Shown here: positions 1-64,000 of the stretch, in pieces | How positions within the stretch are numbered: the stretch's first letter is position 1 | Layout of the letters: each line of letters begins with the position of its first letter | Source of the DNA: an uncultured virus (IMG/VR IMGVR_UViG_3300020043_002236) | Taxonomy: Duplodnaviria > Heunggongvirae > Uroviricota > Caudoviricetes > Crassvirales | Virus record (IMG/VR): IMGVR_UViG_3300020043_002236 | Span: 1-64,000 of that record | Length of the DNA stretch: 64,000 bases | Strand: one strand, 5' to 3' | Position numbers and translations under genes: made by a program | Notes under the pieces: model-generated | Databases searched by the model: none | What the model saw: only the letters and a program-made list of their open reading frames with translations | Told to the model about the DNA's origin: nothing

Positions 1-119
1 TTATAGAGTGCAAGGAGGGTGGAGACACACTGAAGCCACTACAGAGGTTTAGAATAGATGAATTAATTAAACAAGGTTTTGAGGCGTTCTGCCTACACGA
101 CACTAAAGGAAAGATATAC
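1..119. repeat. Inverted copy of 63122-63240 (probable chimeric contig end)
   Basis: 1-119 is the exact reverse complement of 63122-63240 (mostly the VRR-NUC 3' half). Confidence 0.9.
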
Positions 120-190
120 TCCGAATAAATAAGGGGTAATTGCAAAATCTTCATTGTTTAATCTTGTATTCTGATAACCTCCTACTATTT

Positions 191-436
191 TCATAATCCT
201 TTTTCTTTTTTAAATATTTCTAATAGTTCTTTAGTTTGATATGTAAAACGAAAATCTAATTCAGATGATTTTATCCAAACAAAAGTGTCGTTTATTTTAC
301 AATAATTTTCATCAACCCACTCTGCAAACTCAATAGCGTAATCGTCTGCTATTTTTTCTAATTCTATAATATTTTCTGCAACTGTTTCATTTGTTGGAGA
401 ATCGTGCCATTTTTGAAATTTTTCTTTTAGTGTCAT
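191..436 (-). CDS. Small hypothetical protein, MTLKEKF...FKKEKGL paralogue family
   Basis: ORF; paralogues at 3579 and 17471; ATGA-coupled to neighbours. Confidence 0.75.
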   Translation of the reverse strand: MTLKEKFQKWHDSPTNETVAENIIELEKIADDYAIEFAEWVDENYCKINDTFVWIKSSELDFRFTYQTKELLEIFKKEKGL

Positions 437-618
437 AATCCTTTTTCTTTTTTGAATATTTTTAATAAATTTTTAAATCTTTCATTATAAAAAATTATTT
501 TATAATCATTTTTATTTGGATGATACCATTTCTCTCTTCCACAATTTTCGCAAAAAACTTCGCTTAATGAACTTTTTATAAATCTTGAACAAAGATTATT
601 TTCTTTTTGCTTTTGCAT
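433..618 (-). CDS. Small Cys-containing hypothetical protein with FKKEKGL tail
   Basis: ORF; CENCG motif; shared C-terminus; ATGA overlap with 191..436. Confidence 0.65.
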   Translation of the reverse strand: MQKQKENNLCSRFIKSSLSEVFCENCGREKWYHPNKNDYKIIFYNERFKNLLKIFKKEKGL

Positions 619-770
619 ATATTTTGCTTTTTATATTGTTTCCATTTCTTTTCAGCAATGTCAATAGCATTACTTAACACTGAGTAATAGTGCATACCAA
701 ATTCTAATGTTTTTTTATCTTGAAAATATCCATCCAGAAAGGCTCCTATATATTTTTCTTTTTCTGTCAT
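576..770 (-). CDS. Hypothetical protein
   Basis: ORF in tightly packed minus-strand run. Confidence 0.55.
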   Translation of the reverse strand: MTEKEKYIGAFLDGYFQDKKTLEFGMHYYSVLSNAIDIAEKKWKQYKKQNICKSKKKIIFVQDL

Positions 771-772
771 AA

Positions 773-979
773 TTAATACTGTATAAATGTAGATGAAATT
801 ATATCTTGTATTCTACCTAAAACATAAGTTCTTAAGTTAACAATTTTATTTATACCAGCGCGTTTTCTAATATCAACATAAACTTTATAATCCTCTAACA
901 AATCTCTTTTATTTAAGGAGATTACAGTTTTTTTTGTTTTGTTAAATAAAACTTCATATATTATTTCTTTTGATTTCAT
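773..979 (-). CDS. Hypothetical protein
   Basis: ORF in tightly packed minus-strand run. Confidence 0.55.
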   Translation of the reverse strand: MKSKEIIYEVLFNKTKKTVISLNKRDLLEDYKVYVDIRKRAGINKIVNLRTYVLGRIQDIISSTFIQY

Positions 980-1016
980 AATATTGTTTTAAGGTTATAA
1001 CCTTACGTTACCGTAA

Positions 1017-2249
1017 CTACTTTAAGGCTACAGCCTTAAAATGCGATAACGTAAAGTTCTTTTTGTTAAGTACTTGTTTATACACGTGCGACTCTATACC
1101 ACCCTGAGCGAATATCCAGTAGACTTTATTAAACTTTCGGTCCATAGTAGTCATCCTGTCTCGTGCCTGCCAGTAGCTGGTTGCAGAGAAGTCAATATTG
1201 TAGAACACTAAGTACTCAGCATTCCTAAGACTGATTCCCTCACGACCAGATACGATCTGTAACGCTATAGACTTATCGGTTTCGTTAAACTCGTCGATGT
1301 CAGTTGTCAATTTATCCTTGAATACTTCCTTTAGCGCGTCTAACTCTGCCTTAAACTTATAGAATATACCTATCTTGTTACCATAAAACCTATTCTTGAT
1401 AAACCCAGCTTTAGATGTGTCGAATACCATGGAGTTACCAGACTCGAACTTAACTGTACCTGAGTACATCTGGTGTAGCTTCTGCTGTAATTTAACGGGT
1501 GTGTCGGCTAAAATAACTTCCTCCTTACCTTCGACTACAAGATCCTTTTTTAATCGACTACACATGCTGTATGTGAGCGGACTCATCAATACATAAAGTA
1601 TCTCCTCCTCGATTTCAGAACTAAATCCGGCCTGCTCCTGCGTAAAGGTGATGACGTAGTCTTTTATCACACTCATCACTTTTTCTCTGTCGGCATCGGA
1701 GTAGTCGTTAACCTCATGAGATCCTAGGTACTTCTTCTTAATCTTAACGAAGTCGTTAGCCCACTTATAGAAGTTAGTATACTTCCTGAACGGTGACGCG
1801 TTAGAAACCCAGAACTGATGGTACAGCTGACTATAACTCTCAGGGCTCATGGTTCCACTTAGAAATATCATTGGTAGACCAGCGAACATCTTCTTGAATG
1901 TCTTAGCTCCAACACCTGGCTTAGGGAATGATCCGAACCTATGACTCTCGTCGTGTACTACTAGGTCATAATCACCTAATAACTTATGCATGGACTCATC
2001 ATTCATTACCTCTAAAGAAAAGTGCTGTGCATAGTTGAAGTCATTATAATCTCCAACGATAGAACTAATTGCTTTTTTCTTAGTAAGGAATAACACCTTG
2101 TTAGCTCCAAATAACTTAGCAGTTTCAAGCGCCATAAGCGTCTTTCCACAACGAACCTCTGCTGCTAAATAAACAATTTTGTTTACTTTTAAAATCTTCA
2201 CAGCCTTATTTGCTATGTCTACCTGATAATCTCTAAGCTTTTTTTCCAT
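1017..2249 (-). CDS. Superfamily 2 (SNF2/DEAD-like) helicase
   Basis: LRDYQ Q-motif, EVRCGKT Walker A, DESH Walker B, LSGT motif III, GREGISL and YWQARDR motifs. Confidence 0.88.
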   Translation of the reverse strand: MEKKLRDYQVDIANKAVKILKVNKIVYLAAEVRCGKTLMALETAKLFGANKVLFLTKKKAISSIVGDYNDFNYAQHFSLEVMNDESMHKLLGDYDLVVHDESHRFGSFPKPGVGAKTFKKMFAGLPMIFLSGTMSPESYSQLYHQFWVSNASPFRKYTNFYKWANDFVKIKKKYLGSHEVNDYSDADREKVMSVIKDYVITFTQEQAGFSSEIEEEILYVLMSPLTYSMCSRLKKDLVVEGKEEVILADTPVKLQQKLHQMYSGTVKFESGNSMVFDTSKAGFIKNRFYGNKIGIFYKFKAELDALKEVFKDKLTTDIDEFNETDKSIALQIVSGREGISLRNAEYLVFYNIDFSATSYWQARDRMTTMDRKFNKVYWIFAQGGIESHVYKQVLNKKNFTLSHFKAVALK

Positions 2250-2607
2250 ATACCTCTTTGTATTTATAGGCTAGATTGTTGTTGCAGAACTCAATCTCTT
2301 CTGGTGTTAATGTCTTATAAAATATAGTACGTCCACCTGTAAATTTCTTGGCCTTGATGCATGATTTTTCATTTAAATAATTCCTAAATGACTTCTTACA
2401 TTCTCGTAAGTAGAAAGGAAATAATGGCAGTCCATCGTACCTTTGATCTACTGACTTAATGTTTCCGAACTGCCATGATAACATGTCTACGTGTACCTCA
2501 TCCTTAATAGATACCTTATCTATTTTTAATAAATCCTGAAACTTTGTTTTAATTTCTGCGGAAGGTTTGTTAAGTACAAACGCCACCTCTCTGTAGTTTA
2601 GTGTCAT
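2233..2607 (-). CDS. Hypothetical protein
   Basis: 124 aa ORF overlapping neighbours. Confidence 0.65.
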   Translation of the reverse strand: MTLNYREVAFVLNKPSAEIKTKFQDLLKIDKVSIKDEVHVDMLSWQFGNIKSVDQRYDGLPLFPFYLRECKKSFRNYLNEKSCIKAKKFTGGRTIFYKTLTPEEIEFCNNNLAYKYKEVYGKKA

Positions 2608-2930
2608 AGTAGTTCGTTTAAAAATAATACTCTGTTCTCTCTGGCCTTGTCTATGTTATCTACTACGTGATTAATAACGTGCGACAGTAGTAATAGATCA
2701 GGCTCGTCAAACTCTGCTATCTGACTTATTAGTCTGTGTCTAGAGTTCATTAGGTTGGTCACCATCTGAGGATCATTCTTATACATTACGTTGTAGTTGT
2801 ATATGACGTCCTTTTCAATATCGTTCTTGAGTAGGTTCGCTAGGTTCTTTGTCTTACCTTTCAACCTCATCTCGTCCATTAACTCCAGTGCTAGCTGTAG
2901 CGTTAATGATAATTCAATTCCTGTCTTCAT
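2604..2930 (-). CDS. Hypothetical protein
   Basis: 108 aa ORF, ATGA-coupled. Confidence 0.65.
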   Translation of the reverse strand: MKTGIELSLTLQLALELMDEMRLKGKTKNLANLLKNDIEKDVIYNYNVMYKNDPQMVTNLMNSRHRLISQIAEFDEPDLLLLSHVINHVVDNIDKARENRVLFLNELL

Positions 2931-3105
2931 CTTTATACTGAATTAAAAATCCTATTAATACTAAAATATTCATGCCGAATGAAGCGATGATCTCTCGTAT
3001 GTCCTCGTAAACATTAATAGATAAGTGCACGTGACCTACTACCCAGAAAGGTATAGCTAGGTTGCTTGCTATCCATACCATGGTGTATTTAAGAAATCTC
3101 TTCAT
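2914..3105 (-). CDS. Small two-TM membrane protein
   Basis: Two hydrophobic segments in 63 aa. Confidence 0.65.
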   Translation of the reverse strand: MKRFLKYTMVWIASNLAIPFWVVGHVHLSINVYEDIREIIASFGMNILVLIGFLIQYKDEDRN

Positions 3106-3478
3106 CTTTGAACTGATTAAAAAAGCTTTCTATGCTTTCAAGTTCTAGCTTGTGCATTTTATTTAGCTGTCTGATCCTAGATTCTTTAGCATCATCTAAA
3201 GAGCTAAATATGTAATTACAATTTAAGCTTAATGATGTTTCCTCATTACCCTCAAAGTTAAATACTAATCCCTTTGGGATATCCACCTTGTAGTATATCT
3301 CTGGATTTAAATTGTCGCTAAGTTCGATGCCTCTTATTATACCTCTGAATATATTGTCTTTTCCATAACCAATAAATACGTCGTCTCCAAGACTGAACTT
3401 CTTTTCGTTTCTTAAGAATCCGAAATACTTGTCATAATGATTCTCAAATCGAACCTTGTATATATTATCTATTGTCAT
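3089..3478 (-). CDS. Hypothetical protein
   Basis: 129 aa ORF. Confidence 0.65.
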   Translation of the reverse strand: MTIDNIYKVRFENHYDKYFGFLRNEKKFSLGDDVFIGYGKDNIFRGIIRGIELSDNLNPEIYYKVDIPKGLVFNFEGNEETSLSLNCNYIFSSLDDAKESRIRQLNKMHKLELESIESFFNQFKDEEIS

Positions 3479-3578
3479 AATTCCTTTTGTTTTTATATTC
3501 CTGAATAATAAACTAATCCTAAAACTATGTCGTAATAAAAATACATTCTTGAATTCTTATCTCTTTCACTCCAAAATC

Positions 3579-3812
3579 TTACCATCCTTTTTCTTTTTTA
3601 AATATTTCTAATAGTTCTTTTGATGTTATAATAATATCAGAATCTAAATCTTCAATCCATATAGATTTATTTCCAACTTTAAAATAGTTTTCATCTGCCC
3701 ATTCAGCAAACTCAATAGCAAATTCATCTGCTATTTGCACTTGCGTATCATAAAATGCACTCCAAGTTATAGAGTTACCTTCTATTAGTTTAAATTTTTC
3801 TTTTAGTGTCAT
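3579..3812 (-). CDS. MTLKEKF...FKKEKGW paralogue
   Basis: Shares AIEFAEW.DENY and KELLEIFKKEKG with 191..436. Confidence 0.75.
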   Translation of the reverse strand: MTLKEKFKLIEGNSITWSAFYDTQVQIADEFAIEFAEWADENYFKVGNKSIWIEDLDSDIIITSKELLEIFKKEKGW

Positions 3813-4072
3813 AATTTTTTATTTAAAAACTCATTTATAAAATCAGTATTTATTTTAAATTTCGGTAATTTAATTTTAAAAAACTCAATTAATCTACTTG
3901 CCAAAAACATAACGGCAAATGGAGGTAGAATTATAGCAAGTAAACAGTCAATTAAAAACTCTTTAACGGTAAAGTGATATTCTTTAGCATCAAAATAGCA
4001 AACTGTAATGGTAATTATAGTAATTGCTAAGTATAATAATATTAAAATCATAATCGTATTTTTTAGTGTCAT
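3809..4072 (-). CDS. Small membrane protein
   Basis: Two hydrophobic segments; ATGA-coupled on both sides. Confidence 0.65.
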   Translation of the reverse strand: MTLKNTIMILILLYLAITIITITVCYFDAKEYHFTVKEFLIDCLLAIILPPFAVMFLASRLIEFFKIKLPKFKINTDFINEFLNKKL

Positions 4073-4326
4073 CTATGTCTTTCTTTTAAGTACTTATAAA
4101 CCTCTGGTATCTTCTCGGTAGCCTTCTCTACTGTCTTATATCTCATAGAACCTAGCACCTCTGAGCTGGTATATTCTATACCCTTCTCTTGACGCCAGTC
4201 CTTACCATGCGAGGATATTCCGCCCCGTCTTATAGCGATGCAGAACTGACTATCAATTGGTTTAATATAAACCTGATAGTCGTTCTCAATGCACCACTTC
4301 GCATCAGAATAAGAGTTGTGGTTCAT
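4069..4326 (-). CDS. Hypothetical protein
   Basis: 85 aa ORF downstream of primase. Confidence 0.65.
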   Translation of the reverse strand: MNHNSYSDAKWCIENDYQVYIKPIDSQFCIAIRRGGISSHGKDWRQEKGIEYTSSEVLGSMRYKTVEKATEKIPEVYKYLKERHR

Positions 4327-6721
4327 CTTTTGGTTTTTCTGTCTGCGGTTTGTCTACAAACTTTATCCATCTTCCGTTCATGTCTCTACCCTCTATTGGT
4401 TGTACCCCAGATATAAATACCCCATACGAGTCTAGCCACTTATAGAACATGTTTCTAGAGATAGTCATCTTGGCCTTAGGGGCAAAGTCTGGATTGTCTT
4501 GGATAAAGTCAACATAAAGGTCCTGCTTATAAATTACAGTGTTGGTCTTCAACTTATCACTGTGAGCCTTACCGTCGATAAGTCCGCACCAATCAATAAA
4601 CTCATGGCACGTCTCAGCTGATAACTTTCTGATCTTCAAGTTAACGAACGTACTCTTGATTAGTCCAGTAGTTAAGTAGGCCTGTAAGTTATTGATCATG
4701 TAGTTATCAAACCTACACCACTCATCCTCATCCCACTCACTAAACAATAACCTACCGAACTCAACCTGTGGCGTAAACTCCTTGGTATAGAACTGCTTAA
4801 ACTCTAGCTCCCATTTACGTCTCTCGAATGAGTTACCCTTACCCTTGATCGCGTAGTTGGTTGTGATGATAATCTTTGGTGACTTGTCAAATGGTATCTT
4901 GATCGCGTCCTTGTTCTTCTTCTCAATTGTAATACCCTCTGTAATAACGGAGAACAATCTCTCAAAGTCAAAGTGCTTCTTAACGTCATCAAACGATAGT
5001 ACCTGTGTGTCAACCGACATGGTCTGGTACGGGAATGAACTATCAAAGTTGAAACGCTTACCATCGATCGACGCGGTGTTCTTCATCTTGGACACAGCAT
5101 TAACAAACAGTCCCTTACCTGTACCACCCTCTGGATTATCAGTGATCACCTCATCATTCAGTATCACAGCTGGGCAGTAAGAAAAGTTCTTGTACCCGTG
5201 CAATAAGAATCCGATCGTACTCTCCATTGACTTAATTCTACTCTCATCACCTCCAGATATGTTAGATATAAATACCTTGTAGTCACAGTCTGTGACCTCA
5301 CATATATCAAAGTCTCTATCGATAACCTGATCGCTCCATACGTATCCGCCTAGGTCTAGGTAGTCAATAATGTTTACCTTGTCCTTGGTAATATTGACAG
5401 CGCAGTTCCTGTAGTACAGGTACGCGTTGTCCTTGTCGTCTTCCATGAACGATACGTCAACTGATGTAAGTAGTGACAAGAAGTCATCCTTAAAGAAGCG
5501 CGTCTTATCGGCAAAGTAGTTATAGATCGACAGGTCGTCAAGTCCTTCTAGATACGTCAAAACAAAGTCCTTAATCTCATCGTCAGATGTGTGGTTGATG
5601 AGGTTGTTGGTTACCCTTACAAATATAGAACTCTTACTACCAGACGGTGTGAACTTATAGAACCCATTGTCCTCTAAGAACTCCTTGAATAGATAGTGGA
5701 CTATACTGATAGATCCCTTGTCTGACTTGGTCCAGAACTTCTTGGCCGACTCGTCCTGATCTATTGTACTAATAACGGTATCGATTGTATTCTCGTCCAG
5801 CGCTGTAGTCATAAGCTCAGACTTGATGTCCTTCTTAGACACTCCTCTCTTAATCTTTTGACGTACCTGAGCCAGCTTGTCGTCGTCCTCGTAGAACTTT
5901 GTACCGTGCTTGCTTGTGTTTCTATATGCAGACTGAATAGCTGTGTTAATCTCAGACATAGGAAAGTCCTTGGCCTGAAACTGACTCATAACATACTCGG
6001 CCAGTGACTGAGATATTCCGTACTCGTTAAACGCTGATGCCAATATAAACACGTTGTTGTTACGCTCTCCGTCTACTAGTCCGTACCTTTTAGTCCACCA
6101 CTTCATTAGGATATCAACGATCTTATTCTCGTTTGTGATAGGTATGGTTGGTTGAGAATTGAACTTCTCCTTCTCAACGTACTCATGCTCAGCTATCTCT
6201 GTCCACTCTTCAGATTCCTCGTTGATGTATATTGCTGGATCGTATGACTCGTAGCATACGCGTGATATGTTCTTACACGCCTTATCAAACTGAGGAGAGT
6301 CGAAGTGCTTCTCTAGTGCGTTAAAGTAGTTCTTGTGGTTGTCTGGATCCCTAGGTATCTTAACGAGTACCTTTAGTCCGTCTCCTGATGGGGATATAAA
6401 TACAGAGTAAACATAGTTGTCTGTGGACAGTATATCCTTCTCCATCTTCATCTCCTTAGCTGTAGCATACCCATCAAAGTCTAGGCATATATATCCACTG
6501 TGTTCTACTAGCGCAGTGTCGAGTCTTTTATTAAATGTACCCGAGAAGCATATCGCTGGTAGTGACTGCTTCATAATATTTCTGAGCGACTTGTCCTTTT
6601 CTTTTCGGATCTTTTCTACTAGCTCCTTGGAGTGACCATCTCTGGTGCGTTCTAGTATCTTTTCGATTGGTCGAAAGAATGGCGTCTCAGTTTGTTTTAT
6701 ATTAGCAAATATTGTTACCAT
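4304..6721 (-). CDS. Primase-helicase (VirE_N/BT4734-like N-terminus, PriCT-like middle, SF3-like P-loop helicase)
   Basis: LPAICFSGTF, CLDFD, FISPSGDGLK; GERNNNVFILA; GGTGKGLF Walker A, SFDD Walker B, IITTN. Confidence 0.85.
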   Translation of the reverse strand: MVTIFANIKQTETPFFRPIEKILERTRDGHSKELVEKIRKEKDKSLRNIMKQSLPAICFSGTFNKRLDTALVEHSGYICLDFDGYATAKEMKMEKDILSTDNYVYSVFISPSGDGLKVLVKIPRDPDNHKNYFNALEKHFDSPQFDKACKNISRVCYESYDPAIYINEESEEWTEIAEHEYVEKEKFNSQPTIPITNENKIVDILMKWWTKRYGLVDGERNNNVFILASAFNEYGISQSLAEYVMSQFQAKDFPMSEINTAIQSAYRNTSKHGTKFYEDDDKLAQVRQKIKRGVSKKDIKSELMTTALDENTIDTVISTIDQDESAKKFWTKSDKGSISIVHYLFKEFLEDNGFYKFTPSGSKSSIFVRVTNNLINHTSDDEIKDFVLTYLEGLDDLSIYNYFADKTRFFKDDFLSLLTSVDVSFMEDDKDNAYLYYRNCAVNITKDKVNIIDYLDLGGYVWSDQVIDRDFDICEVTDCDYKVFISNISGGDESRIKSMESTIGFLLHGYKNFSYCPAVILNDEVITDNPEGGTGKGLFVNAVSKMKNTASIDGKRFNFDSSFPYQTMSVDTQVLSFDDVKKHFDFERLFSVITEGITIEKKNKDAIKIPFDKSPKIIITTNYAIKGKGNSFERRKWELEFKQFYTKEFTPQVEFGRLLFSEWDEDEWCRFDNYMINNLQAYLTTGLIKSTFVNLKIRKLSAETCHEFIDWCGLIDGKAHSDKLKTNTVIYKQDLYVDFIQDNPDFAPKAKMTISRNMFYKWLDSYGVFISGVQPIEGRDMNGRWIKFVDKPQTEKPKDEPQLLF

Positions 6722-6735
6722 TGATTAAAATTTAA

Positions 6736-6765
6736 ATTAAAAAGGCCCCGAAACACTCGAGGCCT
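6736..6765 (-). terminator. Intrinsic terminator or attenuator between SSB and primase
   Basis: Minus strand AGGCCTCGA-gtgtt-TCGGGGCCT followed by a T run. Confidence 0.6.
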
Positions 6766-6785
6766 GATGAGTGTGATACGTCTAA

Positions 6786-7076
6786 TTAAGGGATGTCGTT
6801 AGTCGCTTCCTTCTTAATATTCCATCCTTGGATGCTGTTGAAGTATTTAATTAATCCTTGTGGATCAGTCCACTCTCTACCGCGCAAGTTGATGCCTACC
6901 TCTACATTCTCTCCAACTCTATACTTGTCTAGTATCGCGCACTTGTCCTGATTGAACTCGATGCTGATGTGTTGTGGGTACTGCTCGTCAGTTGATACTA
7001 CGATTTCTCTTTTTGAAAACTTATCAGATACTTGTTGTGTTGATCCGATGAACTTGATTTTTCCTTTTACTTCCAT
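6786..7076 (-). CDS. DUF3127-like OB-fold single-stranded DNA-binding protein
   Basis: MEVKGKI, FSKREIVV, EQYPQHISIEF, INLRGREW, YFNSIQGW. Confidence 0.85.
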   Translation of the reverse strand: MEVKGKIKFIGSTQQVSDKFSKREIVVSTDEQYPQHISIEFNQDKCAILDKYRVGENVEVGINLRGREWTDPQGLIKYFNSIQGWNIKKEATNDIP

Positions 7077-7097
7077 GTTTATTTAATTTAATTTGAT

Positions 7098-7832
7098 TTA
7101 TAATTCTTCTTCAATGATATAATTGTTTATGTCAGCCCACGCGTCCTTACCGAAGAACTTGTTGTACTGATCAATGGCCGAGATTACCTTAACTCGTCCA
7201 GACTCTAAGAAGTCGTCGCTACAAGTAAACTCTCCTAGCATCCCAGTGGTCTTGTCTATTACATAGAACACTAACGGCTTACCGAAGAACTCTTGGTATA
7301 GGTACGCTTGACTGTCGTAGTTGTACTTCTTGGCGCTGTATCTAAAGTCAGATATACTTGACGTCGTCTTGATGTCAATGATCATCTCGTCAGTCACAAT
7401 GTCAGCCTTACCCTTCCACATGGCTCCGTAGATCTCCTTAACGTTTGGCACCTCGAACTGATTGCCAGCCTTATAGATGTTGTCGTAGAAGTGAAGGTTA
7501 CCCTTCATTGTATTGACAAGGTTGTTAAGCTCATCTACCTCAGATCTAAGGATAAGTATACTAGCTCCAGACTCCTTGATCGCGTCTTTGTAGATATTCG
7601 TGTTACGGCTTGACGCGTCCACGATATTAAAGTTACACAACTTCTCTGGCTCCAGTACTGCGGTGTGAAAGTAGCTACCCTCGATCATTGCCTTAGTGGT
7701 CTCCGTATTCTTCTTGAAGTTCTTAGGATTATTTAGTAAGTCTCCGATGTCTGAGTTAGATAGGAACTGCTTACCGAACTCTCCGTAGTAGTCCGCGTCG
7801 TTCTGTAATTTTTCAATGATGTTAGTCGACAT
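7098..7832 (-). CDS. PD-(D/E)XK exonuclease (RecE/ExoVIII, DUF3799-like)
   Basis: LSNSDI, GSYFHTAVLEP, KGKAD, IDIKTT, Y.YDSQAYLY. Confidence 0.85.
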   Translation of the reverse strand: MSTNIIEKLQNDADYYGEFGKQFLSNSDIGDLLNNPKNFKKNTETTKAMIEGSYFHTAVLEPEKLCNFNIVDASSRNTNIYKDAIKESGASILILRSEVDELNNLVNTMKGNLHFYDNIYKAGNQFEVPNVKEIYGAMWKGKADIVTDEMIIDIKTTSSISDFRYSAKKYNYDSQAYLYQEFFGKPLVFYVIDKTTGMLGEFTCSDDFLESGRVKVISAIDQYNKFFGKDAWADINNYIIEEEL

Positions 7833-8346
7833 AATTTCCTAGTTCTTTTTTAGTAGCAGTAGAGATGGTGTACTTAGACTGCAAGTTGTTAATAATATTA
7901 GCCAGACCCAGTTGCTTGTTTGCCTTAACGTACTCGATAACTCCAGCCCAGTTAGGTGACTCTGGTGTTAGTTCTGTCTTGGCATTTACTGGTGCTGATC
8001 CTTCTCCTACCGCTATGATCCTATTGATCGCTAGTCCTTGAGCCTCTCCGATACGTCCCTTGTTAGGCTTAACACTTAACTCAATTGTAATGTTCTTCCA
8101 TGCGTCAACGTTACCAGACTTAACTGCGTTGTGTAGCATTTTACAGTTTCCTGAGTTTAAGATCATCGGCTTGGTTGGTCGTCCAGATGGTAGCTTGGCC
8201 TCTTTAAAGTAGGCTACGTTCTTTAGCTCTTGCTTGGTTAGTTGTACCATCTTCTGCTCTACCCTATCAACGGTGAGCTGTACTGGCCCGTCTAGTTCGT
8301 ATGAACTCATGAATGGGCTGTCGAATGCGTCTTTCCAGTTTGTCAT
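7822..8346 (-). CDS. Putative ssDNA annealing/binding protein
   Basis: Adjacent to RecE-like exonuclease; W..F....+..LT+..V and KPMILN..N pattern. Confidence 0.5.
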   Translation of the reverse strand: MTNWKDAFDSPFMSSYELDGPVQLTVDRVEQKMVQLTKQELKNVAYFKEAKLPSGRPTKPMILNSGNCKMLHNAVKSGNVDAWKNITIELSVKPNKGRIGEAQGLAINRIIAVGEGSAPVNAKTELTPESPNWAGVIEYVKANKQLGLANIINNLQSKYTISTATKKELGNYVD

Positions 8347-8591
8347 TTTATTTTAGATATTATTTGTTTCACTTCTTCTATTCTTGTAAGGCAGTCCTTT
8401 ACGTCCTCGCAGTTCTCTAACTTAAGGTCGAGGTACTTTCTAAGTGCCTGTTCTACAGTAAGATAGTACCACTTGTCTGTGTAAATAAAGTCTACTGTCT
8501 TTCCGTCTTTTTCTCTCTGTCTTGGAGTCTCTAGTTGTAGCGTGGTGCCAACTCCGTCAGACTTGATTGAGTATTCTTCGTCTAGTTTCAT
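8343..8591 (-). CDS. Hypothetical protein
   Basis: 82 aa ORF starting at a junction motif. Confidence 0.65.
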   Translation of the reverse strand: MKLDEEYSIKSDGVGTTLQLETPRQREKDGKTVDFIYTDKWYYLTVEQALRKYLDLKLENCEDVKDCLTRIEEVKQIISKIK

Positions 8592-8594
8592 ATC

Positions 8595-8831
8595 TTATTT
8601 GTTTTTAAATGTTTCGTTATAATATTGTTGTCCGCTTTCGTTTGGCGGTAAAATATTTTTACCTTTATTATGCGCCTCAATAATCTGTTGCTTTTCTTTA
8701 GTATTTATACAATTTTCGCAAATTTCAATAGCATCTAATAATGCTTTTTCAGTAGTATATTTTATTTCATTTGATAAATGAATACGTAATTGTTGTTCAA
8801 AATATAATTTTAATTCTTGTACTGCTGTCAT
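8595..8831 (-). CDS. MTAV...EKQQII...YYNETFKNK family mini-protein
   Basis: Paralogue of 14596..14847 and 9421..9711. Confidence 0.75.
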   Translation of the reverse strand: MTAVQELKLYFEQQLRIHLSNEIKYTTEKALLDAIEICENCINTKEKQQIIEAHNKGKNILPPNESGQQYYNETFKNK

Positions 8832-8844
8832 ATCTTATTTTTTT

Positions 8845-9027
8845 TTAAATTTCTAAAACTTCTTCTTCTGCACATTTGTACAATTCGTTGTCGTCATCTG
8901 CTCTTACGACATAATCAATACCTTTGCTTCTACTAAATGGGTTTTCCCATTTCATTATACGTTCAATAGTACCCGTAAAAGAAGTTTGTTGATTTTCTAC
9001 TTTTACTTTTGTGTTTAATTTTAACAT
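8845..9027 (-). CDS. Small beta-rich hypothetical protein
   Basis: ORF bounded by junction motifs. Confidence 0.65.
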   Translation of the reverse strand: MLKLNTKVKVENQQTSFTGTIERIMKWENPFSRSKGIDYVVRADDDNELYKCAEEEVLEI

Positions 9028-9040
9028 ATCTTATTTGTTT

Positions 9041-9181
9041 TTAAATTAAATTTACAATGTTAGTTGCATAGTTTACTTTTAGTTTATCTAAATCTGAACA
9101 AACTTTGTCAAATTCTTGTTTAGTAAATTTTACAAAGGATAAAAATCCTTTAACGTAAATTTCGTATCTTATTGTTGGCAT
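9041..9181 (-). CDS. 46 aa mini-protein MPTIRYEIYV...NIVNLI
   Basis: Read manually; fills the gap between two junction motifs exactly. Confidence 0.55.
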   Translation of the reverse strand: MPTIRYEIYVKGFLSFVKFTKQEFDKVCSDLDKLKVNYATNIVNLI

Positions 9182-9184
9182 ATA

Positions 9185-9406
9185 TTATTTGGTTTTAAAA
9201 GGTTCAAGTATTACTAAATTGTCGTCGTCATCGTACTCAAAGCAGTCATTACAATAATGTTTGTCGCCAACTTTTTCCCAACCTTCTTCTTGTCTAATAT
9301 CTTCGTTGGCTTCTACATCGCTCCAACAAGAATAACCCGTATCTTCGTTTACATCAGTTCCACAAACATCACAGACAATTGTGAACATTTTTACTTCTTT
9401 TACCAT
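9185..9406 (-). CDS. Small zinc-ribbon protein
   Basis: CDVCG...GW...HYCNDC. Confidence 0.7.
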   Translation of the reverse strand: MVKEVKMFTIVCDVCGTDVNEDTGYSCWSDVEANEDIRQEEGWEKVGDKHYCNDCFEYDDDDNLVILEPFKTK

Positions 9407-9420
9407 AGTTTTTTTATAAA

Positions 9421-9711
9421 TTACTTAATTTCATCTAAAGAATAACTACTTAATACGGCATCCCTAACTTCCTCGTAAGAAGCAATGTCAGTACTTGAAC
9501 CAAGACAAGGTATACTATCCAATGCTTCTTCAAGTGCTTTTTTAACGTGAAATTTAGCAAATTCAATTCTAAGTTTGTTTTCCATTTCTTTGGCTACTTG
9601 TTCTCTTTCACATAAAAAATCAATTAAATTAGCTGATAATTCATCTCCTGCATCTCTTGAAGATTTTGATAACGCTTTAAATTCATTGAATAATAATTCT
9701 ACTGCTGTCAT
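9421..9711 (-). CDS. MTAVE-family hypothetical protein
   Basis: MTAVE start, AKEME motif, IEFAKFHV. Confidence 0.7.
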   Translation of the reverse strand: MTAVELLFNEFKALSKSSRDAGDELSANLIDFLCEREQVAKEMENKLRIEFAKFHVKKALEEALDSIPCLGSSTDIASYEEVRDAVLSSYSLDEIK

Positions 9712-9756
9712 ATCTTATTTGTTTTTAAATTTTAAGTTACCGTTCTTTTATTATTT

Positions 9757-10026
9757 TTATCCTTTTTTTACTTGTTTGGCAACTAAGTTACCTGATAATC
9801 TTTGTTCTAATTTATCCAATCTAGAATCTATTGTTGAGTTCAATGTTTCCTCTGTAGAGCCTATTCTATAATGAATATTTTGTACTTCTTGTGTTACAGT
9901 ACTTACTGTTTCTGCTGTTACTTGTTTTAATAATTTTACTTGTTTTACTAACTTAGACACAACTACAACTCCTATTACAATAAGAACCGTACCTGCACCT
10001 AAACCAAATGTTATAAGTGTTTCCAT
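9757..10026 (-). CDS. N-terminal TM plus coiled-coil protein, flanked by inverted repeats
   Basis: Hydrophobic N-terminus; IDSRLDKLE heptads; IRs at 9728-9748 and 10048-10069. Confidence 0.7.
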   Translation of the reverse strand: METLITFGLGAGTVLIVIGVVVVSKLVKQVKLLKQVTAETVSTVTQEVQNIHYRIGSTEETLNSTIDSRLDKLEQRLSGNLVAKQVKKG

Positions 10027-10076
10027 AATGATTTTTGTTTTAATTTCAAAGAACGGTAATCTTAAAATTATTTTTT

Positions 10077-10286
10077 TTAAATAGTTTCTATTTTTTCAGC
10101 TCCTTCTTGATACATTGGAGATGATACTATCACGTGTATTTGGTTTTTGCCTAAATCACCATTGCAATGAGGACAACATTTATTTTCTAACATTTCAATA
10201 ATAACTTCAGGCGAATTTGATTCGCCAATTATTTTAGCAGGTTTACCTCTCCATAATAAGTATTGACCTAATTTGCCTTGTTTCAT
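10077..10286 (-). CDS. Small Cys-containing protein
   Basis: CPHC motif; starts at a junction motif. Confidence 0.65.
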   Translation of the reverse strand: MKQGKLGQYLLWRGKPAKIIGESNSPEVIIEMLENKCCPHCNGDLGKNQIHVIVSSPMYQEGAEKIETI

Positions 10287-10439
10287 ATCTTATTTGTTTT
10301 TAAATTGTTTCTTTTATTAATTCTATTATTAATCTAACTAAAGCTATTACTATTGCTGTTGTTATTAATGTTGCTATAATATAGTATGACGTATCTAAAA
10401 TTGTTTCTAATATCATCTTATTTGTTTTTATTAAACATG

Positions 10440-10817
10440 TTATTTAAGTTTTAAAATTTCTGTGTACTTGTTCATGATATACGTTCTGTGTGACTTCATC
10501 GAGTGGTAGTGCTTCTGATTGTTACGATTAGTTAGCTCTGTCCTGATTTTATTCTGTATACCATTTAGTGAGCAGTTGTAGTTGAATATACATAGGTTGT
10601 ATACACCCATTCTAAATCCGTGGTTATAGAATACCTCGTACTGATCTTCAGAGATCTCTGTATACTCGTCACCTGGGATTTTAGTATTGTATATCGCAAT
10701 ATGACCCTCTCTATTCTCTATCTTTATACCCTTGTAGATATACGATACAGATACTGGAGTTACTAACCTCTTGGCTAGTGAATCCATCTTTGCCTGATTA
10801 AAAATTTCTTCTTTCAT
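10440..10817 (-). CDS. Hypothetical protein, probably leaderless mRNA
   Basis: 125 aa ORF; TACATTTG lies 4 nt before the ATG. Confidence 0.7.
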   Translation of the reverse strand: MKEEIFNQAKMDSLAKRLVTPVSVSYIYKGIKIENREGHIAIYNTKIPGDEYTEISEDQYEVFYNHGFRMGVYNLCIFNYNCSLNGIQNKIRTELTNRNNQKHYHSMKSHRTYIMNKYTEILKLK

Positions 10818-10821
10818 GTGG

Positions 10822-10829
10822 CAAATGTA
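10822..10829 (-). promoter_or_regulatory. Bacteroidota sigma-70 -7 element
   Basis: TACATTTG matches TAnnTTTG. Confidence 0.65.
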
Positions 10830-10986
10830 TAATTATAAAAGATAAATTCCTAATTTTTTTCCCATTCTTTTTTAAGTTTTTCCTTTATTAATATTAATTT
10901 ATTAATGGAGTACGTGTTGTATCTGACCTGCAGTACCGCTATGACTATATCTAGATCGTTTATTATTTCTCTTTGCTCTTCTGTCA

Positions 10987-11448
10987 TTATAGTAGTGGCT
11001 TAGCTTGTTCAATTAATTCTCTAAAGTTTTCAAAAAATAAATTTCTTATTTCTTCGTCTTTGAATGATAGGAAGGTTCTAGAGTTTTGTAACCTTTCTTT
11101 TCTAATATAGTTTCCAATGAAATAAATACAATATTTAAATTCATCATCGTTCCAATTAGGATTCCACCCATCATTATATACCTTCATTAACTGACTTAGC
11201 TGAGCTATTGCAACGGCTGCTTCAGCTTGTTCTTTTGTGGCAAAAACGTTTGTGTTTTCGTCTGTAGCACTAACACTTGATTGATTTACTCTTGAATTGC
11301 TTTGAATATAATACCCATGTACCCTATCTAACTCCTCCCAATTTTTAGGGAGTCTTTTTTTAATCTCTTTAAATACAATACTTTCAAATGTACTTTTTTC
11401 CTTGTCAATTTCGTATCCTTGTGGGATTTCAATTTTTAATGTCTTCAT
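10987..11448 (-). CDS. Hypothetical protein
   Basis: 153 aa ORF (IEIPQGYEIDKEKST, LPKNWEEL, YNDGWNPNW). Confidence 0.7.
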   Translation of the reverse strand: MKTLKIEIPQGYEIDKEKSTFESIVFKEIKKRLPKNWEELDRVHGYYIQSNSRVNQSSVSATDENTNVFATKEQAEAAVAIAQLSQLMKVYNDGWNPNWNDDEFKYCIYFIGNYIRKERLQNSRTFLSFKDEEIRNLFFENFRELIEQAKPLL

Positions 11449-11450
11449 AA

Positions 11451-11687
11451 TTAAAATAATCTTTTGATTTGTGAGTTATCCATAGATAGAACGCTAGTTA
11501 ATGCGTTGTCCATGTCGTCGTTGGTACTTAAAATTTTGAAGAGAACGTTAACCTTTCTTTCGGTTAGTCGTTTGCCCTGTGAGAAACTCTTCACTCTCAT
11601 CAATGTCTCTTGAAACTTGTTGTGCTCGTCTGGGGTAGTCAAGGTCTCTCCTTGATCGTTTACCCATCTTCCGTTAATTACTTTCAT
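11451..11687 (-). CDS. Hypothetical protein
   Basis: 78 aa ORF. Confidence 0.65.
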   Translation of the reverse strand: MKVINGRWVNDQGETLTTPDEHNKFQETLMRVKSFSQGKRLTERKVNVLFKILSTNDDMDNALTSVLSMDNSQIKRLF

Positions 11688-11792
11688 ATCTTATTTTTTT
11701 TATTTCTTCCTTTCTTGTATTTGCCGTATTGTCATAACTACGACCTTACCTGCTATATATCCAAGTAATAACCCTATAATAAATTCCATCTC

Positions 11793-12005
11793 TTATTTGT
11801 TTTTAAATCCAATGTAAATACTATCTTTAACAGAATATACAATTAATGTATCTCCTGGTTTTGCTATTTGTATTTCTTCAGGGTATGATATTGGTTTGCC
11901 TGAATTATAATCAAAGTTCTTTAATTTATCTACTAAAATAATTGTTAAAATCATTACTAATATAATTCCTATTATCATTGTAAAAAAATACATAATGTTT
12001 TTCAT
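11793..12005 (-). CDS. Small membrane-anchored protein ending FKNK
   Basis: N-terminal TM; stop codon inside a junction motif. Confidence 0.65.
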   Translation of the reverse strand: MKNIMYFFTMIIGIILVMILTIILVDKLKNFDYNSGKPISYPEEIQIAKPGDTLIVYSVKDSIYIGFKNK

Positions 12006-12009
12006 GTTG

Positions 12010-12333
12010 TTATTTGTTTAAAAAATTATTAATCTGATCAAATAACCAACCTGTTAAATAGGCTTCAGGCTCATCGTTATACCTATCAAGTTCCATTGCG
12101 CAGTCTACATATATTTGATTCTTTAAATGAACTATTTCGTGTGCTATGTTACTTAAGTGAGTTGCGTCTGTAAACCCTGTAACGTAGTGTCTATCTTCAT
12201 CTTTTAGTGTAACTGCTCCAAAGTCAGACAGAGACTCTGTCTTATATTTCTTTTCAACATAAGACAAGTCCTTATCTAAAATAATAGTTAACTTACAGCA
12301 ATAGATTGGTATATCTATAGTGGTCTTTATCAT
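12010..12333 (-). CDS. Small zincin-like (HExxH) protein
   Basis: IAHEIVH...DEPEAYLTGW. Confidence 0.65.
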   Translation of the reverse strand: MIKTTIDIPIYCCKLTIILDKDLSYVEKKYKTESLSDFGAVTLKDEDRHYVTGFTDATHLSNIAHEIVHLKNQIYVDCAMELDRYNDEPEAYLTGWLFDQINNFLNK

Positions 12334-12342
12334 TATTTATTT

Positions 12343-12564
12343 TTAAATTAATTTTGAATATTCATATAACACTTTCATTTTATCATATAAATCAATTTTG
12401 GCTGATAAATCTGGACGAACAAATTTTAAAGTGCCTTTCATTTCTTCAATTGTACTGTCAGGATAATCATCCAGCTCCTCTTGTAATATTTCGTAAAATC
12501 TAACGTATTTACCGTTGATGGAAGTGTCCTGTATAATTTCATTTAATAAATCTTGAGTTATCAT
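12343..12564 (-). CDS. Hypothetical protein
   Basis: 73 aa ORF starting at a junction motif. Confidence 0.6.
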   Translation of the reverse strand: MITQDLLNEIIQDTSINGKYVRFYEILQEELDDYPDSTIEEMKGTLKFVRPDLSAKIDLYDKMKVLYEYSKLI

Positions 12565-12567
12565 ATC

Positions 12568-13593
12568 TTATTTGTTTTTAAATTGTTCAAACCATTTTTT
12601 TATAGTTCCAATGCTATTTAATTTACCTTCATTTACTGATAAATAATTATATTCAATTAAAATTTCAATAATATCTTCCTCACTATACATTTCTTTGTCT
12701 TTTTCTTTTTGATTCTTTAATAATTTAATCTCTCTTTTAAGAGCATCAATCTCAAAATGTAAAGCGTTTATATTTTGCATACCCAAAACTATTCTTTCAA
12801 TCTCTTGCATTTCGCTTTGTAATGCAGTAACACCTAAATCGTGTAAATAATTAAATAACTCTTGCTGATACATCCCTACTTCTTCAAGTGTTTCTTGTTC
12901 ACATAAATCTTTAGCTTCTTGCTCGACTTGCTTATCTATTTCTGGGTCGCCATTCTTTTCAAGCCAGTTATCAATAATGTTTTGTTTAGGAAATTCTTGT
13001 TTAGGTTCTGATAAAATACCTATTGATGCTTTTATATGACAATCTTCTGCACTTACACAACATTCATCATCACATTGTTTTTTTGTCTTTGGACAAATAT
13101 AACCTTCTTGTTTAGCTTCTTCTTTTGGAATGATTATTTCGTATTCATAATAACCTTCTTCGTGGTACTGCATTGATATATCTTGAACTTCAACCCACTC
13201 ACAACTCGGATTCTTAACAAACCATTCAAGGAACTCATCATCAATAGCTTGTACGCCATCTTTGATTAAGTCTTGGTCTGTTGTTAGGATAATTTTTTTA
13301 TATCTTTCTTGTAATGAATAATAATCTCCAACAACTTCTCCGATACCATTATTTATTATATGATACCCATCTTGGTCTAATATAACTTTTAATGGAAACA
13401 TAAATTTTTGGTATATAACCCAATCCCCTTCTTTAATTTCTTCATCAGAAGTGATGTAGATGTGTTTTTTATTTTCATCATTAATTTCGTATATAAAATT
13501 AATAGAAAGAAAAAGTTGTCCACATTCGTGTACCCTTAATCTACTCGGTTTCTCTGTTGGTAATACGTGTATGTTCTTACTTTTCACACTCAT
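12568..13593 (-). CDS. Modular hypothetical protein ending WFEQFKNK
   Basis: 341 aa ORF with recurring KQE-type linkers and a Cys-rich insert. Confidence 0.75.
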   Translation of the reverse strand: MSVKSKNIHVLPTEKPSRLRVHECGQLFLSINFIYEINDENKKHIYITSDEEIKEGDWVIYQKFMFPLKVILDQDGYHIINNGIGEVVGDYYSLQERYKKIILTTDQDLIKDGVQAIDDEFLEWFVKNPSCEWVEVQDISMQYHEEGYYEYEIIIPKEEAKQEGYICPKTKKQCDDECCVSAEDCHIKASIGILSEPKQEFPKQNIIDNWLEKNGDPEIDKQVEQEAKDLCEQETLEEVGMYQQELFNYLHDLGVTALQSEMQEIERIVLGMQNINALHFEIDALKREIKLLKNQKEKDKEMYSEEDIIEILIEYNYLSVNEGKLNSIGTIKKWFEQFKNK

Positions 13594-13739
13594 TATAAAT
13601 AGTTATTTTGTCGTCGATCGACATGTTATACCATAAGTTAATAATTTCCTGATCTGGATCGTCCACCCCGTATAGTTTACAAAGTTCTTGTCGTCCCAGT
13701 GTCTTGTACCAAGTGTCTAGCTTGTTCTGTACTGCCTCT

Positions 13740-13925
13740 TTATATGTTGCCATTTTTTATTTCGTATTTAATTAGTGCAAAAATTATGTTCTGTCTTGTT
13801 AGTCTCTTAGCGTCTTCCCAGTTAAGGTTGTTATCCTTCATCTCGTACTTGGCTAGTTGACCAAATTTTTTATTGTACTCGCGCTCTCTGTCAAGGTAGT
13901 TCTTGATGTTTACTTTTCTTCTCAT
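13740..13925 (-). CDS. Hypothetical protein
   Basis: 61 aa ORF. Confidence 0.55.
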   Translation of the reverse strand: MRRKVNIKNYLDREREYNKKFGQLAKYEMKDNNLNWEDAKRLTRQNIIFALIKYEIKNGNI

Positions 13926-14106
13926 CTATTAAATAATTAATGTAGTTATAAATTTCTATTTCACGTTCGGTGCTGACTATCATAGTTGCTACCGTATCGG
14001 AATCTATTATCCCGTTGCCATTAAGGAAGTCGTCGTATAGACTCCTTAGTTCTCTGTTAAGACACTCTAGTTTAGAGGATATCTTTATACTGGCCTCATG
14101 TTGCAT
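13891..14106 (-). CDS. Hypothetical protein
   Basis: 71 aa ORF. Confidence 0.55.
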   Translation of the reverse strand: MQHEASIKISSKLECLNRELRSLYDDFLNGNGIIDSDTVATMIVSTEREIEIYNYINYLIDEKKSKHQELP

Positions 14107-14270
14107 AGTAGTGATATTACTATTACTGTTTCTATTATTGAAAATAGTACTATTACTATTCCGAAAGGATCGTCCTTTGTGTTTCGTATGCCCCAGTTGG
14201 ATAGGTGTGTTAGTACTGTGTGTAGTAGTATTACTACCGCTACTGCTACTGCTAGTGGTATCTGTATCAT
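14085..14270 (-). CDS. Small two-TM protein
   Basis: Two hydrophobic segments. Confidence 0.55.
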   Translation of the reverse strand: MIQIPLAVAVAVVILLHTVLTHLSNWGIRNTKDDPFGIVIVLFSIIETVIVISLLCNMRPV

Positions 14271-14367
14271 AATTTTATTTCTTTTTAAGTTCTTTTAAAA
14301 TTTGCGTTAATAAATATATAACTATGCATATATTAAACGATATTCCAATTACTACTATTTCCATGTG

Positions 14368-14592
14368 TTATTTGTTTTTAAATGTCTCTAAAAATTCTTC
14401 GAGTTTCATTAAATCAGCTAATGATAATGAACTCAATTCGTTTAATTTGCTAATTACACCATCTTTTTGTATTATAGCTCTAAGTCTATCGGTATGCTCT
14501 TTATCTAATTTTCTATCTTCTAATTCAGATATTAAACCATAAGTACTAACTTCGTCTATATAATCTTCTATGTCGATGTCTATTCTTGCCAT
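14368..14592 (-). CDS. Acidic mini-protein ending FKNK
   Basis: ORF bounded by junction motifs at both ends. Confidence 0.7.
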   Translation of the reverse strand: MARIDIDIEDYIDEVSTYGLISELEDRKLDKEHTDRLRAIIQKDGVISKLNELSSLSLADLMKLEEFLETFKNK

Positions 14593-14595
14593 ATC

Positions 14596-14847
14596 TTATT
14601 TTTTTTTAAATGTTTCGTTGTAGTACTGTTCAAAAGAATCGTATTCCGTTTTTCCATCGGACATATAAGAACATCCTTCATTATATGCAAAATAACAAGC
14701 ATCAATAATCTGTTGCTTTTCCATTTCTTTGGCTTGTTTAAATAAATTAGGGATAAAGTCTTTATGTATCGGTACGTTATGAGTCCACATATTAAGATAT
14801 GCCTCGTTATACGCTTTTTCTATAAATTCTACTGCTGTTTGTTTCAT
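14596..14847 (-). CDS. MKQTAVE...EKQQIID...YYNETFKKK family protein
   Basis: Paralogue of 8595..8831. Confidence 0.75.
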   Translation of the reverse strand: MKQTAVEFIEKAYNEAYLNMWTHNVPIHKDFIPNLFKQAKEMEKQQIIDACYFAYNEGCSYMSDGKTEYDSFEQYYNETFKKK

Positions 14848-15047
14848 AACTTTTCTATTTCTTGTTTAAGTTCTTGCCAATATATAAATTCTTTATTTGG
14901 GAATTCAAAATTGTGCCAATCAATAGCGTCTAATATCTCATCAACTGCTATTAATGCACATTGTTTAGCTTGTTCAAATGCTAATGGATTCGGTTGAAAT
15001 TGCATCTTAATTACAATCTCTCTGGCTTTTATTTGGTGTTCGTTCAT
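14844..15047 (-). CDS. AKQCALIAVDEIL...KQEIEKL family protein
   Basis: Paralogue of 63482..63700 and 63697..63945. Confidence 0.75.
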   Translation of the reverse strand: MNEHQIKAREIVIKMQFQPNPLAFEQAKQCALIAVDEILDAIDWHNFEFPNKEFIYWQELKQEIEKL

Positions 15048-15340
15048 AGGTATAGTATTGCTTCGTCTTCGTTAATATCCTCGTCTTGTATCTCTAGTCT
15101 TAAGTTGTCTTGGTCTAGTATGGTTAGGAAGAATGTCCATGAGTTACCAGTCTTCCTTGCCCTAGTTGGAAACTTTTTTGATTCTAGTGTAGGTCTCTTA
15201 AATACAACCTTATTATCGTATACCTTGTACACAAATTCTTGATTGAACCAGTCGTTACTGATACTCACATTAAATCTGTACGGACATGTTGTGCTGTTAG
15301 GGTACAGCCTAACCTCGTTTTGCTTTATCGGTGTTCTCAT
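15044..15340 (-). CDS. Hypothetical protein
   Basis: 98 aa ORF, ATGA-coupled. Confidence 0.6.
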   Translation of the reverse strand: MRTPIKQNEVRLYPNSTTCPYRFNVSISNDWFNQEFVYKVYDNKVVFKRPTLESKKFPTRARKTGNSWTFFLTILDQDNLRLEIQDEDINEDEAILYL

Positions 15341-15549
15341 AACTTGCTTGTTTTTATAAATCCAATCTCTACTCCAATCTGAACGTCATCCCAGTTCAGT
15401 GCGTCTTCAAGGTCTTGTCTTGTTACTATCTGTGATTCACTCTCATCATCGCGAAGGGCAAAGATTGTTTTGCCATCGTGAAAGTATTGTATTGCATCGT
15501 GATAGCTTAGTATCTGCCATGCAAATCCGTCCTGTGTTATTTTTTCCAT
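15337..15549 (-). CDS. Hypothetical protein
   Basis: 70 aa ORF. Confidence 0.6.
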   Translation of the reverse strand: MEKITQDGFAWQILSYHDAIQYFHDGKTIFALRDDESESQIVTRQDLEDALNWDDVQIGVEIGFIKTSKL

Positions 15550-15630
15550 GTCTTTTTTATTTATTTACTACTACTACCATCATGGTAAAGAATACTGCCC
15601 ATAGCAGTATCACGTAGGCTATCTGTTTCT

Positions 15631-15912
15631 TCATAGTTCTGTTGCTTCTTTAATTAAATTTTCTGCTTCAATTAAATCTGATATATCTAAATCAGGTTGT
15701 ATTAATCTTTTGAGCATCTCCAACATTTCAGGAGCTTTTGATATTAGTAATGCGTTTGCTCTGAATTCTTCATCAGGCAATTCATCGCGCATATCTTGTC
15801 TTTTAGAGAACGCACAAATAACGGTGTCATCTCCTCCTGCACTGAAAACATAATGAGGAGTTGTTTTTATACAACAGCTCCACCACTTCCCTTTTGTTCC
15901 TTTAAATTCCAT
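15631..15912 (-). CDS. Phage hypothetical protein (FKGTKGKW...ANALLISKAPEML type)
   Basis: Common phage mini-protein pattern. Confidence 0.7.
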   Translation of the reverse strand: MEFKGTKGKWWSCCIKTTPHYVFSAGGDDTVICAFSKRQDMRDELPDEEFRANALLISKAPEMLEMLKRLIQPDLDISDLIEAENLIKEATEL

Positions 15913-15923
15913 ATCTTATTTGT

Positions 15924-16166
15924 TTAGTTATTAGGTACACAACAATTCGATGGGCATACTACTGCGCACTGCGGTGTATCGTGGAAGCCTACACATTCCG
16001 TGCACTTCTCCGCCACGATGTAGTATACATCGTCAGATAACGGCGCTTGTTTTACGTTGTCGTTCTTGTACGTCCATTGTGTACTTGGTTCGTATATTGC
16101 GTTGTTGGGACACTCCCACTCGCATAGTCCGCAGTTAATGCAACTATCTGTTATTTTGAGACTCAT
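15924..16166 (-). CDS. 2x[4Fe-4S] ferredoxin, YfhL-like
   Basis: CINCGLCEWECP and CTECVGFHDTPQCAVVCP. Confidence 0.92.
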   Translation of the reverse strand: MSLKITDSCINCGLCEWECPNNAIYEPSTQWTYKNDNVKQAPLSDDVYYIVAEKCTECVGFHDTPQCAVVCPSNCCVPNN

Positions 16167-16374
16167 ATTTTTGTCGTTCGATTAAAAGTTTTTCAGCTAT
16201 TTCGTAAGCGAATTCTGCTGATTCTTGTAACGTAGTTATATCTTGCCATAACGATGGGTTGCTTATTACCCCAGTAATTACTTGACCCGCGAAGTAGTCG
16301 CGTAGTGTCATGCCTGGATTGGACTTGTCGTCTGCGTGTTTTAATGGAAATGCTGTTGGGTTTTTAGTTTTCAT
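16144..16374 (-). CDS. Phage protein with AFP...GMTLRDYFA motif
   Basis: Widespread phage motif GMTLRDYFA. Confidence 0.75.
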   Translation of the reverse strand: MKTKNPTAFPLKHADDKSNPGMTLRDYFAGQVITGVISNPSLWQDITTLQESAEFAYEIAEKLLIERQKYESQNNR

Positions 16375-16768
16375 TGTTATAATATTTTATGAATTTGATT
16401 ACTGCGTTGTATGTTGCTTCTATTTTTGTTCTCTCGAATGTTTCCACAACTGGTAGTGGATATCTGTTGTCTACAATATTAACGGATGTCATTAGAATTT
16501 CAAAAACATATTGAGAAAATCCTTCTTTATCCTCTATCTCTTCTATCTTATCCACTGCTTGCATTAGCCAGTTCCAATCTAGATGAAATAGTAGTCGGTC
16601 TTCTGAGTGCCAGTCTCCACTTATGTAGTAGAATTTTTTCCGTCCCAAGTACCAATGATAGGAGTTCTCTATTAGCGTAGCTTCTATTGAGTCTATGCTT
16701 TTTGATGGGTAACCGATAAACTCGGCTATAAGTTTGTTGTTGTCTGCTATTGTGCACATAGTTCCCAA
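16364..16768 (-). CDS. Hypothetical protein
   Basis: NNKLIAEFIG...FHLDWNWLMQAVDKIE...AVIKFIKYYN. Confidence 0.7.
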   Translation of the reverse strand: MGTMCTIADNNKLIAEFIGYPSKSIDSIEATLIENSYHWYLGRKKFYYISGDWHSEDRLLFHLDWNWLMQAVDKIEEIEDKEGFSQYVFEILMTSVNIVDNRYPLPVVETFERTKIEATYNAVIKFIKYYNNEN

Positions 16769-17019
16769 GTATTAAGTTGTTTTACATTTTGTCGCGTCAA
16801 CCCCAGTTGGCTTACAATAAACTTGGCCAGTTTCTTGTTGCCTATTGTGTTGTTGTCAATCTCTGCCGTTCCAATTACATCAATGATTACTCTAGGCCCT
16901 ATACCTAAAACCCTTTGACAGAACTTTACGTCTTGGCCTAGGAAGAATTGTTTTCTGTTGTACTCTAGTGTCCAGTTGCGACCGAATCCGTAGTCGCCTT
17001 GTGTGATAATTACTCTCAT
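16747..17019 (-). CDS. Hypothetical protein (start revised to MRVIITQG)
   Basis: The track's 27-aa N-terminal extension lies in a tRNA-like element; A-rich leader before ATG 17019. Confidence 0.65.
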   Translation of the reverse strand: MRVIITQGDYGFGRNWTLEYNRKQFFLGQDVKFCQRVLGIGPRVIIDVIGTAEIDNNTIGNKKLAKFIVSQLGLTRQNVKQLNTWELCAQ

Positions 17020-17042
17020 GTTATTAATTAATTTAAGGTTAG

Positions 17043-17114
17043 TGAAGAGGGCAGGACCCGAACCTGCATTAAGATAGTATATTCTATCTTGCGTTACCAT
17101 TTCGCCACCTCTTC
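17043..17114 (-). ncRNA. tRNA-like RNA without a canonical anticodon loop
   Basis: Acceptor GAAGAGG/CCTCTTC, D-arm TGGCGAAATGGTAACGC, stem AGATAG-AATATA-CTATCT, T-arm GCAGG-TTCGGGT-CCTGC. Confidence 0.75.
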
Positions 17115-17263
17115 GTGTGCCAGTCTTTCCTAGCAGTCACTTATGTGTTGTTTTACGTCTTGAATTCAAATCTTTTCAATTCAGTGACCATACAAACGTA
17201 GCGATACAACCAACAACACGGCCTACATTTCAAAGTTGGAAAGGAGTTATGATGTATGGTCAC
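17115..17263 (-). ncRNA. Putative structured, pseudoknotted RNA abutting the tRNA-like element
   Basis: 11-bp stem 17184-17194/17253-17263; 8-bp pairing 17212-17219/17145-17152; terminal TGCTAG-GAAAGA-CTGGCA hairpin. Confidence 0.5.
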
Positions 17264-17474
17264 CTAGTCTTTTTATTGTTAGGTTGGTGCTTGTTTTAAT
17301 TCTCTCTAGCGTGTCCTCGTGCTTATCCTCGAACCACTTTGGTATATCTACAACTACTAGGTAGTCGTTAACTATCGTGTGCTCGAATGACTTCGGGATA
17401 AAGAACGGCTGACCACCATCGTCGATAGTCAGCGCGTTGTTAGATAGTTGTCTTGGGTATAGTTGTAGTGTCAT
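17247..17474 (-). CDS. Hypothetical protein
   Basis: 75 aa ORF (FFIPKS...IPKWF). Confidence 0.65.
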   Translation of the reverse strand: MTLQLYPRQLSNNALTIDDGGQPFFIPKSFEHTIVNDYLVVVDIPKWFEDKHEDTLERIKTSTNLTIKRLGDHTS

Positions 17475-17683
17475 AATCCTTTTTCTTTTTTAAATATTTC
17501 TAATACTTGTTCGTATGTTTTTAAAGTTTTATATACTTCTATTCCGTAATTACTTTTATCGAACCATTTAACAAACTCTAAAGCATAATCGTATGTTATG
17601 TTTTCTAATTCTATAATATTTTCTGCAACTGTTTCATTTGTTGGAGAATCGTGCCATTTTTGAAATTTTTCTTTTAAATTCAT
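17471..17683 (-). CDS. MNLKEKF...FKKEKGL paralogue
   Basis: 17601-17676 is identical to 354-429 (76 bp). Confidence 0.75.
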   Translation of the reverse strand: MNLKEKFQKWHDSPTNETVAENIIELENITYDYALEFVKWFDKSNYGIEVYKTLKTYEQVLEIFKKEKGL

Positions 17684-17849
17684 TATCGTAGTTTATTTAA
17701 GTTAAACACAAATTGACTACCATCTTCAAATTTGAACAATCCGTAATTCTTATTCTTTTCAATTAAAGTTCCTATTGAATCTTCTTTGAACTTGTATTTT
17801 GTTCCTAATTCCATTTTTACTAATGGTAAAAAAACTTTTTTATGTGTCA

Positions 17850-18173
17850 TTATCGTATGAAGTATTGGTTATCAAACTTGTAGCGTTGTCCGTTGTAGTT
17901 CTGTGCGTACACTAGTAGGTCGAACTGGTCTGTGCTTACCGCGATGCAGTTCTGTGTTAGTATCGTGGACAACTCTTCAATCTTCTTGATGAAGTGGCTA
18001 GTCCTAGCGTATGTACTCTCTAGTTCTACAATCAGAGTCGGCTCGTGCTCGTCCTCGTATCGTCCGATGCCGAACTTGTACGTGTCGATGTCGTAGTCCT
18101 CTCTTAACTTGTTGATGATTGCCTCTTGGCTCAATGGGTTGTTGTTTAATCCGATGTTTAAAGTTGCTTTCAT
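17850..18173 (-). CDS. Hypothetical early protein
   Basis: 107 aa ORF (LNIGL...EPTL...QNCIAV...FDNQYF). Confidence 0.7.
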   Translation of the reverse strand: MKATLNIGLNNNPLSQEAIINKLREDYDIDTYKFGIGRYEDEHEPTLIVELESTYARTSHFIKKIEELSTILTQNCIAVSTDQFDLLVYAQNYNGQRYKFDNQYFIR

Positions 18174-18242
18174 GATTAATTAATTTAGATTATTAAAAGT
18201 GTCTTTGTGTTACGCCCTTGTTGTCTCCGAATAGGAACTTGC

Positions 18243-18401
18243 TTATCTTGTTGTAGATTTTTGTCGCCATAATGATTTGCCTTTTTTTAAGATGTAATTT
18301 GATTGGTGCTTGTTTAGTCCGTGGTGGCTTGCCCAGTTTGTTGCGCTTAGCCAGTTGTTTACGTAGTCTAAATAGATACGTAGGATGTCGTTGTTAGTCA
18401 T
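18243..18401 (-). CDS. 52 aa early protein MTNNDILRIYLDYVNNWLS...
   Basis: Read manually; overlaps the stop of 18394..18648. Confidence 0.6.
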   Translation of the reverse strand: MTNNDILRIYLDYVNNWLSATNWASHHGLNKHQSNYILKKGKSLWRQKSTTR

Positions 18402-18648
18402 ATTTTTTAATTTTTACATAAGAAATAAATGTACCTTGAAAGTTAAATAACTCGTCATTACATTCTTCCATAAAATCATTTAGACTAAAAAACTGCGGAT
18501 AATCTTCGTCTTCGTCTTCTACGTTTAGATGTGATTTTAAATAATCTCTTAAGTCTGTATAACTTTCAAATACTTGTTCTTGTATCTCGTCACAAACTTT
18601 TCTTGCGTTTGTGTAATGTACTGGTATTGATACTATTGTTGTTTCCAT
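18394..18648 (-). CDS. Acidic early protein
   Basis: 19 D/E in 84 aa. Confidence 0.7.
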   Translation of the reverse strand: METTIVSIPVHYTNARKVCDEIQEQVFESYTDLRDYLKSHLNVEDEDEDYPQFFSLNDFMEECNDELFNFQGTFISYVKIKKYD

Positions 18649-18652
18649 TGTG

Positions 18653-18748
18653 TTAGTCTATTAAATAAGTTAGTAAATTAAATGTAATGATGATCAATAC
18701 GATCGTGATCTGTAGGTATAGTCTACCTTGCTTTTGTGATTTTGTCAT
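18653..18748 (-). CDS. 31 aa single-TM peptide MTKSQKQGRLYLQITIVLIIITFNLLTYLID
   Basis: Read manually; first ORF after ribozyme C. Confidence 0.55.
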   Translation of the reverse strand: MTKSQKQGRLYLQITIVLIIITFNLLTYLID

Positions 18749-18766
18749 GATGTTATTAATTAAATT

Positions 18767-18816
18767 GGTTAAGACTCCCGAAGGAGTTTCGTCTACTTAA
18801 GACTCGTCAGTTAACC
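18767..18816 (-). ncRNA. Type I hammerhead ribozyme (HHR-C)
   Basis: GGUUAA-CUGACGA-GUCU uaagu AGAC-GAAA-CUCC uucg GGAG-UC^UUAACC. Confidence 0.92.
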
Positions 18817-19024
18817 TACAACTTTCTATTTCAGTTAGGTACTCGTCGTAGAAGCTATTGAATAAATCTTGTGCCTCTTCCGTATATCTAACTTCATCAT
18901 CTGTTTCAATCTCAATTCCGTTTGGAAATTCAAAGCTATAGTCTGATTCATTTAGACCTTCTGAATAGTTGTACAATTTTTGAGATGCTAAATTACTTGC
19001 TAATTCAATTTCGTTGATGTTCAT
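18797..19024 (-). CDS. Highly acidic early protein between two hammerheads
   Basis: 20 D/E versus 3 K/R in 75 aa; last codons run into HHR-C. Confidence 0.75.
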   Translation of the reverse strand: MNINEIELASNLASQKLYNYSEGLNESDYSFEFPNGIEIETDDEVRYTEEAQDLFNSFYDEYLTEIESCRLTDES

Positions 19025-19041
19025 AATAATTAATTTTTAAT

Positions 19042-19091
19042 GGTTAAGACGCCTCTCGGCGTTTCGATCATTTAGATCTCGTCAGTTAACC
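19042..19091 (-). ncRNA. Type I hammerhead ribozyme (HHR-B)
   Basis: GGUUAA-CUGACGA-GAUC uaaau GAUC-GAAA-CGCC gaga GGCG-UC^UUAACC. Confidence 0.92.
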
Positions 19092-19285
19092 TATCTTCTA
19101 AACCCGAACGCATTACCTTGTTCGTCTATGTAGTACAATGCGTTTGATGTATAGCTTCCGTAGAATGATCCGCCAGTTGCTAGAGCTACTATTAAGAAGC
19201 AGGCTCCTGCATTTTTTCTTGCCTTGATTAGTTTAGTGAATTTCTCGTTTGTAATTTCGTTTGCTTTGTTGATAATTGATTTCAT
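19091..19285 (-). CDS. First early ORF, between HHR-A and HHR-B
   Basis: 64 aa ORF; its TAG stop abuts HHR-B. Confidence 0.65.
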   Translation of the reverse strand: MKSIINKANEITNEKFTKLIKARKNAGACFLIVALATGGSFYGSYTSNALYYIDEQGNAFGFRR

Positions 19286-19299
19286 AATAATAAATAATT

Positions 19300-19354
19300 A
19301 ACGTTTCGAGGTTCTGCCTCTCATCAGTACAGCGAGTTGTTAGCTGTATACGTT
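19300..19354 (-). ncRNA. Type III hammerhead ribozyme (HHR-A)
   Basis: AACG-UA^-UACAGC uaacaacuc GCUGUA-CUGAUGA-GAGG cagaa CCUC-GAAA-CGUU. Confidence 0.92.
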
Positions 19355-19691
19355 GCATCCTCATGACTATGTTTCCTTGTCGGTGTCGTGACGATGGCAC
19401 TGGGCTTTTAACCAGAGTGTGCTTACCCTATTTTATCCTGTTTTATCAGTCTGCCACTTTTTACATCTGTGGTCTCGATGGTTTGTTCGTTAGTGTAGGT
19501 GATTGATAGTTGATGTCTTTAGGATTGTAAAGCCTTTCTCGTCTCGTCCCTTTACTTTCACTGCCTCTCATTGGGTCAGGTAGGGATGAAGTTTCTAGTA
19601 TGCTATCCTACTGATTATCAAGCAGTTAGAAGCTAACTTGCTGGAAATCAATCACTTACAATAAAATTAAGAACGTGTCGCTCATTTGAAC
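19349..19691 (-). ncRNA. Putative structured ~340-nt leader RNA of the early transcript
   Basis: No long ORF; nested stems; bounded by a promoter and the HHR-A cleavage site. Confidence 0.5.
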
Positions 19692-19695
19692 ACTG

Positions 19696-19703
19696 CAATA
19701 CTA
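19696..19703 (-). promoter_or_regulatory. Putative early promoter -7 element
   Basis: TAGTATTG (1 mismatch to TAnnTTTG) with upstream TTG, heading the minus-strand run. Confidence 0.5.
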
Positions 19704-20024
19704 CGCAGTTAGTTTTAGTCTCACAAGAAAAAGTTTAATTATTTTTGATTTTGTTCGAATTTTTATGACATTCTCAGTGAATTGATTATTTTGATGAGAA
19801 TAATGCAACGAATAGTATACAATATTGCATATTATGTAACAAAAAATAACGAAGTTTGTTTAATGTGTTGATTATCAGTGTCTTACGTATTGTCTTTGCT
19901 TACTATTGGATTTGTGTGGGGAAGGTTTGGACGTGGGCTATTTCAAGCCTCTGTATATCTACGTGTAATACCAATTCACGCGCAAATATTCTCATGACGC
20001 GGGAAGTCCCGTAAACACTGGGAT

Positions 20025-20301
20025 TATGTCGAGTTTTGAAAAAATATGTCGGAAATATGTCAAGAATTTTGAGCTAACTTATTGATAATCAACAATCTAT
20101 GTTAATATGTCGTTTTTTACTATCCTAAATAGAATTTTTTTAAAAATATAAAATATATAAAATCATATATAGCCTATATAGGAAAAAAAACGTCAGTACG
20201 ACATGAGCTTTAACTTAACCCTTGCTATTGCTGGAATGTTGCTAAAAAAAACCGACATAAAATCGACATGCTCCCGACATATTTAATACCAACTTGACAT
20301 A
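20025..20301. other. Putative replication origin: inverted iteron arrays around an AT-rich core
   Basis: TATGTC(G/A) at 20025, 20045, 20056, 20106; inverse (C/T)GACAT at 20199, 20253, 20264, 20275, 20295; at the strand switch. Confidence 0.6.
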
Positions 20302-20333
20302 AATACGCTATCATATCGTAATAAATTAATTCG

Positions 20334-20341
20334 TATCTTTG
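20334..20341 (+). promoter_or_regulatory. -7 promoter element
   Basis: TATCTTTG before ORF 20371. Confidence 0.6.
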
Positions 20342-20370
20342 TCATGAATAATTTTAAATAACAAAACAAA

Positions 20371-20862
20371 ATGAAAACATGTAGTAAGTGTAAAGAAAAA
20401 AAGGAACTTTCTGATTTTAATATTGATAAAAGTAAATTGGATGGTCTTCGACCTGATTGTAAAATTTGCAGAAAAGAGGTTAGTAAAAAATATATTAGAC
20501 CATTAGAAAAAAAACCGCCAAAACCAAAAAGTTTAATGTTATTGGCTTATGAAGAAAAAGAACTTAAAAGAAAACAAAAAGCAATTCAATATAGAATTGA
20601 TAATAAAGAAAAATTAAAACAATATAGAGATTCTAAAAAAGAAGAAAAAAGATTGTATGATAAGCGATATAAGATAATTAATAAGGAAGTAATAAATCAA
20701 AAAGATAAGATATATAAAGAAGCAAACAAAGAACGATTAAAACAATACAGAGACTCGCGCAAGGAATTAAAGAGAGAGTATGATAAGCAGTATAAGATTG
20801 ATAACAAAGAACGCATCAACGAGAGAGATAGATTATATCAGCAACGTAAACGATTGGAATAG
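20371..20862 (+). CDS. Zn-finger plus charged helical repeat protein (endonuclease-like N-terminus, no nuclease domain seen)
   Basis: CSKC...CKIC; duplicated KE.LKQYRDS.KE.KR.YDK.YKI.NKE.IN unit. Confidence 0.65.
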   Translation: MKTCSKCKEKKELSDFNIDKSKLDGLRPDCKICRKEVSKKYIRPLEKKPPKPKSLMLLAYEEKELKRKQKAIQYRIDNKEKLKQYRDSKKEEKRLYDKRYKIINKEVINQKDKIYKEANKERLKQYRDSRKELKREYDKQYKIDNKERINERDRLYQQRKRLE

Positions 20863-21154
20863 TTTGGTATGGATCATATCAGTTACTCTCGGTAAAAAAA
20901 GTGAACTATAGGTACGTGTACGTGCGCGTATAGTAGTACGTGTATGTGCGTGATATAGTAGACACCTGCGTGTAGGGGTAGTGCAGTCCAGAAAAAGCCA
21001 AAAATTCTCGGCAAGTCCAGTGAAATCAGACCCCTACCCTTGATTTTAAGTCGTTTTCGTTTTGGCACCCCATCCGCAATATCTATATATAACCCAAACC
21101 CCCCACATATCTAACATTTTTTAAAAAAGTCTTGCGGCAATCGAAAATAATATT

Positions 21155-21162
21155 TATATTTG
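21155..21162 (+). promoter_or_regulatory. -7 promoter element
   Basis: TATATTTG, TTG at 21132, ATG 4 nt downstream. Confidence 0.65.
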
Positions 21163-21166
21163 CCAA

Positions 21167-21388
21167 ATGAAAGACGAATACATTAAGTTACGAACACAGG
21201 ACGACATGCCGATCAGCTGGTTCCATCGTTACTTTGTAGAGAAGACGGGTAGGAACATTCACTTCAATCACTTCCACATCTTCTTTATGAACGGGGACAT
21301 TCACGAGATAATGAACTACCTGGACAAGCAGTTCGACTTGACCGTAGTCATCAGTAAAAACGGTAGCGTAATTAAAGTAGTAGGTTAA
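21167..21388 (+). CDS. Hypothetical protein
   Basis: 73 aa ORF directly after a promoter. Confidence 0.7.
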   Translation: MKDEYIKLRTQDDMPISWFHRYFVEKTGRNIHFNHFHIFFMNGDIHEIMNYLDKQFDLTVVISKNGSVIKVVG

Positions 21389-21744
21389 ACATTGAATACC
21401 TTTGTAAATTATTCCAAACGTTTGAAATTGATAACGCAGAAACAATAGAACAGTATCTTTAGATATTTGAGGAACTGGCAATAATTTACATAAAGATACT
21501 ATCAGTAATGATAGACGCATTATCCCCTTGAGAAAGGTGAAACAAGCAACGTTAAAAATAGGTAGGTGTTGTATTTACCAAGATGCGAATGAGTTCTCAG
21601 CAAGTAGCAATAATTAAACTTAACAAATGGGTGTAGAGAGGAACTGCCAAATTGAAAACTACGTGACCCTACTCAAATAGAATTATACTAGAGATGGAAA
21701 CACAGAATATGTATAATATCATCACTGAAAGAGGGTGCTAATAT

Positions 21745-21867
21745 GACCGAGTGGCGGAATGGTAGACGCATAGGTTTTAAAGTGTCGGTAATCAAGATGA
21801 GTGTATAAGCAATAGAAGCTCTGAGAGAAAAACACACCTTTCACAGGTTCGAATCCTGTCTCGGTCA
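21745..21867 (+). ncRNA. tRNA-like RNA (Leu-type D-arm) with a 60-nt insert in place of the anticodon loop
   Basis: Acceptor GACCGAG/CTCGGTC, TGGCGGAATGGTAGACGC, ACAGG-TTCGAAT-CCTGT; AGGT(21772)/ACCT(21836) enclose 60 nt. Confidence 0.75.
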
Positions 21868-21973
21868 CGATAAGCGGTCCCTGGTTTAAGAGGTTAAACA
21901 CATCCGGGCTAATCTAAAACCTCCAGGCTGATCACCTGAAAAGTGCGAGTTAGGAATCCGCTGCCTAACAACA

Positions 21974-22047
21974 GGTCCCATAGCTCAGTTGGTTAGAGCG
22001 TCTGACTCATAATCAGGATGTCCATGGTTCGAGCCCATGTGGGACCA
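21974..22047 (+). tRNA. tRNA with CAT anticodon (Ile2-like or elongator Met)
   Basis: Full cloverleaf: GGTCCCA/TGGGACC, TCTGA-CTCATAA-TCAGG, CATGG-TTCGAGC-CCATG; no encoded CCA. Confidence 0.92.
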
Positions 22048-22416
22048 CAAACAGTACCTTCGACGCTACCCGTAGAACAGCGTCCCAGCGAAGGTCGTTT
22101 ACTTAAGGCATCGGTTTAGGCCTGGGCAGTCCCGGGCGCCGATGCTTTTACATATAATAATGCGATATAATACATTTTTATATGTTATAACGTATAGGAG
22201 AGTACTTTTCCCAACACTAAATGCACTATACCGCATATAAAGTTGGCAAATACCGGCGATGATTGCCGTTATTATATAGGTGGGTAGATATGTTCATTTA
22301 AAATCAGCGTTCATTATCAATGAACATTCAAATATAATGAACAATGTTCGATATTCTAGACATTTCTAGACATTTTGTGTATAATAACAATCAAATAATT
22401 TTATTACCTTTGTAGC

Positions 22417-22557
22417 ATGACAGAAATAGAAATTCAATCAAGATTCAATATCGGTCCAGCAATTGGATGGGGATATTACGGTAAGGACGAGGAGTTCGAC
22501 TACGGAGAGTTAATAATATATCTAACATTTATAAGTATACACATAAGATGGGAATAA
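22417..22557 (+). CDS. 46 aa protein MTEIEIQSRFNIGPAIGW..., probably leaderless
   Basis: Read manually; TACCTTTG (22405-22412) lies 4 nt before the ATG. Confidence 0.6.
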   Translation: MTEIEIQSRFNIGPAIGWGYYGKDEEFDYGELIIYLTFISIHIRWE

Positions 22558-22733
22558 AACTAGAAAACAACAACAAGCCGATGCCAACACAGGAGATCGG
22601 ATTGTACAGAATGGCCAAAGCTAAAAAGACTATGCACGAGGCTAAAGAGATGATGGAAAAATCTATGACGATGGCTAACGCCATTAACCTAGCTAAGACT
22701 ATTCCGACAATGTCGTTCATGAAAAAGAAATAA
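22548..22733 (+). CDS. Small basic Met-rich protein
   Basis: 61 aa ORF followed by a terminator. Confidence 0.55.
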   Translation: MGIKLENNNKPMPTQEIGLYRMAKAKKTMHEAKEMMEKSMTMANAINLAKTIPTMSFMKKK

Positions 22734-22770
22734 AAAATCCATTTTTTGCCTAAACATTTTTGTTTAGAAC

Positions 22771-22798
22771 GAGCACCCTAACGGGTGCTTTTGTTTTT
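22771..22798 (+). terminator. Intrinsic terminator
   Basis: GAGCACCC-TAAC-GGGTGCTT then T-rich tail. Confidence 0.75.
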
Positions 22799-22811
22799 AA
22801 TAAATAATATG

Positions 22812-22819
22812 TATATTTG
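22812..22819 (+). promoter_or_regulatory. -7 promoter element for groEL
   Basis: TATATTTG. Confidence 0.65.
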
Positions 22820-22842
22820 TCGAGAATTAAATCTAATATATA

Positions 22843-24447
22843 ATGACAAACTTCGGATACAGTCCAAAAGTTCTAGACTTTGAACAAGAAGGACGAGAAA
22901 AATTAATCAACGGCATCACCACGATTGCCAAGGCAGTAAAGAGCACACTAGGACCGCGCGGAAAGACCGTACTAATCGAGTCGATCAACCACACGCACGG
23001 TATTACAGTAACTAAGGACGGCGTAACAGTCGCTAAATCAATTGACCTACTAGACCCGGTAGAGAACCTGGCAGTAAAGATGATGAAAGAAGCGGCCGAC
23101 CGCACCGCAACAAGCGCAGGTGACGGTACCACAACGGCTATCGTACTAACAGAGGCACTGGTAAAGCACGGTCAGGACATGATCACTAGTAACCTGAACA
23201 CAACAGAGGTGATCAGACAGATCAACGACACAACAAACAAGCTAATAAGCCGACTAGAGAAGCGCTCAAAGAAGGTAACGGGTAAGACGTTGAACAACGT
23301 GGCTTCGATATCTGCCAACAACGACTCTGAGATTGGTAATTTGATCTCTGAAGCGTACGACAAGGTGGGTAAGACCGGCATCGTAACGGTTGAGAACTCA
23401 CAGACAGCTGAGACCTACTGCGAGTACACTAACGGTATCAAGGTAAACAGAGGGTACACGTCACAACTGTTCGTGAACGACCACAGAAAGGACGAGTGCA
23501 TACTAGAGGACGTACACATTCTAGTTACAGATCAGGAGATAAACAACATCCTATCGATCGAAAACGTGCTTAGAGACGTGATCCAAACAGGAAAAAAACT
23601 ATTAATTATCGGGCCGTGCAGTCAAAATGTAATTAACACACTGGCAATCAACGTAGTACAGAAAGGACTTAAGTTCTGTAACATCACACCGCCTGAGTTT
23701 GGGTATAAGAGAAACGAGCTGATGAACGACATCGCGTTGGCAGTAGGTGCCAAGTACTTCTCTGAGCAGACTGGAGACGACTTAAGTCTTATGACAATCG
23801 AGTCACTTGGTAAGGCTAAACGTGTAATCGTTGGAAGGGAATCGGCATCAATTATAAAATCAGAATCGACCACTGACGTGGTAGAAGAAAGAGTAGCTCA
23901 GTTATGGCAGGCTCACGACCTGAGTAATAAAAAGAACGATCAGGACTTTATCAAGGAGCGTATCGCGAGCTTAACGGGAGGAATTGCTGTGATTCACGTC
24001 GGAGGAAACTCTGACCTAGAACAGAAAGAACGCAAGGACAGGGTAGACGACGCAGTATGCGCGGTACGATCTGCACTGGAGGAGGGCATCTTACCTGGTG
24101 GTGGAGTAGCGCTGTTCAACGAGTCGTACGCGATCATTGCAGATGCAGACGACATGATCGAAGACATCAGCGCCGAGCAGTACGCGGCAATGCATATCGT
24201 GGCAAGAGCCATTCAGGCACCACTACTACAGATATTTGAGAATGCAGGACTAGACGGATACGAGTTGATGGAAGGATGTCAAGGATACACTGTTGGATTC
24301 GATATCAAGAACATGACAACCGGCGACATGTACAAGATGGGAGTAATCGATCCATTAAAGGTAACAAAGAACGCGCTGAAGAATGCCGTATCAGTATCGA
24401 CAACAGTGCTTAGTACTAACGCAATTATAACAATGGCAAGAGCATAA
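22843..24447 (+). CDS. groEL: Phage chaperonin GroEL
   Basis: TLGPRG, TKDGVTVAKSI, AGDGTTTA, EEGILPGGG, GVIDPLKV; no GGM tail. Confidence 0.97.
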   Translation: MTNFGYSPKVLDFEQEGREKLINGITTIAKAVKSTLGPRGKTVLIESINHTHGITVTKDGVTVAKSIDLLDPVENLAVKMMKEAADRTATSAGDGTTTAIVLTEALVKHGQDMITSNLNTTEVIRQINDTTNKLISRLEKRSKKVTGKTLNNVASISANNDSEIGNLISEAYDKVGKTGIVTVENSQTAETYCEYTNGIKVNRGYTSQLFVNDHRKDECILEDVHILVTDQEINNILSIENVLRDVIQTGKKLLIIGPCSQNVINTLAINVVQKGLKFCNITPPEFGYKRNELMNDIALAVGAKYFSEQTGDDLSLMTIESLGKAKRVIVGRESASIIKSESTTDVVEERVAQLWQAHDLSNKKNDQDFIKERIASLTGGIAVIHVGGNSDLEQKERKDRVDDAVCAVRSALEEGILPGGGVALFNESYAIIADADDMIEDISAEQYAAMHIVARAIQAPLLQIFENAGLDGYELMEGCQGYTVGFDIKNMTTGDMYKMGVIDPLKVTKNALKNAVSVSTTVLSTNAIITMARA

Positions 24448-24448
24448 C

Positions 24449-24748
24449 ATGTGGACAGCTAATAACACATCAGAAAACAAAATGAGTAAATTTCAACCAA
24501 TAAATAAGTACATAGTAATAAACGCAATTGACGAGCAGATCCAGACAGAGTCTGGACTGCTGCTGTCAGGAAGTGATAACGAAAAGTTTCGCTACAAAAA
24601 AGGCCAGGTCATTCGACCTGGCACCAATGTAGACTGTGTAAAAGAGGGGGACCTTATATATTATGATAAGGGAGCCGGTTACACTATGCTAATCAACGAT
24701 ATTCCGTACACGATCATACTAGAGCGTGACGTTGTCGTTGTCCTTTAG
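24449..24748 (+). CDS. groES: Co-chaperonin GroES (start may be 24482)
   Basis: QPINKYIVI, TESGLLL, VKEGDLIYY, ERDVV; follows groEL. Confidence 0.88.
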   Translation: MWTANNTSENKMSKFQPINKYIVINAIDEQIQTESGLLLSGSDNEKFRYKKGQVIRPGTNVDCVKEGDLIYYDKGAGYTMLINDIPYTIILERDVVVVL

Positions 24749-25312
24749 ACTCTTTTTGTACTCTAGATAAGGAGTTATCTCCTTTCTTCTCTTAATAACA
24801 TGAGGCTGCTTCTGGTACTCTTGCTCAGCAAGGTCAGACAGCCTCTTTTTTTCTTTTCTTGTACGATTCATCTTACGAATTATAGTCTTATCACGGTCCA
24901 TAGCGTACCCACTGTTTCTTTTTTGAAACATCGGGTTGGCGCTAGGTGATTCTGATATGGTCTGCTCGCCTTCTAGCTTCTTGTAGATAGCCTTTATAAG
25001 ATTTCTACCCTTCAATGACACCTCATATAGTGTTGCCTCATTGCCGATACGGTCCCTCCACTTGCTAATCCATCCGTCACGGTACAGTCTAGCGAATCTT
25101 ACGTTGTCCCACGACATCATCTTGTTGAATTCTACGAACTTTGACTTGTTAAAAAGCCTCTCGCTGTGTAAAAATAGTAGCATCTCTAGGTCTGAATAGC
25201 TAAGGCCGTGTTTTTCTCTGGCCCATATACGAACAATACGCCAGTACTTGAGATAATCTGACTTCGGTTCGACCCTTGTATAGGTTTTCTTTATTATTTT
25301 AGTAAATTTCAT
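24719..25312 (-). CDS. Putative winged-HTH DNA-binding regulator
   Basis: HGLSYSDLEMLLFL...RLYRDGWI...LYEVSLKGR MarR-like pattern; lone antisense gene. Confidence 0.6.
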   Translation of the reverse strand: MKFTKIIKKTYTRVEPKSDYLKYWRIVRIWAREKHGLSYSDLEMLLFLHSERLFNKSKFVEFNKMMSWDNVRFARLYRDGWISKWRDRIGNEATLYEVSLKGRNLIKAIYKKLEGEQTISESPSANPMFQKRNSGYAMDRDKTIIRKMNRTRKEKKRLSDLAEQEYQKQPHVIKRRKEITPYLEYKKSLKDNDNVTL

Positions 25313-25327
25313 TTGAATTAAATTTAA

Positions 25328-25343
25328 TATCTTTGCAAAGATA
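25328..25343. promoter_or_regulatory. Palindromic two-way promoter TATCTTTGCAAAGATA
   Basis: Perfect TAnnTTTG on both strands between divergent genes. Confidence 0.7.
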
Positions 25344-25357
25344 AATAATTTATAGCT

Positions 25358-25474
25358 ATGAAGAAAAAATGCGCACCTAGCATGGCTGCTGGAAAGAAAA
25401 AAGCGGCTCAGTACGAGTCAAAAAAGTCTCTTAATGGTAAAATGAGCTACCTAAAAGGTAACGTAAAGAAATAA
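25358..25474 (+). CDS. 38 aa basic protein MKKKCAPSMAAG...
   Basis: Read manually; first ORF after the promoter. Confidence 0.55.
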   Translation: MKKKCAPSMAAGKKKAAQYESKKSLNGKMSYLKGNVKK

Positions 25475-25477
25475 ATT

Positions 25478-25612
25478 ATGCCGCTAAAGTCAGGAAAAAG
25501 TGCTAAAACTATTAGCGCCAATATAAGAACAGAGATGAAGCACGGTAAGCCTCAAAAACAGGCTATTGCTATTGCGTTATCAAAGGCAGGTAAGTCTAAA
25601 AAGAAAAAATAG
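25478..25612 (+). CDS. 44 aa basic protein [16 protein letters not shown]...[12 protein letters not shown]
   Basis: Read manually; common phage motif [11 protein letters not shown]. Confidence 0.7.
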
Positions 25613-25884
25613 TGCTAGGAAAGACAGCTAAATATTATAAAGAAAATCCAGAGGCTCGTAAAAAACGCAACGAATATCAGAAGGAGTATAACAAATCTGA
25701 TACTCAAGTAGCTAAACGAGTAGAGCTTAACCGAGAGAATCGTAAAAGAGGAACATACGGAGATAAGAACGGTATGGACCTAGCACACACGAAGAAGGGG
25801 TACGTAATGAAGAAGGCATCAGTTAACAGAGGTGATACTAATGACATGCCTGGAGACAAAAGAGCAAGAGGTAAAAAAAGATAG
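25612..25884 (+). CDS. Small basic protein, possibly HNH-derived
   Basis: K/R-rich; DLAH...NRG. Confidence 0.6.
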   Translation: MLGKTAKYYKENPEARKKRNEYQKEYNKSDTQVAKRVELNRENRKRGTYGDKNGMDLAHTKKGYVMKKASVNRGDTNDMPGDKRARGKKR

Positions 25885-25886
25885 TT

Positions 25887-26177
25887 ATGGCTGATAAAAC
25901 AAAAATGAAATGCAATAGACCAGTTCCTTCTGATAGACCAGGGAAGAAAAAAATGGTAAAGGCTTGTTCTGGAGGTACAGAAAAGTTAATACATTTTGGA
26001 GCTGAAGGGTACGGTAATAACTATAGTGCTGCTGCAAGAAAAAGCTTTAAGGCTAGGCATAAATGTGATACAGCTAATGACAAGTTGTCTGCAAGATACT
26101 GGGCATGTAAAAATTTATGGGCAGGACCCGGAGGATCAACAACTAGCAATCCTAAAAATAGACAAGGTAAATATTAA
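25887..26177 (+). CDS. Small basic phage protein
   Basis: KLIHFG, RKSFKARHKCD, ARYWA motifs. Confidence 0.7.
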   Translation: MADKTKMKCNRPVPSDRPGKKKMVKACSGGTEKLIHFGAEGYGNNYSAAARKSFKARHKCDTANDKLSARYWACKNLWAGPGGSTTSNPKNRQGKY

Positions 26178-26340
26178 TAATAGGCTACTAGGAAACGCAA
26201 TTGAGTTAGTTACTACTAAGACAGGAATAAAAAAAGTAGTAGATACCGTATCAGAAAAAACAGGAAAGGACTGTGGATGTGCTGCTAGAAAGGCAAAACT
26301 AAACAATCCTAATTTACTAATAAACAAAGTATTAAAATAA

Positions 26341-26601
26341 ATGGCTTATCAAAAATTACAACAGAGTAGAGGTTTAGCAGTAGTTAAATCAGATACAGAA
26401 AATATTCCTTCAGTTAACGGAGCTGCTCAAGCAGATCCTTGCGTATTGTATACAGGATCAGGAGGAATTATTAGAGTTCTTACCGCAGGAGGTGATGACA
26501 TTACATTAAATGCTGTTCCAGCAGGAGTAGTATTACCAATCCAAGTAGTTCGTGTATTCTCAACAACAACAACAGCTACAGGAATAGTGGCTCTTTGGTA
26601 G
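26341..26601 (+). CDS. Putative small virion protein
   Basis: LYTGSGG...VPAGVVLPIQVVRV..T.TTA.GIVALW. Confidence 0.65.
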   Translation: MAYQKLQQSRGLAVVKSDTENIPSVNGAAQADPCVLYTGSGGIIRVLTAGGDDITLNAVPAGVVLPIQVVRVFSTTTTATGIVALW

Positions 26602-26602
26602 T

Positions 26603-26794
26603 ATGCGTAAGAACCTTGATACAATAATAAACAGATGGATAAGTAGAAAACTTTTTGTTTTCCTTATAGGCTGTGCTGGGCTATTTTCAGGAAATCTTAA
26701 CTCCTCAGACTGGGTTATTGTAGCTACGGCATACATAAGTATTCAAGGAGTTACTGATATTGTCGAAAAATTATCCATAAAAAAAAATGAGTAA
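26603..26794 (+). CDS. Putative holin
   Basis: SRKL followed by two TM segments; upstream of endolysin. Confidence 0.6.
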   Translation: MRKNLDTIINRWISRKLFVFLIGCAGLFSGNLNSSDWVIVATAYISIQGVTDIVEKLSIKKNE

Positions 26795-27083
26795 TTTAGA
26801 GATTGAAAGATTGGATAGACTAGAAAAAAAACAACAAGAACTTGTTGAAGATCTTGCTATTGTTGGAGAAAATATTCGAGATATAAAGAACGCTATTGTT
26901 GGAAATGAATTGAACAACAATCACGGGATGCTTTATAAGATAAATGAAATAGAGGATAGAGTCGAAGATCTTGAGACATTTAAAAATGAAGTGTCAGTAT
27001 ACGTAAACCAGTTCAAGGTTGTGATAGTTATTATACTAGGATCTCTAGCTACAATATTGGTTAAAATATTTTCAAAATCATGA
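26787..27083 (+). CDS. Coiled-coil protein with C-terminal TM (lysis cassette)
   Basis: Heptads plus hydrophobic tail. Confidence 0.6.
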   Translation: MSNLEIERLDRLEKKQQELVEDLAIVGENIRDIKNAIVGNELNNNHGMLYKINEIEDRVEDLETFKNEVSVYVNQFKVVIVIILGSLATILVKIFSKS

Positions 27084-27535
27084 ATCTATCCAAGAACCTG
27101 TCACTGGCCGAAATGATTAGTAGTGAATCTGCTAAAAGGAACGGAATAAAAAACGAGCCTACAGCAGAACACTTAAGCAACATGAAGAAGTTAGCTATAA
27201 ACATATTTCAGCCTATTAGAGAGCATTTTAAAGTTCCTATACATATTAGCTCTGGATATAGAAGTTTAGCTCTTAACAAAGCTATAAAAGGATCTAGTTC
27301 TAGTCAGCACCTTTTGGGTCAAGCATTTGATTTAGATATGAATGGTAGCTCAAGTAAAGTGACTAATAAAATGATTTTTGAATTCATAAAAAATAACCTT
27401 GATTTTGATCAATTAATAAACGAATATGATTATAGTTGGGTGCATGTATCTTACAATAATAAAGGGAGACAACGTAGACAGGTTTTAGACGCTATAAAAT
27501 CAAACGGAAAAACTATTTATTCTACACATAAATAA
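27080..27535 (+). CDS. Endolysin, peptidase M15A family
   Basis: ISSGYRS, SQH..GQAFD, WVHVSY. Confidence 0.9.
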   Translation: MNLSKNLSLAEMISSESAKRNGIKNEPTAEHLSNMKKLAINIFQPIREHFKVPIHISSGYRSLALNKAIKGSSSSQHLLGQAFDLDMNGSSSKVTNKMIFEFIKNNLDFDQLINEYDYSWVHVSYNNKGRQRRQVLDAIKSNGKTIYSTHK

Positions 27536-27543
27536 CTACAAAA

Positions 27544-28215
27544 TTGGCTTACGTTTATAGACATATTAGACTTGATAAAAACCAGCCTTTCTATATCGGA
27601 ATAGGTAATGATGATAATTTTTTTAGAGCTAATGATTTTAAACCTAATAGAAGAAATAGTATTTGGAATAAAATATTTTTAAAAACAAATATAGAAGTAG
27701 AAATACTTTTTGAAAATTTAACTTGGGATCAGTGTTGCGAAAAAGAAAAGGAATTTATAAAGATATATGGAAGAATAGATAATAAAACCGGAATTTTATC
27801 AAATTTAACAGATGGAGGCGAAGGTACTGTTGGTTATGTAATTACGGAAGAAAGAAGAAAATTATTAAGAGAAAGGTTTAAAGGAAGTAAAAACCCAATG
27901 TATAAGGTTAGACATCCTGATTATTTAATTGAACAGATAAGACAGAAAAACTTGAACAGAATACCTTGGAATAAAGGAATAAAAACTGGATTCAATGAAA
28001 AATTAAGTATTTCTAAAAAAGGCTCTATTCCTTGGAACAAAGGATTAAAAAGCGTTAATGGAAAAAGTAATTCAAAATTAGTATTAAATTTAGAAAACGG
28101 AGTATTTTTTAATTCTTGTAAGGAAGCTTCTTTTACACATAACATAAAACATAGTACGTTAAAGTCAAAACTAAATGGAACCAATAAAAATAATACTAAT
28201 TTAATGTATGTTTAA
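27544..28215 (+). mobile_element. Free-standing homing endonuclease gene (GIY-YIG-like plus NUMOD repeats)
   Basis: YVYRH...FYIGIG, NLTDGGEG, KNPMY, PWNKG x2. Confidence 0.8.
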
Positions 28216-28233
28216 ATACCGAGTTATTAATAA

Positions 28234-28299
28234 AAGCAAAGAAAACAAATACTTAAAGCAATAAAAAAAAATGGCAAGACTGCTTATACTATTTATTAG
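28234..28299 (+). pseudogene. Relic copy of the endolysin C-terminus
   Basis: Reads KQRKQILKAIKKNGKTAYTIY*, versus endolysin RQRRQVLDAIKSNGKTIYSTHK*. Confidence 0.75.
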
Positions 28300-28735
28300 T
28301 GTACTACTACTTCATTCTTGTGCATCTAGAAAAGTAGATGTATCTAAGATGACTGTGGAGACTAAGGTTGATAGCATGTCTGAAGTAAAGGTAGACGGAA
28401 CATACGTTAAAGATAACAACATAGTTATATTAGAATCTACAGATGAAGTAGAATATACTGCAAAAGACACATCTAAACCAATGGAAATTGACGGAAAGGT
28501 TTTTAAAAATGTAGTCATAAAAAGCAAAAAATTAAAAAAAACTACTCTAGATAAAACAAAAGAAAAGGCAGTAGTATCTTCTGTAAAAAAGTTAAATGTA
28601 AAAAGAGAAGATATTAAAAAATCTCTTGATAAGCATATCAAAAAAGAAGCTAACAATTTTGTTTATTTATGGCTTATTCTTATACCTATTGGAATGTATA
28701 TCTATAGAAAAATAAAGAAAAAAATATTCTTATAA
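28271..28735 (+). CDS. Lipoprotein with C-terminal TM; putative unimolecular spanin
   Basis: Signal peptide ending LLHS-C; C-terminal YLWLILIPIGMYIY TM. Confidence 0.65.
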   Translation: MARLLILFISVLLLHSCASRKVDVSKMTVETKVDSMSEVKVDGTYVKDNNIVILESTDEVEYTAKDTSKPMEIDGKVFKNVVIKSKKLKKTTLDKTKEKAVVSSVKKLNVKREDIKKSLDKHIKKEANNFVYLWLILIPIGMYIYRKIKKKIFL

Positions 28736-31700
28736 TGACAAAAATAAGCACATATACTCTAGATGAGAAGATAACAGCACTAGATAAGTGGATTGGATCT
28801 GACGTTAATACTCAGAATAGAACTAAAAATTTCACTCCAAAAAAACTAGCTGAATACTTCAATGAAGATCAAGTTATTAATATTGGAGTTCCATTACAGT
28901 ACAAGTATTATACTTTAGATCCTTTAGAGGCAAGACCGAATGGAACGCTAACGTTTGAGACTGAGATAGGCCCTACTGTCAACTTCTCGTCTGTAACTAC
29001 CTTTATACTTAGTAAGTACACAACAAAACAAAATATAGTATCAGAATTTCTTAATTTCTTAGACGGTTCTAAGGTATTATTGTTTAAGTCTAGTGATATT
29101 AATTCTTTCGGATTTTATAGGATATCTGATATCGCAATATACGATGAGAATCCAAACTTCTTTGTAGTTACGGTTGAATATGAGACTGGTAATGGATTCA
29201 TGCAAGAAGACGAGGACTATATGATATCGCTTGTTAGTTTAGCTGGTGATTTTATACCAACAAAAACTTCAGAATTAATCAATGACGGAGACGACGGGGT
29301 TAATCCTTTTATATCTGAACTAGATATTAATAGAGAAGAATGGGATGCTGCGTATGAAGGGAAAATAAATAGCGCAGAAGTAACTGGAGACACTACCAAG
29401 ACCCTTACACTTACAAAACAAGACGGAAGTACTATCGAGGCGTCATGGACTGACGATAATACCGATGCTGTAACATCTGTTTTCGGCAGAACTGGAGATG
29501 TAGTAGCAGAATCAGGAGACTATACTACAGATCAGGTTACTGAGGTTACTGATAAAAAATATCAGACAGATCTTCAGGATTTATACAACGATGCTACTAG
29601 TTCTATTCAAGATCAATTAGATGGTAAGCAAGGATTAATAACGCTTACTACGACTGGTACTAGTGGTGCCGCTACTTTAGTAGGCGATACATTAAACATA
29701 CCCCAGTATAGCGTTGATTTATCAGGATATGTCCCATACACCGGAGCTACTCAAGATGTTAATTTAGGAACTAATCAATTAAAAGCAGATAGTTTATCTG
29801 TATCTCTTACAAGTGTAGAACCTGTTGATGCAGGCGAGATCGTTTGGAATCAAGCTGATGGAACTTTTGATATGGGGCTCCTTAATGGGGTTACGTTACA
29901 AAACGGTCAAGAAATTCATTTTTACGGTAAAGCACAGGGAGTTATTTCAAATGGTCAAGCTGTAATGTTTGCTGGAAGTCAAGGAGATCATTTGTTAATG
30001 TCCGTGGCTACTCAATCTGCAATAAATGCAAATCCAGAATACTTTATAGGTGTAGCAACACAAGATTTTGCAAATAACGATTTTGGATATATTACTGTTT
30101 TAGGTAAGGTTAGAGAATTAGATACAACAATATACAGTGGATCTGTATTATATTTTGATTCTTCTGGGACTACTCCAGGAGCGTTAACTACTACAATGCC
30201 TGTAGCTCCAAACGCTAAAATTATTGTAGCGGCTATAGTTAGAGTTCATGCAACTCAAGGTATATTGATGGTTAGACCTCATACTATGCCTAAGGTTAAT
30301 GATATTCAAGACATATACGCCCCAACACCTGCTAATAATTACGGGCTATTTTGGAACTCTGCTACACTTAGATACGAGAATAATAGTATAATCGGTGCTT
30401 TAGGATACACGCCTTATAACGCCACTAATCCAAGCAACTACATATCATTATTAGCTTTATCATCTATTGCTACAGGGCTTAGTTATAATAACACGACAGG
30501 TGTGTTTAGTTTGACAAGCGGATATGTTATACCCACAACAACTGAAGAATCCAATTGGAATACGGCGTATACTAACAGAATAATTAGTGCGATTTCTCCA
30601 TTATCAATAGCTTCTAATTCTATATCAATATCTCAAGCAGGAGTTTCTTCTGATGGGTATTTGACATCTATGGATTGGGGTATATTTAATGCTAAACAGC
30701 CAGCTGGAAATTACATAACAGCTCTTACTGGGGAAGCTTCAGCTTCGGGCCCTGGTAGTGCGTCGGTAACTATTTCAAATTCAGCTGTAACAGGGAAAAT
30801 ATTGACTGGGGTTAATATTACTGGGGGAGCTATTCAAGACACAGACTCTATATTAACAGCTTTTGGTAAGGTTCAAAATCAAATAAACGGGTTAATAGGA
30901 GGTTCTATTTATCAAGGCACTTGGGATGCGTTAACAAATAGTCCGTCTTTAAGCAGTTCGGTAGGAACAAAAGGATATTATTACATAGTCAGTGTTTCCG
31001 GATCAACTAATTTAGATGGGATAACCGATTGGAATGTCGGGGACTGGGCTATATTTGACGGGGCGACTTGGCAACAAGTGGATAATACTGATGCCGTGGT
31101 GTCTGTTAATGGATTTACCGGGGCGGTTAGTTTAACAACTTCTAATATAAGTGAAGGAACTAACCTTTACTACACAGAAGGTAGAGTAAGTGCCAATACA
31201 GATGTATCTGCAAATACAGCGGCAAGACATAATGCGGTAACTATTGGAACTGCGAATGGATTGTCTTTATCAGGTCAAGTTTTAAGTTTAGGATTATCAA
31301 GTAATTCAACAAACGGTGCTTTAAGTTCTACTGATTGGAATACATTTAATAGTAAACAAGCGGCTTTAAACGGTACAGGATTTGTTAAAATATCAGGTAC
31401 TACCATATCTTACGACAACAATACTTACGCTTTAGATAGTTTAGTTGTTAAATTAACAGGTGATCAGACAATTTCAAATATTAAAACTTTTTTAAATCGT
31501 ACTGATTTTTCAGGAGAAGGTATAAGAATAGATACTAACGGTTGGATAACACCAAATCAAGTTTATGGAGAAACAGATAATTTCTTTGTAAATTATAGCG
31601 GAAATGGCAATACTATTATTGGTAATTCAACAGGAAATGTAGGAATAGGTACAATAAGTCCTACATTAGCCAAATTGCAAGTTGTAGGTAATATTTTAGC

Positions 31701-32427
31701 TACTTCATTCATTAAATCGGGCGGTACAAGTGACCAATATTTAAAAGCCGATGGCTCTGTAAGCACATTGACTAATCCAATTACAGGTTCAGGAACAACA
31801 AACTATTTACCTAAATTCACAGGAGCAAGTACATTAGGCAACTCTTTGATTTATGATAATGGTACGAATATAGGAATTGGAACAACAAGTCCTTTAACAG
31901 CGTTAACAGTATCAGGTAATTTATCTTTATTCACAACTAACCAAATAAGAATATATAATTCAGCAAAAAATAATTGGGCTGAAATGAGTTCGCCTTTAGT
32001 AACAGGAGATTCTGAAATAGATTTTAAATTAGTTACAAAAACAGGTATTTTTTATGTAAGTCCGATTGGTACTGTTTATATTAATACTTTAGGAACAGGT
32101 TTAGTATATTCTAATGGTGGTAATTTAACAAGCACAAACCCTTCGGATAGTAGGTTAAAAGACGATATTACTGACTTACAATATGGTTTAAATGAAATAC
32201 TACAATTAAGACCCGTATCATATAATTGGAAAGATGACAAAATAAATCAAGGAAAACAATTTGGTTTTATTGCTCAAGAAGTACAAGAAGTGATGCCTGA
32301 ATTAGTAAAAGAATTTGAAACTGAAGAAGGTAATAGATTAGGACTTGACAAAGAAGGTATTTATGCAGCTTTGGTAAATGCAATTAAAGAACTAAAGGCA
32401 GAAATAGAAATTTTAAAAACAAAATAA
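28735..32427 (+). CDS. Tail fibre with C-terminal intramolecular chaperone (peptidase S74)
   Basis: VTSVFGRTG and VVSVNG repeats, NVGIGT repeats, SDSRLKDDI...GFIAQEV. Confidence 0.88.
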   Translation: MTKISTYTLDEKITALDKWIGSDVNTQNRTKNFTPKKLAEYFNEDQVINIGVPLQYKYYTLDPLEARPNGTLTFETEIGPTVNFSSVTTFILSKYTTKQNIVSEFLNFLDGSKVLLFKSSDINSFGFYRISDIAIYDENPNFFVVTVEYETGNGFMQEDEDYMISLVSLAGDFIPTKTSELINDGDDGVNPFISELDINREEWDAAYEGKINSAEVTGDTTKTLTLTKQDGSTIEASWTDDNTDAVTSVFGRTGDVVAESGDYTTDQVTEVTDKKYQTDLQDLYNDATSSIQDQLDGKQGLITLTTTGTSGAATLVGDTLNIPQYSVDLSGYVPYTGATQDVNLGTNQLKADSLSVSLTSVEPVDAGEIVWNQADGTFDMGLLNGVTLQNGQEIHFYGKAQGVISNGQAVMFAGSQGDHLLMSVATQSAINANPEYFIGVATQDFANNDFGYITVLGKVRELDTTIYSGSVLYFDSSGTTPGALTTTMPVAPNAKIIVAAIVRVHATQGILMVRPHTMPKVNDIQDIYAPTPANNYGLFWNSATLRYENNSIIGALGYTPYNATNPSNYISLLALSSIATGLSYNNTTGVFSLTSGYVIPTTTEESNWNTAYTNRIISAISPLSIASNSISISQAGVSSDGYLTSMDWGIFNAKQPAGNYITALTGEASASGPGSASVTISNSAVTGKILTGVNITGGAIQDTDSILTAFGKVQNQINGLIGGSIYQGTWDALTNSPSLSSSVGTKGYYYIVSVSGSTNLDGITDWNVGDWAIFDGATWQQVDNTDAVVSVNGFTGAVSLTTSNISEGTNLYYTEGRVSANTDVSANTAARHNAVTIGTANGLSLSGQVLSLGLSSNSTNGALSSTDWNTFNSKQAALNGTGFVKISGTTISYDNNTYALDSLVVKLTGDQTISNIKTFLNRTDFSGEGIRIDTNGWITPNQVYGETDNFFVNYSGNGNTIIGNSTGNVGIGTISPTLAKLQVVGNILATSFIKSGGTSDQYLKADGSVSTLTNPITGSGTTNYLPKFTGASTLGNSLIYDNGTNIGIGTTSPLTALTVSGNLSLFTTNQIRIYNSAKNNWAEMSSPLVTGDSEIDFKLVTKTGIFYVSPIGTVYINTLGTGLVYSNGGNLTSTNPSDSRLKDDITDLQYGLNEILQLRPVSYNWKDDKINQGKQFGFIAQEVQEVMPELVKEFETEEGNRLGLDKEGIYAALVNAIKELKAEIEILKTK

Positions 32428-32428
32428 T

Positions 32429-32692
32429 ATGACAAAGATTAGCCAATACCCGGACGATACTGAAATAACAGTTGATGATAAGTTAGTAGGAACAGACGCG
32501 GAAAATAGTTTAGAAACAAAAAACTTTACATTTGCTGACGTAATTAGTTTTCTACAACAGAACTTACTTATAATGAACACACCTTCACTTACAGGCGTAC
32601 TAGAGTACGCAGACAATGCGGCGGCTGTTACAGCTGGACTTGCTGTAGGTAAGATCTACAGAACAGGGGATGTTTTAAAAATTGTACATTAA
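32429..32692 (+). CDS. Small virion-associated protein
   Basis: N-terminus resembles the tail fibre N-terminus; YADNAAA..AGL..G.IYRTG. Confidence 0.65.
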   Translation: MTKISQYPDDTEITVDDKLVGTDAENSLETKNFTFADVISFLQQNLLIMNTPSLTGVLEYADNAAAVTAGLAVGKIYRTGDVLKIVH

Positions 32693-32703
32693 TAAATAAT
32701 TCG

Positions 32704-32711
32704 TATATTTG
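32704..32711 (+). promoter_or_regulatory. -7 promoter element
   Basis: TATATTTG. Confidence 0.6.
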
Positions 32712-32730
32712 CCAATAAAATCTAAATAAA

Positions 32731-32988
32731 ATGAAAAAAGTAAAGTCAATCGAAGAAAAAGAATTAAAAAAATTGCAAGAATTCGAGTCATTCTTTAAAG
32801 GAGCCTACGAGGCGTTAGGTCAGCTAACTACAGAGTACGAGTTTAAGAAATCTGACGTTTTGAGACAGGTTAACGAAAAGTTAATCAAACAAGACGAGAT
32901 TAAAAAAGAACTAGCTGAGATTTATGGAGAGAATATCTCTATTAACATTAACACAGGGGAGATCTCTGAAGGCGAAGTTCAGGCGTAA
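32731..32988 (+). CDS. Coiled-coil hypothetical protein
   Basis: YGENISININTGEI tail. Confidence 0.7.
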   Translation: MKKVKSIEEKELKKLQEFESFFKGAYEALGQLTTEYEFKKSDVLRQVNEKLIKQDEIKKELAEIYGENISININTGEISEGEVQA

Positions 32989-33215
32989 TGTTTGATATCC
33001 GAAAAATAACCATAGGCGCTGACTACAAAAGCAACGGTATGCACTATATTGTAGGGCAACCAATACTCGATAAGTCTTATACAATTCACTTAATGCGAGT
33101 TGATGAGAATACTGGAGGAATAAAAATCTGGATAGAGAAGGAAGACGAAGTATTTCTTTGGAAGGAGTTTAATTCTAACATGCCGATATCTATAGAATAT
33201 AATATCAACTTCTAA
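32988..33215 (+). CDS. Hypothetical protein
   Basis: 75 aa ORF. Confidence 0.7.
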   Translation: MFDIRKITIGADYKSNGMHYIVGQPILDKSYTIHLMRVDENTGGIKIWIEKEDEVFLWKEFNSNMPISIEYNINF

Positions 33216-33781
33216 TGAAGTCTCCTAACCTATTTATCGTTAGACCGTTAAATGGTAGGCGATACGACAATATCAAAGAGATAGGAGGACTTGATTTAAT
33301 TACAAGCGTATCTCAAGAAGACCATACGGTCTCTAATAGATATGCTGAGGTTGTTGAGACTCCAATTGGATATGTTGGCGAAATAACTCCTGGAGATATA
33401 CTACTAGTACACCACAACGTATTTAAGTTTTATTACGATATGAAGGGTAGACAGAAGAGCGGTGCCAGTTACTTTAAGGACGACTTATTCTTTGTTGACC
33501 AAGAACAATTCTTTATGTACAAACATAATGATGTATGGAAGGCTCACTCTAAGTACTGTTTTATTAAACCTACAGAATCAAAAGAATCAATAATTAAAAA
33601 GAACTGTAAGGAAGAACCTCTTATAGGAACTATTGCTTATATAAATAACGAACTACTATCTCTAGGACTTAATGTCGGAGATGAAATTGCATTTGAACCA
33701 AATAGTGAATATCCTTTTACTATAGAAGATCAAAAACTATACAGGATGTTTACTAATAACATCACACTTAAATGGAATTAA
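33215..33781 (+). CDS. Tandem GroES-like protein
   Basis: Two GroES-like halves (FIVRP...PGDILLVH; FIKP...VGDEIAF). Confidence 0.6.
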   Translation: MKSPNLFIVRPLNGRRYDNIKEIGGLDLITSVSQEDHTVSNRYAEVVETPIGYVGEITPGDILLVHHNVFKFYYDMKGRQKSGASYFKDDLFFVDQEQFFMYKHNDVWKAHSKYCFIKPTESKESIIKKNCKEEPLIGTIAYINNELLSLGLNVGDEIAFEPNSEYPFTIEDQKLYRMFTNNITLKWN

Positions 33782-34059
33782 AAGAAATTAAATTACAAAT
33801 AATTGAAGCTGGAGAAAAGGCTGTAATGGAACTAATTAAAGTTGCATCAGATCAGATATTGAAACCTATCGACGACGGTACTGATTTAGCCGCTGACAAA
33901 CTAAAGAATGCAGCATCAGCAAAGAAATTAGCTATATTCGATGCGTTTGAAATTTTAAACAGAATAGAATCCGAAAGAGAAAAACTAAACGAGGATCCTA
34001 AAGAAGTAGCTAAGCCAGAACCTAAAATACAAGGATTTGCAGAAAAACGATCAAAATAA
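33772..34059 (+). CDS. Putative terminase small subunit
   Basis: Small helical ORF overlapping the terL start. Confidence 0.45.
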   Translation: MELKEIKLQIIEAGEKAVMELIKVASDQILKPIDDGTDLAADKLKNAASAKKLAIFDAFEILNRIESEREKLNEDPKEVAKPEPKIQGFAEKRSK

Positions 34060-36283
34060 TTTATACTCGGTTGTAAAGAATCATATTCCTCCAACTGTTC
34101 TAGCTAACAAGAACAATAAAAAGTCTTGGCAGTACGGATACGACGAGAAGTATGACATGATTGTTATATCTAAGAACGGAACCATAGGTGAAGTTTATAA
34201 TATAAACGGACTTCTTATAGCTCTGCCTAAAACTCCAGATGTAGTATACTCTAGAGATAAGAAAAAAGAAAATCAATACTGGCAACCATTTGAATATCCT
34301 AAGGAGTTAGATAAAATAAAGTCTATATTTCACTGGCATGATATGCCTAATGACTTCAAGTCTAAGTGGGTTGACTATATAGAGACTGAGTTCGACAGAA
34401 GAGAGAACGGATTCTTCTTCATGAATAATGGAGTGGAGACTTATATGACTGGATCTCACTACATGTACTGTCAATGGACAAAGATTGACGTCGGACTTCC
34501 TGACTTTCGTGAGGCTAATAGAATATTCTTTATTTACTGGGAGGCATGTCGCGCAGACGATAGATGCTTCGGTATGGTTTACTTAAAGATTAGACGTTCT
34601 GGATTTTCTTTTATGGCTTCATCGGAGGCTGTAAATATAGCTACATTAGCGAAAGACGCTAGGATTGGTATCCAGTCTAAGACAGGGGGCGACGCTAAGA
34701 CTATGTTTACTAATAAGGTCGTTCCTATATCTAGCAATCTACCATTCTTCTTTAAACCGATCATGGATGGTATGGACAAACCTAAGACTGAACTTGCCTT
34801 CAGGGTTCCTGCATCTAAGATTACAAAGAAGAATATGTACGACAGTTCAGAAGCTGAACTAGAAGGATTAGATACGTCTATTGACTGGAAGAACACGGCT
34901 GATAACAGTTATGACGGGGAGAAATTAGTATATCTTGTTGAGGACGAGTCTGGTAAGCTAGAAGCTCCTAACAATATCCTTAACGGATGGCGAGTTAGAA
35001 AGACTTGTCTTCGTTTAGGTAGTAGAATTATCGGTAAATGTATGATGGGTTCAACTCCTAACGCGCTTGCTAAGGGTGGATCTAACTTTAAGAAGCTATA
35101 CGAGGATTCAAATATAAAAACACGTAACGAGAACGGCCAGACAAAATCAGGTATGTACTCTCTTTACATTCCAATGGAGTGGAACTTCGAGGGTTATATT
35201 GATAGATACGGAATGCCTGTATTTAGAAAGCCAGAAACTCCAGTAACTGGAATAGACGGTAGACTAATAACAAACGGAGCTATAGATTATTGGGAGAATG
35301 AGGTTGCGTCTTTAAAGAATGATGCAGATGCATTGAACGAGTTTTATAGACAGTTCTCCAGAACAGAGTCTCACGCGTTTAGAGATGAGAGCAAGGCGTC
35401 TTTGTTTAACTTAACAAAGATCTATCAACAGATAGACTATAATGACTCTCTAATAAGAGATCAAATACTAACTAGAGGATCGTTTCACTGGAAGAACGGA
35501 GAGAAGGACACTCAGGTTATTTGGACTCCAGATCCAAGGGGTAGATTCCTTGTTTCATGGATTCCTAATTCAGCAATGCAGAACCAAGTAGTTTATAAGA
35601 ATGGAAATAAGTACCCTGGTAATGAGCACATTGGTGCTTTTGGCTGTGACCCTTACGATATATCCGGAACTGTCGGAGGAGGAGGATCAAATGGATCTCT
35701 ACACGGACTTACTAAGTTTAATATGGATAATGCTCCTAGCAACCATTTCTTCCTTGAGTATATAGCTCGTCCTCAGACAGCAGAGATATTCTTTGAAGAG
35801 GTTCTTATGGCTTGTGTATTTTACGGTATGCCAATTCTAGTGGAAAATAATAAACCTAGACTACTATATCACTTTAAGAATAGAGGATACAGAGGGTTTT
35901 CAATGAACAGACCGGATAAGCACTTCACGAATCTGTCAAAAACAGAAAGAGAGCTTGGAGGTATACCTAATTCGTCTGAAGATGTGAAACAATCGCACGC
36001 GGCCGCTATTCAATCTTATATAGAAAAGTATGTTGGAATGGATACTGAAGGAACTTATAGAGATTCTGATGAGATGGGTGACATGTATTTCACTAGAACT
36101 ATAGAGGAGTGGGCTAAATTTGATATAAATAATAGAACTAAATTTGATGCTGCAATCAGTTCAGGACTAGCTATTATGGCTAATCAGAAGAACATATACT
36201 TAGCGGCAAAGAAAGAGTCGAAAATAAGTGTTAATTTTGCAAAGTATAATAACTCAGGAACTAGAAGTGAACTTATTAGATAA
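34037..36283 (+). CDS. terL: Terminase large subunit
   Basis: LKIRRSGFS Walker A-like, VEDESGK, GSTPN, FGCDP RNase H-like nuclease, ENNK. Confidence 0.88.
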   Translation: MQKNDQNNLYSVVKNHIPPTVLANKNNKKSWQYGYDEKYDMIVISKNGTIGEVYNINGLLIALPKTPDVVYSRDKKKENQYWQPFEYPKELDKIKSIFHWHDMPNDFKSKWVDYIETEFDRRENGFFFMNNGVETYMTGSHYMYCQWTKIDVGLPDFREANRIFFIYWEACRADDRCFGMVYLKIRRSGFSFMASSEAVNIATLAKDARIGIQSKTGGDAKTMFTNKVVPISSNLPFFFKPIMDGMDKPKTELAFRVPASKITKKNMYDSSEAELEGLDTSIDWKNTADNSYDGEKLVYLVEDESGKLEAPNNILNGWRVRKTCLRLGSRIIGKCMMGSTPNALAKGGSNFKKLYEDSNIKTRNENGQTKSGMYSLYIPMEWNFEGYIDRYGMPVFRKPETPVTGIDGRLITNGAIDYWENEVASLKNDADALNEFYRQFSRTESHAFRDESKASLFNLTKIYQQIDYNDSLIRDQILTRGSFHWKNGEKDTQVIWTPDPRGRFLVSWIPNSAMQNQVVYKNGNKYPGNEHIGAFGCDPYDISGTVGGGGSNGSLHGLTKFNMDNAPSNHFFLEYIARPQTAEIFFEEVLMACVFYGMPILVENNKPRLLYHFKNRGYRGFSMNRPDKHFTNLSKTERELGGIPNSSEDVKQSHAAAIQSYIEKYVGMDTEGTYRDSDEMGDMYFTRTIEEWAKFDINNRTKFDAAISSGLAIMANQKNIYLAAKKESKISVNFAKYNNSGTRSELIR

Positions 36284-38719
36284 ATGAAAGACGTAAAAAT
36301 AAATATACCTGCAACTGCTTTTCCAAACCAGTTTGCTTCAGACAGGGAAAAGGAAACTTTTGAGTATGGATTGCAGATATCACAAAGTATTCAGTACGAG
36401 TGGTTTAGAAAAGATGGTAATAACTCAAGATTCTACGATCAGTGGGGTAACTTCCATAAGTTAAGATTATACGCAAGGGGTGAGCAGTCTATAGGTAAGT
36501 ATAAGGACCAGATAGCCGTTGACGGTGACTTGTCTCATACTAACCTTGACTTTACTCCGGTACCTATTATACCGAAGTTCGTTGACATTGTTGTTAACGG
36601 AATGAACGATAGATTATTCAAACCTAAGGCTTATGCGCAGGACGCTATGTCTATGGAAAAGAGATCTAAGTATCAGGATATGATACAGGCTGACATGGTG
36701 TCTAAGGATATGTTACTTCAAGTTAAGGAGCAGTTTGGTGTTAATGCGTTTGATACTAATCCTGATGACTTACCTGAGAATGACGAAGAGCTTTCGTTAT
36801 ATATGCAGCTTAAGTATAAGCCTGCTATTGAGATAGCTGAAGAAGAAGCTATTAACACTGTACTTGACGAAAATAAATATAACGAAACTAGAAAGAGAGT
36901 AGACTACGATATCGCTACAATTGGTATCGGCATGGCTAAGCATATGTTCCTTCCTGGTGATGGAGTAAGAATAGAGTATGTAGATCCTGCTAATGTAGTA
37001 TATAGCTACACAGAGGATCCTTACTTTAAAGATTGTTTTTATTGGGGAGAAATTAAGACTGTTCCAATTACAGAGCTTGTTAAAATAGATCCTACACTTA
37101 CCAACGAAGATTTAGAAGAAATTTCTAAGTACAGTCAGTCATGGTATGATTATTACAACTCAGCTCAATTTTATAATAATAGCTTATTCAGTAATGACAC
37201 GGCTACTTTATTATATGTAAACTATAAAACAACCAAGAAGATAGTATACAAGAAAAAGATACTTGAAGACGGAAGTTTTAAAATGATAGAAAAAGACGAC
37301 ACGTTCAATCCTCCACAAGAGATGATGGATGAAGGTCGTTTCGAAAAAATAGAAAAGACTATTGATGTTTGGTATGACGGTGTTATGGTTATGGGTACTA
37401 ATATCATGTTGAAGTGGGAGTTATCTCGTAACATGGTTAGACCTAAATCAGCTTCACAACACGCTATACCTAATTACGTAGCAGTTGCTCCAAGAATGTA
37501 TAAAGGAAATATAGAGTCTCTTGTTAAGAGAATGATTCCTTTTGCTGATTTAATTCAGATGACACACTTGAAGTTGCAACAAGTTATTGCTAAAGTAGTT
37601 CCTGACGGTGTATTCATTGACGCTGACGGACTTAACGAGGTTGACTTAGGTAACGGGGCAGCATACAATCCTGAAGACGCATTGAGATTATACTTCCAGA
37701 CGGGTAGTGTAATTGGTAGAAGTTACACAGGAGATGGAGAATTCAACAATGCTAGAGTTCCAATTCAAGAACTTAACTCTAATAGTGGACAAGGTAAAAT
37801 ATCTAGTTTAGTAGCTAGTTATAATCATTACCTAAGCATGATTAGAGACGTAACAGGATTAAACGAGGCTAGAGACGGATCGAATCCTGATCCTAACTCA
37901 TTAGTAGGTGTTCAAAAGTTAGCTGCTCTTAATTCAAATACAGCTACAAGACACATACTAGAGTCTAGTTTATTTGTTACTAAATCATTAGCTGAAGCTA
38001 TATCATACAGAGTAGCTGATATTTTAGAATACTCTGATTTTAAAGAAGAGTTTATCAATCAAATTGGTAAATATAACGTAGGTATATTAGACGAGATTAA
38101 GGATCTATACATCTATGACTTTGGAATCTTTATAGAAGTATCTCCTGACGAAGAAGAAAAGGCTCAGTTAGAACAAAATATTAGTTTGGCGTTATCTCGT
38201 GATTCTATTTACTTAGAGGACGCGATTGATATTAGAGAGATGAGAAATCTTAAGCTAGCTAATCAGTTGCTTAAACTTAAGAGAAAGAAAAAAGAAGAGC
38301 AACTGCAAAAGAACGAACAAGCCAAGCAACAAATGCAAGGGCAGATTCAAATGCAGTCACAGCAAATGGCAGCTCAAACAGCAATGCAAAATATACAGGC
38401 TGAGACTCAGTCTAAAATGCAGATTAAGCAGGCAGAAGTTGCTTATGAAATTGAGAAGATGAAGAGCGAGGCTCAATTGAAAATGGAGCTTATGCAGATG
38501 GAATTCCAAATGCAGATGCAGCTTAAAGGAGCTGAATTTGAAACTACCAAAACTAAAGAGCAATTAAAAGAAGAAGCAAAAGATAAGCGTATAAGCTTAC
38601 AGAATACACAACAATCTAAGCTTATCGATCAAAGAAAAAATAACCTTCCTCCTATGAACTTTGAGTCTACAGAGGATAGTTTAGATGGGTTTGATTTAGC
38701 TGAATTCGAGCCTAGATAG
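36284..38719 (+). CDS. Portal protein
   Basis: 811 aa after terL; PIIPKFVDIVV; Q-rich C-terminal coiled coil. Confidence 0.85.
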   Translation: MKDVKINIPATAFPNQFASDREKETFEYGLQISQSIQYEWFRKDGNNSRFYDQWGNFHKLRLYARGEQSIGKYKDQIAVDGDLSHTNLDFTPVPIIPKFVDIVVNGMNDRLFKPKAYAQDAMSMEKRSKYQDMIQADMVSKDMLLQVKEQFGVNAFDTNPDDLPENDEELSLYMQLKYKPAIEIAEEEAINTVLDENKYNETRKRVDYDIATIGIGMAKHMFLPGDGVRIEYVDPANVVYSYTEDPYFKDCFYWGEIKTVPITELVKIDPTLTNEDLEEISKYSQSWYDYYNSAQFYNNSLFSNDTATLLYVNYKTTKKIVYKKKILEDGSFKMIEKDDTFNPPQEMMDEGRFEKIEKTIDVWYDGVMVMGTNIMLKWELSRNMVRPKSASQHAIPNYVAVAPRMYKGNIESLVKRMIPFADLIQMTHLKLQQVIAKVVPDGVFIDADGLNEVDLGNGAAYNPEDALRLYFQTGSVIGRSYTGDGEFNNARVPIQELNSNSGQGKISSLVASYNHYLSMIRDVTGLNEARDGSNPDPNSLVGVQKLAALNSNTATRHILESSLFVTKSLAEAISYRVADILEYSDFKEEFINQIGKYNVGILDEIKDLYIYDFGIFIEVSPDEEEKAQLEQNISLALSRDSIYLEDAIDIREMRNLKLANQLLKLKRKKKEEQLQKNEQAKQQMQGQIQMQSQQMAAQTAMQNIQAETQSKMQIKQAEVAYEIEKMKSEAQLKMELMQMEFQMQMQLKGAEFETTKTKEQLKEEAKDKRISLQNTQQSKLIDQRKNNLPPMNFESTEDSLDGFDLAEFEPR

Positions 38720-38737
38720 TATAAAATTATAATTAAG

Positions 38738-38745
38738 TAACTTTG
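38738..38745 (+). promoter_or_regulatory. -7 promoter element for scaffold/capsid
   Basis: TAACTTTG. Confidence 0.6.
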
Positions 38746-38761
38746 CAAAAAATTAAATCAA

Positions 38762-39865
38762 ATGGAAAACACTTTCACTGTAAGGGACTTGGGTGTCGCC
38801 GAACAAAAATCAGTACAGGAAGTTGAACAAGAGTTATTGGCTAAGCATGAAGAGAGTATTGCTGAACCAGAACATGTAGAAGTTCAAAACGAGACTGAAG
38901 TAGAATTACCAGCAGAGCCAGTAAAGGCAGAGCTAGAAGATAATGACGTTCTTTCATATATTAAGAACAGATACGGAAAAGAAGTAAACTCTATCAACGA
39001 TCTTTTTGCGGAAAGAGAGGAAAAGAAAGAGGACTTACCAGAAGACGTAGCTGCGTATTTTAAATACAAAAAAGAAACTGGACGTGGAATTGAAGATTTT
39101 GTTAAACTAAACAGAAACTTTGATGATATGGATCCGGATGATTTATTAGTTGAGTACTACTCTCAAACAGAAGAGGACTTAGACAGAGATGATATTCAAT
39201 ATATGATCGAAGATAAGTTTGCTTACGATGAAGAGTTTGATGATCCTAAGGATATCAAGAAAAAGGAAATCGCTAAGAAAAAAGAGCTTGCTAAAGCTAA
39301 GAAGTTTTTTGATGAGTACAAAGAAACTTATAAGACGCCTCTTGAGTCAAAAGGTGGATTGGTTTCGGATGACGAAAAGGAAACTTACAATGCTTACAAG
39401 AAATATGTTCAAGATTCCACTAGTCAACAAGAAGAGAATCTTAAGAAGTCTCAATACTTCCAAAAGAAGACTGAAGAACTTTTCTCTGATGAATTCAAAG
39501 GTTTTGATTTCAATGTAGGAGATAAGACAATTAAGTTTTTACCCGGAGATGTTGCAGAGATTAAGAAGGCACAATCTGACGTTACCAATTTTATATCTAA
39601 GTATTTAGATGAAAACGGATTAATTTCAGACCATGTTGGTTACCATCGTTCATTAGCTGCCGCTATGAATCCAGAAAAAGTTGCTAAGTTCTTTTATGAA
39701 CAAGGTAGAGCAGAGGCGTTATTAGATAACACCAAAAGAATTAAGAATATAGATATGGAGATGAGAAACTCTCCACAATCAATTGCTCAGTCTGGATTTA
39801 AAGTTGTCGCATCTGATGGAGATAGCGGAAGAGGACTAAAAATAAAAAGTAATAGAAACAATTAA
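38762..39865 (+). CDS. Putative scaffolding protein
   Basis: Acidic helical protein between portal and capsid; FYEQG motif. Confidence 0.7.
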   Translation: MENTFTVRDLGVAEQKSVQEVEQELLAKHEESIAEPEHVEVQNETEVELPAEPVKAELEDNDVLSYIKNRYGKEVNSINDLFAEREEKKEDLPEDVAAYFKYKKETGRGIEDFVKLNRNFDDMDPDDLLVEYYSQTEEDLDRDDIQYMIEDKFAYDEEFDDPKDIKKKEIAKKKELAKAKKFFDEYKETYKTPLESKGGLVSDDEKETYNAYKKYVQDSTSQQEENLKKSQYFQKKTEELFSDEFKGFDFNVGDKTIKFLPGDVAEIKKAQSDVTNFISKYLDENGLISDHVGYHRSLAAAMNPEKVAKFFYEQGRAEALLDNTKRIKNIDMEMRNSPQSIAQSGFKVVASDGDSGRGLKIKSNRNN

Positions 39866-39878
39866 AAACTAAAACAAA

Positions 39879-41279
39879 ATGGCTGGATCAGTACAAGCAA
39901 CCCCAGGGTTTGCATTACAACCAAGTGCTACAAGACAAACTTTAAGCACTAACTACATTACAAATTTCGACTTCTTGAATCAGTATCTTCCTGATACTTA
40001 CGAGAAAGAATTCGAGCGTTACGGAAATCGTTCTGTTGCATCTTTCTTAAGAGCAGTAGGAGCTGAAATGCCGTCTAACTCAGACCTTATCAAATGGGCA
40101 GAGCAAGGTCGTCTTCACACTAAATACATTGACTGTGCTTCTGACGCAGCTGTAGGTGGAGATACTGCTACAATTACAGTAAGTGATGCTTTAACAGGTT
40201 CTATCGCTTTCAAACCAGGGCAAACAGTTTTCTTATCAGATAACGCTGCTGCTGCTAACTCAAACAAAGCAATCATCACTTCTGTTGATTATACTGCTGG
40301 TACTTTTGACGTAGCTTACTACGAAGCTGCTGGACAGTCTTTCGCTGCTACTGCAACTGTTACTGCTTTTGTTTATGGTTCTGAATTCAAAAAAGGAACT
40401 GAAGGTCAAACTGAATCTTTAGAGGCTCAAGACGATATCTTCGAAAACAGCCCAATCATCATCAAAGAGAAATACGCTGTTTCTGGTTCTGACATGGCTC
40501 AAATCGGATGGGTTGAAGTAACTACTGAAAATGGTGCTACTGGATACTTATGGTACATTAAATCTGAGCACGAAACTCGTTTGCGTTTCGAAGATTACTT
40601 AGAAATGTCTATGATCGAAGCTGTTCCTGCTGAGGCTAACTCTGGAGCTGTAGCTAATACTGCTTTTGGAAACAAAGGATCAGAAGGTTTATTCTACGCT
40701 GTAGGACAAAGAGGTAACGTATGGTCAGGTGGTAACCCAACTGCTTTATCTGATTTTGATGCTATCATCCAACGTTTGGATAAGCAAGGAGCTATCGAAG
40801 AGAACGTATTGTTCATCAACCGTCAATTCTCTTTTGATATCGACGATATGTTGGCTGCTCAAAACTCTTACGGAGCTGGTGGAACATCTTATGGATTGTT
40901 CGACAACGATAAAGAAATGGCATTAAACTTAGGATTTACAGGATTCCGTAGAGGTTACGATTTCTACAAAACTGACTGGAAATACTTAAACGACGCTACA
41001 CTTAGAGGTGGAGTTGTTGGAGGTGCTATCAATGGTGTATTAGCTCCTGCTGGATCTACTACTGTTTACGATCAAGTACTTGGTAAAAACGCTAAACGTC
41101 CATTCTTACACGTTCGTTATAGAGCTTCTGAAACTGAAGACAGACGTTACAAAACTTGGATTACTGGTTCTGCTGGTGGAGCACAAACTTCTAGCTTAGA
41201 TGCTATGGAAGTTCACTTCTTGTCAGAAAGAGCTTTATGTACTTTAGGTGCTAACAACTTCTTCTTGTTCGAGAACTAG
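39879..41279 (+). CDS. Major capsid protein
   Basis: 466 aa; biased codons; WAEQGRLH; followed by a strong terminator. Confidence 0.85.
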   Translation: MAGSVQATPGFALQPSATRQTLSTNYITNFDFLNQYLPDTYEKEFERYGNRSVASFLRAVGAEMPSNSDLIKWAEQGRLHTKYIDCASDAAVGGDTATITVSDALTGSIAFKPGQTVFLSDNAAAANSNKAIITSVDYTAGTFDVAYYEAAGQSFAATATVTAFVYGSEFKKGTEGQTESLEAQDDIFENSPIIIKEKYAVSGSDMAQIGWVEVTTENGATGYLWYIKSEHETRLRFEDYLEMSMIEAVPAEANSGAVANTAFGNKGSEGLFYAVGQRGNVWSGGNPTALSDFDAIIQRLDKQGAIEENVLFINRQFSFDIDDMLAAQNSYGAGGTSYGLFDNDKEMALNLGFTGFRRGYDFYKTDWKYLNDATLRGGVVGGAINGVLAPAGSTTVYDQVLGKNAKRPFLHVRYRASETEDRRYKTWITGSAGGAQTSSLDAMEVHFLSERALCTLGANNFFLFEN

Positions 41280-41296
41280 AAAATAGTTAACAATAT

Positions 41297-41328
41297 ACCA
41301 GGGTGTAACAGCCCTGGTTATTTTTTTT
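41297..41328 (+). terminator. Intrinsic terminator after capsid gene
   Basis: ACCAGGG-tgtaacag-CCCTGGT then T run. Confidence 0.8.
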
Positions 41329-41347
41329 AAATTTAAAATCTTATCAA

Positions 41348-42088
41348 ATGGCAAATCAAATTTCAAGTACAGACAAGATGTACGTACTTAAGAAAAAAAA
41401 CACTCCGCTATCTTACATGTTAGCATCAAGAAACACACGTAGATCTCCGTTACTACACTTCGACGGAAAATCAAACAGACCTTTAAGATATGCAGTTAAC
41501 CAAAAGAGCCCGTTCGAAGACGAACAGGATGGTAACGCTATTTTAGAACCTATTGTATTTGTAGACGGTGCATTAAAAGTATCAAAAACAAATCCAGTAC
41601 TACAATATTTTTTAGAACTACACCCTGGTAATGGCCAAGTATTTGAAGAAGTAAACACTGAAAAGGACGCTTCATCTGATATTGAAAAATTAACAAGTGA
41701 ATTAGACGCTCAAATTGCAGCAAGAGATTTAGATATTGACTCTTTAGAGGCTGTAGCTAGAGTTCTATTAGGATCTAAAATTGATAAAATGTCTACTGCT
41801 GAATTAAAACGTGACGTATTTGTTTATGCAAGAAATTATCCAATGTCGTTCTTAGAGATGTTGAATGATCCAATGTTACAGTTACGTAACACATGTGCTA
41901 AATTCTTTGAGTATGACTTATTAAAGTTAAAGAATAAAGGTAGAGATATCTACTTTAATCTTCCACAAAACAAGAAAAAATTATTGACGGTACCTTTCGG
42001 GGAAAATCATATTTATATATTAGCTTCTTACCTACAGACAGATGAAGGTATTGAAGTGTTAAGATTACTTGAGAATAAAATCGAGTAA
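41348..42088 (+). CDS. Hypothetical protein in the structural module
   Basis: 246 aa ORF. Confidence 0.75.
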   Translation: MANQISSTDKMYVLKKKNTPLSYMLASRNTRRSPLLHFDGKSNRPLRYAVNQKSPFEDEQDGNAILEPIVFVDGALKVSKTNPVLQYFLELHPGNGQVFEEVNTEKDASSDIEKLTSELDAQIAARDLDIDSLEAVARVLLGSKIDKMSTAELKRDVFVYARNYPMSFLEMLNDPMLQLRNTCAKFFEYDLLKLKNKGRDIYFNLPQNKKKLLTVPFGENHIYILASYLQTDEGIEVLRLLENKIE

Positions 42089-42111
42089 ATTACTTTTCTT
42101 TTTATGTTTAA

Positions 42112-42140
42112 AGGCGCTCTTTTACAGGGCGCTTTTTTTT
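42112..42140 (+). terminator. Intrinsic terminator, followed by -7 element TATCTTTG (42143-42150)
   Basis: AGGCGCTCT-tttac-AGGGCGCTT then T run. Confidence 0.75.
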
Positions 42141-42166
42141 ATTATCTTTGTAAAAAGTTTTTAAGA

Positions 42167-42856
42167 ATGATAAACTCAGTAAGAAATACTGTATTGTCTG
42201 TAGCTAACAAGAATAATTTTGGGTATATTACTCCAGATGATTTTAACTTGTACGCTAAGCAAGCGCAGTTAGACATATTTGAAGACTACTTCTACCAGTA
42301 CAATACATGGATACTAAAGCAGAACGCTAGACAGTCTGGAAGTGGATATGCAGATATAGTTAAGAACGTAGAAGAGGTTATTGACAGTCTGTCTTCAACA
42401 GCTTCACTAACATTTTCAAGTTCGGTATTTAATTTACCAAGCGACTTTTACTATCTGAATACTGTAAGATACGGATCAAAAGAGGTGGATAGGGTATCAC
42501 AAGATAAGATACTAAACCTACTTTCTTCTAATTTAACAGCTCCGTCAATACTTTATCCAGCGTATGTTTTAGAAGGGGATAGTATTAAGGTATATCCAAC
42601 AACAATAGCATCAAACGTTAGTACTCAATATATTAGATACCCTAGAGATCCTAAGTGGACGTATACTTCGTTATCAGGAGGAGAGCCGCTATTTAATCAA
42701 TCGGCATCCGACTACCAGGACTTCGAATTGCCTTTGTCAGACGAGCCTTTACTAACAGCTAAGATACTTCAGTTTGCTGGTATATCTATTAGAGAGGGAG
42801 ATGTTTTCTCTTTCGGAACAAGTGAAGAAGTTAAGAATCAACAAACTCAAGGATAA
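42167..42856 (+). CDS. Putative head-tail adaptor/ring protein (start revised to MINSVRN)
   Basis: GYITPDDFN, LPSDFY, YIRYPRDP; the track start overlaps a terminator and promoter. Confidence 0.7.
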   Translation: MINSVRNTVLSVANKNNFGYITPDDFNLYAKQAQLDIFEDYFYQYNTWILKQNARQSGSGYADIVKNVEEVIDSLSSTASLTFSSSVFNLPSDFYYLNTVRYGSKEVDRVSQDKILNLLSSNLTAPSILYPAYVLEGDSIKVYPTTIASNVSTQYIRYPRDPKWTYTSLSGGEPLFNQSASDYQDFELPLSDEPLLTAKILQFAGISIREGDVFSFGTSEEVKNQQTQG

Positions 42857-42858
42857 TA

Positions 42859-43776
42859 ATGGCATACTTAACTGGTTATCAATACTATGAGAATTCAGGT
42901 AATTTACCTGAAAACGAAAACTGGGGATCGTACCAGTACATATCTTTAGATGATATTGTAAATAATTTTATGCTAATGTATGTTGGTAACGACAAGTTAA
43001 TAAACAACGTACAGAGATATAATGTTTTATTTCACGCAAAAAGAGGAATTCAAGAAATAAACTACGACGCTCTTAAGGAGATTAAGGTTCTAGAAATCAG
43101 TATCTGTGACGACCTTAAGTTTATATTACCTAACGACTACGTAAACTACGTTAGAATATCATTATATAAAGATGGTGTGTTACGACCGCTTACTGAAAAT
43201 ATTCAAACAAATTATAGTAATAGTTACTTACAGGATAATAACTGTAGAGTATTATTTGATCAGGATGGAAATGTACTTGAGGGTACTTCTATTTTAGATT
43301 ATGACAGGGTTACTAATCAACAAAAGACTATGTATCCTGGTAGTGGTTTATACGCTGGTAGAGAGGGTATTAATATAGATCAGAACTGGTACTTCGACTA
43401 TTCTATCGGAGCTAACTATGGTTTAAATACCGAAACAGCTAATATAAATCCAACATATAGAATAGATAAAGCATCCGGCGTTATTAATTTTGGTTCTGGA
43501 ATGGCCGGAGAGTTGTGTATTTTAGAATACATTTCAGACGGAATGCAGAATGGTGACGACTCCAAGGTTAGTATAAATAAACTTGCCGAAGAGTTTATAT
43601 ATGCGTACATCAAGTATGCTATACTAAACTCAAAAGTTGGCGTACAAGAGTACGTAGTTAACAGAGCTAAGAAGGATAAAACAGCCCTTTTAAGAAATGC
43701 AAAAATAAGATTGAGTAATATTCATCCAGGTAGATTATTGATGAATATGAGAGGTCGTGATAAATGGATTAAGTAA
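42859..43776 (+). CDS. Putative tail ring/tubular protein
   Basis: LPNDYVNYVRIS, LEYISDG; position in podovirus tail module. Confidence 0.7.
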   Translation: MAYLTGYQYYENSGNLPENENWGSYQYISLDDIVNNFMLMYVGNDKLINNVQRYNVLFHAKRGIQEINYDALKEIKVLEISICDDLKFILPNDYVNYVRISLYKDGVLRPLTENIQTNYSNSYLQDNNCRVLFDQDGNVLEGTSILDYDRVTNQQKTMYPGSGLYAGREGINIDQNWYFDYSIGANYGLNTETANINPTYRIDKASGVINFGSGMAGELCILEYISDGMQNGDDSKVSINKLAEEFIYAYIKYAILNSKVGVQEYVVNRAKKDKTALLRNAKIRLSNIHPGRLLMNMRGRDKWIK

Positions 43777-43781
43777 GATAT

Positions 43782-46700
43782 ATGGCAAACGCTGATGTAA
43801 ATTTCATTGCCGGTAGAATGAATAAAGATTTTGACGAGCGTGTAGTCCCTGCTGGAGAGTACATTGATGCGTTAAATATCAGAATAGGATCTACTGAGAA
43901 CAATAGTATAGGTGCTGTAGAGAATACTAAGGGTAATATAAAATTAACTACCTTGCAGTATAATGGATCTCCTCTTGTAGACGCTACCTGTATCGGAGCA
44001 TATGAGGATGGGTCTAACGAGACCATATACTGGCTTGTAGCATCTCCTACCGTAGATATGGTTGTGTCATTTAATACTGATAAGAAATTATTAAAGTATC
44101 ACGTTGTATCTGAGGACGTGCTTAACTTTAATTCAGAGTACTTAGTTACCGGTATAAACTTAATAGATAATTTATTGTTTTGGACTGATAATTTAAATCC
44201 TCCAAGAAAAATAAATGTAACCAGAAACTATCCCGAGCCAATAGCTGGAATAGATCAAATTGATGAGAGTGATATATCTGTGATAGTTGCTCCTCCATCA
44301 TCAGCTCCTGATATTACACTTGCATTTGTTCCAGACGAAGAGAACTATATAACTGATAAGTTTATATCATTTGCTTATAGATATAAGTACAAGGATGGAG
44401 AGTATAGCGCTCTTTCTCAGTTTAGTGAAATAGCCTTTGAACCTGGTAATTTTAGTATAGATTATTCTACATTTGAAAATGCCGGAATGGAAAATATATT
44501 CAATTCGGTTAATATTAATTTCAATACTGGTAGTAAGAATGTAGTAGGTATTGATATTTGCTTTAAATTTTCTGATTCTAACATTATAAATGTTGTAGAA
44601 AAGTATAATAAAAATCAAGAAGGATGGTTTGATAATTCCATTCAACAAATATCATTTACCAATAAAAAAATATACACTACTCTAACAGAGAGTGAATTGC
44701 TTCGTCTTTTTGATAATGTTCCTAGATTAGCTAAAGCCCAGACAACAATGGGTAATAGATTAATGTATGGTAACTATGTAGACGGATATAATATAGAAGA
44801 TAACAACGGAAATGCAATAGATATTGATTACGACTTAAGTTTAATATCTGAAGACGTAGGTTTCGTTGAGTTACCTGTTGATTTAACCGATGGAACAGTA
44901 TACACTATAGATTCATCAACTCCTAAAACAGTTAATAACTCTCAGTTTAATATAGATCTATCAGGTATATCATTAACTAGTGGATCTTACATTTCAATAA
45001 ATATAAATCTACAACACGATTCTTATTCAGGTGACGCTTCTTACACTGACGCGCCTGAAAATAGTTTTGAGTATGATTTTGTTTTTAATATACAAAAAGA
45101 TTATGGAAGTGTTCATGAGTTAGCCACTAGTCAGGAATTTATAGATGCTATATCTACTCATGAAGTTTATTCTAATGCCTGTGCTGGAACTTCATTAACA
45201 GATTTTTTTAATTGTCAAATAATTACTAAATCCGGATGGAATGAGGTTGGAAGCGGAATACTGAATATTGATGGTTCATTTGTCATATCTTCATCTCTTG
45301 GGTCTGATGTAATAGGAATTCAAATACCAGCTTTAAAGTTTAGTTTTGAAACTTCACCTGGAATATTTGTTTATGCTTACGAGTATCTTTCAAGCGCAAT
45401 AATATCATCTAGTTTTTCTGAATTAGGAGCAAAACAAAGTCTGCATAGTAATAGAGATTATGAAGTTGCAATTGTATATATGGACGAGTACGGTCGTAGC
45501 TCTACGGCATTAGTCGATACTAATAACACAGTTTTTGTACCTGCGTATAATTCAGATAAAAAGAACTATATAAGAGTAAATGTAAATAGTTTAGCTCCAA
45601 GCTGGGCTACTAAATATAAGTTTGTAGTAAAACCATCTAAGAGTCAGTACCAAGTAGTATACTCTAATATTTATTTTCAAGAAGACTCCGGATTTACTTG
45701 GTTTAAATTGGAAGGCGACAATAGAAGTAAGGTTCAAGAAAATTCTACTTTAATTGTAAAGGCAGATTCAAATGGTGTCCTTAGAAATTTAGTTAAAACA
45801 AAGGTTCTAGCATTAGAAGCTAAAGGCAAAGATTTTATTGAAGGGAACAAGAATGCGGCTGAGAAAGATATTATAGAGCCTGCTGGATTATATATGAAAC
45901 TTAAGCCTTCTAACTTCTCTGCTAATTATACTGAGAATTCTTTTATAGACGAAGGAGAGGTAAGTGAAGGAGGAAGCTACGCTAACTTATCCTATCCATG
46001 TTATATAGATAATCCTTTATTTGGAGATCCTGGAGAGTTAGAGTTTATGCCTTATGACGTGCCTGCTGGAAGTTTAATAAATATAAACTTTAAAGTTACT
46101 AGAGCTTCTAGAGGAAGTGATTGTGGAGAAAGAACATACACTTTTGATAAATCATTTACAGCCTCTCAAGATTATGAGAGTTTGTTTGCATTTATAATTG
46201 GAGATCATATTGACTTAACTTCTGGTAATTCAACCGGAGGTGACACTACTGTTAATGAAAACTATTTTAAAGATACCATAACAAGTCCTTATACTGGAGA
46301 TATACCAGCTATACCAGGGACCAATCAGTATGAGTTTCAAGAAGACACTACTAATGGTAGATTATTCTTTGTAATGAAAAGTGGTACTCCAAATTGTGGC
46401 GGAGTAGACAGAAGAGTTTCAAGAGTTTTTTGTCATATTCAAGTTCAGAGAGCAGAATCTATAATGGTATTCGAAACTGAAGCTGCCGAAGCAAACGGAG
46501 AGACTTACTTCGAAGGAAGTGAATCATTCAATATTATTGACGGATATCATCAAGGTAACGTAACTAATCAATCTATATCTAGTCCATTTGCGACTGTAGA
46601 TTTAAACTTTTTTGATTGCTTCACATTTGGTAATGGAGTTGAAAGTTACAAAATAGGAGACTCATTAACTGGAGCTCCATTCTATCTTGGAAGCAGAGTT

Positions 46701-48149
46701 ACTGCTGTATCTCAAGAAGATTTTAAGGAGGCTCACAGATACGCCGGAATAACATATAGTGGAATATACAATGAAGAAACTAACGTTAATAAGTTAAATG
46801 AATTTAACTTAGCGCTAGCTAATTTTAAAGATTGTGAAAAATCATTTGGACCGATTAACATACTTCACGGAAGAAAAACAGATGTTTTAACTCTTCAAGA
46901 AGATAAGATATCATATGTGCTAGCAGGTAAGAATTTACTTTCTGATGCAGCTGGAGGAGGAGCTATTACATCTGTACCTGAAGTTCTTGGTACACAAATA
47001 TCTAGAATTGAAGAGTTCGGTATAAGTAGCGATGCTGCTAGTTTTGCCGCATGGGGAGAGGATATATATTTTACTGATACTAAGAGGACATCTGTAATAA
47101 ATTTAAAAGGAGGATCTACTCAGGCAGATGCGTTAGTTCCTATATCTAAACTAGGAATGAACGGTTGGTTTAGAAGTGAATTTAAAGATAAAGTAAACTA
47201 TCAAAAATTAGGAGGTTATGATCCATACTTAAAAGAGTACGTGTTGTCTATAACTGATAACAAATTACCAACCCCTATAGATGTTTTAGAGTGTGGATTT
47301 ACTATATCTCAGGACACTGCAAATAATGAATTATTATTTAATTTAGAATTTGGAAACGTAATTGGAGAGGCTTCTTTTGATTATAACTTTGAAAACGGAT
47401 CAGCAAATGTTGAGGTATCTTATGACGGTATTGTAGTTATAAACGAAGTGGTATCTGGAGCTGGAACGTTAACATTTGATAAATCAAAAATAAACCCTAC
47501 ATTTGCAACAGTTACAATTACTCCAGATGAGGCTACTTATATTCTTATATCTAATTGTACTGTAGCAGATCCTATAACAGTTATTAGAGTGGTAATAAAC
47601 TCTCCATCTAACGAAGGAGAAACTATTCACAATAACTATAACTGGACATTAGATGGATATACAAGTCCAACTAATATCGACTTTGTACTACTAGAAAGTG
47701 ACGGATTGTCGTTGTACGATTCTAATACTAATCAACCTTCAGTAGGAGTTATTCCTGCTATAGGAAGTACGATAAAAGTTCAATCTGAGAAATACATTAC
47801 AGATACATTTAATTTTGATCCTTTAGCTAATTCATTTAAGTATTTAGTTTCTAATACATTATATACTGATTTAGACATAGACATACTAAGACCGTTATTA
47901 ACAGAAGCTACACCAATAGTTAATCCTGTTACAGGGAAGTACCAAGCTTCATTTGTTTATAATAACCCTAGTGGATATCAGTACTTATATTTAGTTTGGG
48001 ATCTAACAAATGCTTATAGTGTAGATCTATGTTACGACGCTACAGATAGAGTTGCGGCATGCGAGTTGTGTGGAGATGTTCCTCATTACGCTATTGAGTT
48101 GTGTTACGACGCTACGGATAGCGCTTTAGCATGTGACTGTAATGTTTAA
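43782..48149 (+). CDS. Tail stabilisation/nozzle protein
   Basis: GRMNKD.DER..P.GEY.DALN, LFWTDNLNPPRKIN, FAYRYKY.DGEYS. Confidence 0.75.
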   Translation: MANADVNFIAGRMNKDFDERVVPAGEYIDALNIRIGSTENNSIGAVENTKGNIKLTTLQYNGSPLVDATCIGAYEDGSNETIYWLVASPTVDMVVSFNTDKKLLKYHVVSEDVLNFNSEYLVTGINLIDNLLFWTDNLNPPRKINVTRNYPEPIAGIDQIDESDISVIVAPPSSAPDITLAFVPDEENYITDKFISFAYRYKYKDGEYSALSQFSEIAFEPGNFSIDYSTFENAGMENIFNSVNINFNTGSKNVVGIDICFKFSDSNIINVVEKYNKNQEGWFDNSIQQISFTNKKIYTTLTESELLRLFDNVPRLAKAQTTMGNRLMYGNYVDGYNIEDNNGNAIDIDYDLSLISEDVGFVELPVDLTDGTVYTIDSSTPKTVNNSQFNIDLSGISLTSGSYISININLQHDSYSGDASYTDAPENSFEYDFVFNIQKDYGSVHELATSQEFIDAISTHEVYSNACAGTSLTDFFNCQIITKSGWNEVGSGILNIDGSFVISSSLGSDVIGIQIPALKFSFETSPGIFVYAYEYLSSAIISSSFSELGAKQSLHSNRDYEVAIVYMDEYGRSSTALVDTNNTVFVPAYNSDKKNYIRVNVNSLAPSWATKYKFVVKPSKSQYQVVYSNIYFQEDSGFTWFKLEGDNRSKVQENSTLIVKADSNGVLRNLVKTKVLALEAKGKDFIEGNKNAAEKDIIEPAGLYMKLKPSNFSANYTENSFIDEGEVSEGGSYANLSYPCYIDNPLFGDPGELEFMPYDVPAGSLININFKVTRASRGSDCGERTYTFDKSFTASQDYESLFAFIIGDHIDLTSGNSTGGDTTVNENYFKDTITSPYTGDIPAIPGTNQYEFQEDTTNGRLFFVMKSGTPNCGGVDRRVSRVFCHIQVQRAESIMVFETEAAEANGETYFEGSESFNIIDGYHQGNVTNQSISSPFATVDLNFFDCFTFGNGVESYKIGDSLTGAPFYLGSRVTAVSQEDFKEAHRYAGITYSGIYNEETNVNKLNEFNLALANFKDCEKSFGPINILHGRKTDVLTLQEDKISYVLAGKNLLSDAAGGGAITSVPEVLGTQISRIEEFGISSDAASFAAWGEDIYFTDTKRTSVINLKGGSTQADALVPISKLGMNGWFRSEFKDKVNYQKLGGYDPYLKEYVLSITDNKLPTPIDVLECGFTISQDTANNELLFNLEFGNVIGEASFDYNFENGSANVEVSYDGIVVINEVVSGAGTLTFDKSKINPTFATVTITPDEATYILISNCTVADPITVIRVVINSPSNEGETIHNNYNWTLDGYTSPTNIDFVLLESDGLSLYDSNTNQPSVGVIPAIGSTIKVQSEKYITDTFNFDPLANSFKYLVSNTLYTDLDIDILRPLLTEATPIVNPVTGKYQASFVYNNPSGYQYLYLVWDLTNAYSVDLCYDATDRVAACELCGDVPHYAIELCYDATDSALACDCNV

Positions 48150-48174
48150 ATAAATAAAAAAAAAATAAAAAAAT

Positions 48175-48561
48175 ATGGCGACTAGCGGAACATATTACAT
48201 AGACACAGCGGATTTTTCAACAGCTACAGCTGTATGGACAGATACCGCACTAACAACAAAGGCTCCTGACGGATACTATTCTTTTGGAGGAAATTATAGA
48301 CAACAGTTCGAAGGATTACTACTTCCTATTGAATCTTGCTCTACTCCTCCTGTTGATTGCTTTAACTACGAAATGGTAGCGATGAGCGATGGACCAGGAT
48401 GTGAAGGATATGTTAATTATTCATACACTGATTGCAATGGAATATTACAGATCGGAGCTAGTTTTTCAACGAGTGTAACTGAGTACGTATGTGCTCAAAG
48501 TACCCCTACAATAACTTGCGGATCAGCTTCAATAACTAACTTAGGTGCTTGTTTAACGTAA
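48175..48561 (+). CDS. Small Cys-rich virion protein
   Basis: APDGYYS; Cys-rich C-terminal half. Confidence 0.6.
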   Translation: MATSGTYYIDTADFSTATAVWTDTALTTKAPDGYYSFGGNYRQQFEGLLLPIESCSTPPVDCFNYEMVAMSDGPGCEGYVNYSYTDCNGILQIGASFSTSVTEYVCAQSTPTITCGSASITNLGACLT

Positions 48562-48562
48562 T

Positions 48563-49309
48563 ATGGAATATACATTATCATTTAGCGAAGACTCAAAGGG
48601 ATGGACATCGTTCTTTTCATTTATACCTGAGAAAATGATTGGTATGAATTCTTATTTCTATACGTTTAAGAATGGAAACCTATATAGACATAATTCTAAT
48701 GAACTTAGAAATAACTTCTATGGCGTACAGTACAATTCAAAAATAACAGGTGTATTTAATATAGAATCTGGATCAGTTAAAAATTTCAAGACCATATCAT
48801 TAAATAGCGACGACTCTTGGAAGTGTGAGGTTATAACAGACATGGCAACTGGATTTGTAGATAAGTCGTACTTTTCTTTAAAAGAAGGCGACTACTTCGC
48901 ACATATAAGAAGATATGAGAATGATATTGATTTATCAATGAGATCGGCCCAAGGTATTGGAGGAACTACATTAGTTAACTCTTCGATTCCTTCCGCAACT
49001 GTAGTTACATTTCCTTTTAATATAGGAAGTATTATAAGTGTTGGAGATATAGCGTACAAGAACAACTCAGGATCATTACTAAAGCTAGGTACTATTACAG
49101 CGTTGTCAGCAAATTCAATTACCGTAAACACTACTGTAACAGGTGGAAATATCCCATTGGTATCAGATTATATATTATGTATAAAAAATAGCACAGCTGA
49201 GTCGTATGGGGCTACAGGATACTACATGCAGTTTGAATTAGAGAACGATAACACATCAAGAGTTGAGTTGTTTTCTGTAGGAAGCAGCATTTTTAAAAGT
49301 TACCCTTAA
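48563..49309 (+). CDS. Tail structural protein
   Basis: TLSFSE..KGWTSFFSFIPE, KEGDYFA, GYYM...ELFSV. Confidence 0.7.
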   Translation: MEYTLSFSEDSKGWTSFFSFIPEKMIGMNSYFYTFKNGNLYRHNSNELRNNFYGVQYNSKITGVFNIESGSVKNFKTISLNSDDSWKCEVITDMATGFVDKSYFSLKEGDYFAHIRRYENDIDLSMRSAQGIGGTTLVNSSIPSATVVTFPFNIGSIISVGDIAYKNNSGSLLKLGTITALSANSITVNTTVTGGNIPLVSDYILCIKNSTAESYGATGYYMQFELENDNTSRVELFSVGSSIFKSYP

Positions 49310-49331
49310 ATTTATTATCTTTGTAAAAAAA

Positions 49332-49727
49332 ATGTTTTCCTGTAGAATAGAGAATAAGCATGATTTTTACAACACACTATGTGAGTGGTGGACGGACTGG
49401 AAGTTTCCAATAATAAACATAGATATGCTACCAAATAATATATTTGTCGTAAGTAATGATGGAGTTGATTTATATGCGGTACCTGTTTATTTAAGTGATT
49501 CTGATGTATGTTGGATAGGGTTTATTACTGGAAACCGATACAGTACCAAAAACTTGCGTTCTGGGTCGTTAGGGTTTTTATTAAATTATACAGAACAATA
49601 CTTAAAGGATTCTGGCAGAAAGTTTATAATGACTGTAAGCGGAACTCCTATATTAAAGAAAACATTTACTGATAATGGTTATTTATTGTCAGGAGAAAAT
49701 ATTAACGAATACGTAAAAAAAATATAG
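49332..49727 (+). CDS. Putative GNAT-like acetyltransferase
   Basis: 131 aa just before ejection genes; TATCTTTG promoter at 49316-49323. Confidence 0.5.
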   Translation: MFSCRIENKHDFYNTLCEWWTDWKFPIINIDMLPNNIFVVSNDGVDLYAVPVYLSDSDVCWIGFITGNRYSTKNLRSGSLGFLLNYTEQYLKDSGRKFIMTVSGTPILKKTFTDNGYLLSGENINEYVKKI

Positions 49728-49729
49728 TT

Positions 49730-50566
49730 ATGGGACAAGCAGCAGCAGGAGCTACAGGAGTAGCAAGCGCAGGAGGTGGTTTGGCAGGGGCGGCAAGTGC
49801 AGCGATGCCTTGGGTATCACTTGGTTTAGGAGCGGCGAATATAGCTACTGGGCTAGTTGAGGCTAGTAAGCAAAAAGAACTACAAAGAGCAGCTGATAGA
49901 GAGGCTGAAAAAGCAGCGGCAGAACAAGAACGATTATTAGGCCAGAACTTTTTCGAGGCTTTACAGGTTCCTATGCAAGCATACGATAGAGAGTTTAGAG
50001 AAACTACAGCTCAGCAACAACAAGCTATGTCTGCTCTTCAAGAAGGTGATCCTAGATTATTGCTTGGTGGAGTTGGTAAAGTTCAGGCTGTAGCGGCAGA
50101 ACAGGAAGCTAAAACAAGAGAGGCGTTAGGTCAAGACTTATTTAATTTAGGTAAGTTACAAGCAAACGATGCTGGGCAAAATGCTGATCAATTAGCAGCG
50201 CTTGAAGGTCAAAGATTAGCTGGAGCACAACAAGCATCAGCAGCAGCAAGAGCCGCTGCACTACAGCAACAGCAAGGTACATTAGCTGCTGGAGGTAAAT
50301 TACTAACCGGCCTTACCGGAATGATACCTGAGTATTCTAAAACAGATATAAATTCTAACAATACTGATATGTCTACCGTTTTGACACCTTCTGGAATTGT
50401 AAGTTCAGGACCTAACGTAGCATCTCAATTACAATCGGCTACATCTGGATCTTTAAATCCATTATATAAACAATATAGTTGGGGGTCATTAGCAAATCCA
50501 AGCATGGAATCTCAATTATTAGGAAGTACTAACAATGTTCTAGCTGGCTTTAGAATGCCTGGTTAA
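49730..50566 (+). CDS. Putative internal virion (ejection) protein
   Basis: G/A/Q-rich helical composition. Confidence 0.65.
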   Translation: MGQAAAGATGVASAGGGLAGAASAAMPWVSLGLGAANIATGLVEASKQKELQRAADREAEKAAAEQERLLGQNFFEALQVPMQAYDREFRETTAQQQQAMSALQEGDPRLLLGGVGKVQAVAAEQEAKTREALGQDLFNLGKLQANDAGQNADQLAALEGQRLAGAQQASAAARAAALQQQQGTLAAGGKLLTGLTGMIPEYSKTDINSNNTDMSTVLTPSGIVSSGPNVASQLQSATSGSLNPLYKQYSWGSLANPSMESQLLGSTNNVLAGFRMPG

Positions 50567-50591
50567 TTAAAAATAAATAAATAAATAAATT

Positions 50592-52031
50592 ATGCCGGAA
50601 TTTTTAGGATACGTAAATCCAGCCAATGTAAAAGCTAACCCAACACTTGATTGGGGTTCTGTTATTACTGATGTTCAGGATACTATAATACAACAAGAAC
50701 AGCAACGACAAGCCGCTAGAGATAAACAATCTAAGGAAAACGCAGATCTTAACAAGGAGTTAAACAAAATAAGTTTAAGTAGAAGTCAAGATGTTAACGG
50801 GTTTTTAACTAATAGCGTTTATAAGGCTAAGGAGATAAATAATGACGCTTACAAGTTATACACCTCTGGTAAAATAAATGCAAAGCAGTATAACATTATA
50901 AAGCAAAACATTAGCACTGGATTTAGTGAATTTGATGCCTTAGGTAAAAGCGTAGCTAAGATACAAGAGGAGTACGCTAAGTTATCTGAGGAAGGTAAAA
51001 CTTCATTTTTAGCAGATTACAATATGGGTCAGCTAGGAAATTCTTTAGACTTGAAAAATAAGATTCCTTACGTTGATCCAGCAACAGGTTTAATGTACGT
51101 GGCTCCAATGGACGCTAACGGTAAGGCTGATATGTCAAAGTTAGACAGTCCTAGATGGATGCTATCTCAGGCCGATATGCCGTTAAAATTTGATTATCTA
51201 GCAGAGGCAGATAAGAGATCTAAGGATATAGGAAAGTATGAGTATATACTTAAAAATCCACCAGCTGGAGGTATATGGACAATTGACAATATTCAATCTA
51301 AGCCTGAGTTTAAAAAATTCTTAGATGAAACTGCCGCTTCTATAGCGTCAAATCCAACTAAACAGGCCAGTATACTAGGCGATAGAGCTGGCAGTTCTTA
51401 TACCTTAACTTCAGATCCTAATGCTAAAGATAAGGACAGTATAGTTGTTAAAAAGGATTTGTCTACAGGTGTTAATATACCTGTTCTTACTGAAGAACAA
51501 GTGAAAGAGTCTGAAAATATAGTTAAAAATGCTATACTTGCTAAGATAAATCAAACCTTAAAACAGCAAGAGGGGACTTGGCATGGATTTGCTCCTAGTA
51601 GTGGCGGTGGAAAACCTAAAGACATGAGTAAGGTTCCATTTATTGGAGAACCGTCTTATATAAACACAAAAGATAGGACTATAGGTAAGGTTGTACCTGT
51701 GTCTGGTGTTACTATTAAAAGAGCTCCTGGAGTGGTAGAACAAGTTAATAGGGTTGGTATTAGTAACGGTAAGTTATTTGTTACGTATACTAAATATAAC
51801 GGAACTAGCGGATATGAAGACTTTGATTCTGGAAATAGAACCAGTTATAAAAATAAAGAAACCGTAACTGTTTATGAAGATAAAGACAGGAATAATATTA
51901 ACGAAAGACTTCGTTTTGTTGGTGGAGGGTTTGAAAATATTGAATCAGCTAAACAAACTTTAGGATTTACTCCTTCAAAAGGCAAAAGCACTGCATCAAC
52001 AGAAAATCTTAGATCTAAATATAATTACTAA
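50592..52031 (+). CDS. Putative internal virion (ejection) protein
   Basis: 479 aa; position in module. Confidence 0.6.
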   Translation: MPEFLGYVNPANVKANPTLDWGSVITDVQDTIIQQEQQRQAARDKQSKENADLNKELNKISLSRSQDVNGFLTNSVYKAKEINNDAYKLYTSGKINAKQYNIIKQNISTGFSEFDALGKSVAKIQEEYAKLSEEGKTSFLADYNMGQLGNSLDLKNKIPYVDPATGLMYVAPMDANGKADMSKLDSPRWMLSQADMPLKFDYLAEADKRSKDIGKYEYILKNPPAGGIWTIDNIQSKPEFKKFLDETAASIASNPTKQASILGDRAGSSYTLTSDPNAKDKDSIVVKKDLSTGVNIPVLTEEQVKESENIVKNAILAKINQTLKQQEGTWHGFAPSSGGGKPKDMSKVPFIGEPSYINTKDRTIGKVVPVSGVTIKRAPGVVEQVNRVGISNGKLFVTYTKYNGTSGYEDFDSGNRTSYKNKETVTVYEDKDRNNINERLRFVGGGFENIESAKQTLGFTPSKGKSTASTENLRSKYNY

Positions 52032-52034
52032 ATT

Positions 52035-55000
52035 ATGCCAGATAACAAAATATTATCGCAACAAGACAGAGCTAAACTAGACGGTATAGTTCAAAAAATG
52101 ATCAGCAATAAAGAATCAGAAAGTAACATTAAGTTTGTTGTCGAAGACTTTAAAGATAAATACGGTTCAAGTGGTGAAGTAAAAAAAAAAGAATCATCTC
52201 AACCTACTTCTCAAGAAGAAGTGTGGGGATCAAATTCACAGCCAAAGGATGCGTATACTTCGTTGGTTATAGATCAACAGATACCTCAACAGGAATCGGT
52301 TATTTCAAATGGAGAGCAACCTAAAATGCGCACACTTGGCGTAGATATTACTGCCGAGGAGGCGTTAAAACAGGCGCCAAAAAAACAGCCTATAATAAAC
52401 AAAGAAATTCAAGCAAAAATAAAAAATGCTAAATTCAAACCTAAAGAGTATAGAAATATAGGATCTAAGCTAGTAGATAAAATAGCTACCGGATCTTCTC
52501 AACTAGGTGTTGACATAGCGTCTGTACCTGAATTAATTTATGAAGTAGCAGCTGCTCCTCAAAATGCTATTGCTAGCATATTTGACATACCTTCTTTAAA
52601 GGCCGACTCAGAGTCTTTTAAAAAAAATATGAATATTCATAACTCAGTTAAAGACTATTATTCGTCTCAAGTTTCTGAATTAAGCGCTAAATCTAAAGAA
52701 TTAGATCAACAATATTCTCAAGGAGTATACGATTCTTTTGTTAATGGAAATTATGGAGCTGGATTTGATCAATTAACATCTAGTTTTGCAGAGTCATTAC
52801 CCACTACAGCTGCTATAATGGTTGGTGGAGCTTACGCTAAAGCTCCTCAAATACTTGCTACATCTACAATGATATTTGGAGCAAATAAAAATGAACAGTT
52901 AAAAAAAGATCATCCTGAGTTATCTACAAATGCTAGGGTAGCCAATTCATTAGCAACTGGTTTTGCACAGGCAGCGACTGAAACTTTAGGATCTGCAAGT
53001 ATTGGTTCTGCAGCAAAAGCATTAGTTGCTAGAGAAGGAAAGCCTAAAGCTTTATCAATACTAAAAGACGGGTTACAGAAATATTATAAATCTGCATTAG
53101 AAAAAAATCCGCTTACTGCATCTACATTAGGTGAGGGTATAGAAGAATGGAGTAGCCTTGTGGCTGAAAATTCAATTGATGTTGCTACTGGAGTAAAACC
53201 GATTGATTATAACGTGTTTGAAGGCGGATCTGACGCTTTTTTAGGAGGTACTTTTGGAGGTGCGGTTTTTGGAACTGGTTTGACAGGTATAAAAAATACT
53301 ATAAACTATCAGGATCAAAAAAAAATAAAAGAAAATATAAAAAACATATTTGACCTTCAATCACAGTTAGAAAATCAAAATATATCTCCAGAAATAAAAC
53401 AAGAGATAAATTCTAAAATAGAGAAGTTAGTACTTGAAAATGAAAAGTACGTACAGGAAGATATTTCTAAAATAGATTCTCTTAGCTCAGAGGTAAAAGA
53501 TAAACTTATATCTGCTACCAATACTATAGACTCTTTAAAGTCTAAAGCTAAAGAAATAAATGAATCTGAAGATATAACTGATGAAACTAAGTCTATACTA
53601 TTGTCTGATTTAAAAAATCAAGCTATAGAGAATGTTCAATTAAAAAACTCTATATTAGACGGAACTTATGTTGAAAATAGAGTCACTACAGAACAAAAGC
53701 AAAAAATAGAAGAAGTTACTCCTGTTGAAGCTACAGAGGTAGAAACTACTGTTGAAGAAACAGTATCGCCTACTACTGAAGTTACACCACAGGCGTACGT
53801 TGAAGAACTTACTAAAACAAAAGAGTCTGATCCTGAAGCATATTGGTCTGTAAGTGAGGTATCTCTTGAGGATGCTGCTAAAGGAACTATTATAGACACT
53901 GAAGATGGATCTGCACTGGTTAAACCTGATGGTGATATAGCTGGATTGTTTAAGAAATTAACGTCTAAAACTAAAGGAGTCGCTCAGGACTTACTAAGTA
54001 AAGCCGTGGATGCGGGTGGTATTAAGTTGGATAATTTTGACGGATACCTTACTAAACAATACGAGAAGGCCGGTTTTAAAATTGTTTCTAGGGTTCCTTT
54101 TAACGAGGAGTATGCTGGTGATTTACAGGGATGGAATAAAGAAAAACATGGGACGCCTGATGTAGTTGCTATGGTTTACGATCCTAATAATGAGTTGGAT
54201 ATTGAAGAAAAAACATTTGATGATTATGACGAAGCTATGGCTTACAGAGATTCATTTGTTGACCAGGCAAAACAAAACGTTAAAGACTCTGAAGATTTAA
54301 CTAAATTTTTTGATGAGAGTGAAGATGTTGCTATATCAAAAGACATGCCTACACTGGTTTCAAAAGCAAAAATAGCGTTATCTAAAATACTTCCTAAAGT
54401 AGACGTGGTACTTTATGACAACGAAGATTTATATGCCGAGTCTGTAGGTGAGATTGATAACGAAGTTAAAAGTAACGGTGCGTTTATAGGGAATAAAATA
54501 CATATAAACCCTAGTAAAGCTAACGGTAGAACCGTGGCTCATGAGGTGTTCCATGCTATACTTTTAAACGCAGTAAAGACTGATATTAACGCCGCTAAGG
54601 TAACGTTAAATATGATCAACTCCGTAATGAAGTCTGTGTCTCCTGAATTAAAAGTTAAGTTACAGGAGTTTGTAGAGAATGGATATGACGACCAAAAAGA
54701 ACTTTGGAATGAAGAAAAGTTAGCTGAACTTGTAGGATACTTAGCCGACAATTACGAGTCGTTATCTAAACCAAACAAAAACTTGATTAAGCAGTGGTTA
54801 GATGAGATAGCTAAATTATTTGGACTAAAACAATTTACTGATAATGAAGTTGTTGATCTATTAAACGCAATTTCTGGTAAGGTTTCTACTGGGGAGGTTA
54901 TTACTGAAACTGATGTGAAAGCTTTAAAATATGGCGCTTCTACTTATATATCAGAACCTACAGAAATTAGACAGTCTAAATCCGGATCTCCTGTAAAAGT

Positions 55001-58000
55001 AGGAGAACATAAGCTTTCATTTGTAAAACAATCTGATATCATAGACATAGATAAGTTAATAAATGAAATATCAGATAAAGGACAAAAAGTCTGGTTCTGG
55101 ATGGCAGACCAACTTGGTAGAGGTAATTATTACGATGCTGTAATAGATGGAGAACATTATTTAGATGCTGGACCTTCGTTTGCATTAGATCCTGCAAACA
55201 GAGATAATAATGCATTATGGGCTAGCGGTTTGTCGGAAAAAACACTTCAGTCTCAAATAAATAATTCTGACTACATATTTTTTATAAGCGGATCTCCGGA
55301 GAAAGCAAAGCTATTTAATAAAAGGGTTTTAGATTTAACTGCTTCTAGAATAAATAGCACTTCTAGTTTTGATGAATTTAAAAAATCTATAAACAACTTT
55401 AGTAAAGAGACTAATGAATTAAAGGTAATAAAAGATGCGTTAAATAGCGTAAGTTCTTTTGACGAATTATCTAGTAGTTCTAAAAGAAAACCTTTTTTAA
55501 TTGCTATAAATAAAGTCGGAAGCTCTAAGACAATGCCTAAAGGTTCTTTAAAAGAATTATTAAATTCATATAATGCTTTTGTGGATTACAATGAATTGAG
55601 AGATGGATTTTATAAAGATAATAATTTCTCTCAAAATGATATTATATTGGTTGGAAAGCCTACAGGACTAGGAGGTAAAGCTATTCACTCTACTTACGAA
55701 ACCTCTATTTTAGGAGAAGTAATAGGGGTGCCTGATAAAAAAATAAATTCATGGGATATAATGCCTGATGAATTAAAAGCTAAATATAAAGACTTAGTAG
55801 AGGGTAGAGAAGATAAAACTAAATCTCAGCAAACAAAAATAATTGCAGCTGAAACAGGTGTTATCAGAGAGATAGCAAAAAGAAAACAAACTCAATCTCC
55901 ATTACTAAGCGCTATAAAAAAAGCTAAGGACGCTGGTAAAACTGATAAGGCTATTTCAACTTACCTGCAATCTAAAGGGTTTACCGTAAAACAAATTACA
56001 GATGCGTTATTAAAATACAGTAAAGATAAGGCTGTTCAAGGTCAAAAGGCAGAAGGTGTTTTTACTAGAGAAGGCAGAAACAATGTTATTACATTTTTAG
56101 ACTCAGTAAAAAGAAGGTTTACTTCGGCTAGAGCGTTCTTGCCTAAGTCTGTTTTTATAGCTAAAGAAGGAATTGAGTCTGGTATAAAAACTCAATCTAA
56201 ACAAGCGGCTTACTTAGTAAAAGACTTTGACAATGCATTAAAGAATTATAAAGGAGATAAGGATAAATTAATCTCTGACTTCGATAAGTTTATCAGAGGA
56301 GAAGAAGTTGAATTGCCGGATGAGTTTATTTTTATAGGTTCTGACATGAGGAACCATATTGATAACTTATCAGAAATGCTTATAAAGTCTGGAGCTGTTG
56401 ATGAATATCAGGCTGATAACATAACAAAAAATATCGGATCGTATTTGACTCGTTCATACGAAGTATTCGATAAAAAGGATTGGGCTGAACAGGTAGACAA
56501 GGAAGTTATTCAAGCAGCAAGAAACTTCTTGAAAAAGCAGTTACTATCTGAAGCTATTAAGGAGGCTGATAAAAGTGGATTAGACGTTGATTCTGTCTTA
56601 GAGAATAAAGTAGATTTAGCTATAAACGACCTTATAGATAGAGAAGGTGCCGAGTCTTTTATTTCTGCTGGTAAGACTGGTTCTAAAGATGTGTCTATAC
56701 TTAAACAAAAAACAGATATTCCGTTAGAAATTAGGGCGTTAATGGGGGAATATACAGATCCTGCTCAGAACTATTCAAGAACTATTTTTAAAATAGCTTC
56801 CTTAATAAGTAACGCTAAGTTTTTAAATACTGTCAAAGAAAACGGTACCGGAGTGTTTTTATTTGAAAAGTACGATATCAATAGACCTAAAGAATTTGAC
56901 ACTCAAATAGCTGCTGAGGGTAGTGAAACAATGAACCCATTAAATGGAATGTACACCACTAAAGAAATAGCAGCTTCTTTAAAAGAGTCTGCCGGTCTGT
57001 TAAACAGTATAGACGTAGCACTTCCTTTTGAGATATCAAAACCCGTGAAGAACGTTTATGAATACTACATGAAGGCCCTTGGATCTGTAAAATGGTTAAA
57101 GACTATAGCGTCTATAGGTACTCACTTTAAAAACTTAACAGGTAACATAACCTTTATGTTAGCTAACGGATATTTTAAACCAGATGAGTATAGAAAGTCT
57201 GCTAAGGTAATCTATAATGACTTTTTAAATAAGTCAGACAAAGAGCTTAGAGAAAAAATGAAGGAGTACACTGAGGCTGGAATAGTAGATCAGAGTGCTG
57301 TTCTTGGTGAGTTAAGGGATATGTTTAAGGATCCTGACTTTGACAAAACTTTTGATAGAAGGATGGTTGATAAAAACCTTAACAAAGGACAAAAGTTATT
57401 GAACACTATTAAGCGTTACGGTAAAAAAGGAATGTCGTTAGCTGAAAATGCTTATCAAGCCGAGGATGATTACTTTAAAATCGTTGCATACGAAACAGAA
57501 AAAAATAGATACGCAAAGGCTATTTACAAGAAAGATTTTTCAGAGTTAGATGCTAACCAACAAAAAGAAATAGTTAACAAGGTTTCTGAGATAGTAAAGA
57601 ATAACCTTCCAAATTACGGAAGGGTTCCTGGAGCCGTTAAGTTAATTAAAGCCTTCCCTGTTGTTGGCACGTTTGTTTCGTTTCAATCTGAGGCCTTAAG
57701 AACAGCGTACAACATTGTTAACCTAGCTAAAGACGAGATAAAGTCAAGTAATCCAGAAATAAGAAAGATTGGGGCTCAAAGACTAGCAGGTATAATAGCC
57801 TCTCAGGCTGTTAAGTACGGGGTAATGTACTTGATTGGCGGTGCTGTTGCTGGAGATGACGAGGATAAAGAAAAAGAGAACGCTAAGAGATATGTAGCCC
57901 CATGGTCTAAAAATTCTAACATAATAGTTAAAAATCAAGGTGATGGCAAGTTTAGCTATATAGATATCAGCGCATCTGATCCGTTTGGAGGGATTGTTAA

Positions 58001-58715
58001 ACCCCTTAATGCTATGATGTCTGGAGATAATTTACTAGACGGATTTGTAGATGGGTTAAAGGAACTTATGGCTCCTTTTACTAACCCTGACATCCTTAAG
58101 TCTATGTTCACTGAAATATCTGAAAATAAGGATGCTTATGGAAATGAGCTGTATAACGAGAATGATAGTTTTGAAAAGAAGTCGGAAGCTATTCTTTCTA
58201 GGGTTTATAAAACATTTGAACCAGGATCCGTAACGTCAGCTAGAAAAATTTCGGAATCGGACGACATGCTTAATGAGATGGCTGGACAGTTTACAGGTTA
58301 TAAAGCTATAGATGTTGATCTTAAAAAACAGTTTTCATTTAAGATATACGACATGAAGGAGAATGAACTTTCAGCTAGAAAAATTTACACTAAAGCTGCA
58401 CGTCAATTTTCAGACAAAAAAATAACTAAAGAAGAATTGGATAAGGCTTATAGGCAATCTAATTCAGAAACATTGAAGTTATACCAAGATCTTAAAAAAG
58501 ATTACGACGCCGCTACGTACTTTGGAACATTACCTAAGGATCTTAGATCAGAAATGAGAAGATCTAAGGTAGGTAAAAATGTAATTCGAAATATAGCCAC
58601 AGGTAATTTTAAGGATATAAAAATAAAACAAATTCCTTTAAGTGACGAAGAGCTTAAGATTAAAAATCCAGAGGCTTATAGAATGAGAATGAAATTAAGA
58701 AAAGCCTCTAATTAG
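52035..58715 (+). CDS. Giant internal virion/ejection polyvalent protein
   Basis: 2226 aa; AHEVFH...EEKLAE zincin-like motif; GNAT-like segment KLDNFD...YEKAGF. Confidence 0.75.
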   Translation: MPDNKILSQQDRAKLDGIVQKMISNKESESNIKFVVEDFKDKYGSSGEVKKKESSQPTSQEEVWGSNSQPKDAYTSLVIDQQIPQQESVISNGEQPKMRTLGVDITAEEALKQAPKKQPIINKEIQAKIKNAKFKPKEYRNIGSKLVDKIATGSSQLGVDIASVPELIYEVAAAPQNAIASIFDIPSLKADSESFKKNMNIHNSVKDYYSSQVSELSAKSKELDQQYSQGVYDSFVNGNYGAGFDQLTSSFAESLPTTAAIMVGGAYAKAPQILATSTMIFGANKNEQLKKDHPELSTNARVANSLATGFAQAATETLGSASIGSAAKALVAREGKPKALSILKDGLQKYYKSALEKNPLTASTLGEGIEEWSSLVAENSIDVATGVKPIDYNVFEGGSDAFLGGTFGGAVFGTGLTGIKNTINYQDQKKIKENIKNIFDLQSQLENQNISPEIKQEINSKIEKLVLENEKYVQEDISKIDSLSSEVKDKLISATNTIDSLKSKAKEINESEDITDETKSILLSDLKNQAIENVQLKNSILDGTYVENRVTTEQKQKIEEVTPVEATEVETTVEETVSPTTEVTPQAYVEELTKTKESDPEAYWSVSEVSLEDAAKGTIIDTEDGSALVKPDGDIAGLFKKLTSKTKGVAQDLLSKAVDAGGIKLDNFDGYLTKQYEKAGFKIVSRVPFNEEYAGDLQGWNKEKHGTPDVVAMVYDPNNELDIEEKTFDDYDEAMAYRDSFVDQAKQNVKDSEDLTKFFDESEDVAISKDMPTLVSKAKIALSKILPKVDVVLYDNEDLYAESVGEIDNEVKSNGAFIGNKIHINPSKANGRTVAHEVFHAILLNAVKTDINAAKVTLNMINSVMKSVSPELKVKLQEFVENGYDDQKELWNEEKLAELVGYLADNYESLSKPNKNLIKQWLDEIAKLFGLKQFTDNEVVDLLNAISGKVSTGEVITETDVKALKYGASTYISEPTEIRQSKSGSPVKVGEHKLSFVKQSDIIDIDKLINEISDKGQKVWFWMADQLGRGNYYDAVIDGEHYLDAGPSFALDPANRDNNALWASGLSEKTLQSQINNSDYIFFISGSPEKAKLFNKRVLDLTASRINSTSSFDEFKKSINNFSKETNELKVIKDALNSVSSFDELSSSSKRKPFLIAINKVGSSKTMPKGSLKELLNSYNAFVDYNELRDGFYKDNNFSQNDIILVGKPTGLGGKAIHSTYETSILGEVIGVPDKKINSWDIMPDELKAKYKDLVEGREDKTKSQQTKIIAAETGVIREIAKRKQTQSPLLSAIKKAKDAGKTDKAISTYLQSKGFTVKQITDALLKYSKDKAVQGQKAEGVFTREGRNNVITFLDSVKRRFTSARAFLPKSVFIAKEGIESGIKTQSKQAAYLVKDFDNALKNYKGDKDKLISDFDKFIRGEEVELPDEFIFIGSDMRNHIDNLSEMLIKSGAVDEYQADNITKNIGSYLTRSYEVFDKKDWAEQVDKEVIQAARNFLKKQLLSEAIKEADKSGLDVDSVLENKVDLAINDLIDREGAESFISAGKTGSKDVSILKQKTDIPLEIRALMGEYTDPAQNYSRTIFKIASLISNAKFLNTVKENGTGVFLFEKYDINRPKEFDTQIAAEGSETMNPLNGMYTTKEIAASLKESAGLLNSIDVALPFEISKPVKNVYEYYMKALGSVKWLKTIASIGTHFKNLTGNITFMLANGYFKPDEYRKSAKVIYNDFLNKSDKELREKMKEYTEAGIVDQSAVLGELRDMFKDPDFDKTFDRRMVDKNLNKGQKLLNTIKRYGKKGMSLAENAYQAEDDYFKIVAYETEKNRYAKAIYKKDFSELDANQQKEIVNKVSEIVKNNLPNYGRVPGAVKLIKAFPVVGTFVSFQSEALRTAYNIVNLAKDEIKSSNPEIRKIGAQRLAGIIASQAVKYGVMYLIGGAVAGDDEDKEKENAKRYVAPWSKNSNIIVKNQGDGKFSYIDISASDPFGGIVKPLNAMMSGDNLLDGFVDGLKELMAPFTNPDILKSMFTEISENKDAYGNELYNENDSFEKKSEAILSRVYKTFEPGSVTSARKISESDDMLNEMAGQFTGYKAIDVDLKKQFSFKIYDMKENELSARKIYTKAARQFSDKKITKEELDKAYRQSNSETLKLYQDLKKDYDAATYFGTLPKDLRSEMRRSKVGKNVIRNIATGNFKDIKIKQIPLSDEELKIKNPEAYRMRMKLRKASN

Positions 58716-58722
58716 AGGCTTT
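58701..58722. terminator. Palindrome at the convergence of the two transcription units
   Basis: AAAGCCTCTAATTAGAGGCTTT; contains both stop codons. Confidence 0.6.
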
Positions 58723-59025
58723 ATCTTTTATGAACTGTCCTTCAATCATAACTCCTGATCGCTTACTAATTACATCATATGCAGATTGTAAGCACTCAAG
58801 CAAATCTAAATTTTGCATTTTTGCCTGAATGATGAGTGTGACTAGAATATCACCTAGAGCATCTACTATCTCTGCTCTATCCTCTTTGTCTATAGCGTCT
58901 AGCAATTCGTTGGACTCTTCTATTGTCTTAAGTGCTTGAGCGGTTGGATTTCCTTTAGAGAATATTCCTTTTTCTTCGGCCCATTCTTCTACGTTTGTTT
59001 CTAGTAATCTATACATTTGTTTCAT
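58708..59025 (-). CDS. MazG-like NTP pyrophosphohydrolase
   Basis: WAEEKG, KTIEESNEL, DALGDILVTLII, AYDVISKR.G. Confidence 0.85.
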   Translation of the reverse strand: MKQMYRLLETNVEEWAEEKGIFSKGNPTAQALKTIEESNELLDAIDKEDRAEIVDALGDILVTLIIQAKMQNLDLLECLQSAYDVISKRSGVMIEGQFIKDKASN

Positions 59026-59240
59026 GTTCTTTTTAAGTGACTGGCTGTCCAGTTCTTTTTTTTAATTATTTTTTTTAACGATTCCTTATCGTTAGTTGCT
59101 AGTATCATAAGATATAGCGCATCCCTTGTACTTGTGGCATAATGCACAGTAAACGTGTTTAGATCTAGTAAGACTACCCTGTCATCAAAGTAGTCTACTA
59201 GAAATCTTTTTCTAAGCTTTTTATTTAACTTATGTTTCAT
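59022..59240 (-). CDS. Hypothetical protein
   Basis: 72 aa ORF, ATGA-coupled. Confidence 0.55.
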   Translation of the reverse strand: MKHKLNKKLRKRFLVDYFDDRVVLLDLNTFTVHYATSTRDALYLMILATNDKESLKKIIKKKNWTASHLKRT

Positions 59241-59917
59241 TTTAAAAATATTTCTGGGTTCTTATAATACCATTTAAAGTTCTTGTATGTTTTTAATTTT
59301 CCTCTCATACAACTACTTACATTTCCTATGTTATATTTAAGTTCTCTCTTTATATCCATCAAACAATTCCATTCCTTTATCACGTTATCTTCCCTGTCGC
59401 ACTGTAATACCTTGATACTTTTAGGATTATTTTCTGAGAAGAATCCTCTCCTATTGCTAACCCTTCCTTTTCTTCCTCGGCTTTTATAAACTTCCTCGCT
59501 ATATACCCTTCCTTTATTAGCTCTTGATATTTTATCTTTAGTCTCTTGAGTGTGGGTTTTTCCAAGCCAATGTTTATTTCCTTTAGCAGCTTCAGACATT
59601 TTTATCAATGTTTTCGCAGATACCTTACCACTTTTGTCGTTAGTTTTTGTTAATCTACAATTCAATCCTTTATTTAAACATTGAAAAAACTCTTGATAAT
59701 ACCTTTCATAATTATTTAGTTCTGATTCTAAACATTCTTTTATTACTTCGAATTTATGTTTGTCAACTCCGTACTTTATAAACGATCTATGAAGTTTTAT
59801 TTGCCCTGTATTTTTTACATACATTCTCAAGTAACTATCGAATCTTTTTTCTATATTAACACTCTGTCCGATATATACTTTATCGGACGGAGATGTTATT
59901 TTATATATACCTATCAT
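59237..59917 (-). mobile_element. GIY-YIG homing endonuclease gene (NUMOD3/NUMOD1-like)
   Basis: IGIYKITSP..KVYIGQS; HTQETKDKIS; C-terminal HTH-like segment. Confidence 0.88.
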
Positions 59918-61143
59918 AAAAACAATCCAAGTATTAAAGCTATGTTAAATACGTGTACTATTCGTGCGATCTGCCCGTGAGTTTTAGAGTGTAAGAATCC
60001 TTCTATAGCCTTAGGGGCATGCTGGTAACCGTTACGAGAATGCCAACCATCTGCGCTACTTGGACTCCTCATACTCTCAACAGTTACTCCAATAAAGTCC
60101 TTAGACGTCTTATGATGCACGTGATGAGTATAAATGTATCTATGCTTAGTACTGCTCCATTCTGGACTTTCCTGAGCCATAAGTAGCGGTAAGTCTTGAG
60201 TCTTAGCTCCGTCACCATGACTTGTTCCAATTAAGTTGTCGTAGTACCTGAAGTACTTTCTATGCTTAATATCACAGTCGAACGTAATGTTTTTGCAGTC
60301 CTTGAAGTACGTCTCAATAACGTTAGCCAAAAAGAATCCGTGAGTAAAGTCGTGGTTAGAAGGATTGAAAACAAAGTGAACATCAGCTACTTGAATTAAT
60401 CTAGTAAGAACATCTATGTATAGTTCCTTAGCGATTAAGAAGTTACTGTACCACATTCCATCTGTGTCCTGAGGCGTTCCTGATGTTGTTGTTCTTTTTG
60501 GCGTATCAATGTGAAGTATGTCGTTACCTCCGATAAATAATACCTTATCGATATTAAATCCTTTAGTCTTCTCTATAATTCCATCGACTCCCTCTTTAAC
60601 TCTTCTAACCGCAATTTGATTATTATAATCCTCTCCAGTCTCAAAGCTCATGGATAACTTACCAATATGGCAGTCAGCTGGATCAACAACTAATAAATAA
60701 GTTTCATTATCTACTGGACGCTGTCTTACTATAGTGGAAGGCTTGTTAGGAAGTTCCGATAGATCCTTAAGCAGATCATCGAAGAACTTATTGATGTCAT
60801 CATTCTTTAGAATGTTACTAGCAATGTTATAGTAAGGCGTTCCCGTATGGGTAACTAGCTTATACGTTCTAGCCTGCTCAAATGGTATACCATAGTACAC
60901 GCAGTACTCCTCTATATTCATTATAGTTCCGTCAGACTTCATCGCTGATAGTTGTACTTCATTCTTGTACTGATTAGTATCGGACCTGTTTACCACGTCA
61001 TGAAACGTACGTCTTACTCCGTCTGTAAACTCTATTCCGAATGATGCACATGCCCTCTTTACTGCTTTAGTAACTGATAGTCCTCCGGTAACTAGATCGT
61101 TAACCATAACTATCATTTCATTAGGATACTTGTTCTTTGCCAT
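59914..61143 (-). CDS. Calcineurin-like metallophosphoesterase
   Basis: DCHIGK, GNDILH, SNHD, HGD, HVHH. Confidence 0.8.
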   Translation of the reverse strand: MAKNKYPNEMIVMVNDLVTGGLSVTKAVKRACASFGIEFTDGVRRTFHDVVNRSDTNQYKNEVQLSAMKSDGTIMNIEEYCVYYGIPFEQARTYKLVTHTGTPYYNIASNILKNDDINKFFDDLLKDLSELPNKPSTIVRQRPVDNETYLLVVDPADCHIGKLSMSFETGEDYNNQIAVRRVKEGVDGIIEKTKGFNIDKVLFIGGNDILHIDTPKRTTTSGTPQDTDGMWYSNFLIAKELYIDVLTRLIQVADVHFVFNPSNHDFTHGFFLANVIETYFKDCKNITFDCDIKHRKYFRYYDNLIGTSHGDGAKTQDLPLLMAQESPEWSSTKHRYIYTHHVHHKTSKDFIGVTVESMRSPSSADGWHSRNGYQHAPKAIEGFLHSKTHGQIARIVHVFNIALILGLFL

Positions 61144-61184
61144 ATCTTTGTTTTAAAATGTTTTTATAAACTTTATTTACTCTC

Positions 61185-61400
61185 TCAGAGTTGTGGCCCA
61201 TCTTGTAGTAATAGCTCATCACCCTGTATATTCTTTGTAGTGGACTTTGTTTCATAGTAGTAATCACATGTTTTAGTTTTTTTATCGTAAGGCTCGTCAA
61301 TAAAATATGACTGCATAATAGAGTGCGGTTCTGTTATATATCTATAACAATTACTGTATAGATCACAGCATTTTGGTTTACACATAGTTATATCACTCAT
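61185..61400 (-). CDS. Small Cys-rich protein
   Basis: MSDITMC...CYRY...QSYF...C. Confidence 0.65.
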   Translation of the reverse strand: MSDITMCKPKCCDLYSNCYRYITEPHSIMQSYFIDEPYDKKTKTCDYYYETKSTTKNIQGDELLLQDGPQL

Positions 61401-62041
61401 AAATTAAACGCTTTTAATGTATGTTCAAATGGATTCCCTTCAATATTTTTTACGATATCTAACATGTTCTGAGCTAATTCTCTAACCTCAACTTGAGCAT
61501 GCTCTGAGTTTCTTAGTCCTTGAAAGTGAGCAAAGCTTCTCCAATTAAATGAAATATCTAAGGTAATTTGAGAATTCATTGTCTTAAAGAAACGCGCTGA
61601 CTCTTTAGCTCTTTTTCTACCAAGCACCGGGGTCAATTCATTTAATGATTGATGATATAAGTAATTTGCCTCATTAGTGAATTTTTGTAATGCTTCAGCC
61701 CATGTAACTACGTTATCACTCATCTCAGCGCCAAACCAATCTTCAGGAATATACGTCTTATCCTCTTTTAATTCTTTATACCTAGCACTTTCTCCGTTAA
61801 TTTGAACTCCGATACGGTGCTTCAATAAATGAATATGAGTAGCTTGATCAACATTAACTAAAAAGTGAAGTTGACTTTTTTCAAATGGCGTATGGTGACC
61901 TTCTGAAGCAAGCATAAATAATAATTTAGGAACTCTTCCTATCTTATCTTCAGTCAATTCCCTTGATGTAGATGTCCAAGCAGACTGTGCGTGGACCTGA
62001 TCTGATCCGTAGTAACCTAATAACTCGACACTATTTTTCAT
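61397..62041 (-). CDS. thyX: Flavin-dependent thymidylate synthase
   Basis: GHHTPFE, LLKHR...ESARY, LRNSEHAQVEVR. Confidence 0.92.
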   Translation of the reverse strand: MKNSVELLGYYGSDQVHAQSAWTSTSRELTEDKIGRVPKLLFMLASEGHHTPFEKSQLHFLVNVDQATHIHLLKHRIGVQINGESARYKELKEDKTYIPEDWFGAEMSDNVVTWAEALQKFTNEANYLYHQSLNELTPVLGRKRAKESARFFKTMNSQITLDISFNWRSFAHFQGLRNSEHAQVEVRELAQNMLDIVKNIEGNPFEHTLKAFNL

Positions 62042-62459
62042 TTCTTAGTCTTTCAAGATAAAGTATTCCATCCATAAGCTCTTGTTGTAAGTGCTCAGCC
62101 CATCCGTCGAAGTTAATGTCTTTTCTATCTAGAGTGGTTCCATATTTTTTAATACCCACATCAGACCTATCTTTAAACTTTTTAATTACTGACTCAACGA
62201 CAGAGTCTGTCTTTACAGTTTCAAATATTACAGGAATGTTCTGTATATAAGCCTCTGGGTTGTTTTTTACTCTCTTAAAGTGATCTTTAAAATCATCTGA
62301 CTTATCCATCTGATGTGTTGGATCAAACAAAGAAGGTAGTATATTTTTACCTGTGGCTTCATACGTCCATCCAGATTTATACGCTAGCGTACCATCATTC
62401 ATTATGTAGTCCTTAATACATCTGTACTGTTGTCCCTTTTTAATTGATTTCATTTTCAA
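62031..62459 (-). CDS. Hypothetical protein with C-terminal helical NTP-PPase-like motif
   Basis: GIKKYGTTLDR...HLQQELMDGILY. Confidence 0.6.
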   Translation of the reverse strand: MKMKSIKKGQQYRCIKDYIMNDGTLAYKSGWTYEATGKNILPSLFDPTHQMDKSDDFKDHFKRVKNNPEAYIQNIPVIFETVKTDSVVESVIKKFKDRSDVGIKKYGTTLDRKDINFDGWAEHLQQELMDGILYLERLRNEK

Positions 62460-62654
62460 TATATTTTAAAATTTTTCTTAATTCGTTTATAGCGTCTAGT
62501 ACCTCTTGTTTTTCTGAATCACACATTCCCTCATAAATTGCATCGGTCTGATCATTTATGTCTTTGATAATCTGTTGAATATTTTCCATAATAGTTTTTT
62601 GTTTGTAAAGTTAAAGCATATAGCAATCAACATGTAAATAAGTTTTTAACAAAA

Positions 62655-63119
62655 TCAATATGTTTCTAACAATGTTTCTATCAATTTATACGTTAACTCT
62701 AGTTTGTCGTCAGGAACTTTATTCACCAAGTCAAATAACTTCTTTGCTTTATCGTTTATTTCGTATCTTCCGTATGTTAATTCTAAGTATCTTTCTTTTT
62801 CTACAGTAGTAATATCTAGAGCTAACAATATCTTGCTATACATCGCATACATTCTTTTGTATGGGCGTATATTATAATCAAACATTCTTAATGAGTTAAT
62901 TATAGTTCCATGATTCTTTCCAATAGTATCTGCTATTTGCTGATATGTAAAGTAATAGTATTCATAAAGTATCTTTGAATACATACATCTGGCATCTATC
63001 TGTTTTTGCTCTCTGCAATTTCTATTGACGTCTACGTCCATCTCATACTTAATATATTCCTTTACTTTATCTGAGATATCTTTTAGTTCTTTTTCATCTC
63101 TTTTAAATTTCTTTGTCAT
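62655..63119 (-). CDS. DnaA C-terminal-like HTH DNA-binding protein
   Basis: R....DAR...YQQIADTIGKNHGTIINS. Confidence 0.65.
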   Translation of the reverse strand: MTKKFKRDEKELKDISDKVKEYIKYEMDVDVNRNCREQKQIDARCMYSKILYEYYYFTYQQIADTIGKNHGTIINSLRMFDYNIRPYKRMYAMYSKILLALDITTVEKERYLELTYGRYEINDKAKKLFDLVNKVPDDKLELTYKLIETLLETY

Positions 63120-63370
63120 GGGTATATCTTTCCTTTAGTGTCGTGTAGGCAGAACGCCTCAAAACCTTGTTTAATTAATTCATCTATTCTAAACCTCTGT
63201 AGTGGCTTCAGTGTGTCTCCACCCTCCTTGCACTCTATAAAAATAGTTTTTCCGTCTTTGAAACAGAACAGGTCTGGATAACCGCTAACGCTTAGCTTTA
63301 TCGTGTTTATCACTATCCAACCCTCGTTCTCGTACTTCTTCTTTACTTTCGCTTGATGCTTGCTTGCCAT
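63116..63370 (-). CDS. VRR-NUC domain nuclease/resolvase
   Basis: GYPDL, FIECK, LKPLQ. Confidence 0.85.
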   Translation of the reverse strand: MASKHQAKVKKKYENEGWIVINTIKLSVSGYPDLFCFKDGKTIFIECKEGGDTLKPLQRFRIDELIKQGFEAFCLHDTKGKIYP

Positions 63371-63485
63371 ATCCTTTACATTTATTACAGTATAATGTGT
63401 CAGTGAATCCTAGATTAATTATAGCTCTACAGTTGTTGCACAGAGTGACTCCGTCGCAGTTATTAAAATTGTGTAGTGGCCTCAT
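63285..63485 (-). CDS. Small zinc-finger protein
   Basis: LCNNC...YCNKC. Confidence 0.55.
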   Translation of the reverse strand: MRPLHNFNNCDGVTLCNNCRAIINLGFTDTLYCNKCKGYGKQASSESKEEVRERGLDSDKHDKAKR

Positions 63486-63700
63486 AACTTTTCTATTTCT
63501 TGTTTAACTTCTTCCCAAAATTTAACGTTTTCAGTTACATATTCTTTTGAATTGTCTGCATATTTTATAATTTCCCACAATATCTCATCAACTGCTATTA
63601 ATGCACATTGTTTTGCTTTTTCTTTTTTTTCGTAGTCTCTAATTGATAACAATTGACAATACAATTCTACTAACTCTTTTGCTTTTTCTTTTGGTGTCAT
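63482..63700 (-). CDS. MTPKEKA...KQEIEKL family protein
   Basis: Paralogue of 14844..15047. Confidence 0.75.
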   Translation of the reverse strand: MTPKEKAKELVELYCQLLSIRDYEKKEKAKQCALIAVDEILWEIIKYADNSKEYVTENVKFWEEVKQEIEKL

Positions 63701-63942
63701 AATTTTTCAATTTCTTGTTTAACTTTTTTTAAATATTCAAAATCAACATTTTTAATAAAAAAATTTTTAGAATCTACACGATATATATCTAATGTTTTTT
63801 TAGGTATATATTTCAATAATTTATTTATAGAAACTAATGCTATTTTAATTGGTAAATCTTTATTATAACCATATTCTAATTCTTTAAATAATAATTCTTC
63901 ATATATTTTTATTAATTCTATTGCTTTTTCTTTTGGCGTCAT
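63697..63942 (-). CDS. MTPKEKA...KQEIEKL family protein
   Basis: Tandem paralogue; ATG at 63942, upstream sequence is the chimeric end. Confidence 0.7.
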   Translation of the reverse strand: MTPKEKAIELIKIYEELLFKELEYGYNKDLPIKIALVSINKLLKYIPKKTLDIYRVDSKNFFIKNVDFEYLKKVKQEIEKL

Positions 63943-64000
63943 CACCTTTACGCAGGAGCAGGCCGGATTTAGTTCTGAAATCGAGGAGGAGATACTTTAT
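63937..64000. repeat. Inverted copy of 1593-1656 (probable chimeric contig end)
   Basis: Exact reverse complement of helicase-internal sequence. Confidence 0.9.

Follow-up and report, generated by a model that had tools for sequence, protein, structure and literature searches.

In an uncultured freshwater phage of Flavobacterium-type bacteria (IMG/VR record IMGVR_UViG_3300020043_002236), a 22-nt motif at the junctions of small genes probably serves as a translation-coupling joint that doubles as a short-homology recombination anchor. The whole stretch of DNA that was analysed, 64,000 nt in length, is referred to here as the window. Alignment of loci carrying the motif shows a pattern of exchange of whole mini-genes at this joint. 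A sequence-only reading of the window had described the motif as the connector of an integron-like mini-gene array; that observation is confirmed, and its interpretation is partly supported.

At the RNA level, the unstructured, A-rich stop/start junction would give any downstream gene a usable Bacteroidota-type start, presumably coupled to the stop 3 nt upstream. At the DNA level, the 22-mer is the short homology most widely shared by early accessory genes across many freshwater Bacteroidota phages. General short-homology recombination or template switching may cross over within it or at its edges, presumably carried out by enzymes of the phage or the host without any cassette integrase. Whole mini-genes would in this way be gained, lost, duplicated and exchanged in frame and in translatable form, both inside one genome and among unrelated phages that co-occur. 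The joint is the commonest of a small vocabulary of anchors, others lying inside genes. Its uniform spelling probably arises because copies that match the consensus recombine most often and convert one another.

Copies and conservation of the 22-nt joint

At up to three mismatches, the window contains 10 copies of the motif, all on the minus strand; none of 100 shuffles gave any match. Exact copies lie at 8589..8610, 9025..9046, 9709..9730, 10284..10305 and 12562..12583; copies with one mismatch lie at 8829..8850, 11787..11808 and 14590..14611, with two at 14362..14383 and with three at 9179..9200. This exact/mismatch scan recovered all ten positions and mismatch classes of the sequence-only reading. 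Every full copy contains the ATG that starts the following ORF and usually the stop of the previous one, read in two frames as had been proposed: F-K-x-K-stop at 8595, 9185, 11793, 12568, 14368 and 14596, and I-stop at 8845, 9041 and 10300 (joints 8829..8850, 9025..9046 and 10284..10305). The exception is 9709..9730, which is wholly intergenic, the preceding stop lying at 9757. The last copy, 8589..8610, gives the ATG of a conserved gene (8343-8591).

Among the partial copies that had been listed, all likewise on the minus strand, three hold at 4-6 mismatches. One of them (10412-10433, 6 mismatches in fixed register) forms, together with the end of the conserved gene 10440-10817, which resembles the motif, a feature at 10412..10449 that is the left edge of a variable slot. 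The second (11685..11706, 6 mismatches in fixed register) precedes the conserved gene 11451-11687, and its upstream neighbour is different in 11/11 informative relatives. The third (15910..15931, 4 mismatches) is a grafted 3' half of the joint that arose when gene 15631-15912 inserted into a look-alike of 8 nt; the gene is missing from L136, L150 and L152 (and L134), where 15918 joins 15634. Sites may spread by grafting of the 3' half onto A-rich look-alikes, as in this one case at 15918. The copy near 12003 keeps the core only, with other spacing, and has 9 mismatches in register.

The motif is phage-specific: at least 126 exact stretches were found in IMG/VR versus 7 in 596 Gb of cellular genomes. 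It is repeated up to 13 times per genome, lies on one strand in all loci but one, and occurs in unrelated phage lineages while missing from some close ones. The proposed comparison with late genes and hosts supports the sequence-only reading: 0/30 late-gene starts carry the motif within 5 mismatches, and it is not a common gene start in the host genomes searched. Two cultured Flavobacterium phages gave scattered 3-mismatch matches only, and all array-bearing sequences are metagenomic assemblies. ATG terminates 241 of 263 copies. The suggestion that conservation acts on DNA was borne out by the two stop frames (155 copies in one, 45 in the other) and by the rarity of a synonymous, AT-richer spelling (18 stretches versus at least 126); the motif is near-invariant even across the 3 non-coding nt between stop and start. 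No description of the 22-mer was found in the literature covered, mostly openly readable papers.

The motif is asymmetric, and its context is A-rich and unstructured: none of the five exact copies folds more stably than its shuffled versions (z -0.37 to 1.09, RNA energy parameters). No terminator-like sites were detected on the minus strand in 8300-16500, and an Rfam scan of 7000-22500 returned tRNA only. A sigma-70 promoter scan gave 43 hits against 39.7 expected, with a tool that does not cover Bacteroidota promoters.

Breakpoints and moved units

As the sequence-only reading had predicted, breakpoints of gain, loss, duplication and reordering coincide with the motif in aligned relatives. 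Where two loci share one flank, the other flank is swapped at the motif in 94/98 pairs, compared with 219/411 at other starts and 26/179 in gene interiors, in a sample where the motif itself was the criterion for selecting most loci and the pairs do not count as independent events. Close relatives retrieved by protein search gave swaps in 18/20 cases at the motif versus 120/267 at other starts. Homology ends inside the motif or at most 4 nt from its 3' edge in 56/59 pairs, and inside or at most 5 nt from its 5' edge in 56/57. Counted by junction, 22 of 26 observations at motifs are broken versus 89 of 147 at non-motif junctions, a difference with a per-junction p of only 0.02-0.05 and non-independent cells. 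Over half of the non-motif junctions in the same region break too, and breaks are not exclusive to the motif.

Variants within the motif were also followed. Those at positions 1-5 co-travel with the upstream gene in 17/19 cases and with the downstream gene in 1/58, and those at positions 6-19 mostly with neither (9/41, 7/67). There is no sharp switch point in this co-segregation, and later mutation or conversion could blur one.

A selective filter alone might instead produce this pattern. A preferred stop/start context may have been copied with one expanding mini-gene family, and random illegitimate recombination filtered for translatable starts, so that breakpoints accumulate at gene boundaries without the motif promoting crossover. 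Other starts in the same regions do break in about half of comparisons, motif contexts are unstructured, and the A-run at -14 to -11 fits a known Flavobacterium initiation signal (PMC6847099). However, the motif is not the optimal start: its G at -3 and its U at -6 are each unfavourable bases in the reporter of that study (A-3G lowered GFP by 70%). Nor is it used by hosts and late genes. Selection on starts cannot explain why homology in unrelated upstream genes, which use two reading frames, begins with the first base of the motif, 19 nt before the ATG, nor can it account for the rare-codon linkers inside genes described below. We regard this explanation as unlikely, although it is the strongest of the alternatives.

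The recombination-anchor reading is illustrated by the variable slot at 8592..10439 (minus strand), which holds 8 cargo genes of 38-96 aa in the window and 0, 1, 2, 3 or 6 genes in 12 relatives. Its 2-, 6- and 8-gene alleles differ motif-to-motif, and the relatives L150 and L151 depart from and return to the window sequence at motif copies. Both rejoin or branch at 8589..8610, as do runs X1, X5 and X8; the homology of L151 and of record 25 of run X8 stops exactly at 9709, and that of L150 stops 4 nt beyond 10284..10305. Contigs assembled in four independent studies also have ends or branch points at 8589, 8610, 8614, 8849 and 9704-9709. Outside the slot, 11787..11808 swaps with L136, L139 and L007, the gene downstream of 12562..12583 is common to the unrelated loci L004 and L053, the upstream end is shared with L020 and L056, and homology with L138 begins at 14385, by joint 14362..14383.

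Individual units have moved with both flanks changed at 96-100% identity. A 60-aa cargo gene (8845..9027, minus strand), bounded by joints 9025..9046 and 8829..8850, is found 100% identical at another position in L136. A 46-aa gene (9041..9181, minus strand), the unit between 9179..9200 and 9025..9046, has counterparts of 96-98% identity in L152 and L121, where both of its flanks differ, and L009 has the same 5' edge. In L134, a 286-bp unit is in exact tandem duplication, the reciprocal product of excision as a mini-circle; no motif-to-motif back-joint was seen among the 15 displayed of 137 joints, all in contigs. Transfer also crosses lineages: relative L135 has a 356-bp unit in common, at 99% identity, with the unrelated 256-kb genome behind L046, in which nothing matches the terminase of the window. 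Where the main slot, 11687 or 15918 is empty, the alleles are joined at 2-8 nt microhomologies with no intact motif.

Short-read assemblers might mis-join strain variants across a 22-nt repeat and create false shuffling. All array-bearing records are assemblies, and the window's record has inverted-duplicate ends. Such an origin is nevertheless extremely improbable: multi-motif blocks of the window recur in independent assemblies (L151, 11695-9709; run X8, 9709-10985), other studies again show the L150-type allele at 8614 as well as the L151-type break at 9709, and 22 nt with unique flanks are spanned by short reads. Moved units often differ by 1-13%, which mis-joining would not create.

Cargo genes and internal linkers

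Mean GC rises from 0.28 in 17 motif-adjacent genes through 0.37 in 11 small conserved genes to 0.42 in 5 core genes, in agreement with the earlier impression that cargo is more AT-rich than the core. For the scanned genes in 8595-15912, Pfam gave no family above cut-off and PHROGs only families of unknown function. An 89-aa gene with an N-terminal hydrophobic stretch (9757..10026, minus strand) lies inside its own inverted repeat and was apparently recruited from tRNA-adjacent sites of other phages.

The description of the cargo as unrelated fails for genes 8595-8831, 9421-9711 and 14596-14847, which have short internal linkers in common. Their alignment indicates that some cargo genes are related chimeras, shuffled at DNA-conserved linkers inside genes that the sequence-only reading had overlooked. 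The product of 14596..14847 (minus strand) is an 83-aa chimeric mini-protein of a large unnamed family with a DNA-conserved linker at 14733-14701; its C-half is identical in L150 beneath a different N-half. A tblastn search with it against GenBank phages gave no match. A separate, weak match to a Bacillus phage (47 nt, E 2e-3) was judged to be chance. The 341-aa modular cargo protein of 12568..13593 (minus strand) has linkers at ~13465, 13300-13190, 13134 and 12896, and its family is the most widespread neighbour, in 27/80 motif loci. The linkers are spelled with rare codons, Ala being GCC in 36/47 cases against a background of 0.08 and Lys AAG in 45/49 against 0.27, in a test for which 2 of 6 linkers defined by coordinates gave no information (one lay out of frame, the other included the stop). 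Swap fractions at the linkers are 0.8-1.0, a pattern of intragenic anchors that shuffle half-genes into chimeric proteins.

These neighbours also bear on whether the motif is mainly bound or cut by a phage or host regulator, such as a translational repressor or activator, or an RNase timing early genes, with purifying selection keeping it invariant and recombination a by-product. The near-invariant spelling, including the 3 non-coding nt, and the confinement to early accessory genes on one strand fit this idea, and the start-associated sequences (SAS/ESAS) of Cluster K mycobacteriophages offer a precedent. In the consulted part of PMC3203893, SAS are 13-nt G-rich elements with a role open between translation and protein binding; like the 22-mer, they are asymmetric short repeats directly upstream of non-core gene starts of different families, mostly in one orientation. 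The 22-mer shares this placement (241/263 copies ending in ATG, none at late-gene starts). It is an unrelated A-rich sequence that matches neither the SAS consensus nor the ESAS inverted repeats as given there, and it also holds the upstream stop and marks breakpoints, whereas that part describes no gene swapping for SAS. Moreover, no regulator family is common to motif loci, where the most widespread neighbour is cargo, the motif occurs in unrelated lineages yet is missing from some close ones, and intragenic linkers behave alike away from starts. A regulator site is therefore a rather improbable explanation.

Recombination enzymes and known systems

The array had been placed next to a RecE/annealing/SSB module. 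The RecE-like PD-(D/E)xK exonuclease (7098..7832; DUF3799, phrog_412) and the single-strand DNA-binding protein (6786..7076; phrog_4932, DUF3127) are present, both on the minus strand. The annealase is not supported. The 174-aa product of 7822..8346 (minus strand) has, in a structure model, an SSB-like N-domain with an OB-fold-like beta barrel (weak matches, best Z 5.2, rmsd 3.6, 76 aligned); for a role as the annealing partner of a Red/RecET-type pair it gave no Pfam or RecT/Erf/Rad52-fold annealase family match, only unnamed Atlas clusters and unannotated homologues. Across 80 motif loci, RecE-like proteins occur in 17 and Erf-like in 9, and no recombinase is linked to the arrays. The window's RecE-like protein is matched in 0/5 large motif-bearing phages, so the link between array and nuclease module is unsupported; the RecE module is not a fixed part of the arrays.

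The array does appear integrase-free, as had been claimed. The tyrosine integrase family PF00589 had 0 matches in the genome (control 14/14), Pfam/PHROGs scans of 33, 34 and 30 window proteins found no recombinase, and no integrase was among 41 representatives of the 70 most widespread neighbour clusters (228 clusters from 547 ORFs of at least 130 aa in L001-L080). These searches argue against a true site-specific cassette system with an unrecognised phage or host recombinase, a fixed cut in the motif and circular single-gene intermediates. Such a system would account for the 156/236 motif-to-motif units that are one ORF ending in the next motif, for precise movement between lineages and for the exact tandem duplication. 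It is very unlikely, given that the motif is asymmetric and unfolded, that variant co-segregation points to no single crossover position and that 74/236 units hold more than one ORF or end off-motif.

Integron arrays, built on attC and IntI, are tandem, same-strand, promoterless single-gene units that are gained, lost, duplicated and reordered. The likeness noted earlier is loose: it holds for the same-strand single-ORF units bounded by the site and for their gain, loss, duplication and reordering. It does not extend to IntI or an attC-type hairpin; variant co-segregation gave no sign of a fixed crossover, no circle was seen among the contig joints displayed, and the 22-nt site overlaps the coding ends of both genes.

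In lambdoid phages, 'boundary sequences' act as linkers of modular evolution. In the Botstein-Campbell linker model (summarised in PMC2839356), conserved short linkers place and express exchanged modules correctly. Classical linkers are position-specific, one per module slot. By contrast, the 22-mer occurs as many as 13 times in one genome, which leaves order and copy number unconstrained, and modules can be half-genes.

The closest parallel is the promoter-early stem-loop (PeSL) cassettes of T4-type phages (Arbiol et al. 2010, PMC2839356; Comeau et al. 2014, PMC4122927), which their authors themselves compared with integrons. Both are repeated expression signals in hyperplastic regions that mark endpoints of insertion, deletion and replacement of unrelated small ORFs, with no integrase identified. 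A PeSL is a promoter plus terminator hairpin that isolates each cassette transcriptionally, whereas the joint is an unstructured, partly coding stop/start lacking such a stem-loop. Mini-circles have been demonstrated for PeSLs; none was seen for the joint in the contig joints displayed. Unlike PeSLs, the joint is common to unrelated phage lineages and accompanied by further anchors inside genes. The best reading is that it works like the T4 PeSLs and is not one; the principle is already known from them.

It is an old question whether reusable linker sequences give rise to phage mosaicism or whether illegitimate recombination at random, followed by selection, does so (PMC2839356, Discussion). 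The 22-nt linker can be counted against matched gene boundaries, and phage lineages that are unrelated share it with cassettes up to 99% identical, which makes the linker model directly testable. It is also a sequence tag for gathering a large pool of uncharacterised early mini-proteins. A wider reading, for which we hold somewhat less than even confidence, is that one stop/start joint and a few intragenic DNA linkers form a community-wide 'plug standard' among unrelated freshwater Bacteroidota phages, which range over ~40-256 kb and have different terminases. The joint and linkers would be kept uniform through the recombination they promote rather than through protein function, and would let the phages trade a pool of thousands of mini-genes and half-genes. 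If so, this recombinase-free combinatorial diversity generator would continually supply new chimeric small proteins, probably aimed at host takeover or anti-defence.

The 22-nt joint

All ten copies (at most 3 mismatches) of the 22-nt minus-strand stop/start motif that the sequence-only reading had described between mini-genes at 8589..15927 were recovered in place on a single strand, and none occurred in 100 shuffles. Weaker copies stand at 15910 (4 mismatches) and at 11685 and 10412-10433 (6 apiece in fixed register), while near 12003 just the core survives with altered spacing. The preceding stop is read in the F-K-x-K frame at 8595, 9185, 11793, 12568, 14368 and 14596 and in the I-stop frame at 8845, 9041 and 10300; the copy at 9709 is intergenic. 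The motif lies within 4 mismatches of 11 of the 51 minus-strand starts of the window, whereas 0 of 30 late-gene starts come within 5. The exact 21-mer occurs in at least 126 stretches in IMG/VR. Across 185,579 cellular genomes, there are 7 exact stretches on 5 contigs, 3 of them on a single 7-kb Flavobacterium MAG contig carrying array cargo, and 51 scattered stretches when all synonymous spellings are permitted. Because these are so few, the motif is not a general host start, the rival that the same reading had raised.

Among 263 viral copies, 241 have an ATG at the motif end. The stop of the upstream gene is read in the F-K-x-K frame at 155 copies and in the I-stop frame at 45, and the downstream ORFs have a median length of 67 aa. 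Although the Asn codon in the motif is a minority codon (background 0.38), the AT-richer synonymous spelling occurs in just 18 stretches. Together with the two stop frames, this places the conservation at the nucleotide level, as DNA or RNA, and the original observation is confirmed. No published account of the motif was found in the literature searched.

Exchange at the motif edges

Units are exchanged, duplicated and shared across lineages with endpoints at the edges of the motif. Clustering the flanks of the 284 de-duplicated copies that have both in full gives 233 upstream and 239 downstream clusters. At least two different downstream genes follow 38 of 40 repeated upstream flanks, at least two upstream genes precede 29 of 32 repeated downstream flanks, and at the edges of the motif identity falls from ∼0.9 to 0.3. 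By one metric, with exact duplicate contexts removed beforehand from motif and controls alike and pairs not being independent events, 94 of 98 pairs at motif starts have exchanged partners, compared with 18/35 at near-motif starts, 219/411 at other starts and 26/179 in gene interiors (18/20 versus 120/267 in protein-found relatives alone). The prediction that gain and loss break within the motif therefore holds for the motif itself, but other starts also swap often. Similar motif-to-motif units form 84 pairs for which both flanks could be compared: in 33 the two flanks both differ, in 3 only one does, and in 48 neither does, the last group being mostly overlapping loci or identical strains. 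Window blocks are reproduced in contigs of four runs from four studies, and these independent contigs end or branch at motif copies, which argues against mis-assembly.

Twelve relatives from a protein search (L134-L139 and L149-L154) were each set against the window. In the main slot (8592..10439), bounded by the conserved genes 10440-10817 and 8343-8591, eight of the 12 have a 1-nt spacer, and gene number is 1 in L154, 2 in L150, 3 in L153, 6 in L151 and 8 in the window. L150 matches the window as far as 10280, then carries a different gene and returns at 8614; L151 matches to exactly 9709, then has three other genes and returns at exactly 8610. Unit 9046-8829 has a 100% identical copy elsewhere in L136, whose core is ∼95% identical, unit 9200-9025 is located elsewhere in L152, and L134 carries an exact tandem duplication of a 286-bp unit. 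Scored against the window, 22 of 26 informative comparisons at motif junctions show a break, versus 89 of 147 at others (60/111 within 8591-15912), giving Fisher p values of 0.025 (all) and 0.004 (8591-15912) from non-independent cells and per-junction p values of 0.046 and 0.024. The enrichment in close relatives is real but modest, because the entire region is plastic. A variable slot without the motif lies between nuclease and SSB (7076-7098), where 9 of 11 informative relatives have an additional gene, that of L150 being HNH endonuclease-like by eye.

The commonest 16-mers near the motif include intragenic ones (14735/9596, 14726, 14717/8692, 14622/8621, 13134 and 12896); their counts are small, and the fraction swapped is 0.83-1.0. 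Four such linkers, located at protein level, keep one codon at 0.92-0.94 versus 0.51-0.63 expected. Recent common descent could explain this codon identity, but the modules between linkers are unrelated, which favours recombination. In the 61 proteins that carry the 14735 linker, 52 N-modules and 57 C-modules occur in 60 combinations. The 14596-14847 protein of the window, from an unnamed family with 969 matches, has its C-half in common with L150, and the N-half of L150 is attached to a different C-half in L136.

Mechanism and neighbouring repeats

General short-homology recombination would drive the exchange. Empty alleles are joined at 2-8 nt look-alikes, the half-motif at 15918 arose through the insertion itself, and a motif-like sequence already forms the end of the gene that borders the main slot on the left. 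The proposal of an integrase-free, integron-like system is partly supported: exchange occurs at the motif and a PF00589 profile search found no tyrosine integrase in the genome, but folding of motif copies gave no hairpin, co-segregation of motif variants showed no single crossover position (though later mutation or conversion could have blurred one), and the arrays are not an integron. Modular shuffling by the promoter-early stem-loop (PeSL) of T4-type phages (PMC2839356, PMC4122927) works alike, except that its defining stem-loop is absent from the motif; start-associated sequences (PMC3203893) resemble the motif in position alone.

By the data of PMC6847099, the motif's A-run at -14 to -11 agrees with the Flavobacterium initiation signal, but a G at -3 and a U at -6, both present in the motif, disfavour initiation. 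A start coupled to the stop 3 nt before it is therefore more plausible than an independent one of optimal strength. The adjacent RecE-like nuclease (7098-7832) may be part of the mechanism but, judged by motif distribution, is not required. The model of its 174-aa neighbour (7822-8346) is good (pLDDT 81); it combines a beta barrel with a small helical domain and weakly matches OB folds, DUF669 and phage SSBs.

An inverted repeat (9726-9748 / 10048-10070; RNA fold z -3.36) surrounds an 89-aa gene (9757-10026). Its arms flank diverged homologues in 8 of 22 IMG/VR matches, immediately past tRNA-like 3' ends (ARAGORN places tRNAs inside the locus for four of these eight), and in immuto, a cultured phage, the unit's 5' part comes after tRNA-Cys. 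The unit could be a regulator through 5'-3' pairing, or else a mobile unit of its own that the array has taken up. Two repeat families at gene-end/next-start junctions (169-233, 411-475, 3557-3621 and 17449-17513; 14844-14898, 63482-63536 and 63697-63751), in which stop and start mostly overlap, are likely joints analogous to the motif. A GC-richer 53-nt direct repeat (18766-18818 and 19041-19093) lies in a small-gene region by the strand switch.

Host and distribution among lineages

The full record is 64,053 bp, nearly all of it in the window. By family scans, the plus strand encodes terminase, portal and a capsid-type virion protein, and the minus strand encodes primase-helicase, SSB (6786-7076) and the nuclease. 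The terminase has matches in 87 GenBank phages, including 68 Flavobacterium phages (Elemovirus, ∼46% identity), and is 74% identical to that of an uncultured spring record. Runs containing the motif region are freshwater/aquatic metagenomes where a source is recorded. We infer a Flavobacterium-type host; L130, the 7.1-kb Flavobacterium MAG contig noted above, which has 3 exact copies of the motif and has cargo modules in common with the window, is likely a binned phage fragment and hints at the host genus.

Host-like genes encode a 4Fe-4S ferredoxin (15924-16166), GroEL and GroES (22843-24748), a MazG-like protein (58708-59025) and ThyX (61397-62041). ARAGORN/Rfam predict tRNA-Met (21745-21867), with a second, longer Rfam tRNA match (21974-22048) and an atypical ARAGORN prediction (17042-17114). 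Window 1-119 and the last 110 nt of the genome each repeat an internal stretch exactly in inverted orientation (at 63122 and 1540), probably through an artefact of assembly or amplification.

The joint is patchy inside a lineage and common to different lineages. L137, a relative of the window, has 0 copies; in the spring record and in two cultured phages of Flavobacterium, nothing closer than scattered 3-mismatch matches occurs. In five large genomes (114-256 kb) there are 2-13 copies each, on the same strand and mostly clustered; one of the five weakly matches the window's terminase, and none matches its RecE-like protein. A different terminase family lies close to the motif in 22 of 80 loci, and a 356-bp unit is 99% identical between the close relative L135 and locus L046 of the complete 256-kb genome, with both flanks different. 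Tentatively, and with the balance tilting somewhat against it, the motif may serve as a community-wide plug standard that generates chimeric mini-proteins.

Follow-up and report, generated by a model that had tools for sequence, protein, structure and literature searches.

Three hammerhead ribozymes, designated A, B and C, stand at the start of a leftward operon of small genes in this phage, where they would probably cut the polycistronic mRNA and release a folded leader and two single-gene RNAs. The window, that is, the whole stretch of 64,000 nucleotides analysed, is essentially the complete 64-kb genome of a podophage of the Flavobacterium/Cellulophaga kind, with genes for terminase, portal and tail fibre, and in the operon about 49 small ORFs precede replication genes. 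The assignment of A, B and C as hammerhead ribozymes is well supported by the complete core, the three-helix geometry, the covariation of homologues and the conserved place in related phages (Table 1).

Hammerheads cleave themselves 3' of the nucleotide H17, which leaves 5'-OH and 2',3'-cyclic phosphate ends. Transcription of the operon would start in the divergent control region, probably at about 19690, and the nascent RNA would fold into the three hammerheads and cut itself, with ends of this chemistry. Four products are predicted: a leader RNA of about 340 nt with a conserved pseudoknot, cut off by A; a 301-nt RNA (19348-19048) coding for the 64-aa protein, which would begin with the two hairpins of A and end with B; a 275-nt RNA (19047-18773) coding for the 75-aa protein, with C at its end; and the remaining long polycistronic mRNA, beginning with 5'-OH UUAACC and reaching its first AUG 24 nt on. 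The cut of A would leave nearly the entire ribozyme on the 5' end of the downstream mRNA, and that of B would leave the ribozyme on the 3' end of the upstream RNA. Because no hammerhead beyond A, B and C was found in the genome, only the first two of the about 49 genes would become monocistronic. We infer the start and strand of transcription, the cleavage itself and its effects on stability and translation, as well as, from gene order alone, the "early" timing.

Table 1. Features at the head of the leftward operon (positions in the window)
Feature	Position	Strand	Remarks
Putative promoter of the leftward transcript	19726-19696	minus	TTG 19726-19724, 20-nt spacer, TAGTATTG 19703-19696; predicted start ~19690
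Leader RNA, ~340 nt	19690-19349	minus	Putative 5' end; predicted 3' end A19349 with cyclic phosphate, released by A
Conserved leader motif	19481-19405	minus	H-type pseudoknot, hairpin P_b, conserved AUAAAAUAGGGUAAG
Hammerhead A, type III	19354-19300	minus	Descriptor scan; predicted cut 19349/19348
64-aa ORF, hydrophobic middle	19285-19091	minus	Between A and B; last base of the stop TAG is the first base of B
Hammerhead B, type I, 50 nt	19091-19042	minus	Descriptor scan; predicted cut 19048/19047
75-aa ORF, acidic	19024-18797	minus	Between B and C; stop UAA in loop II of C
Hammerhead C, type I, 50 nt	18816-18767	minus	Descriptor scan; predicted cut 18773/18772
31-aa ORF, hydrophobic	18748-18653	minus	First gene of the remaining polycistronic RNA; predicted 24-nt leader starting 5'-OH UUAACC

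Structure and Rfam scores of the three motifs

The preliminary description had placed three complete hammerheads on the minus strand, one of type III (A) and two of type I (B and C), and a compact descriptor scan found all of them there, each with stems of 6/4/5 bp. In A, stem III is AACGU/ACGUU with the A at 19349 as H17, stem I has 6 bp and a 9-nt loop, and stem II is GAGG/CCUC with the loop CAGAA, followed by GAA. B and C have the same stem I (GGUUAA/UUAACC) and differ in stem II (GAUC/GAUC in B, GUCU/AGAC in C) and in stem III (ACGCC-GAGA-GGCGU in B, ACUCC-UUCG-GGAGU in C). The hammerhead core consensus given in the main text of Perreault et al. (2011, PMC3088659) is C3 U4 G5 A6 N7 G8 A9, G12 A13 A14, A15.1-U16.1, G10.1-C11.1 and an H17 that is not G. 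Every position of this invariant core was intact in the three motifs (CUGAUGA, G...C, GAA, A-U and A17 in A; CUGACGA, G...C, GAA, A-U and C17 in B and C, with C17 at 19048 and 18773, respectively).

When folded in isolation, A, B and C each had the exact three-way junction as the minimum-free-energy structure. The minimum-energy structure of C in a 131-nt context still held the hammerhead fold; that of A in a 136-nt context was devoid of stem III, with a rival pairing between the core and the start of the 64-aa ORF. No tertiary contact between stem I and loop II was identifiable in B and C, whose stem I is only 6 bp long, and activity at cellular Mg2+ is thus an assumption.

The compact descriptor gave three matches in the window against a mean of 0.005 in 200 dinucleotide shuffles, only one of which contained any match (n = 1/200). 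A looser descriptor, which yielded a match in 6 of 60 shuffles, added two hammerhead-like matches on the plus strand, at 35922-36029 (108 nt) and 50921-51059 (139 nt); both have long loops, lie inside large ORFs and were taken as chance. A search with a type I covariance model, filters off, recovered no third, degenerate type I copy in the window, the next best match scoring 12.5 bits.

At the Rfam gathering thresholds the entire window gave two tRNA matches only and no hammerhead. B aligned end to end with Hammerhead_1 (RF00163) at 27.5 bits (cut-off 34; E = 3.1e-4 in a search of 1.3 kb and 3.7e-6 in one of the entire genome), C scored 12.9 bits against the same model, and A had no Rfam match at E ≤ 10. 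None of the three reached a gathering score in the Rfam check proposed in the preliminary description. Type III homologues of A in related phages aligned end to end with Hammerhead_3 (RF00008) at 35.2 and 36.3 bits (E about 1e-6, cut-off 48.5). The gathering cut-off is an operational criterion rather than a biochemical one, and the models are largely built on other subfamilies. The phage units have the same core, three-way junction and circular permutations as RF00163 and RF00008, but a conserved stem I (GGUUAA) and a 5-nt loop II (U-N-A-N-U) of their own set the phage type I units apart as a subfamily, and all scores were below the cut-offs. An assignment of C to the RAGATH-1 hammerhead (RF03152) was rejected: it scored 21.8 bits (E = 0.77) where 56.3 are needed, and the aligned "hairpin" falls in the 75-aa coding region.

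Related phages and the predicted leader RNA

A set of 79 loci from related phages was picked solely by the GroEL gene of the phage. All the hammerhead calls in these loci (n = 86/86) were on the strand opposite to GroEL and upstream of it, and the 786,905 bases that follow from the start of GroEL yielded none. At least one hammerhead was present in 38 of the 45 loci having at least 4 kb upstream of GroEL. The other seven loci carried none, and the nearest GenBank record (MW202828.1) and Cellulophaga phage Calle_1 had no match with either model at E ≤ 0.01, indicating that the hammerheads are dispensable for such phages. A blastn search of 18000-20400 against GenBank phages gave no match. The same layout, with its elements unannotated in GenBank, was found in a cultured phage, Flavobacterium phage vB_FspP_elemoE_6-9C (host Flavobacterium sp. 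BAL314), whose terminase is 46% identical: a type III unit (18099-18151 of its record) lies 16 nt before gp59 at a divergent intergenic region, and a type I unit (16304-16361) lies between gp64 and gp66.

Helix covariation was scored in an alignment of 31 type I sequences (A1) and another of 35 type III sequences (A2). Both sides changed in 10 of 15 type I pairs (0.492 vs 0.124 in shuffles) and in 13 of 17 type III pairs (0.661 vs 0.186 in shuffles); the rows of both alignments were preselected by a descriptor that demands pairing, which makes percentages of paired positions circular. Loop II (U-N-A-N-U) and the stem I sequence were conserved among the type I units, as were the loops of stems I and II among the type III units, but no particular tertiary contact emerged from either pattern. 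Two versions of stem II and two of stem III occurred in every possible combination, one in B and locus L135, one in C, L130 and L132, one in L147 and L151, and one in L129, a pattern that is independent of the pairing preselection. The differences between B and C had been described as compensatory variation; the stems do differ and remain paired, but helix modules recombined among relatives explain them better.

In alignment, the putative promoter falls on a block, TAnnTTTG and then CAGTGTT, that is conserved just before the leader motif in the cultured phage and the relatives. The putative promoter departs from the Bacteroidetes-type -7 box at one position, and no perfect consensus was found on the minus strand between 19355 and 20400. 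Downstream of it, the leader motif contains a predicted H-type pseudoknot formed by S1 (19480-19477 with 19467-19464, loop 1 GAGA) and S2 (19472-19469 with 19457-19454, loop 3 UAAAAA), and then hairpin P_b (19449-19447 with 19440-19438), which precedes the conserved AUAAAAUAGGGUAAG. Covariation of S1 and S2, in rows that had not been selected for S1/S2 pairing, scored 0.364, which 0 of 500 shuffles reached (0.149 in shuffles), and at most 0.134 when the pairing was slid.

The motif had no match in Rfam. A twister type P5 assignment (RF02684) was discarded, with 13.5 bits (E = 1.7-9.3, cut-off 37.6) in the window only and no twister match in the leaders of the relatives. A preQ1-like riboswitch, presumably of similar topology, was also discarded, with no queuosine or 7-deazaguanine gene among 72 ORFs and no Rfam match. 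Nor was the leader an unusually stable fold, its overall folding energy being ordinary (z = -0.23). That A ends a conserved structured leader RNA had been missed in the preliminary description.

The RNA data were contigs of two RNA-library runs, which held shares of 0.09 and 0.07 of the stretch; no run contained half of its sampled words. Contigs from the two libraries mapped to 19368-19662 and tell neither strand nor ends. None of the RNA contigs listed bridged 19349/48, 19048/47 or 18773/72, a DNA contig spans 19301-19691, and the listed RNA contigs of one study end 15-19 nt short of the 19349/48 site, none of which is evidence of cleavage. Word depth for the contig on 19475-19662 and for the contigs on the 64-aa ORF was 1827 vs 341 in run X19 and 17.7 vs 12.8 in run X20, figures that cannot rank the parts of the transcript.

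It is quite possible, if not the likelier case, that the main task of A is to set the 3' end of a functional non-coding RNA, pseudoknotted and derived from the initial 135-340 nt of the early transcript, with mRNA trimming as a side effect, a reading compatible with the main explanation. Wherever the pseudoknot was found, a type III hammerhead lay 3' of it: each of the 16 nhmmer matches, some of them on overlapping loci of one contig, was on the same strand and 5' of such a unit, and in a scan of the collection the 13 true motif copies among 100 pattern matches were exactly those with a hammerhead core 135-190 nt downstream. The S1/S2 covariation points the same way, as does the retention of the motif in the cultured phage despite the divergence of its terminase; in the relatives the motif starts about 10-40 nt past the conserved promoter-like box, and RNA-library contigs of two studies cover it. 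On the other hand, many relatives with a type III unit had no motif match or only half of one, the stretch between motif and ribozyme varies in sequence and length, the folding energy is ordinary, the limits of the motif and its 3' half are provisional, and abundance cannot be ranked by contig depth.

Gene joints and possible cassette exchange

The preliminary description had each hammerhead at a gene boundary, and this held: the 64-aa ORF ends on the first base of B and the 75-aa ORF inside C, which encodes its final residues LTDES and its stop codon. The next AUG follows 14 nt past A, 17 nt past B and 18 nt past C. In the GroEL set, 29 of 35 type I units had the next AUG 13-24 nt beyond their 3' end, and 25 of 37 contained the upstream stop. 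Across diverse phages, 102 distinct type I units showed the AUG 10-25 nt downstream in 81 cases and the upstream stop inside the ribozyme in 70, whereas the same 10-25 nt spacing was found at 8 of 91 random positions; the idea of a standard leader, advanced earlier, gains support from this comparison. Type I units adjoin their genes flush, with the stop usually within the ribozyme, and as many as three reading frames can meet a stop there: GGUUAA contains UAA, CUGA contains UGA, and loop II often holds one or the other as well. In the preferred reading, that of a self-cutting operon mRNA, the type I unit would be a compact gene joint comprising the upstream stop codon, a structured 3' end and a short AU-rich downstream leader that lacks a Shine-Dalgarno sequence.

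The genes between the ribozymes are hypervariable cassettes. In the nearest relatives nothing matched the inter-ribozyme ORFs at the DNA level, despite flanks of 80-97% identity, and the sole homologous islands there were the ribozyme and its leader, as in 19020-19092. The 77 ORFs directly behind hammerheads fell into 48 clusters, 28 of them singletons. The 64-aa ORF belongs to no PHROG or Pfam family, and its DNA homologues (82-83% identity) were absent from the nearest relatives and present only in the more distant L147/L009 (one contig) and L157. The 75-aa ORF had no DNA-level match in the locus of any relative; its protein has 33 metagenomic homologues of 71-105 aa, and the LTDE tail is present in 4 of the 33 aligned. 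A DNA homologue of the 31-aa ORF was found in ten loci, some of them overlapping, and directly behind a type I hammerhead in five.

Tentatively, the type I units could be above all portable cassette joints, in which the conserved core and stem I would offer short homologous stretches for swapping small early genes between phages, each incoming gene automatically gaining a stop codon, a cut and a leader, and cleavage is secondary to modularity. The restriction of homology to ribozyme and leader, the number of clusters and singletons and the stops in up to three frames agree with this proposal, and the occurrence of all four stem II/stem III combinations implies crossovers within the ribozyme. 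Against it, phage early regions are hypervariable even where there are no ribozymes, no hammerhead borders the 376-nt indel at 17468-17843, recombination is read from sequence patterns rather than observed, and the strict conservation of the catalytic nucleotides argues for selection on cleavage itself.

Coupling of cleavage to translation is unlikely. Here a ribosome that terminates within the unit would melt both stem I and the core, which would tie cutting to how strongly the upstream gene is translated; the stop does overlap the ribozyme in 25/37 and 70/102 type I units, and C itself encodes the last five codons. The overlap, however, occurs in interchangeable registers (-1, -6, -10, -20) and is missing in about a third of the units, and the encoded tail is found in only 4/33 of the protein family, which looks like compaction rather than a sensor.

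Less probable still is circularisation of the B-to-C unit, in which a hammerhead would form again from the two ends and either the ribozyme itself or RtcB would join them, giving a viroid-like circular mRNA of 275 nt. This unit does start with UUAACC and end with a ribozyme carrying the stem I strand GGUUAA, B and C having stem I in common, and circular or spliced products were raised as a possibility in the main text of Perreault et al. (PMC3088659), which reports them as undetected. Successive type I units of the close relatives L135, L138, L133 and L003 differ in stem I, and the A-to-B unit could not rebuild a hammerhead. A scheme with one enzyme strand and many substrate sites was also rejected, since GTCTTAACC (at most one mismatch) occurred 7 times against 14.7 expected, with exact copies only in B and C. 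That A, B and C are chance matches or dead relics can practically be dismissed, for although every Rfam score is sub-threshold, three were seen where 0.005 are expected per window, all core positions are intact, and place, spacing and covariation are kept in the relatives.

Comparison with known hammerhead systems

Engineered insulators such as the synthetic RiboJ use a hammerhead to remove a variable 5' leader and leave a fixed structured 5' end. The likeness of A to RiboJ is functional only: A, placed between the promoter-proximal leader and the translation start, would likewise remove the leader and give a fixed, structured 5' end.

In prophages, hammerheads cluster around single genes or short blocks, and three tandem arrangements cleave in vitro; processing into single-gene mRNAs was already hypothesised in that study (main text of Perreault et al. 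2011, PMC3088659). The present cluster resembles these in having complete hammerheads of mixed type on one strand around small changeable phage genes, with A, B and C bracketing two individual genes, the 64-aa and 75-aa ORFs, on the coding strand. It differs, judging from passages of that paper, in belonging to a lytic-type Flavobacteriia podophage family, mostly metagenomic, in the fixed order of promoter, pseudoknotted leader, type III unit and type I units, and in type I units that abut their genes, the ribozyme harbouring the stop codon and the next AUG coming about 17 nt later. In haloviruses HF1/HF2, an early polycistronic transcript has the HHphage hammerhead 13 nt upstream of its first ORF, with a mapped 5' end within three nt of the cut (PMC3088659, main text). 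Both it and A stand directly before the first early gene, but HHphage comes from an archaeal virus and is a single-copy variant ribozyme needing high Mg2+, for which the passage cited reports no conserved upstream leader motif.

The VIPR phage systems (bioRxiv 2026, PMC13142463), in the portion of the report consulted, likewise have hammerheads scattered through phage RNA arrays, which cut these into units; their units are non-coding guide RNAs, whereas those described here are conserved small protein genes. We found no description in the literature searched of the ribozymes or leader motif of this Flavobacteriia phage family, and the supplementary alignments of Perreault et al. (2011) may already list members of the subfamily. 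On the role of bacterial and phage hammerheads, a passage of a 2019 review states that "additional work is needed".

The phage is a clean but ordinary example of a layout known in phages since 2011, and it introduces no new principle. As a system for asking what hammerheads do, its family is unusually clean, with a fixed layout and dozens of natural variants whose helices covary and whose cargo genes are swapped. The cultured vB_FspP_elemoE_6-9C, grown on Flavobacterium sp. BAL314, carries the same elements, and in it end mapping and core mutants are ordinary experiments. Somewhat speculatively, the family may have a two-layer RNA design, in which the type III ribozyme matures a pseudoknotted leader across these Flavobacteriia phages, the cultured member included, and the type I ribozymes serve as portable stop-cut-leader joints with their cores as crossover points for exchanging small early genes between phages. 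If this were true, the ribozyme would shape genome evolution besides RNA processing.

Hammerhead motifs in the window and their covariation

Both a reading of the minus strand and our own descriptor scan recovered three complete hammerheads (A, B and C), at exactly the coordinates assigned to them in the preliminary description. Motif A has a stem I of 6 bp closed by a 9-nt loop, the core CUGAUGA, a stem II of GAGG/CCUC with loop CAGAA, and then GAA; B and C have stem I (GGUUAA/UUAACC) and the core CUGACGA in common, and their stems II and III are distinct yet fully paired. The minimum-energy structure of each motif folded in isolation was the hammerhead junction. When folded in a context of 131-136 nt, C retained its fold, B retained it in the centroid structure, and A retained stems I and II but not stem III, whose place was taken by a rival pairing between the core and the beginning of the next ORF. 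The compact descriptor matched three times in the window, against a mean of 0.005 in 200 dinucleotide shuffles, only one of which had any match. Two extra loose plus-strand matches, which lie inside large ORFs and have long loops, were at the chance level given by the shuffles and were discarded.

No hammerhead was called in the window by Rfam at gathering thresholds: B scored 27.5 bits on Hammerhead_1 (RF00163) against a cut-off of 34 (E = 3.1e-4 in 1.3 kb, 3.7e-6 genome-wide), C reached 12.9 bits, and A had no Rfam match even when the search was restricted to 241 nt. A covariance model built from type I units and run over the window with filters off returned B and C only, indicating that the genome holds just three hammerheads. 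Judged on sequence and predicted structure, A, B and C agree with hammerheads in every testable respect, falling short only of the operational cut-offs of Rfam.

Features of the window and their coordinates
Feature	Positions	Strand	Description
Hammerhead A	19354-19300	-	Type III; stem III AACGU/ACGUU; A17 at 19349; descriptor scan
Hammerhead B	19091-19042	-	Type I, 50 nt; C17 at 19048; descriptor scan
Hammerhead C	18816-18767	-	Type I, 50 nt; C17 at 18773; descriptor scan
64-aa ORF	19285-19091	-	Between A and B
75-aa ORF	19024-18797	-	Between B and C
Conserved leader element	19481-19405	-	Upstream of A, within the leader (19349 to ~19690)
Homologous promoter-like box	19703-19696	-	One mismatch; TTG 20 nt upstream
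Rightward genes	from 20371	+	HNH/Lar-like, GroEL, Cpn10, M15 peptidase, tail fibre (PHROG/Pfam)
Rightward genes, continued		+	Large terminase, portal, very large virion proteins (PHROG/Pfam)
Leftward genes	19285 to ~190	-	Some 49 ORFs, mostly small and without family (PHROG/Pfam)
Leftward genes after the small ORFs		-	PD-(D/E)XK-like exonuclease, DUF3127, primase-helicase, helicase

A scan of the collection for the type I core plus stem I yielded at least 126 stretches in viral contigs, and our descriptor detected at least 163 type I and at least nine type III units in at least 103 of those loci, with some overlap. In a gapless alignment of 31 type I units of 50 nt, 10 of 15 pairs varied on both sides; the covariation score was 0.492, compared with 0.124 when shuffled and at most 0.077 when slid. 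Among 35 aligned type III units the corresponding figures were 13 of 17 pairs and a score of 0.661 (0.186 shuffled). Because the descriptor used to pick these rows admits paired helices only, the near-100% pairing in the alignments is circular, a caveat that does not extend to the variety of pair types.

Conservation and gene context of the ribozymes

Relatives were picked by their GroEL protein, encoded 3.5 kb from the ribozymes, in a search blind to hammerheads; it matched 210 stretches, 201 of them coding for a relative, and the final set comprised 79 distinct loci. At least one hammerhead was present in 38 of the 45 loci that extend 4 kb or more upstream of GroEL. All 86 hammerhead calls in the 79 loci lay upstream of GroEL and on the opposite strand (86 in 457,375 upstream bases versus 0 in the 786,905 bases counted from the start of GroEL); two of the calls share a single core. 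The order in closer relatives (GroEL 75-100% identical) was invariably one type III unit and then zero to three type I units; more distant relatives in this set carried two or three type III units, or type I alone.

Both hammerheads of the cultured Flavobacterium phage vB_FspP_elemoE_6-9C (NC_055854.1) are unannotated in its record: a type III unit (61.4 bits on our own model, 36.3 bits on RF00008) lies 16 nt before gp59 at a divergent intergenic region, and a type I unit lies between gp64 and gp66. The annotated 35-aa gp65 (18873-18980 in L209, the fetched locus of this phage) overlaps the type I hammerhead (record positions 16304-16361) on the opposite strand, and is probably a spurious gene call. 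Neither the closest GenBank record nor Cellulophaga phage Calle_1 had a hammerhead.

In the GroEL set, the next AUG-started ORF began 13-24 nt from the 3' end of the type I unit in 29 of 35 cases, and the stop of the upstream ORF fell inside the ribozyme in 25 of 37, in registers -1, -6, -10 or -20. For diverse phages, among the matches listed, the next start was 10-25 nt away in 81 of 102 distinct type I units, as compared with 8 of 91 random positions, and the upstream stop lay within the unit in 70 of 102. Stop codons are therefore on offer in the type I unit at GGUUAA (UAA), at CUGA (UGA) and, in many cases, within loop II. Placement was looser for type III than for type I, the next AUG being at most 27 nt away in 26 of 51 units of the GroEL set. 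In the window, the first base of B is also the last base of the 64-aa ORF, and the 75-aa ORF uses a UAA within loop II of C as its stop codon; its final LTDES and that stop (18797-18816, minus strand) are encoded by stem I, core and loop II of C. The 75-aa protein represents a real family (33 homologues, 58-95% identical), and the overlap looks like compaction rather than a conserved protein feature, because the ribozyme-encoded tail LTDE is present in only four of the 33 aligned proteins, most homologues stopping short of it.

The flanks (15000-18400 and 19680-24500) were about 70-97% identical to near relatives, in which the two ORFs between the ribozymes were unmatched and the only islands of similarity were the ribozymes and short leaders. 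DNA homologues of the 64-aa ORF were found in more distant relatives only, and none of the 75-aa ORF in any fetched locus; the 77 ORFs directly behind a hammerhead fell into 48 clusters, including 28 singletons. The two versions each of stem II and stem III in B and C occurred in all four combinations among the relatives' loci (that of B also in L135, that of C also in L130 and L132, and the others in L147 and L151, and in L129), which points to candidate crossovers within the ribozyme. The differences between B and C had been read as compensatory variation; the full pairing of the differing stems stands, but given these four combinations the differences are largely whole-helix exchange.

Elsewhere on this strand, a 376-nt segment (17468-17843) with two small minus-strand ORFs (17471-17683 and 17683-17850) was bypassed by contigs of all four sequencing runs compared (joint 17467 to 17844) and was missing from every near relative compared, indicating a strain-specific insertion; no hammerhead was found at its edges.

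Predicted leader RNA, putative promoters and phage genome

The leader, the RNA 5' of the predicted cut of A at 19349/19348, contains a conserved element with 16 nhmmer matches (some on overlapping loci of one contig), all on the same strand and 5' of a type III unit, the cultured Flavobacterium phage included. A loose-pattern scan of the collection gave 100 matches, of which 13 were true copies, and a hammerhead core followed at a distance of 135-190 nt in exactly these 13. In structure the element is an H-type pseudoknot with a first helix (S1) of 4-5 bp of free sequence, loop 1 GAGA, a second helix (S2) CCAC/GUGG and an A-rich loop 3; on its 3' side come a hairpin whose loop is A-rich and then the conserved purine-rich AUAAAAUAGGGUAAG. 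S1 and S2 covary (0.364, against 0.149 shuffled, with 0 of 500 reaching the observed value, and at most 0.134 slid) across 17 rows unselected for S1 pairing. Rfam returned nothing for the element, its sole match being to twister at 13.5 bits, in the window only and absent in relatives; the element is an uncatalogued conserved RNA motif.

Relatives carry a conserved promoter-like box (TAnnTTTG, then CAGTGTT) 10-40 nt before the leader motif, and the homologous box in the window predicts transcription from about position 19690, which would make the leader some 340 nt long. Contigs from two RNA libraries map to 19368-19662 and 19119-19333, and show neither strand nor ends. Perfect copies of TTG-N17-21-TAnnTTTG, which we take to be the Bacteroidetes promoter type, stand directly before plus-strand genes at 21132-21162, 22791-22819 (24 nt before GroEL) and 32682-32711; the leftward operon has a one-mismatch version only. 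The ORF-free divergent control region holds at least eight copies of the word TATGTCG/CGACATA in both orientations (20020-20302), which could be operator or iteron sites, as well as 38-nt inverted arms (20024-20061 and 20265-20302).

The window, with a GC content of 35%, comprises bases 1-64000 of a 64,053-base linear IMG/VR virus record (CheckV completeness 100), and its PHROG and Pfam matches yield a phage gene map. By terminase (tblastn, 87 records), the closest GenBank record was an uncultured podovirus (73% identity), and the closest cultured phages were Flavobacterium phages of the elemo group (46%), then Cellulophaga, Tenacibaculum and Maribacter phages. Upstream of the start codons in the region lie AU-rich stretches that lack a Shine-Dalgarno sequence, in keeping with a Bacteroidota host. 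A GIY-YIG/NUMOD3 homing-endonuclease gene (59237-59917, minus strand) is flanked by genes for a DNA-repair exonuclease and a MazG-like protein, near a ThyX gene (61397-62041). The only tRNA called by both Rfam and ARAGORN was a tRNA-Met (21974-22048); Rfam alone called one at 21745-21867 (plus strand, 43.8 bits), which has 54 extra nucleotides inserted at the anticodon loop, and ARAGORN alone placed an unusual tRNA-like element, its 'anticodon' just two bases long, at 17042-17114 on the minus strand, that of the operon.

Proposed processing of the transcript

Processing of the transcript by hammerheads, as proposed in the preliminary description and by Perreault et al. (2011, PMC3088659), is the best-supported reading. 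Perreault et al. describe prophage hammerheads that flank single genes or short gene blocks, and propose that long phage transcripts are cut into operon- or gene-length mRNAs; they report three tandem arrangements that cleave in vitro, and, immediately ahead of the first early ORF of a halovirus, a hammerhead with a cut site that matches a mapped 5' end. The arrangement of A, B and C resembles the clustered phage hammerheads described there and is a member of that known class. A 2019 review still regards the purpose of bacterial and phage hammerheads as unsettled.

By such processing, the type III unit A would remove the leader and itself form the structured 5'-OH end of the mRNA, and each type I unit would stay attached to the upstream RNA at its 3' end, so that the next cistron after a type I cut would begin with 5'-OH UUAACC and about 17 further AU-rich nt, then AUG; we infer that stability and translation may be affected. 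The hammerhead finding is real, well conserved, experimentally tractable and not new in kind; the contribution of this analysis is the anatomy of the ribozyme units in this phage family.
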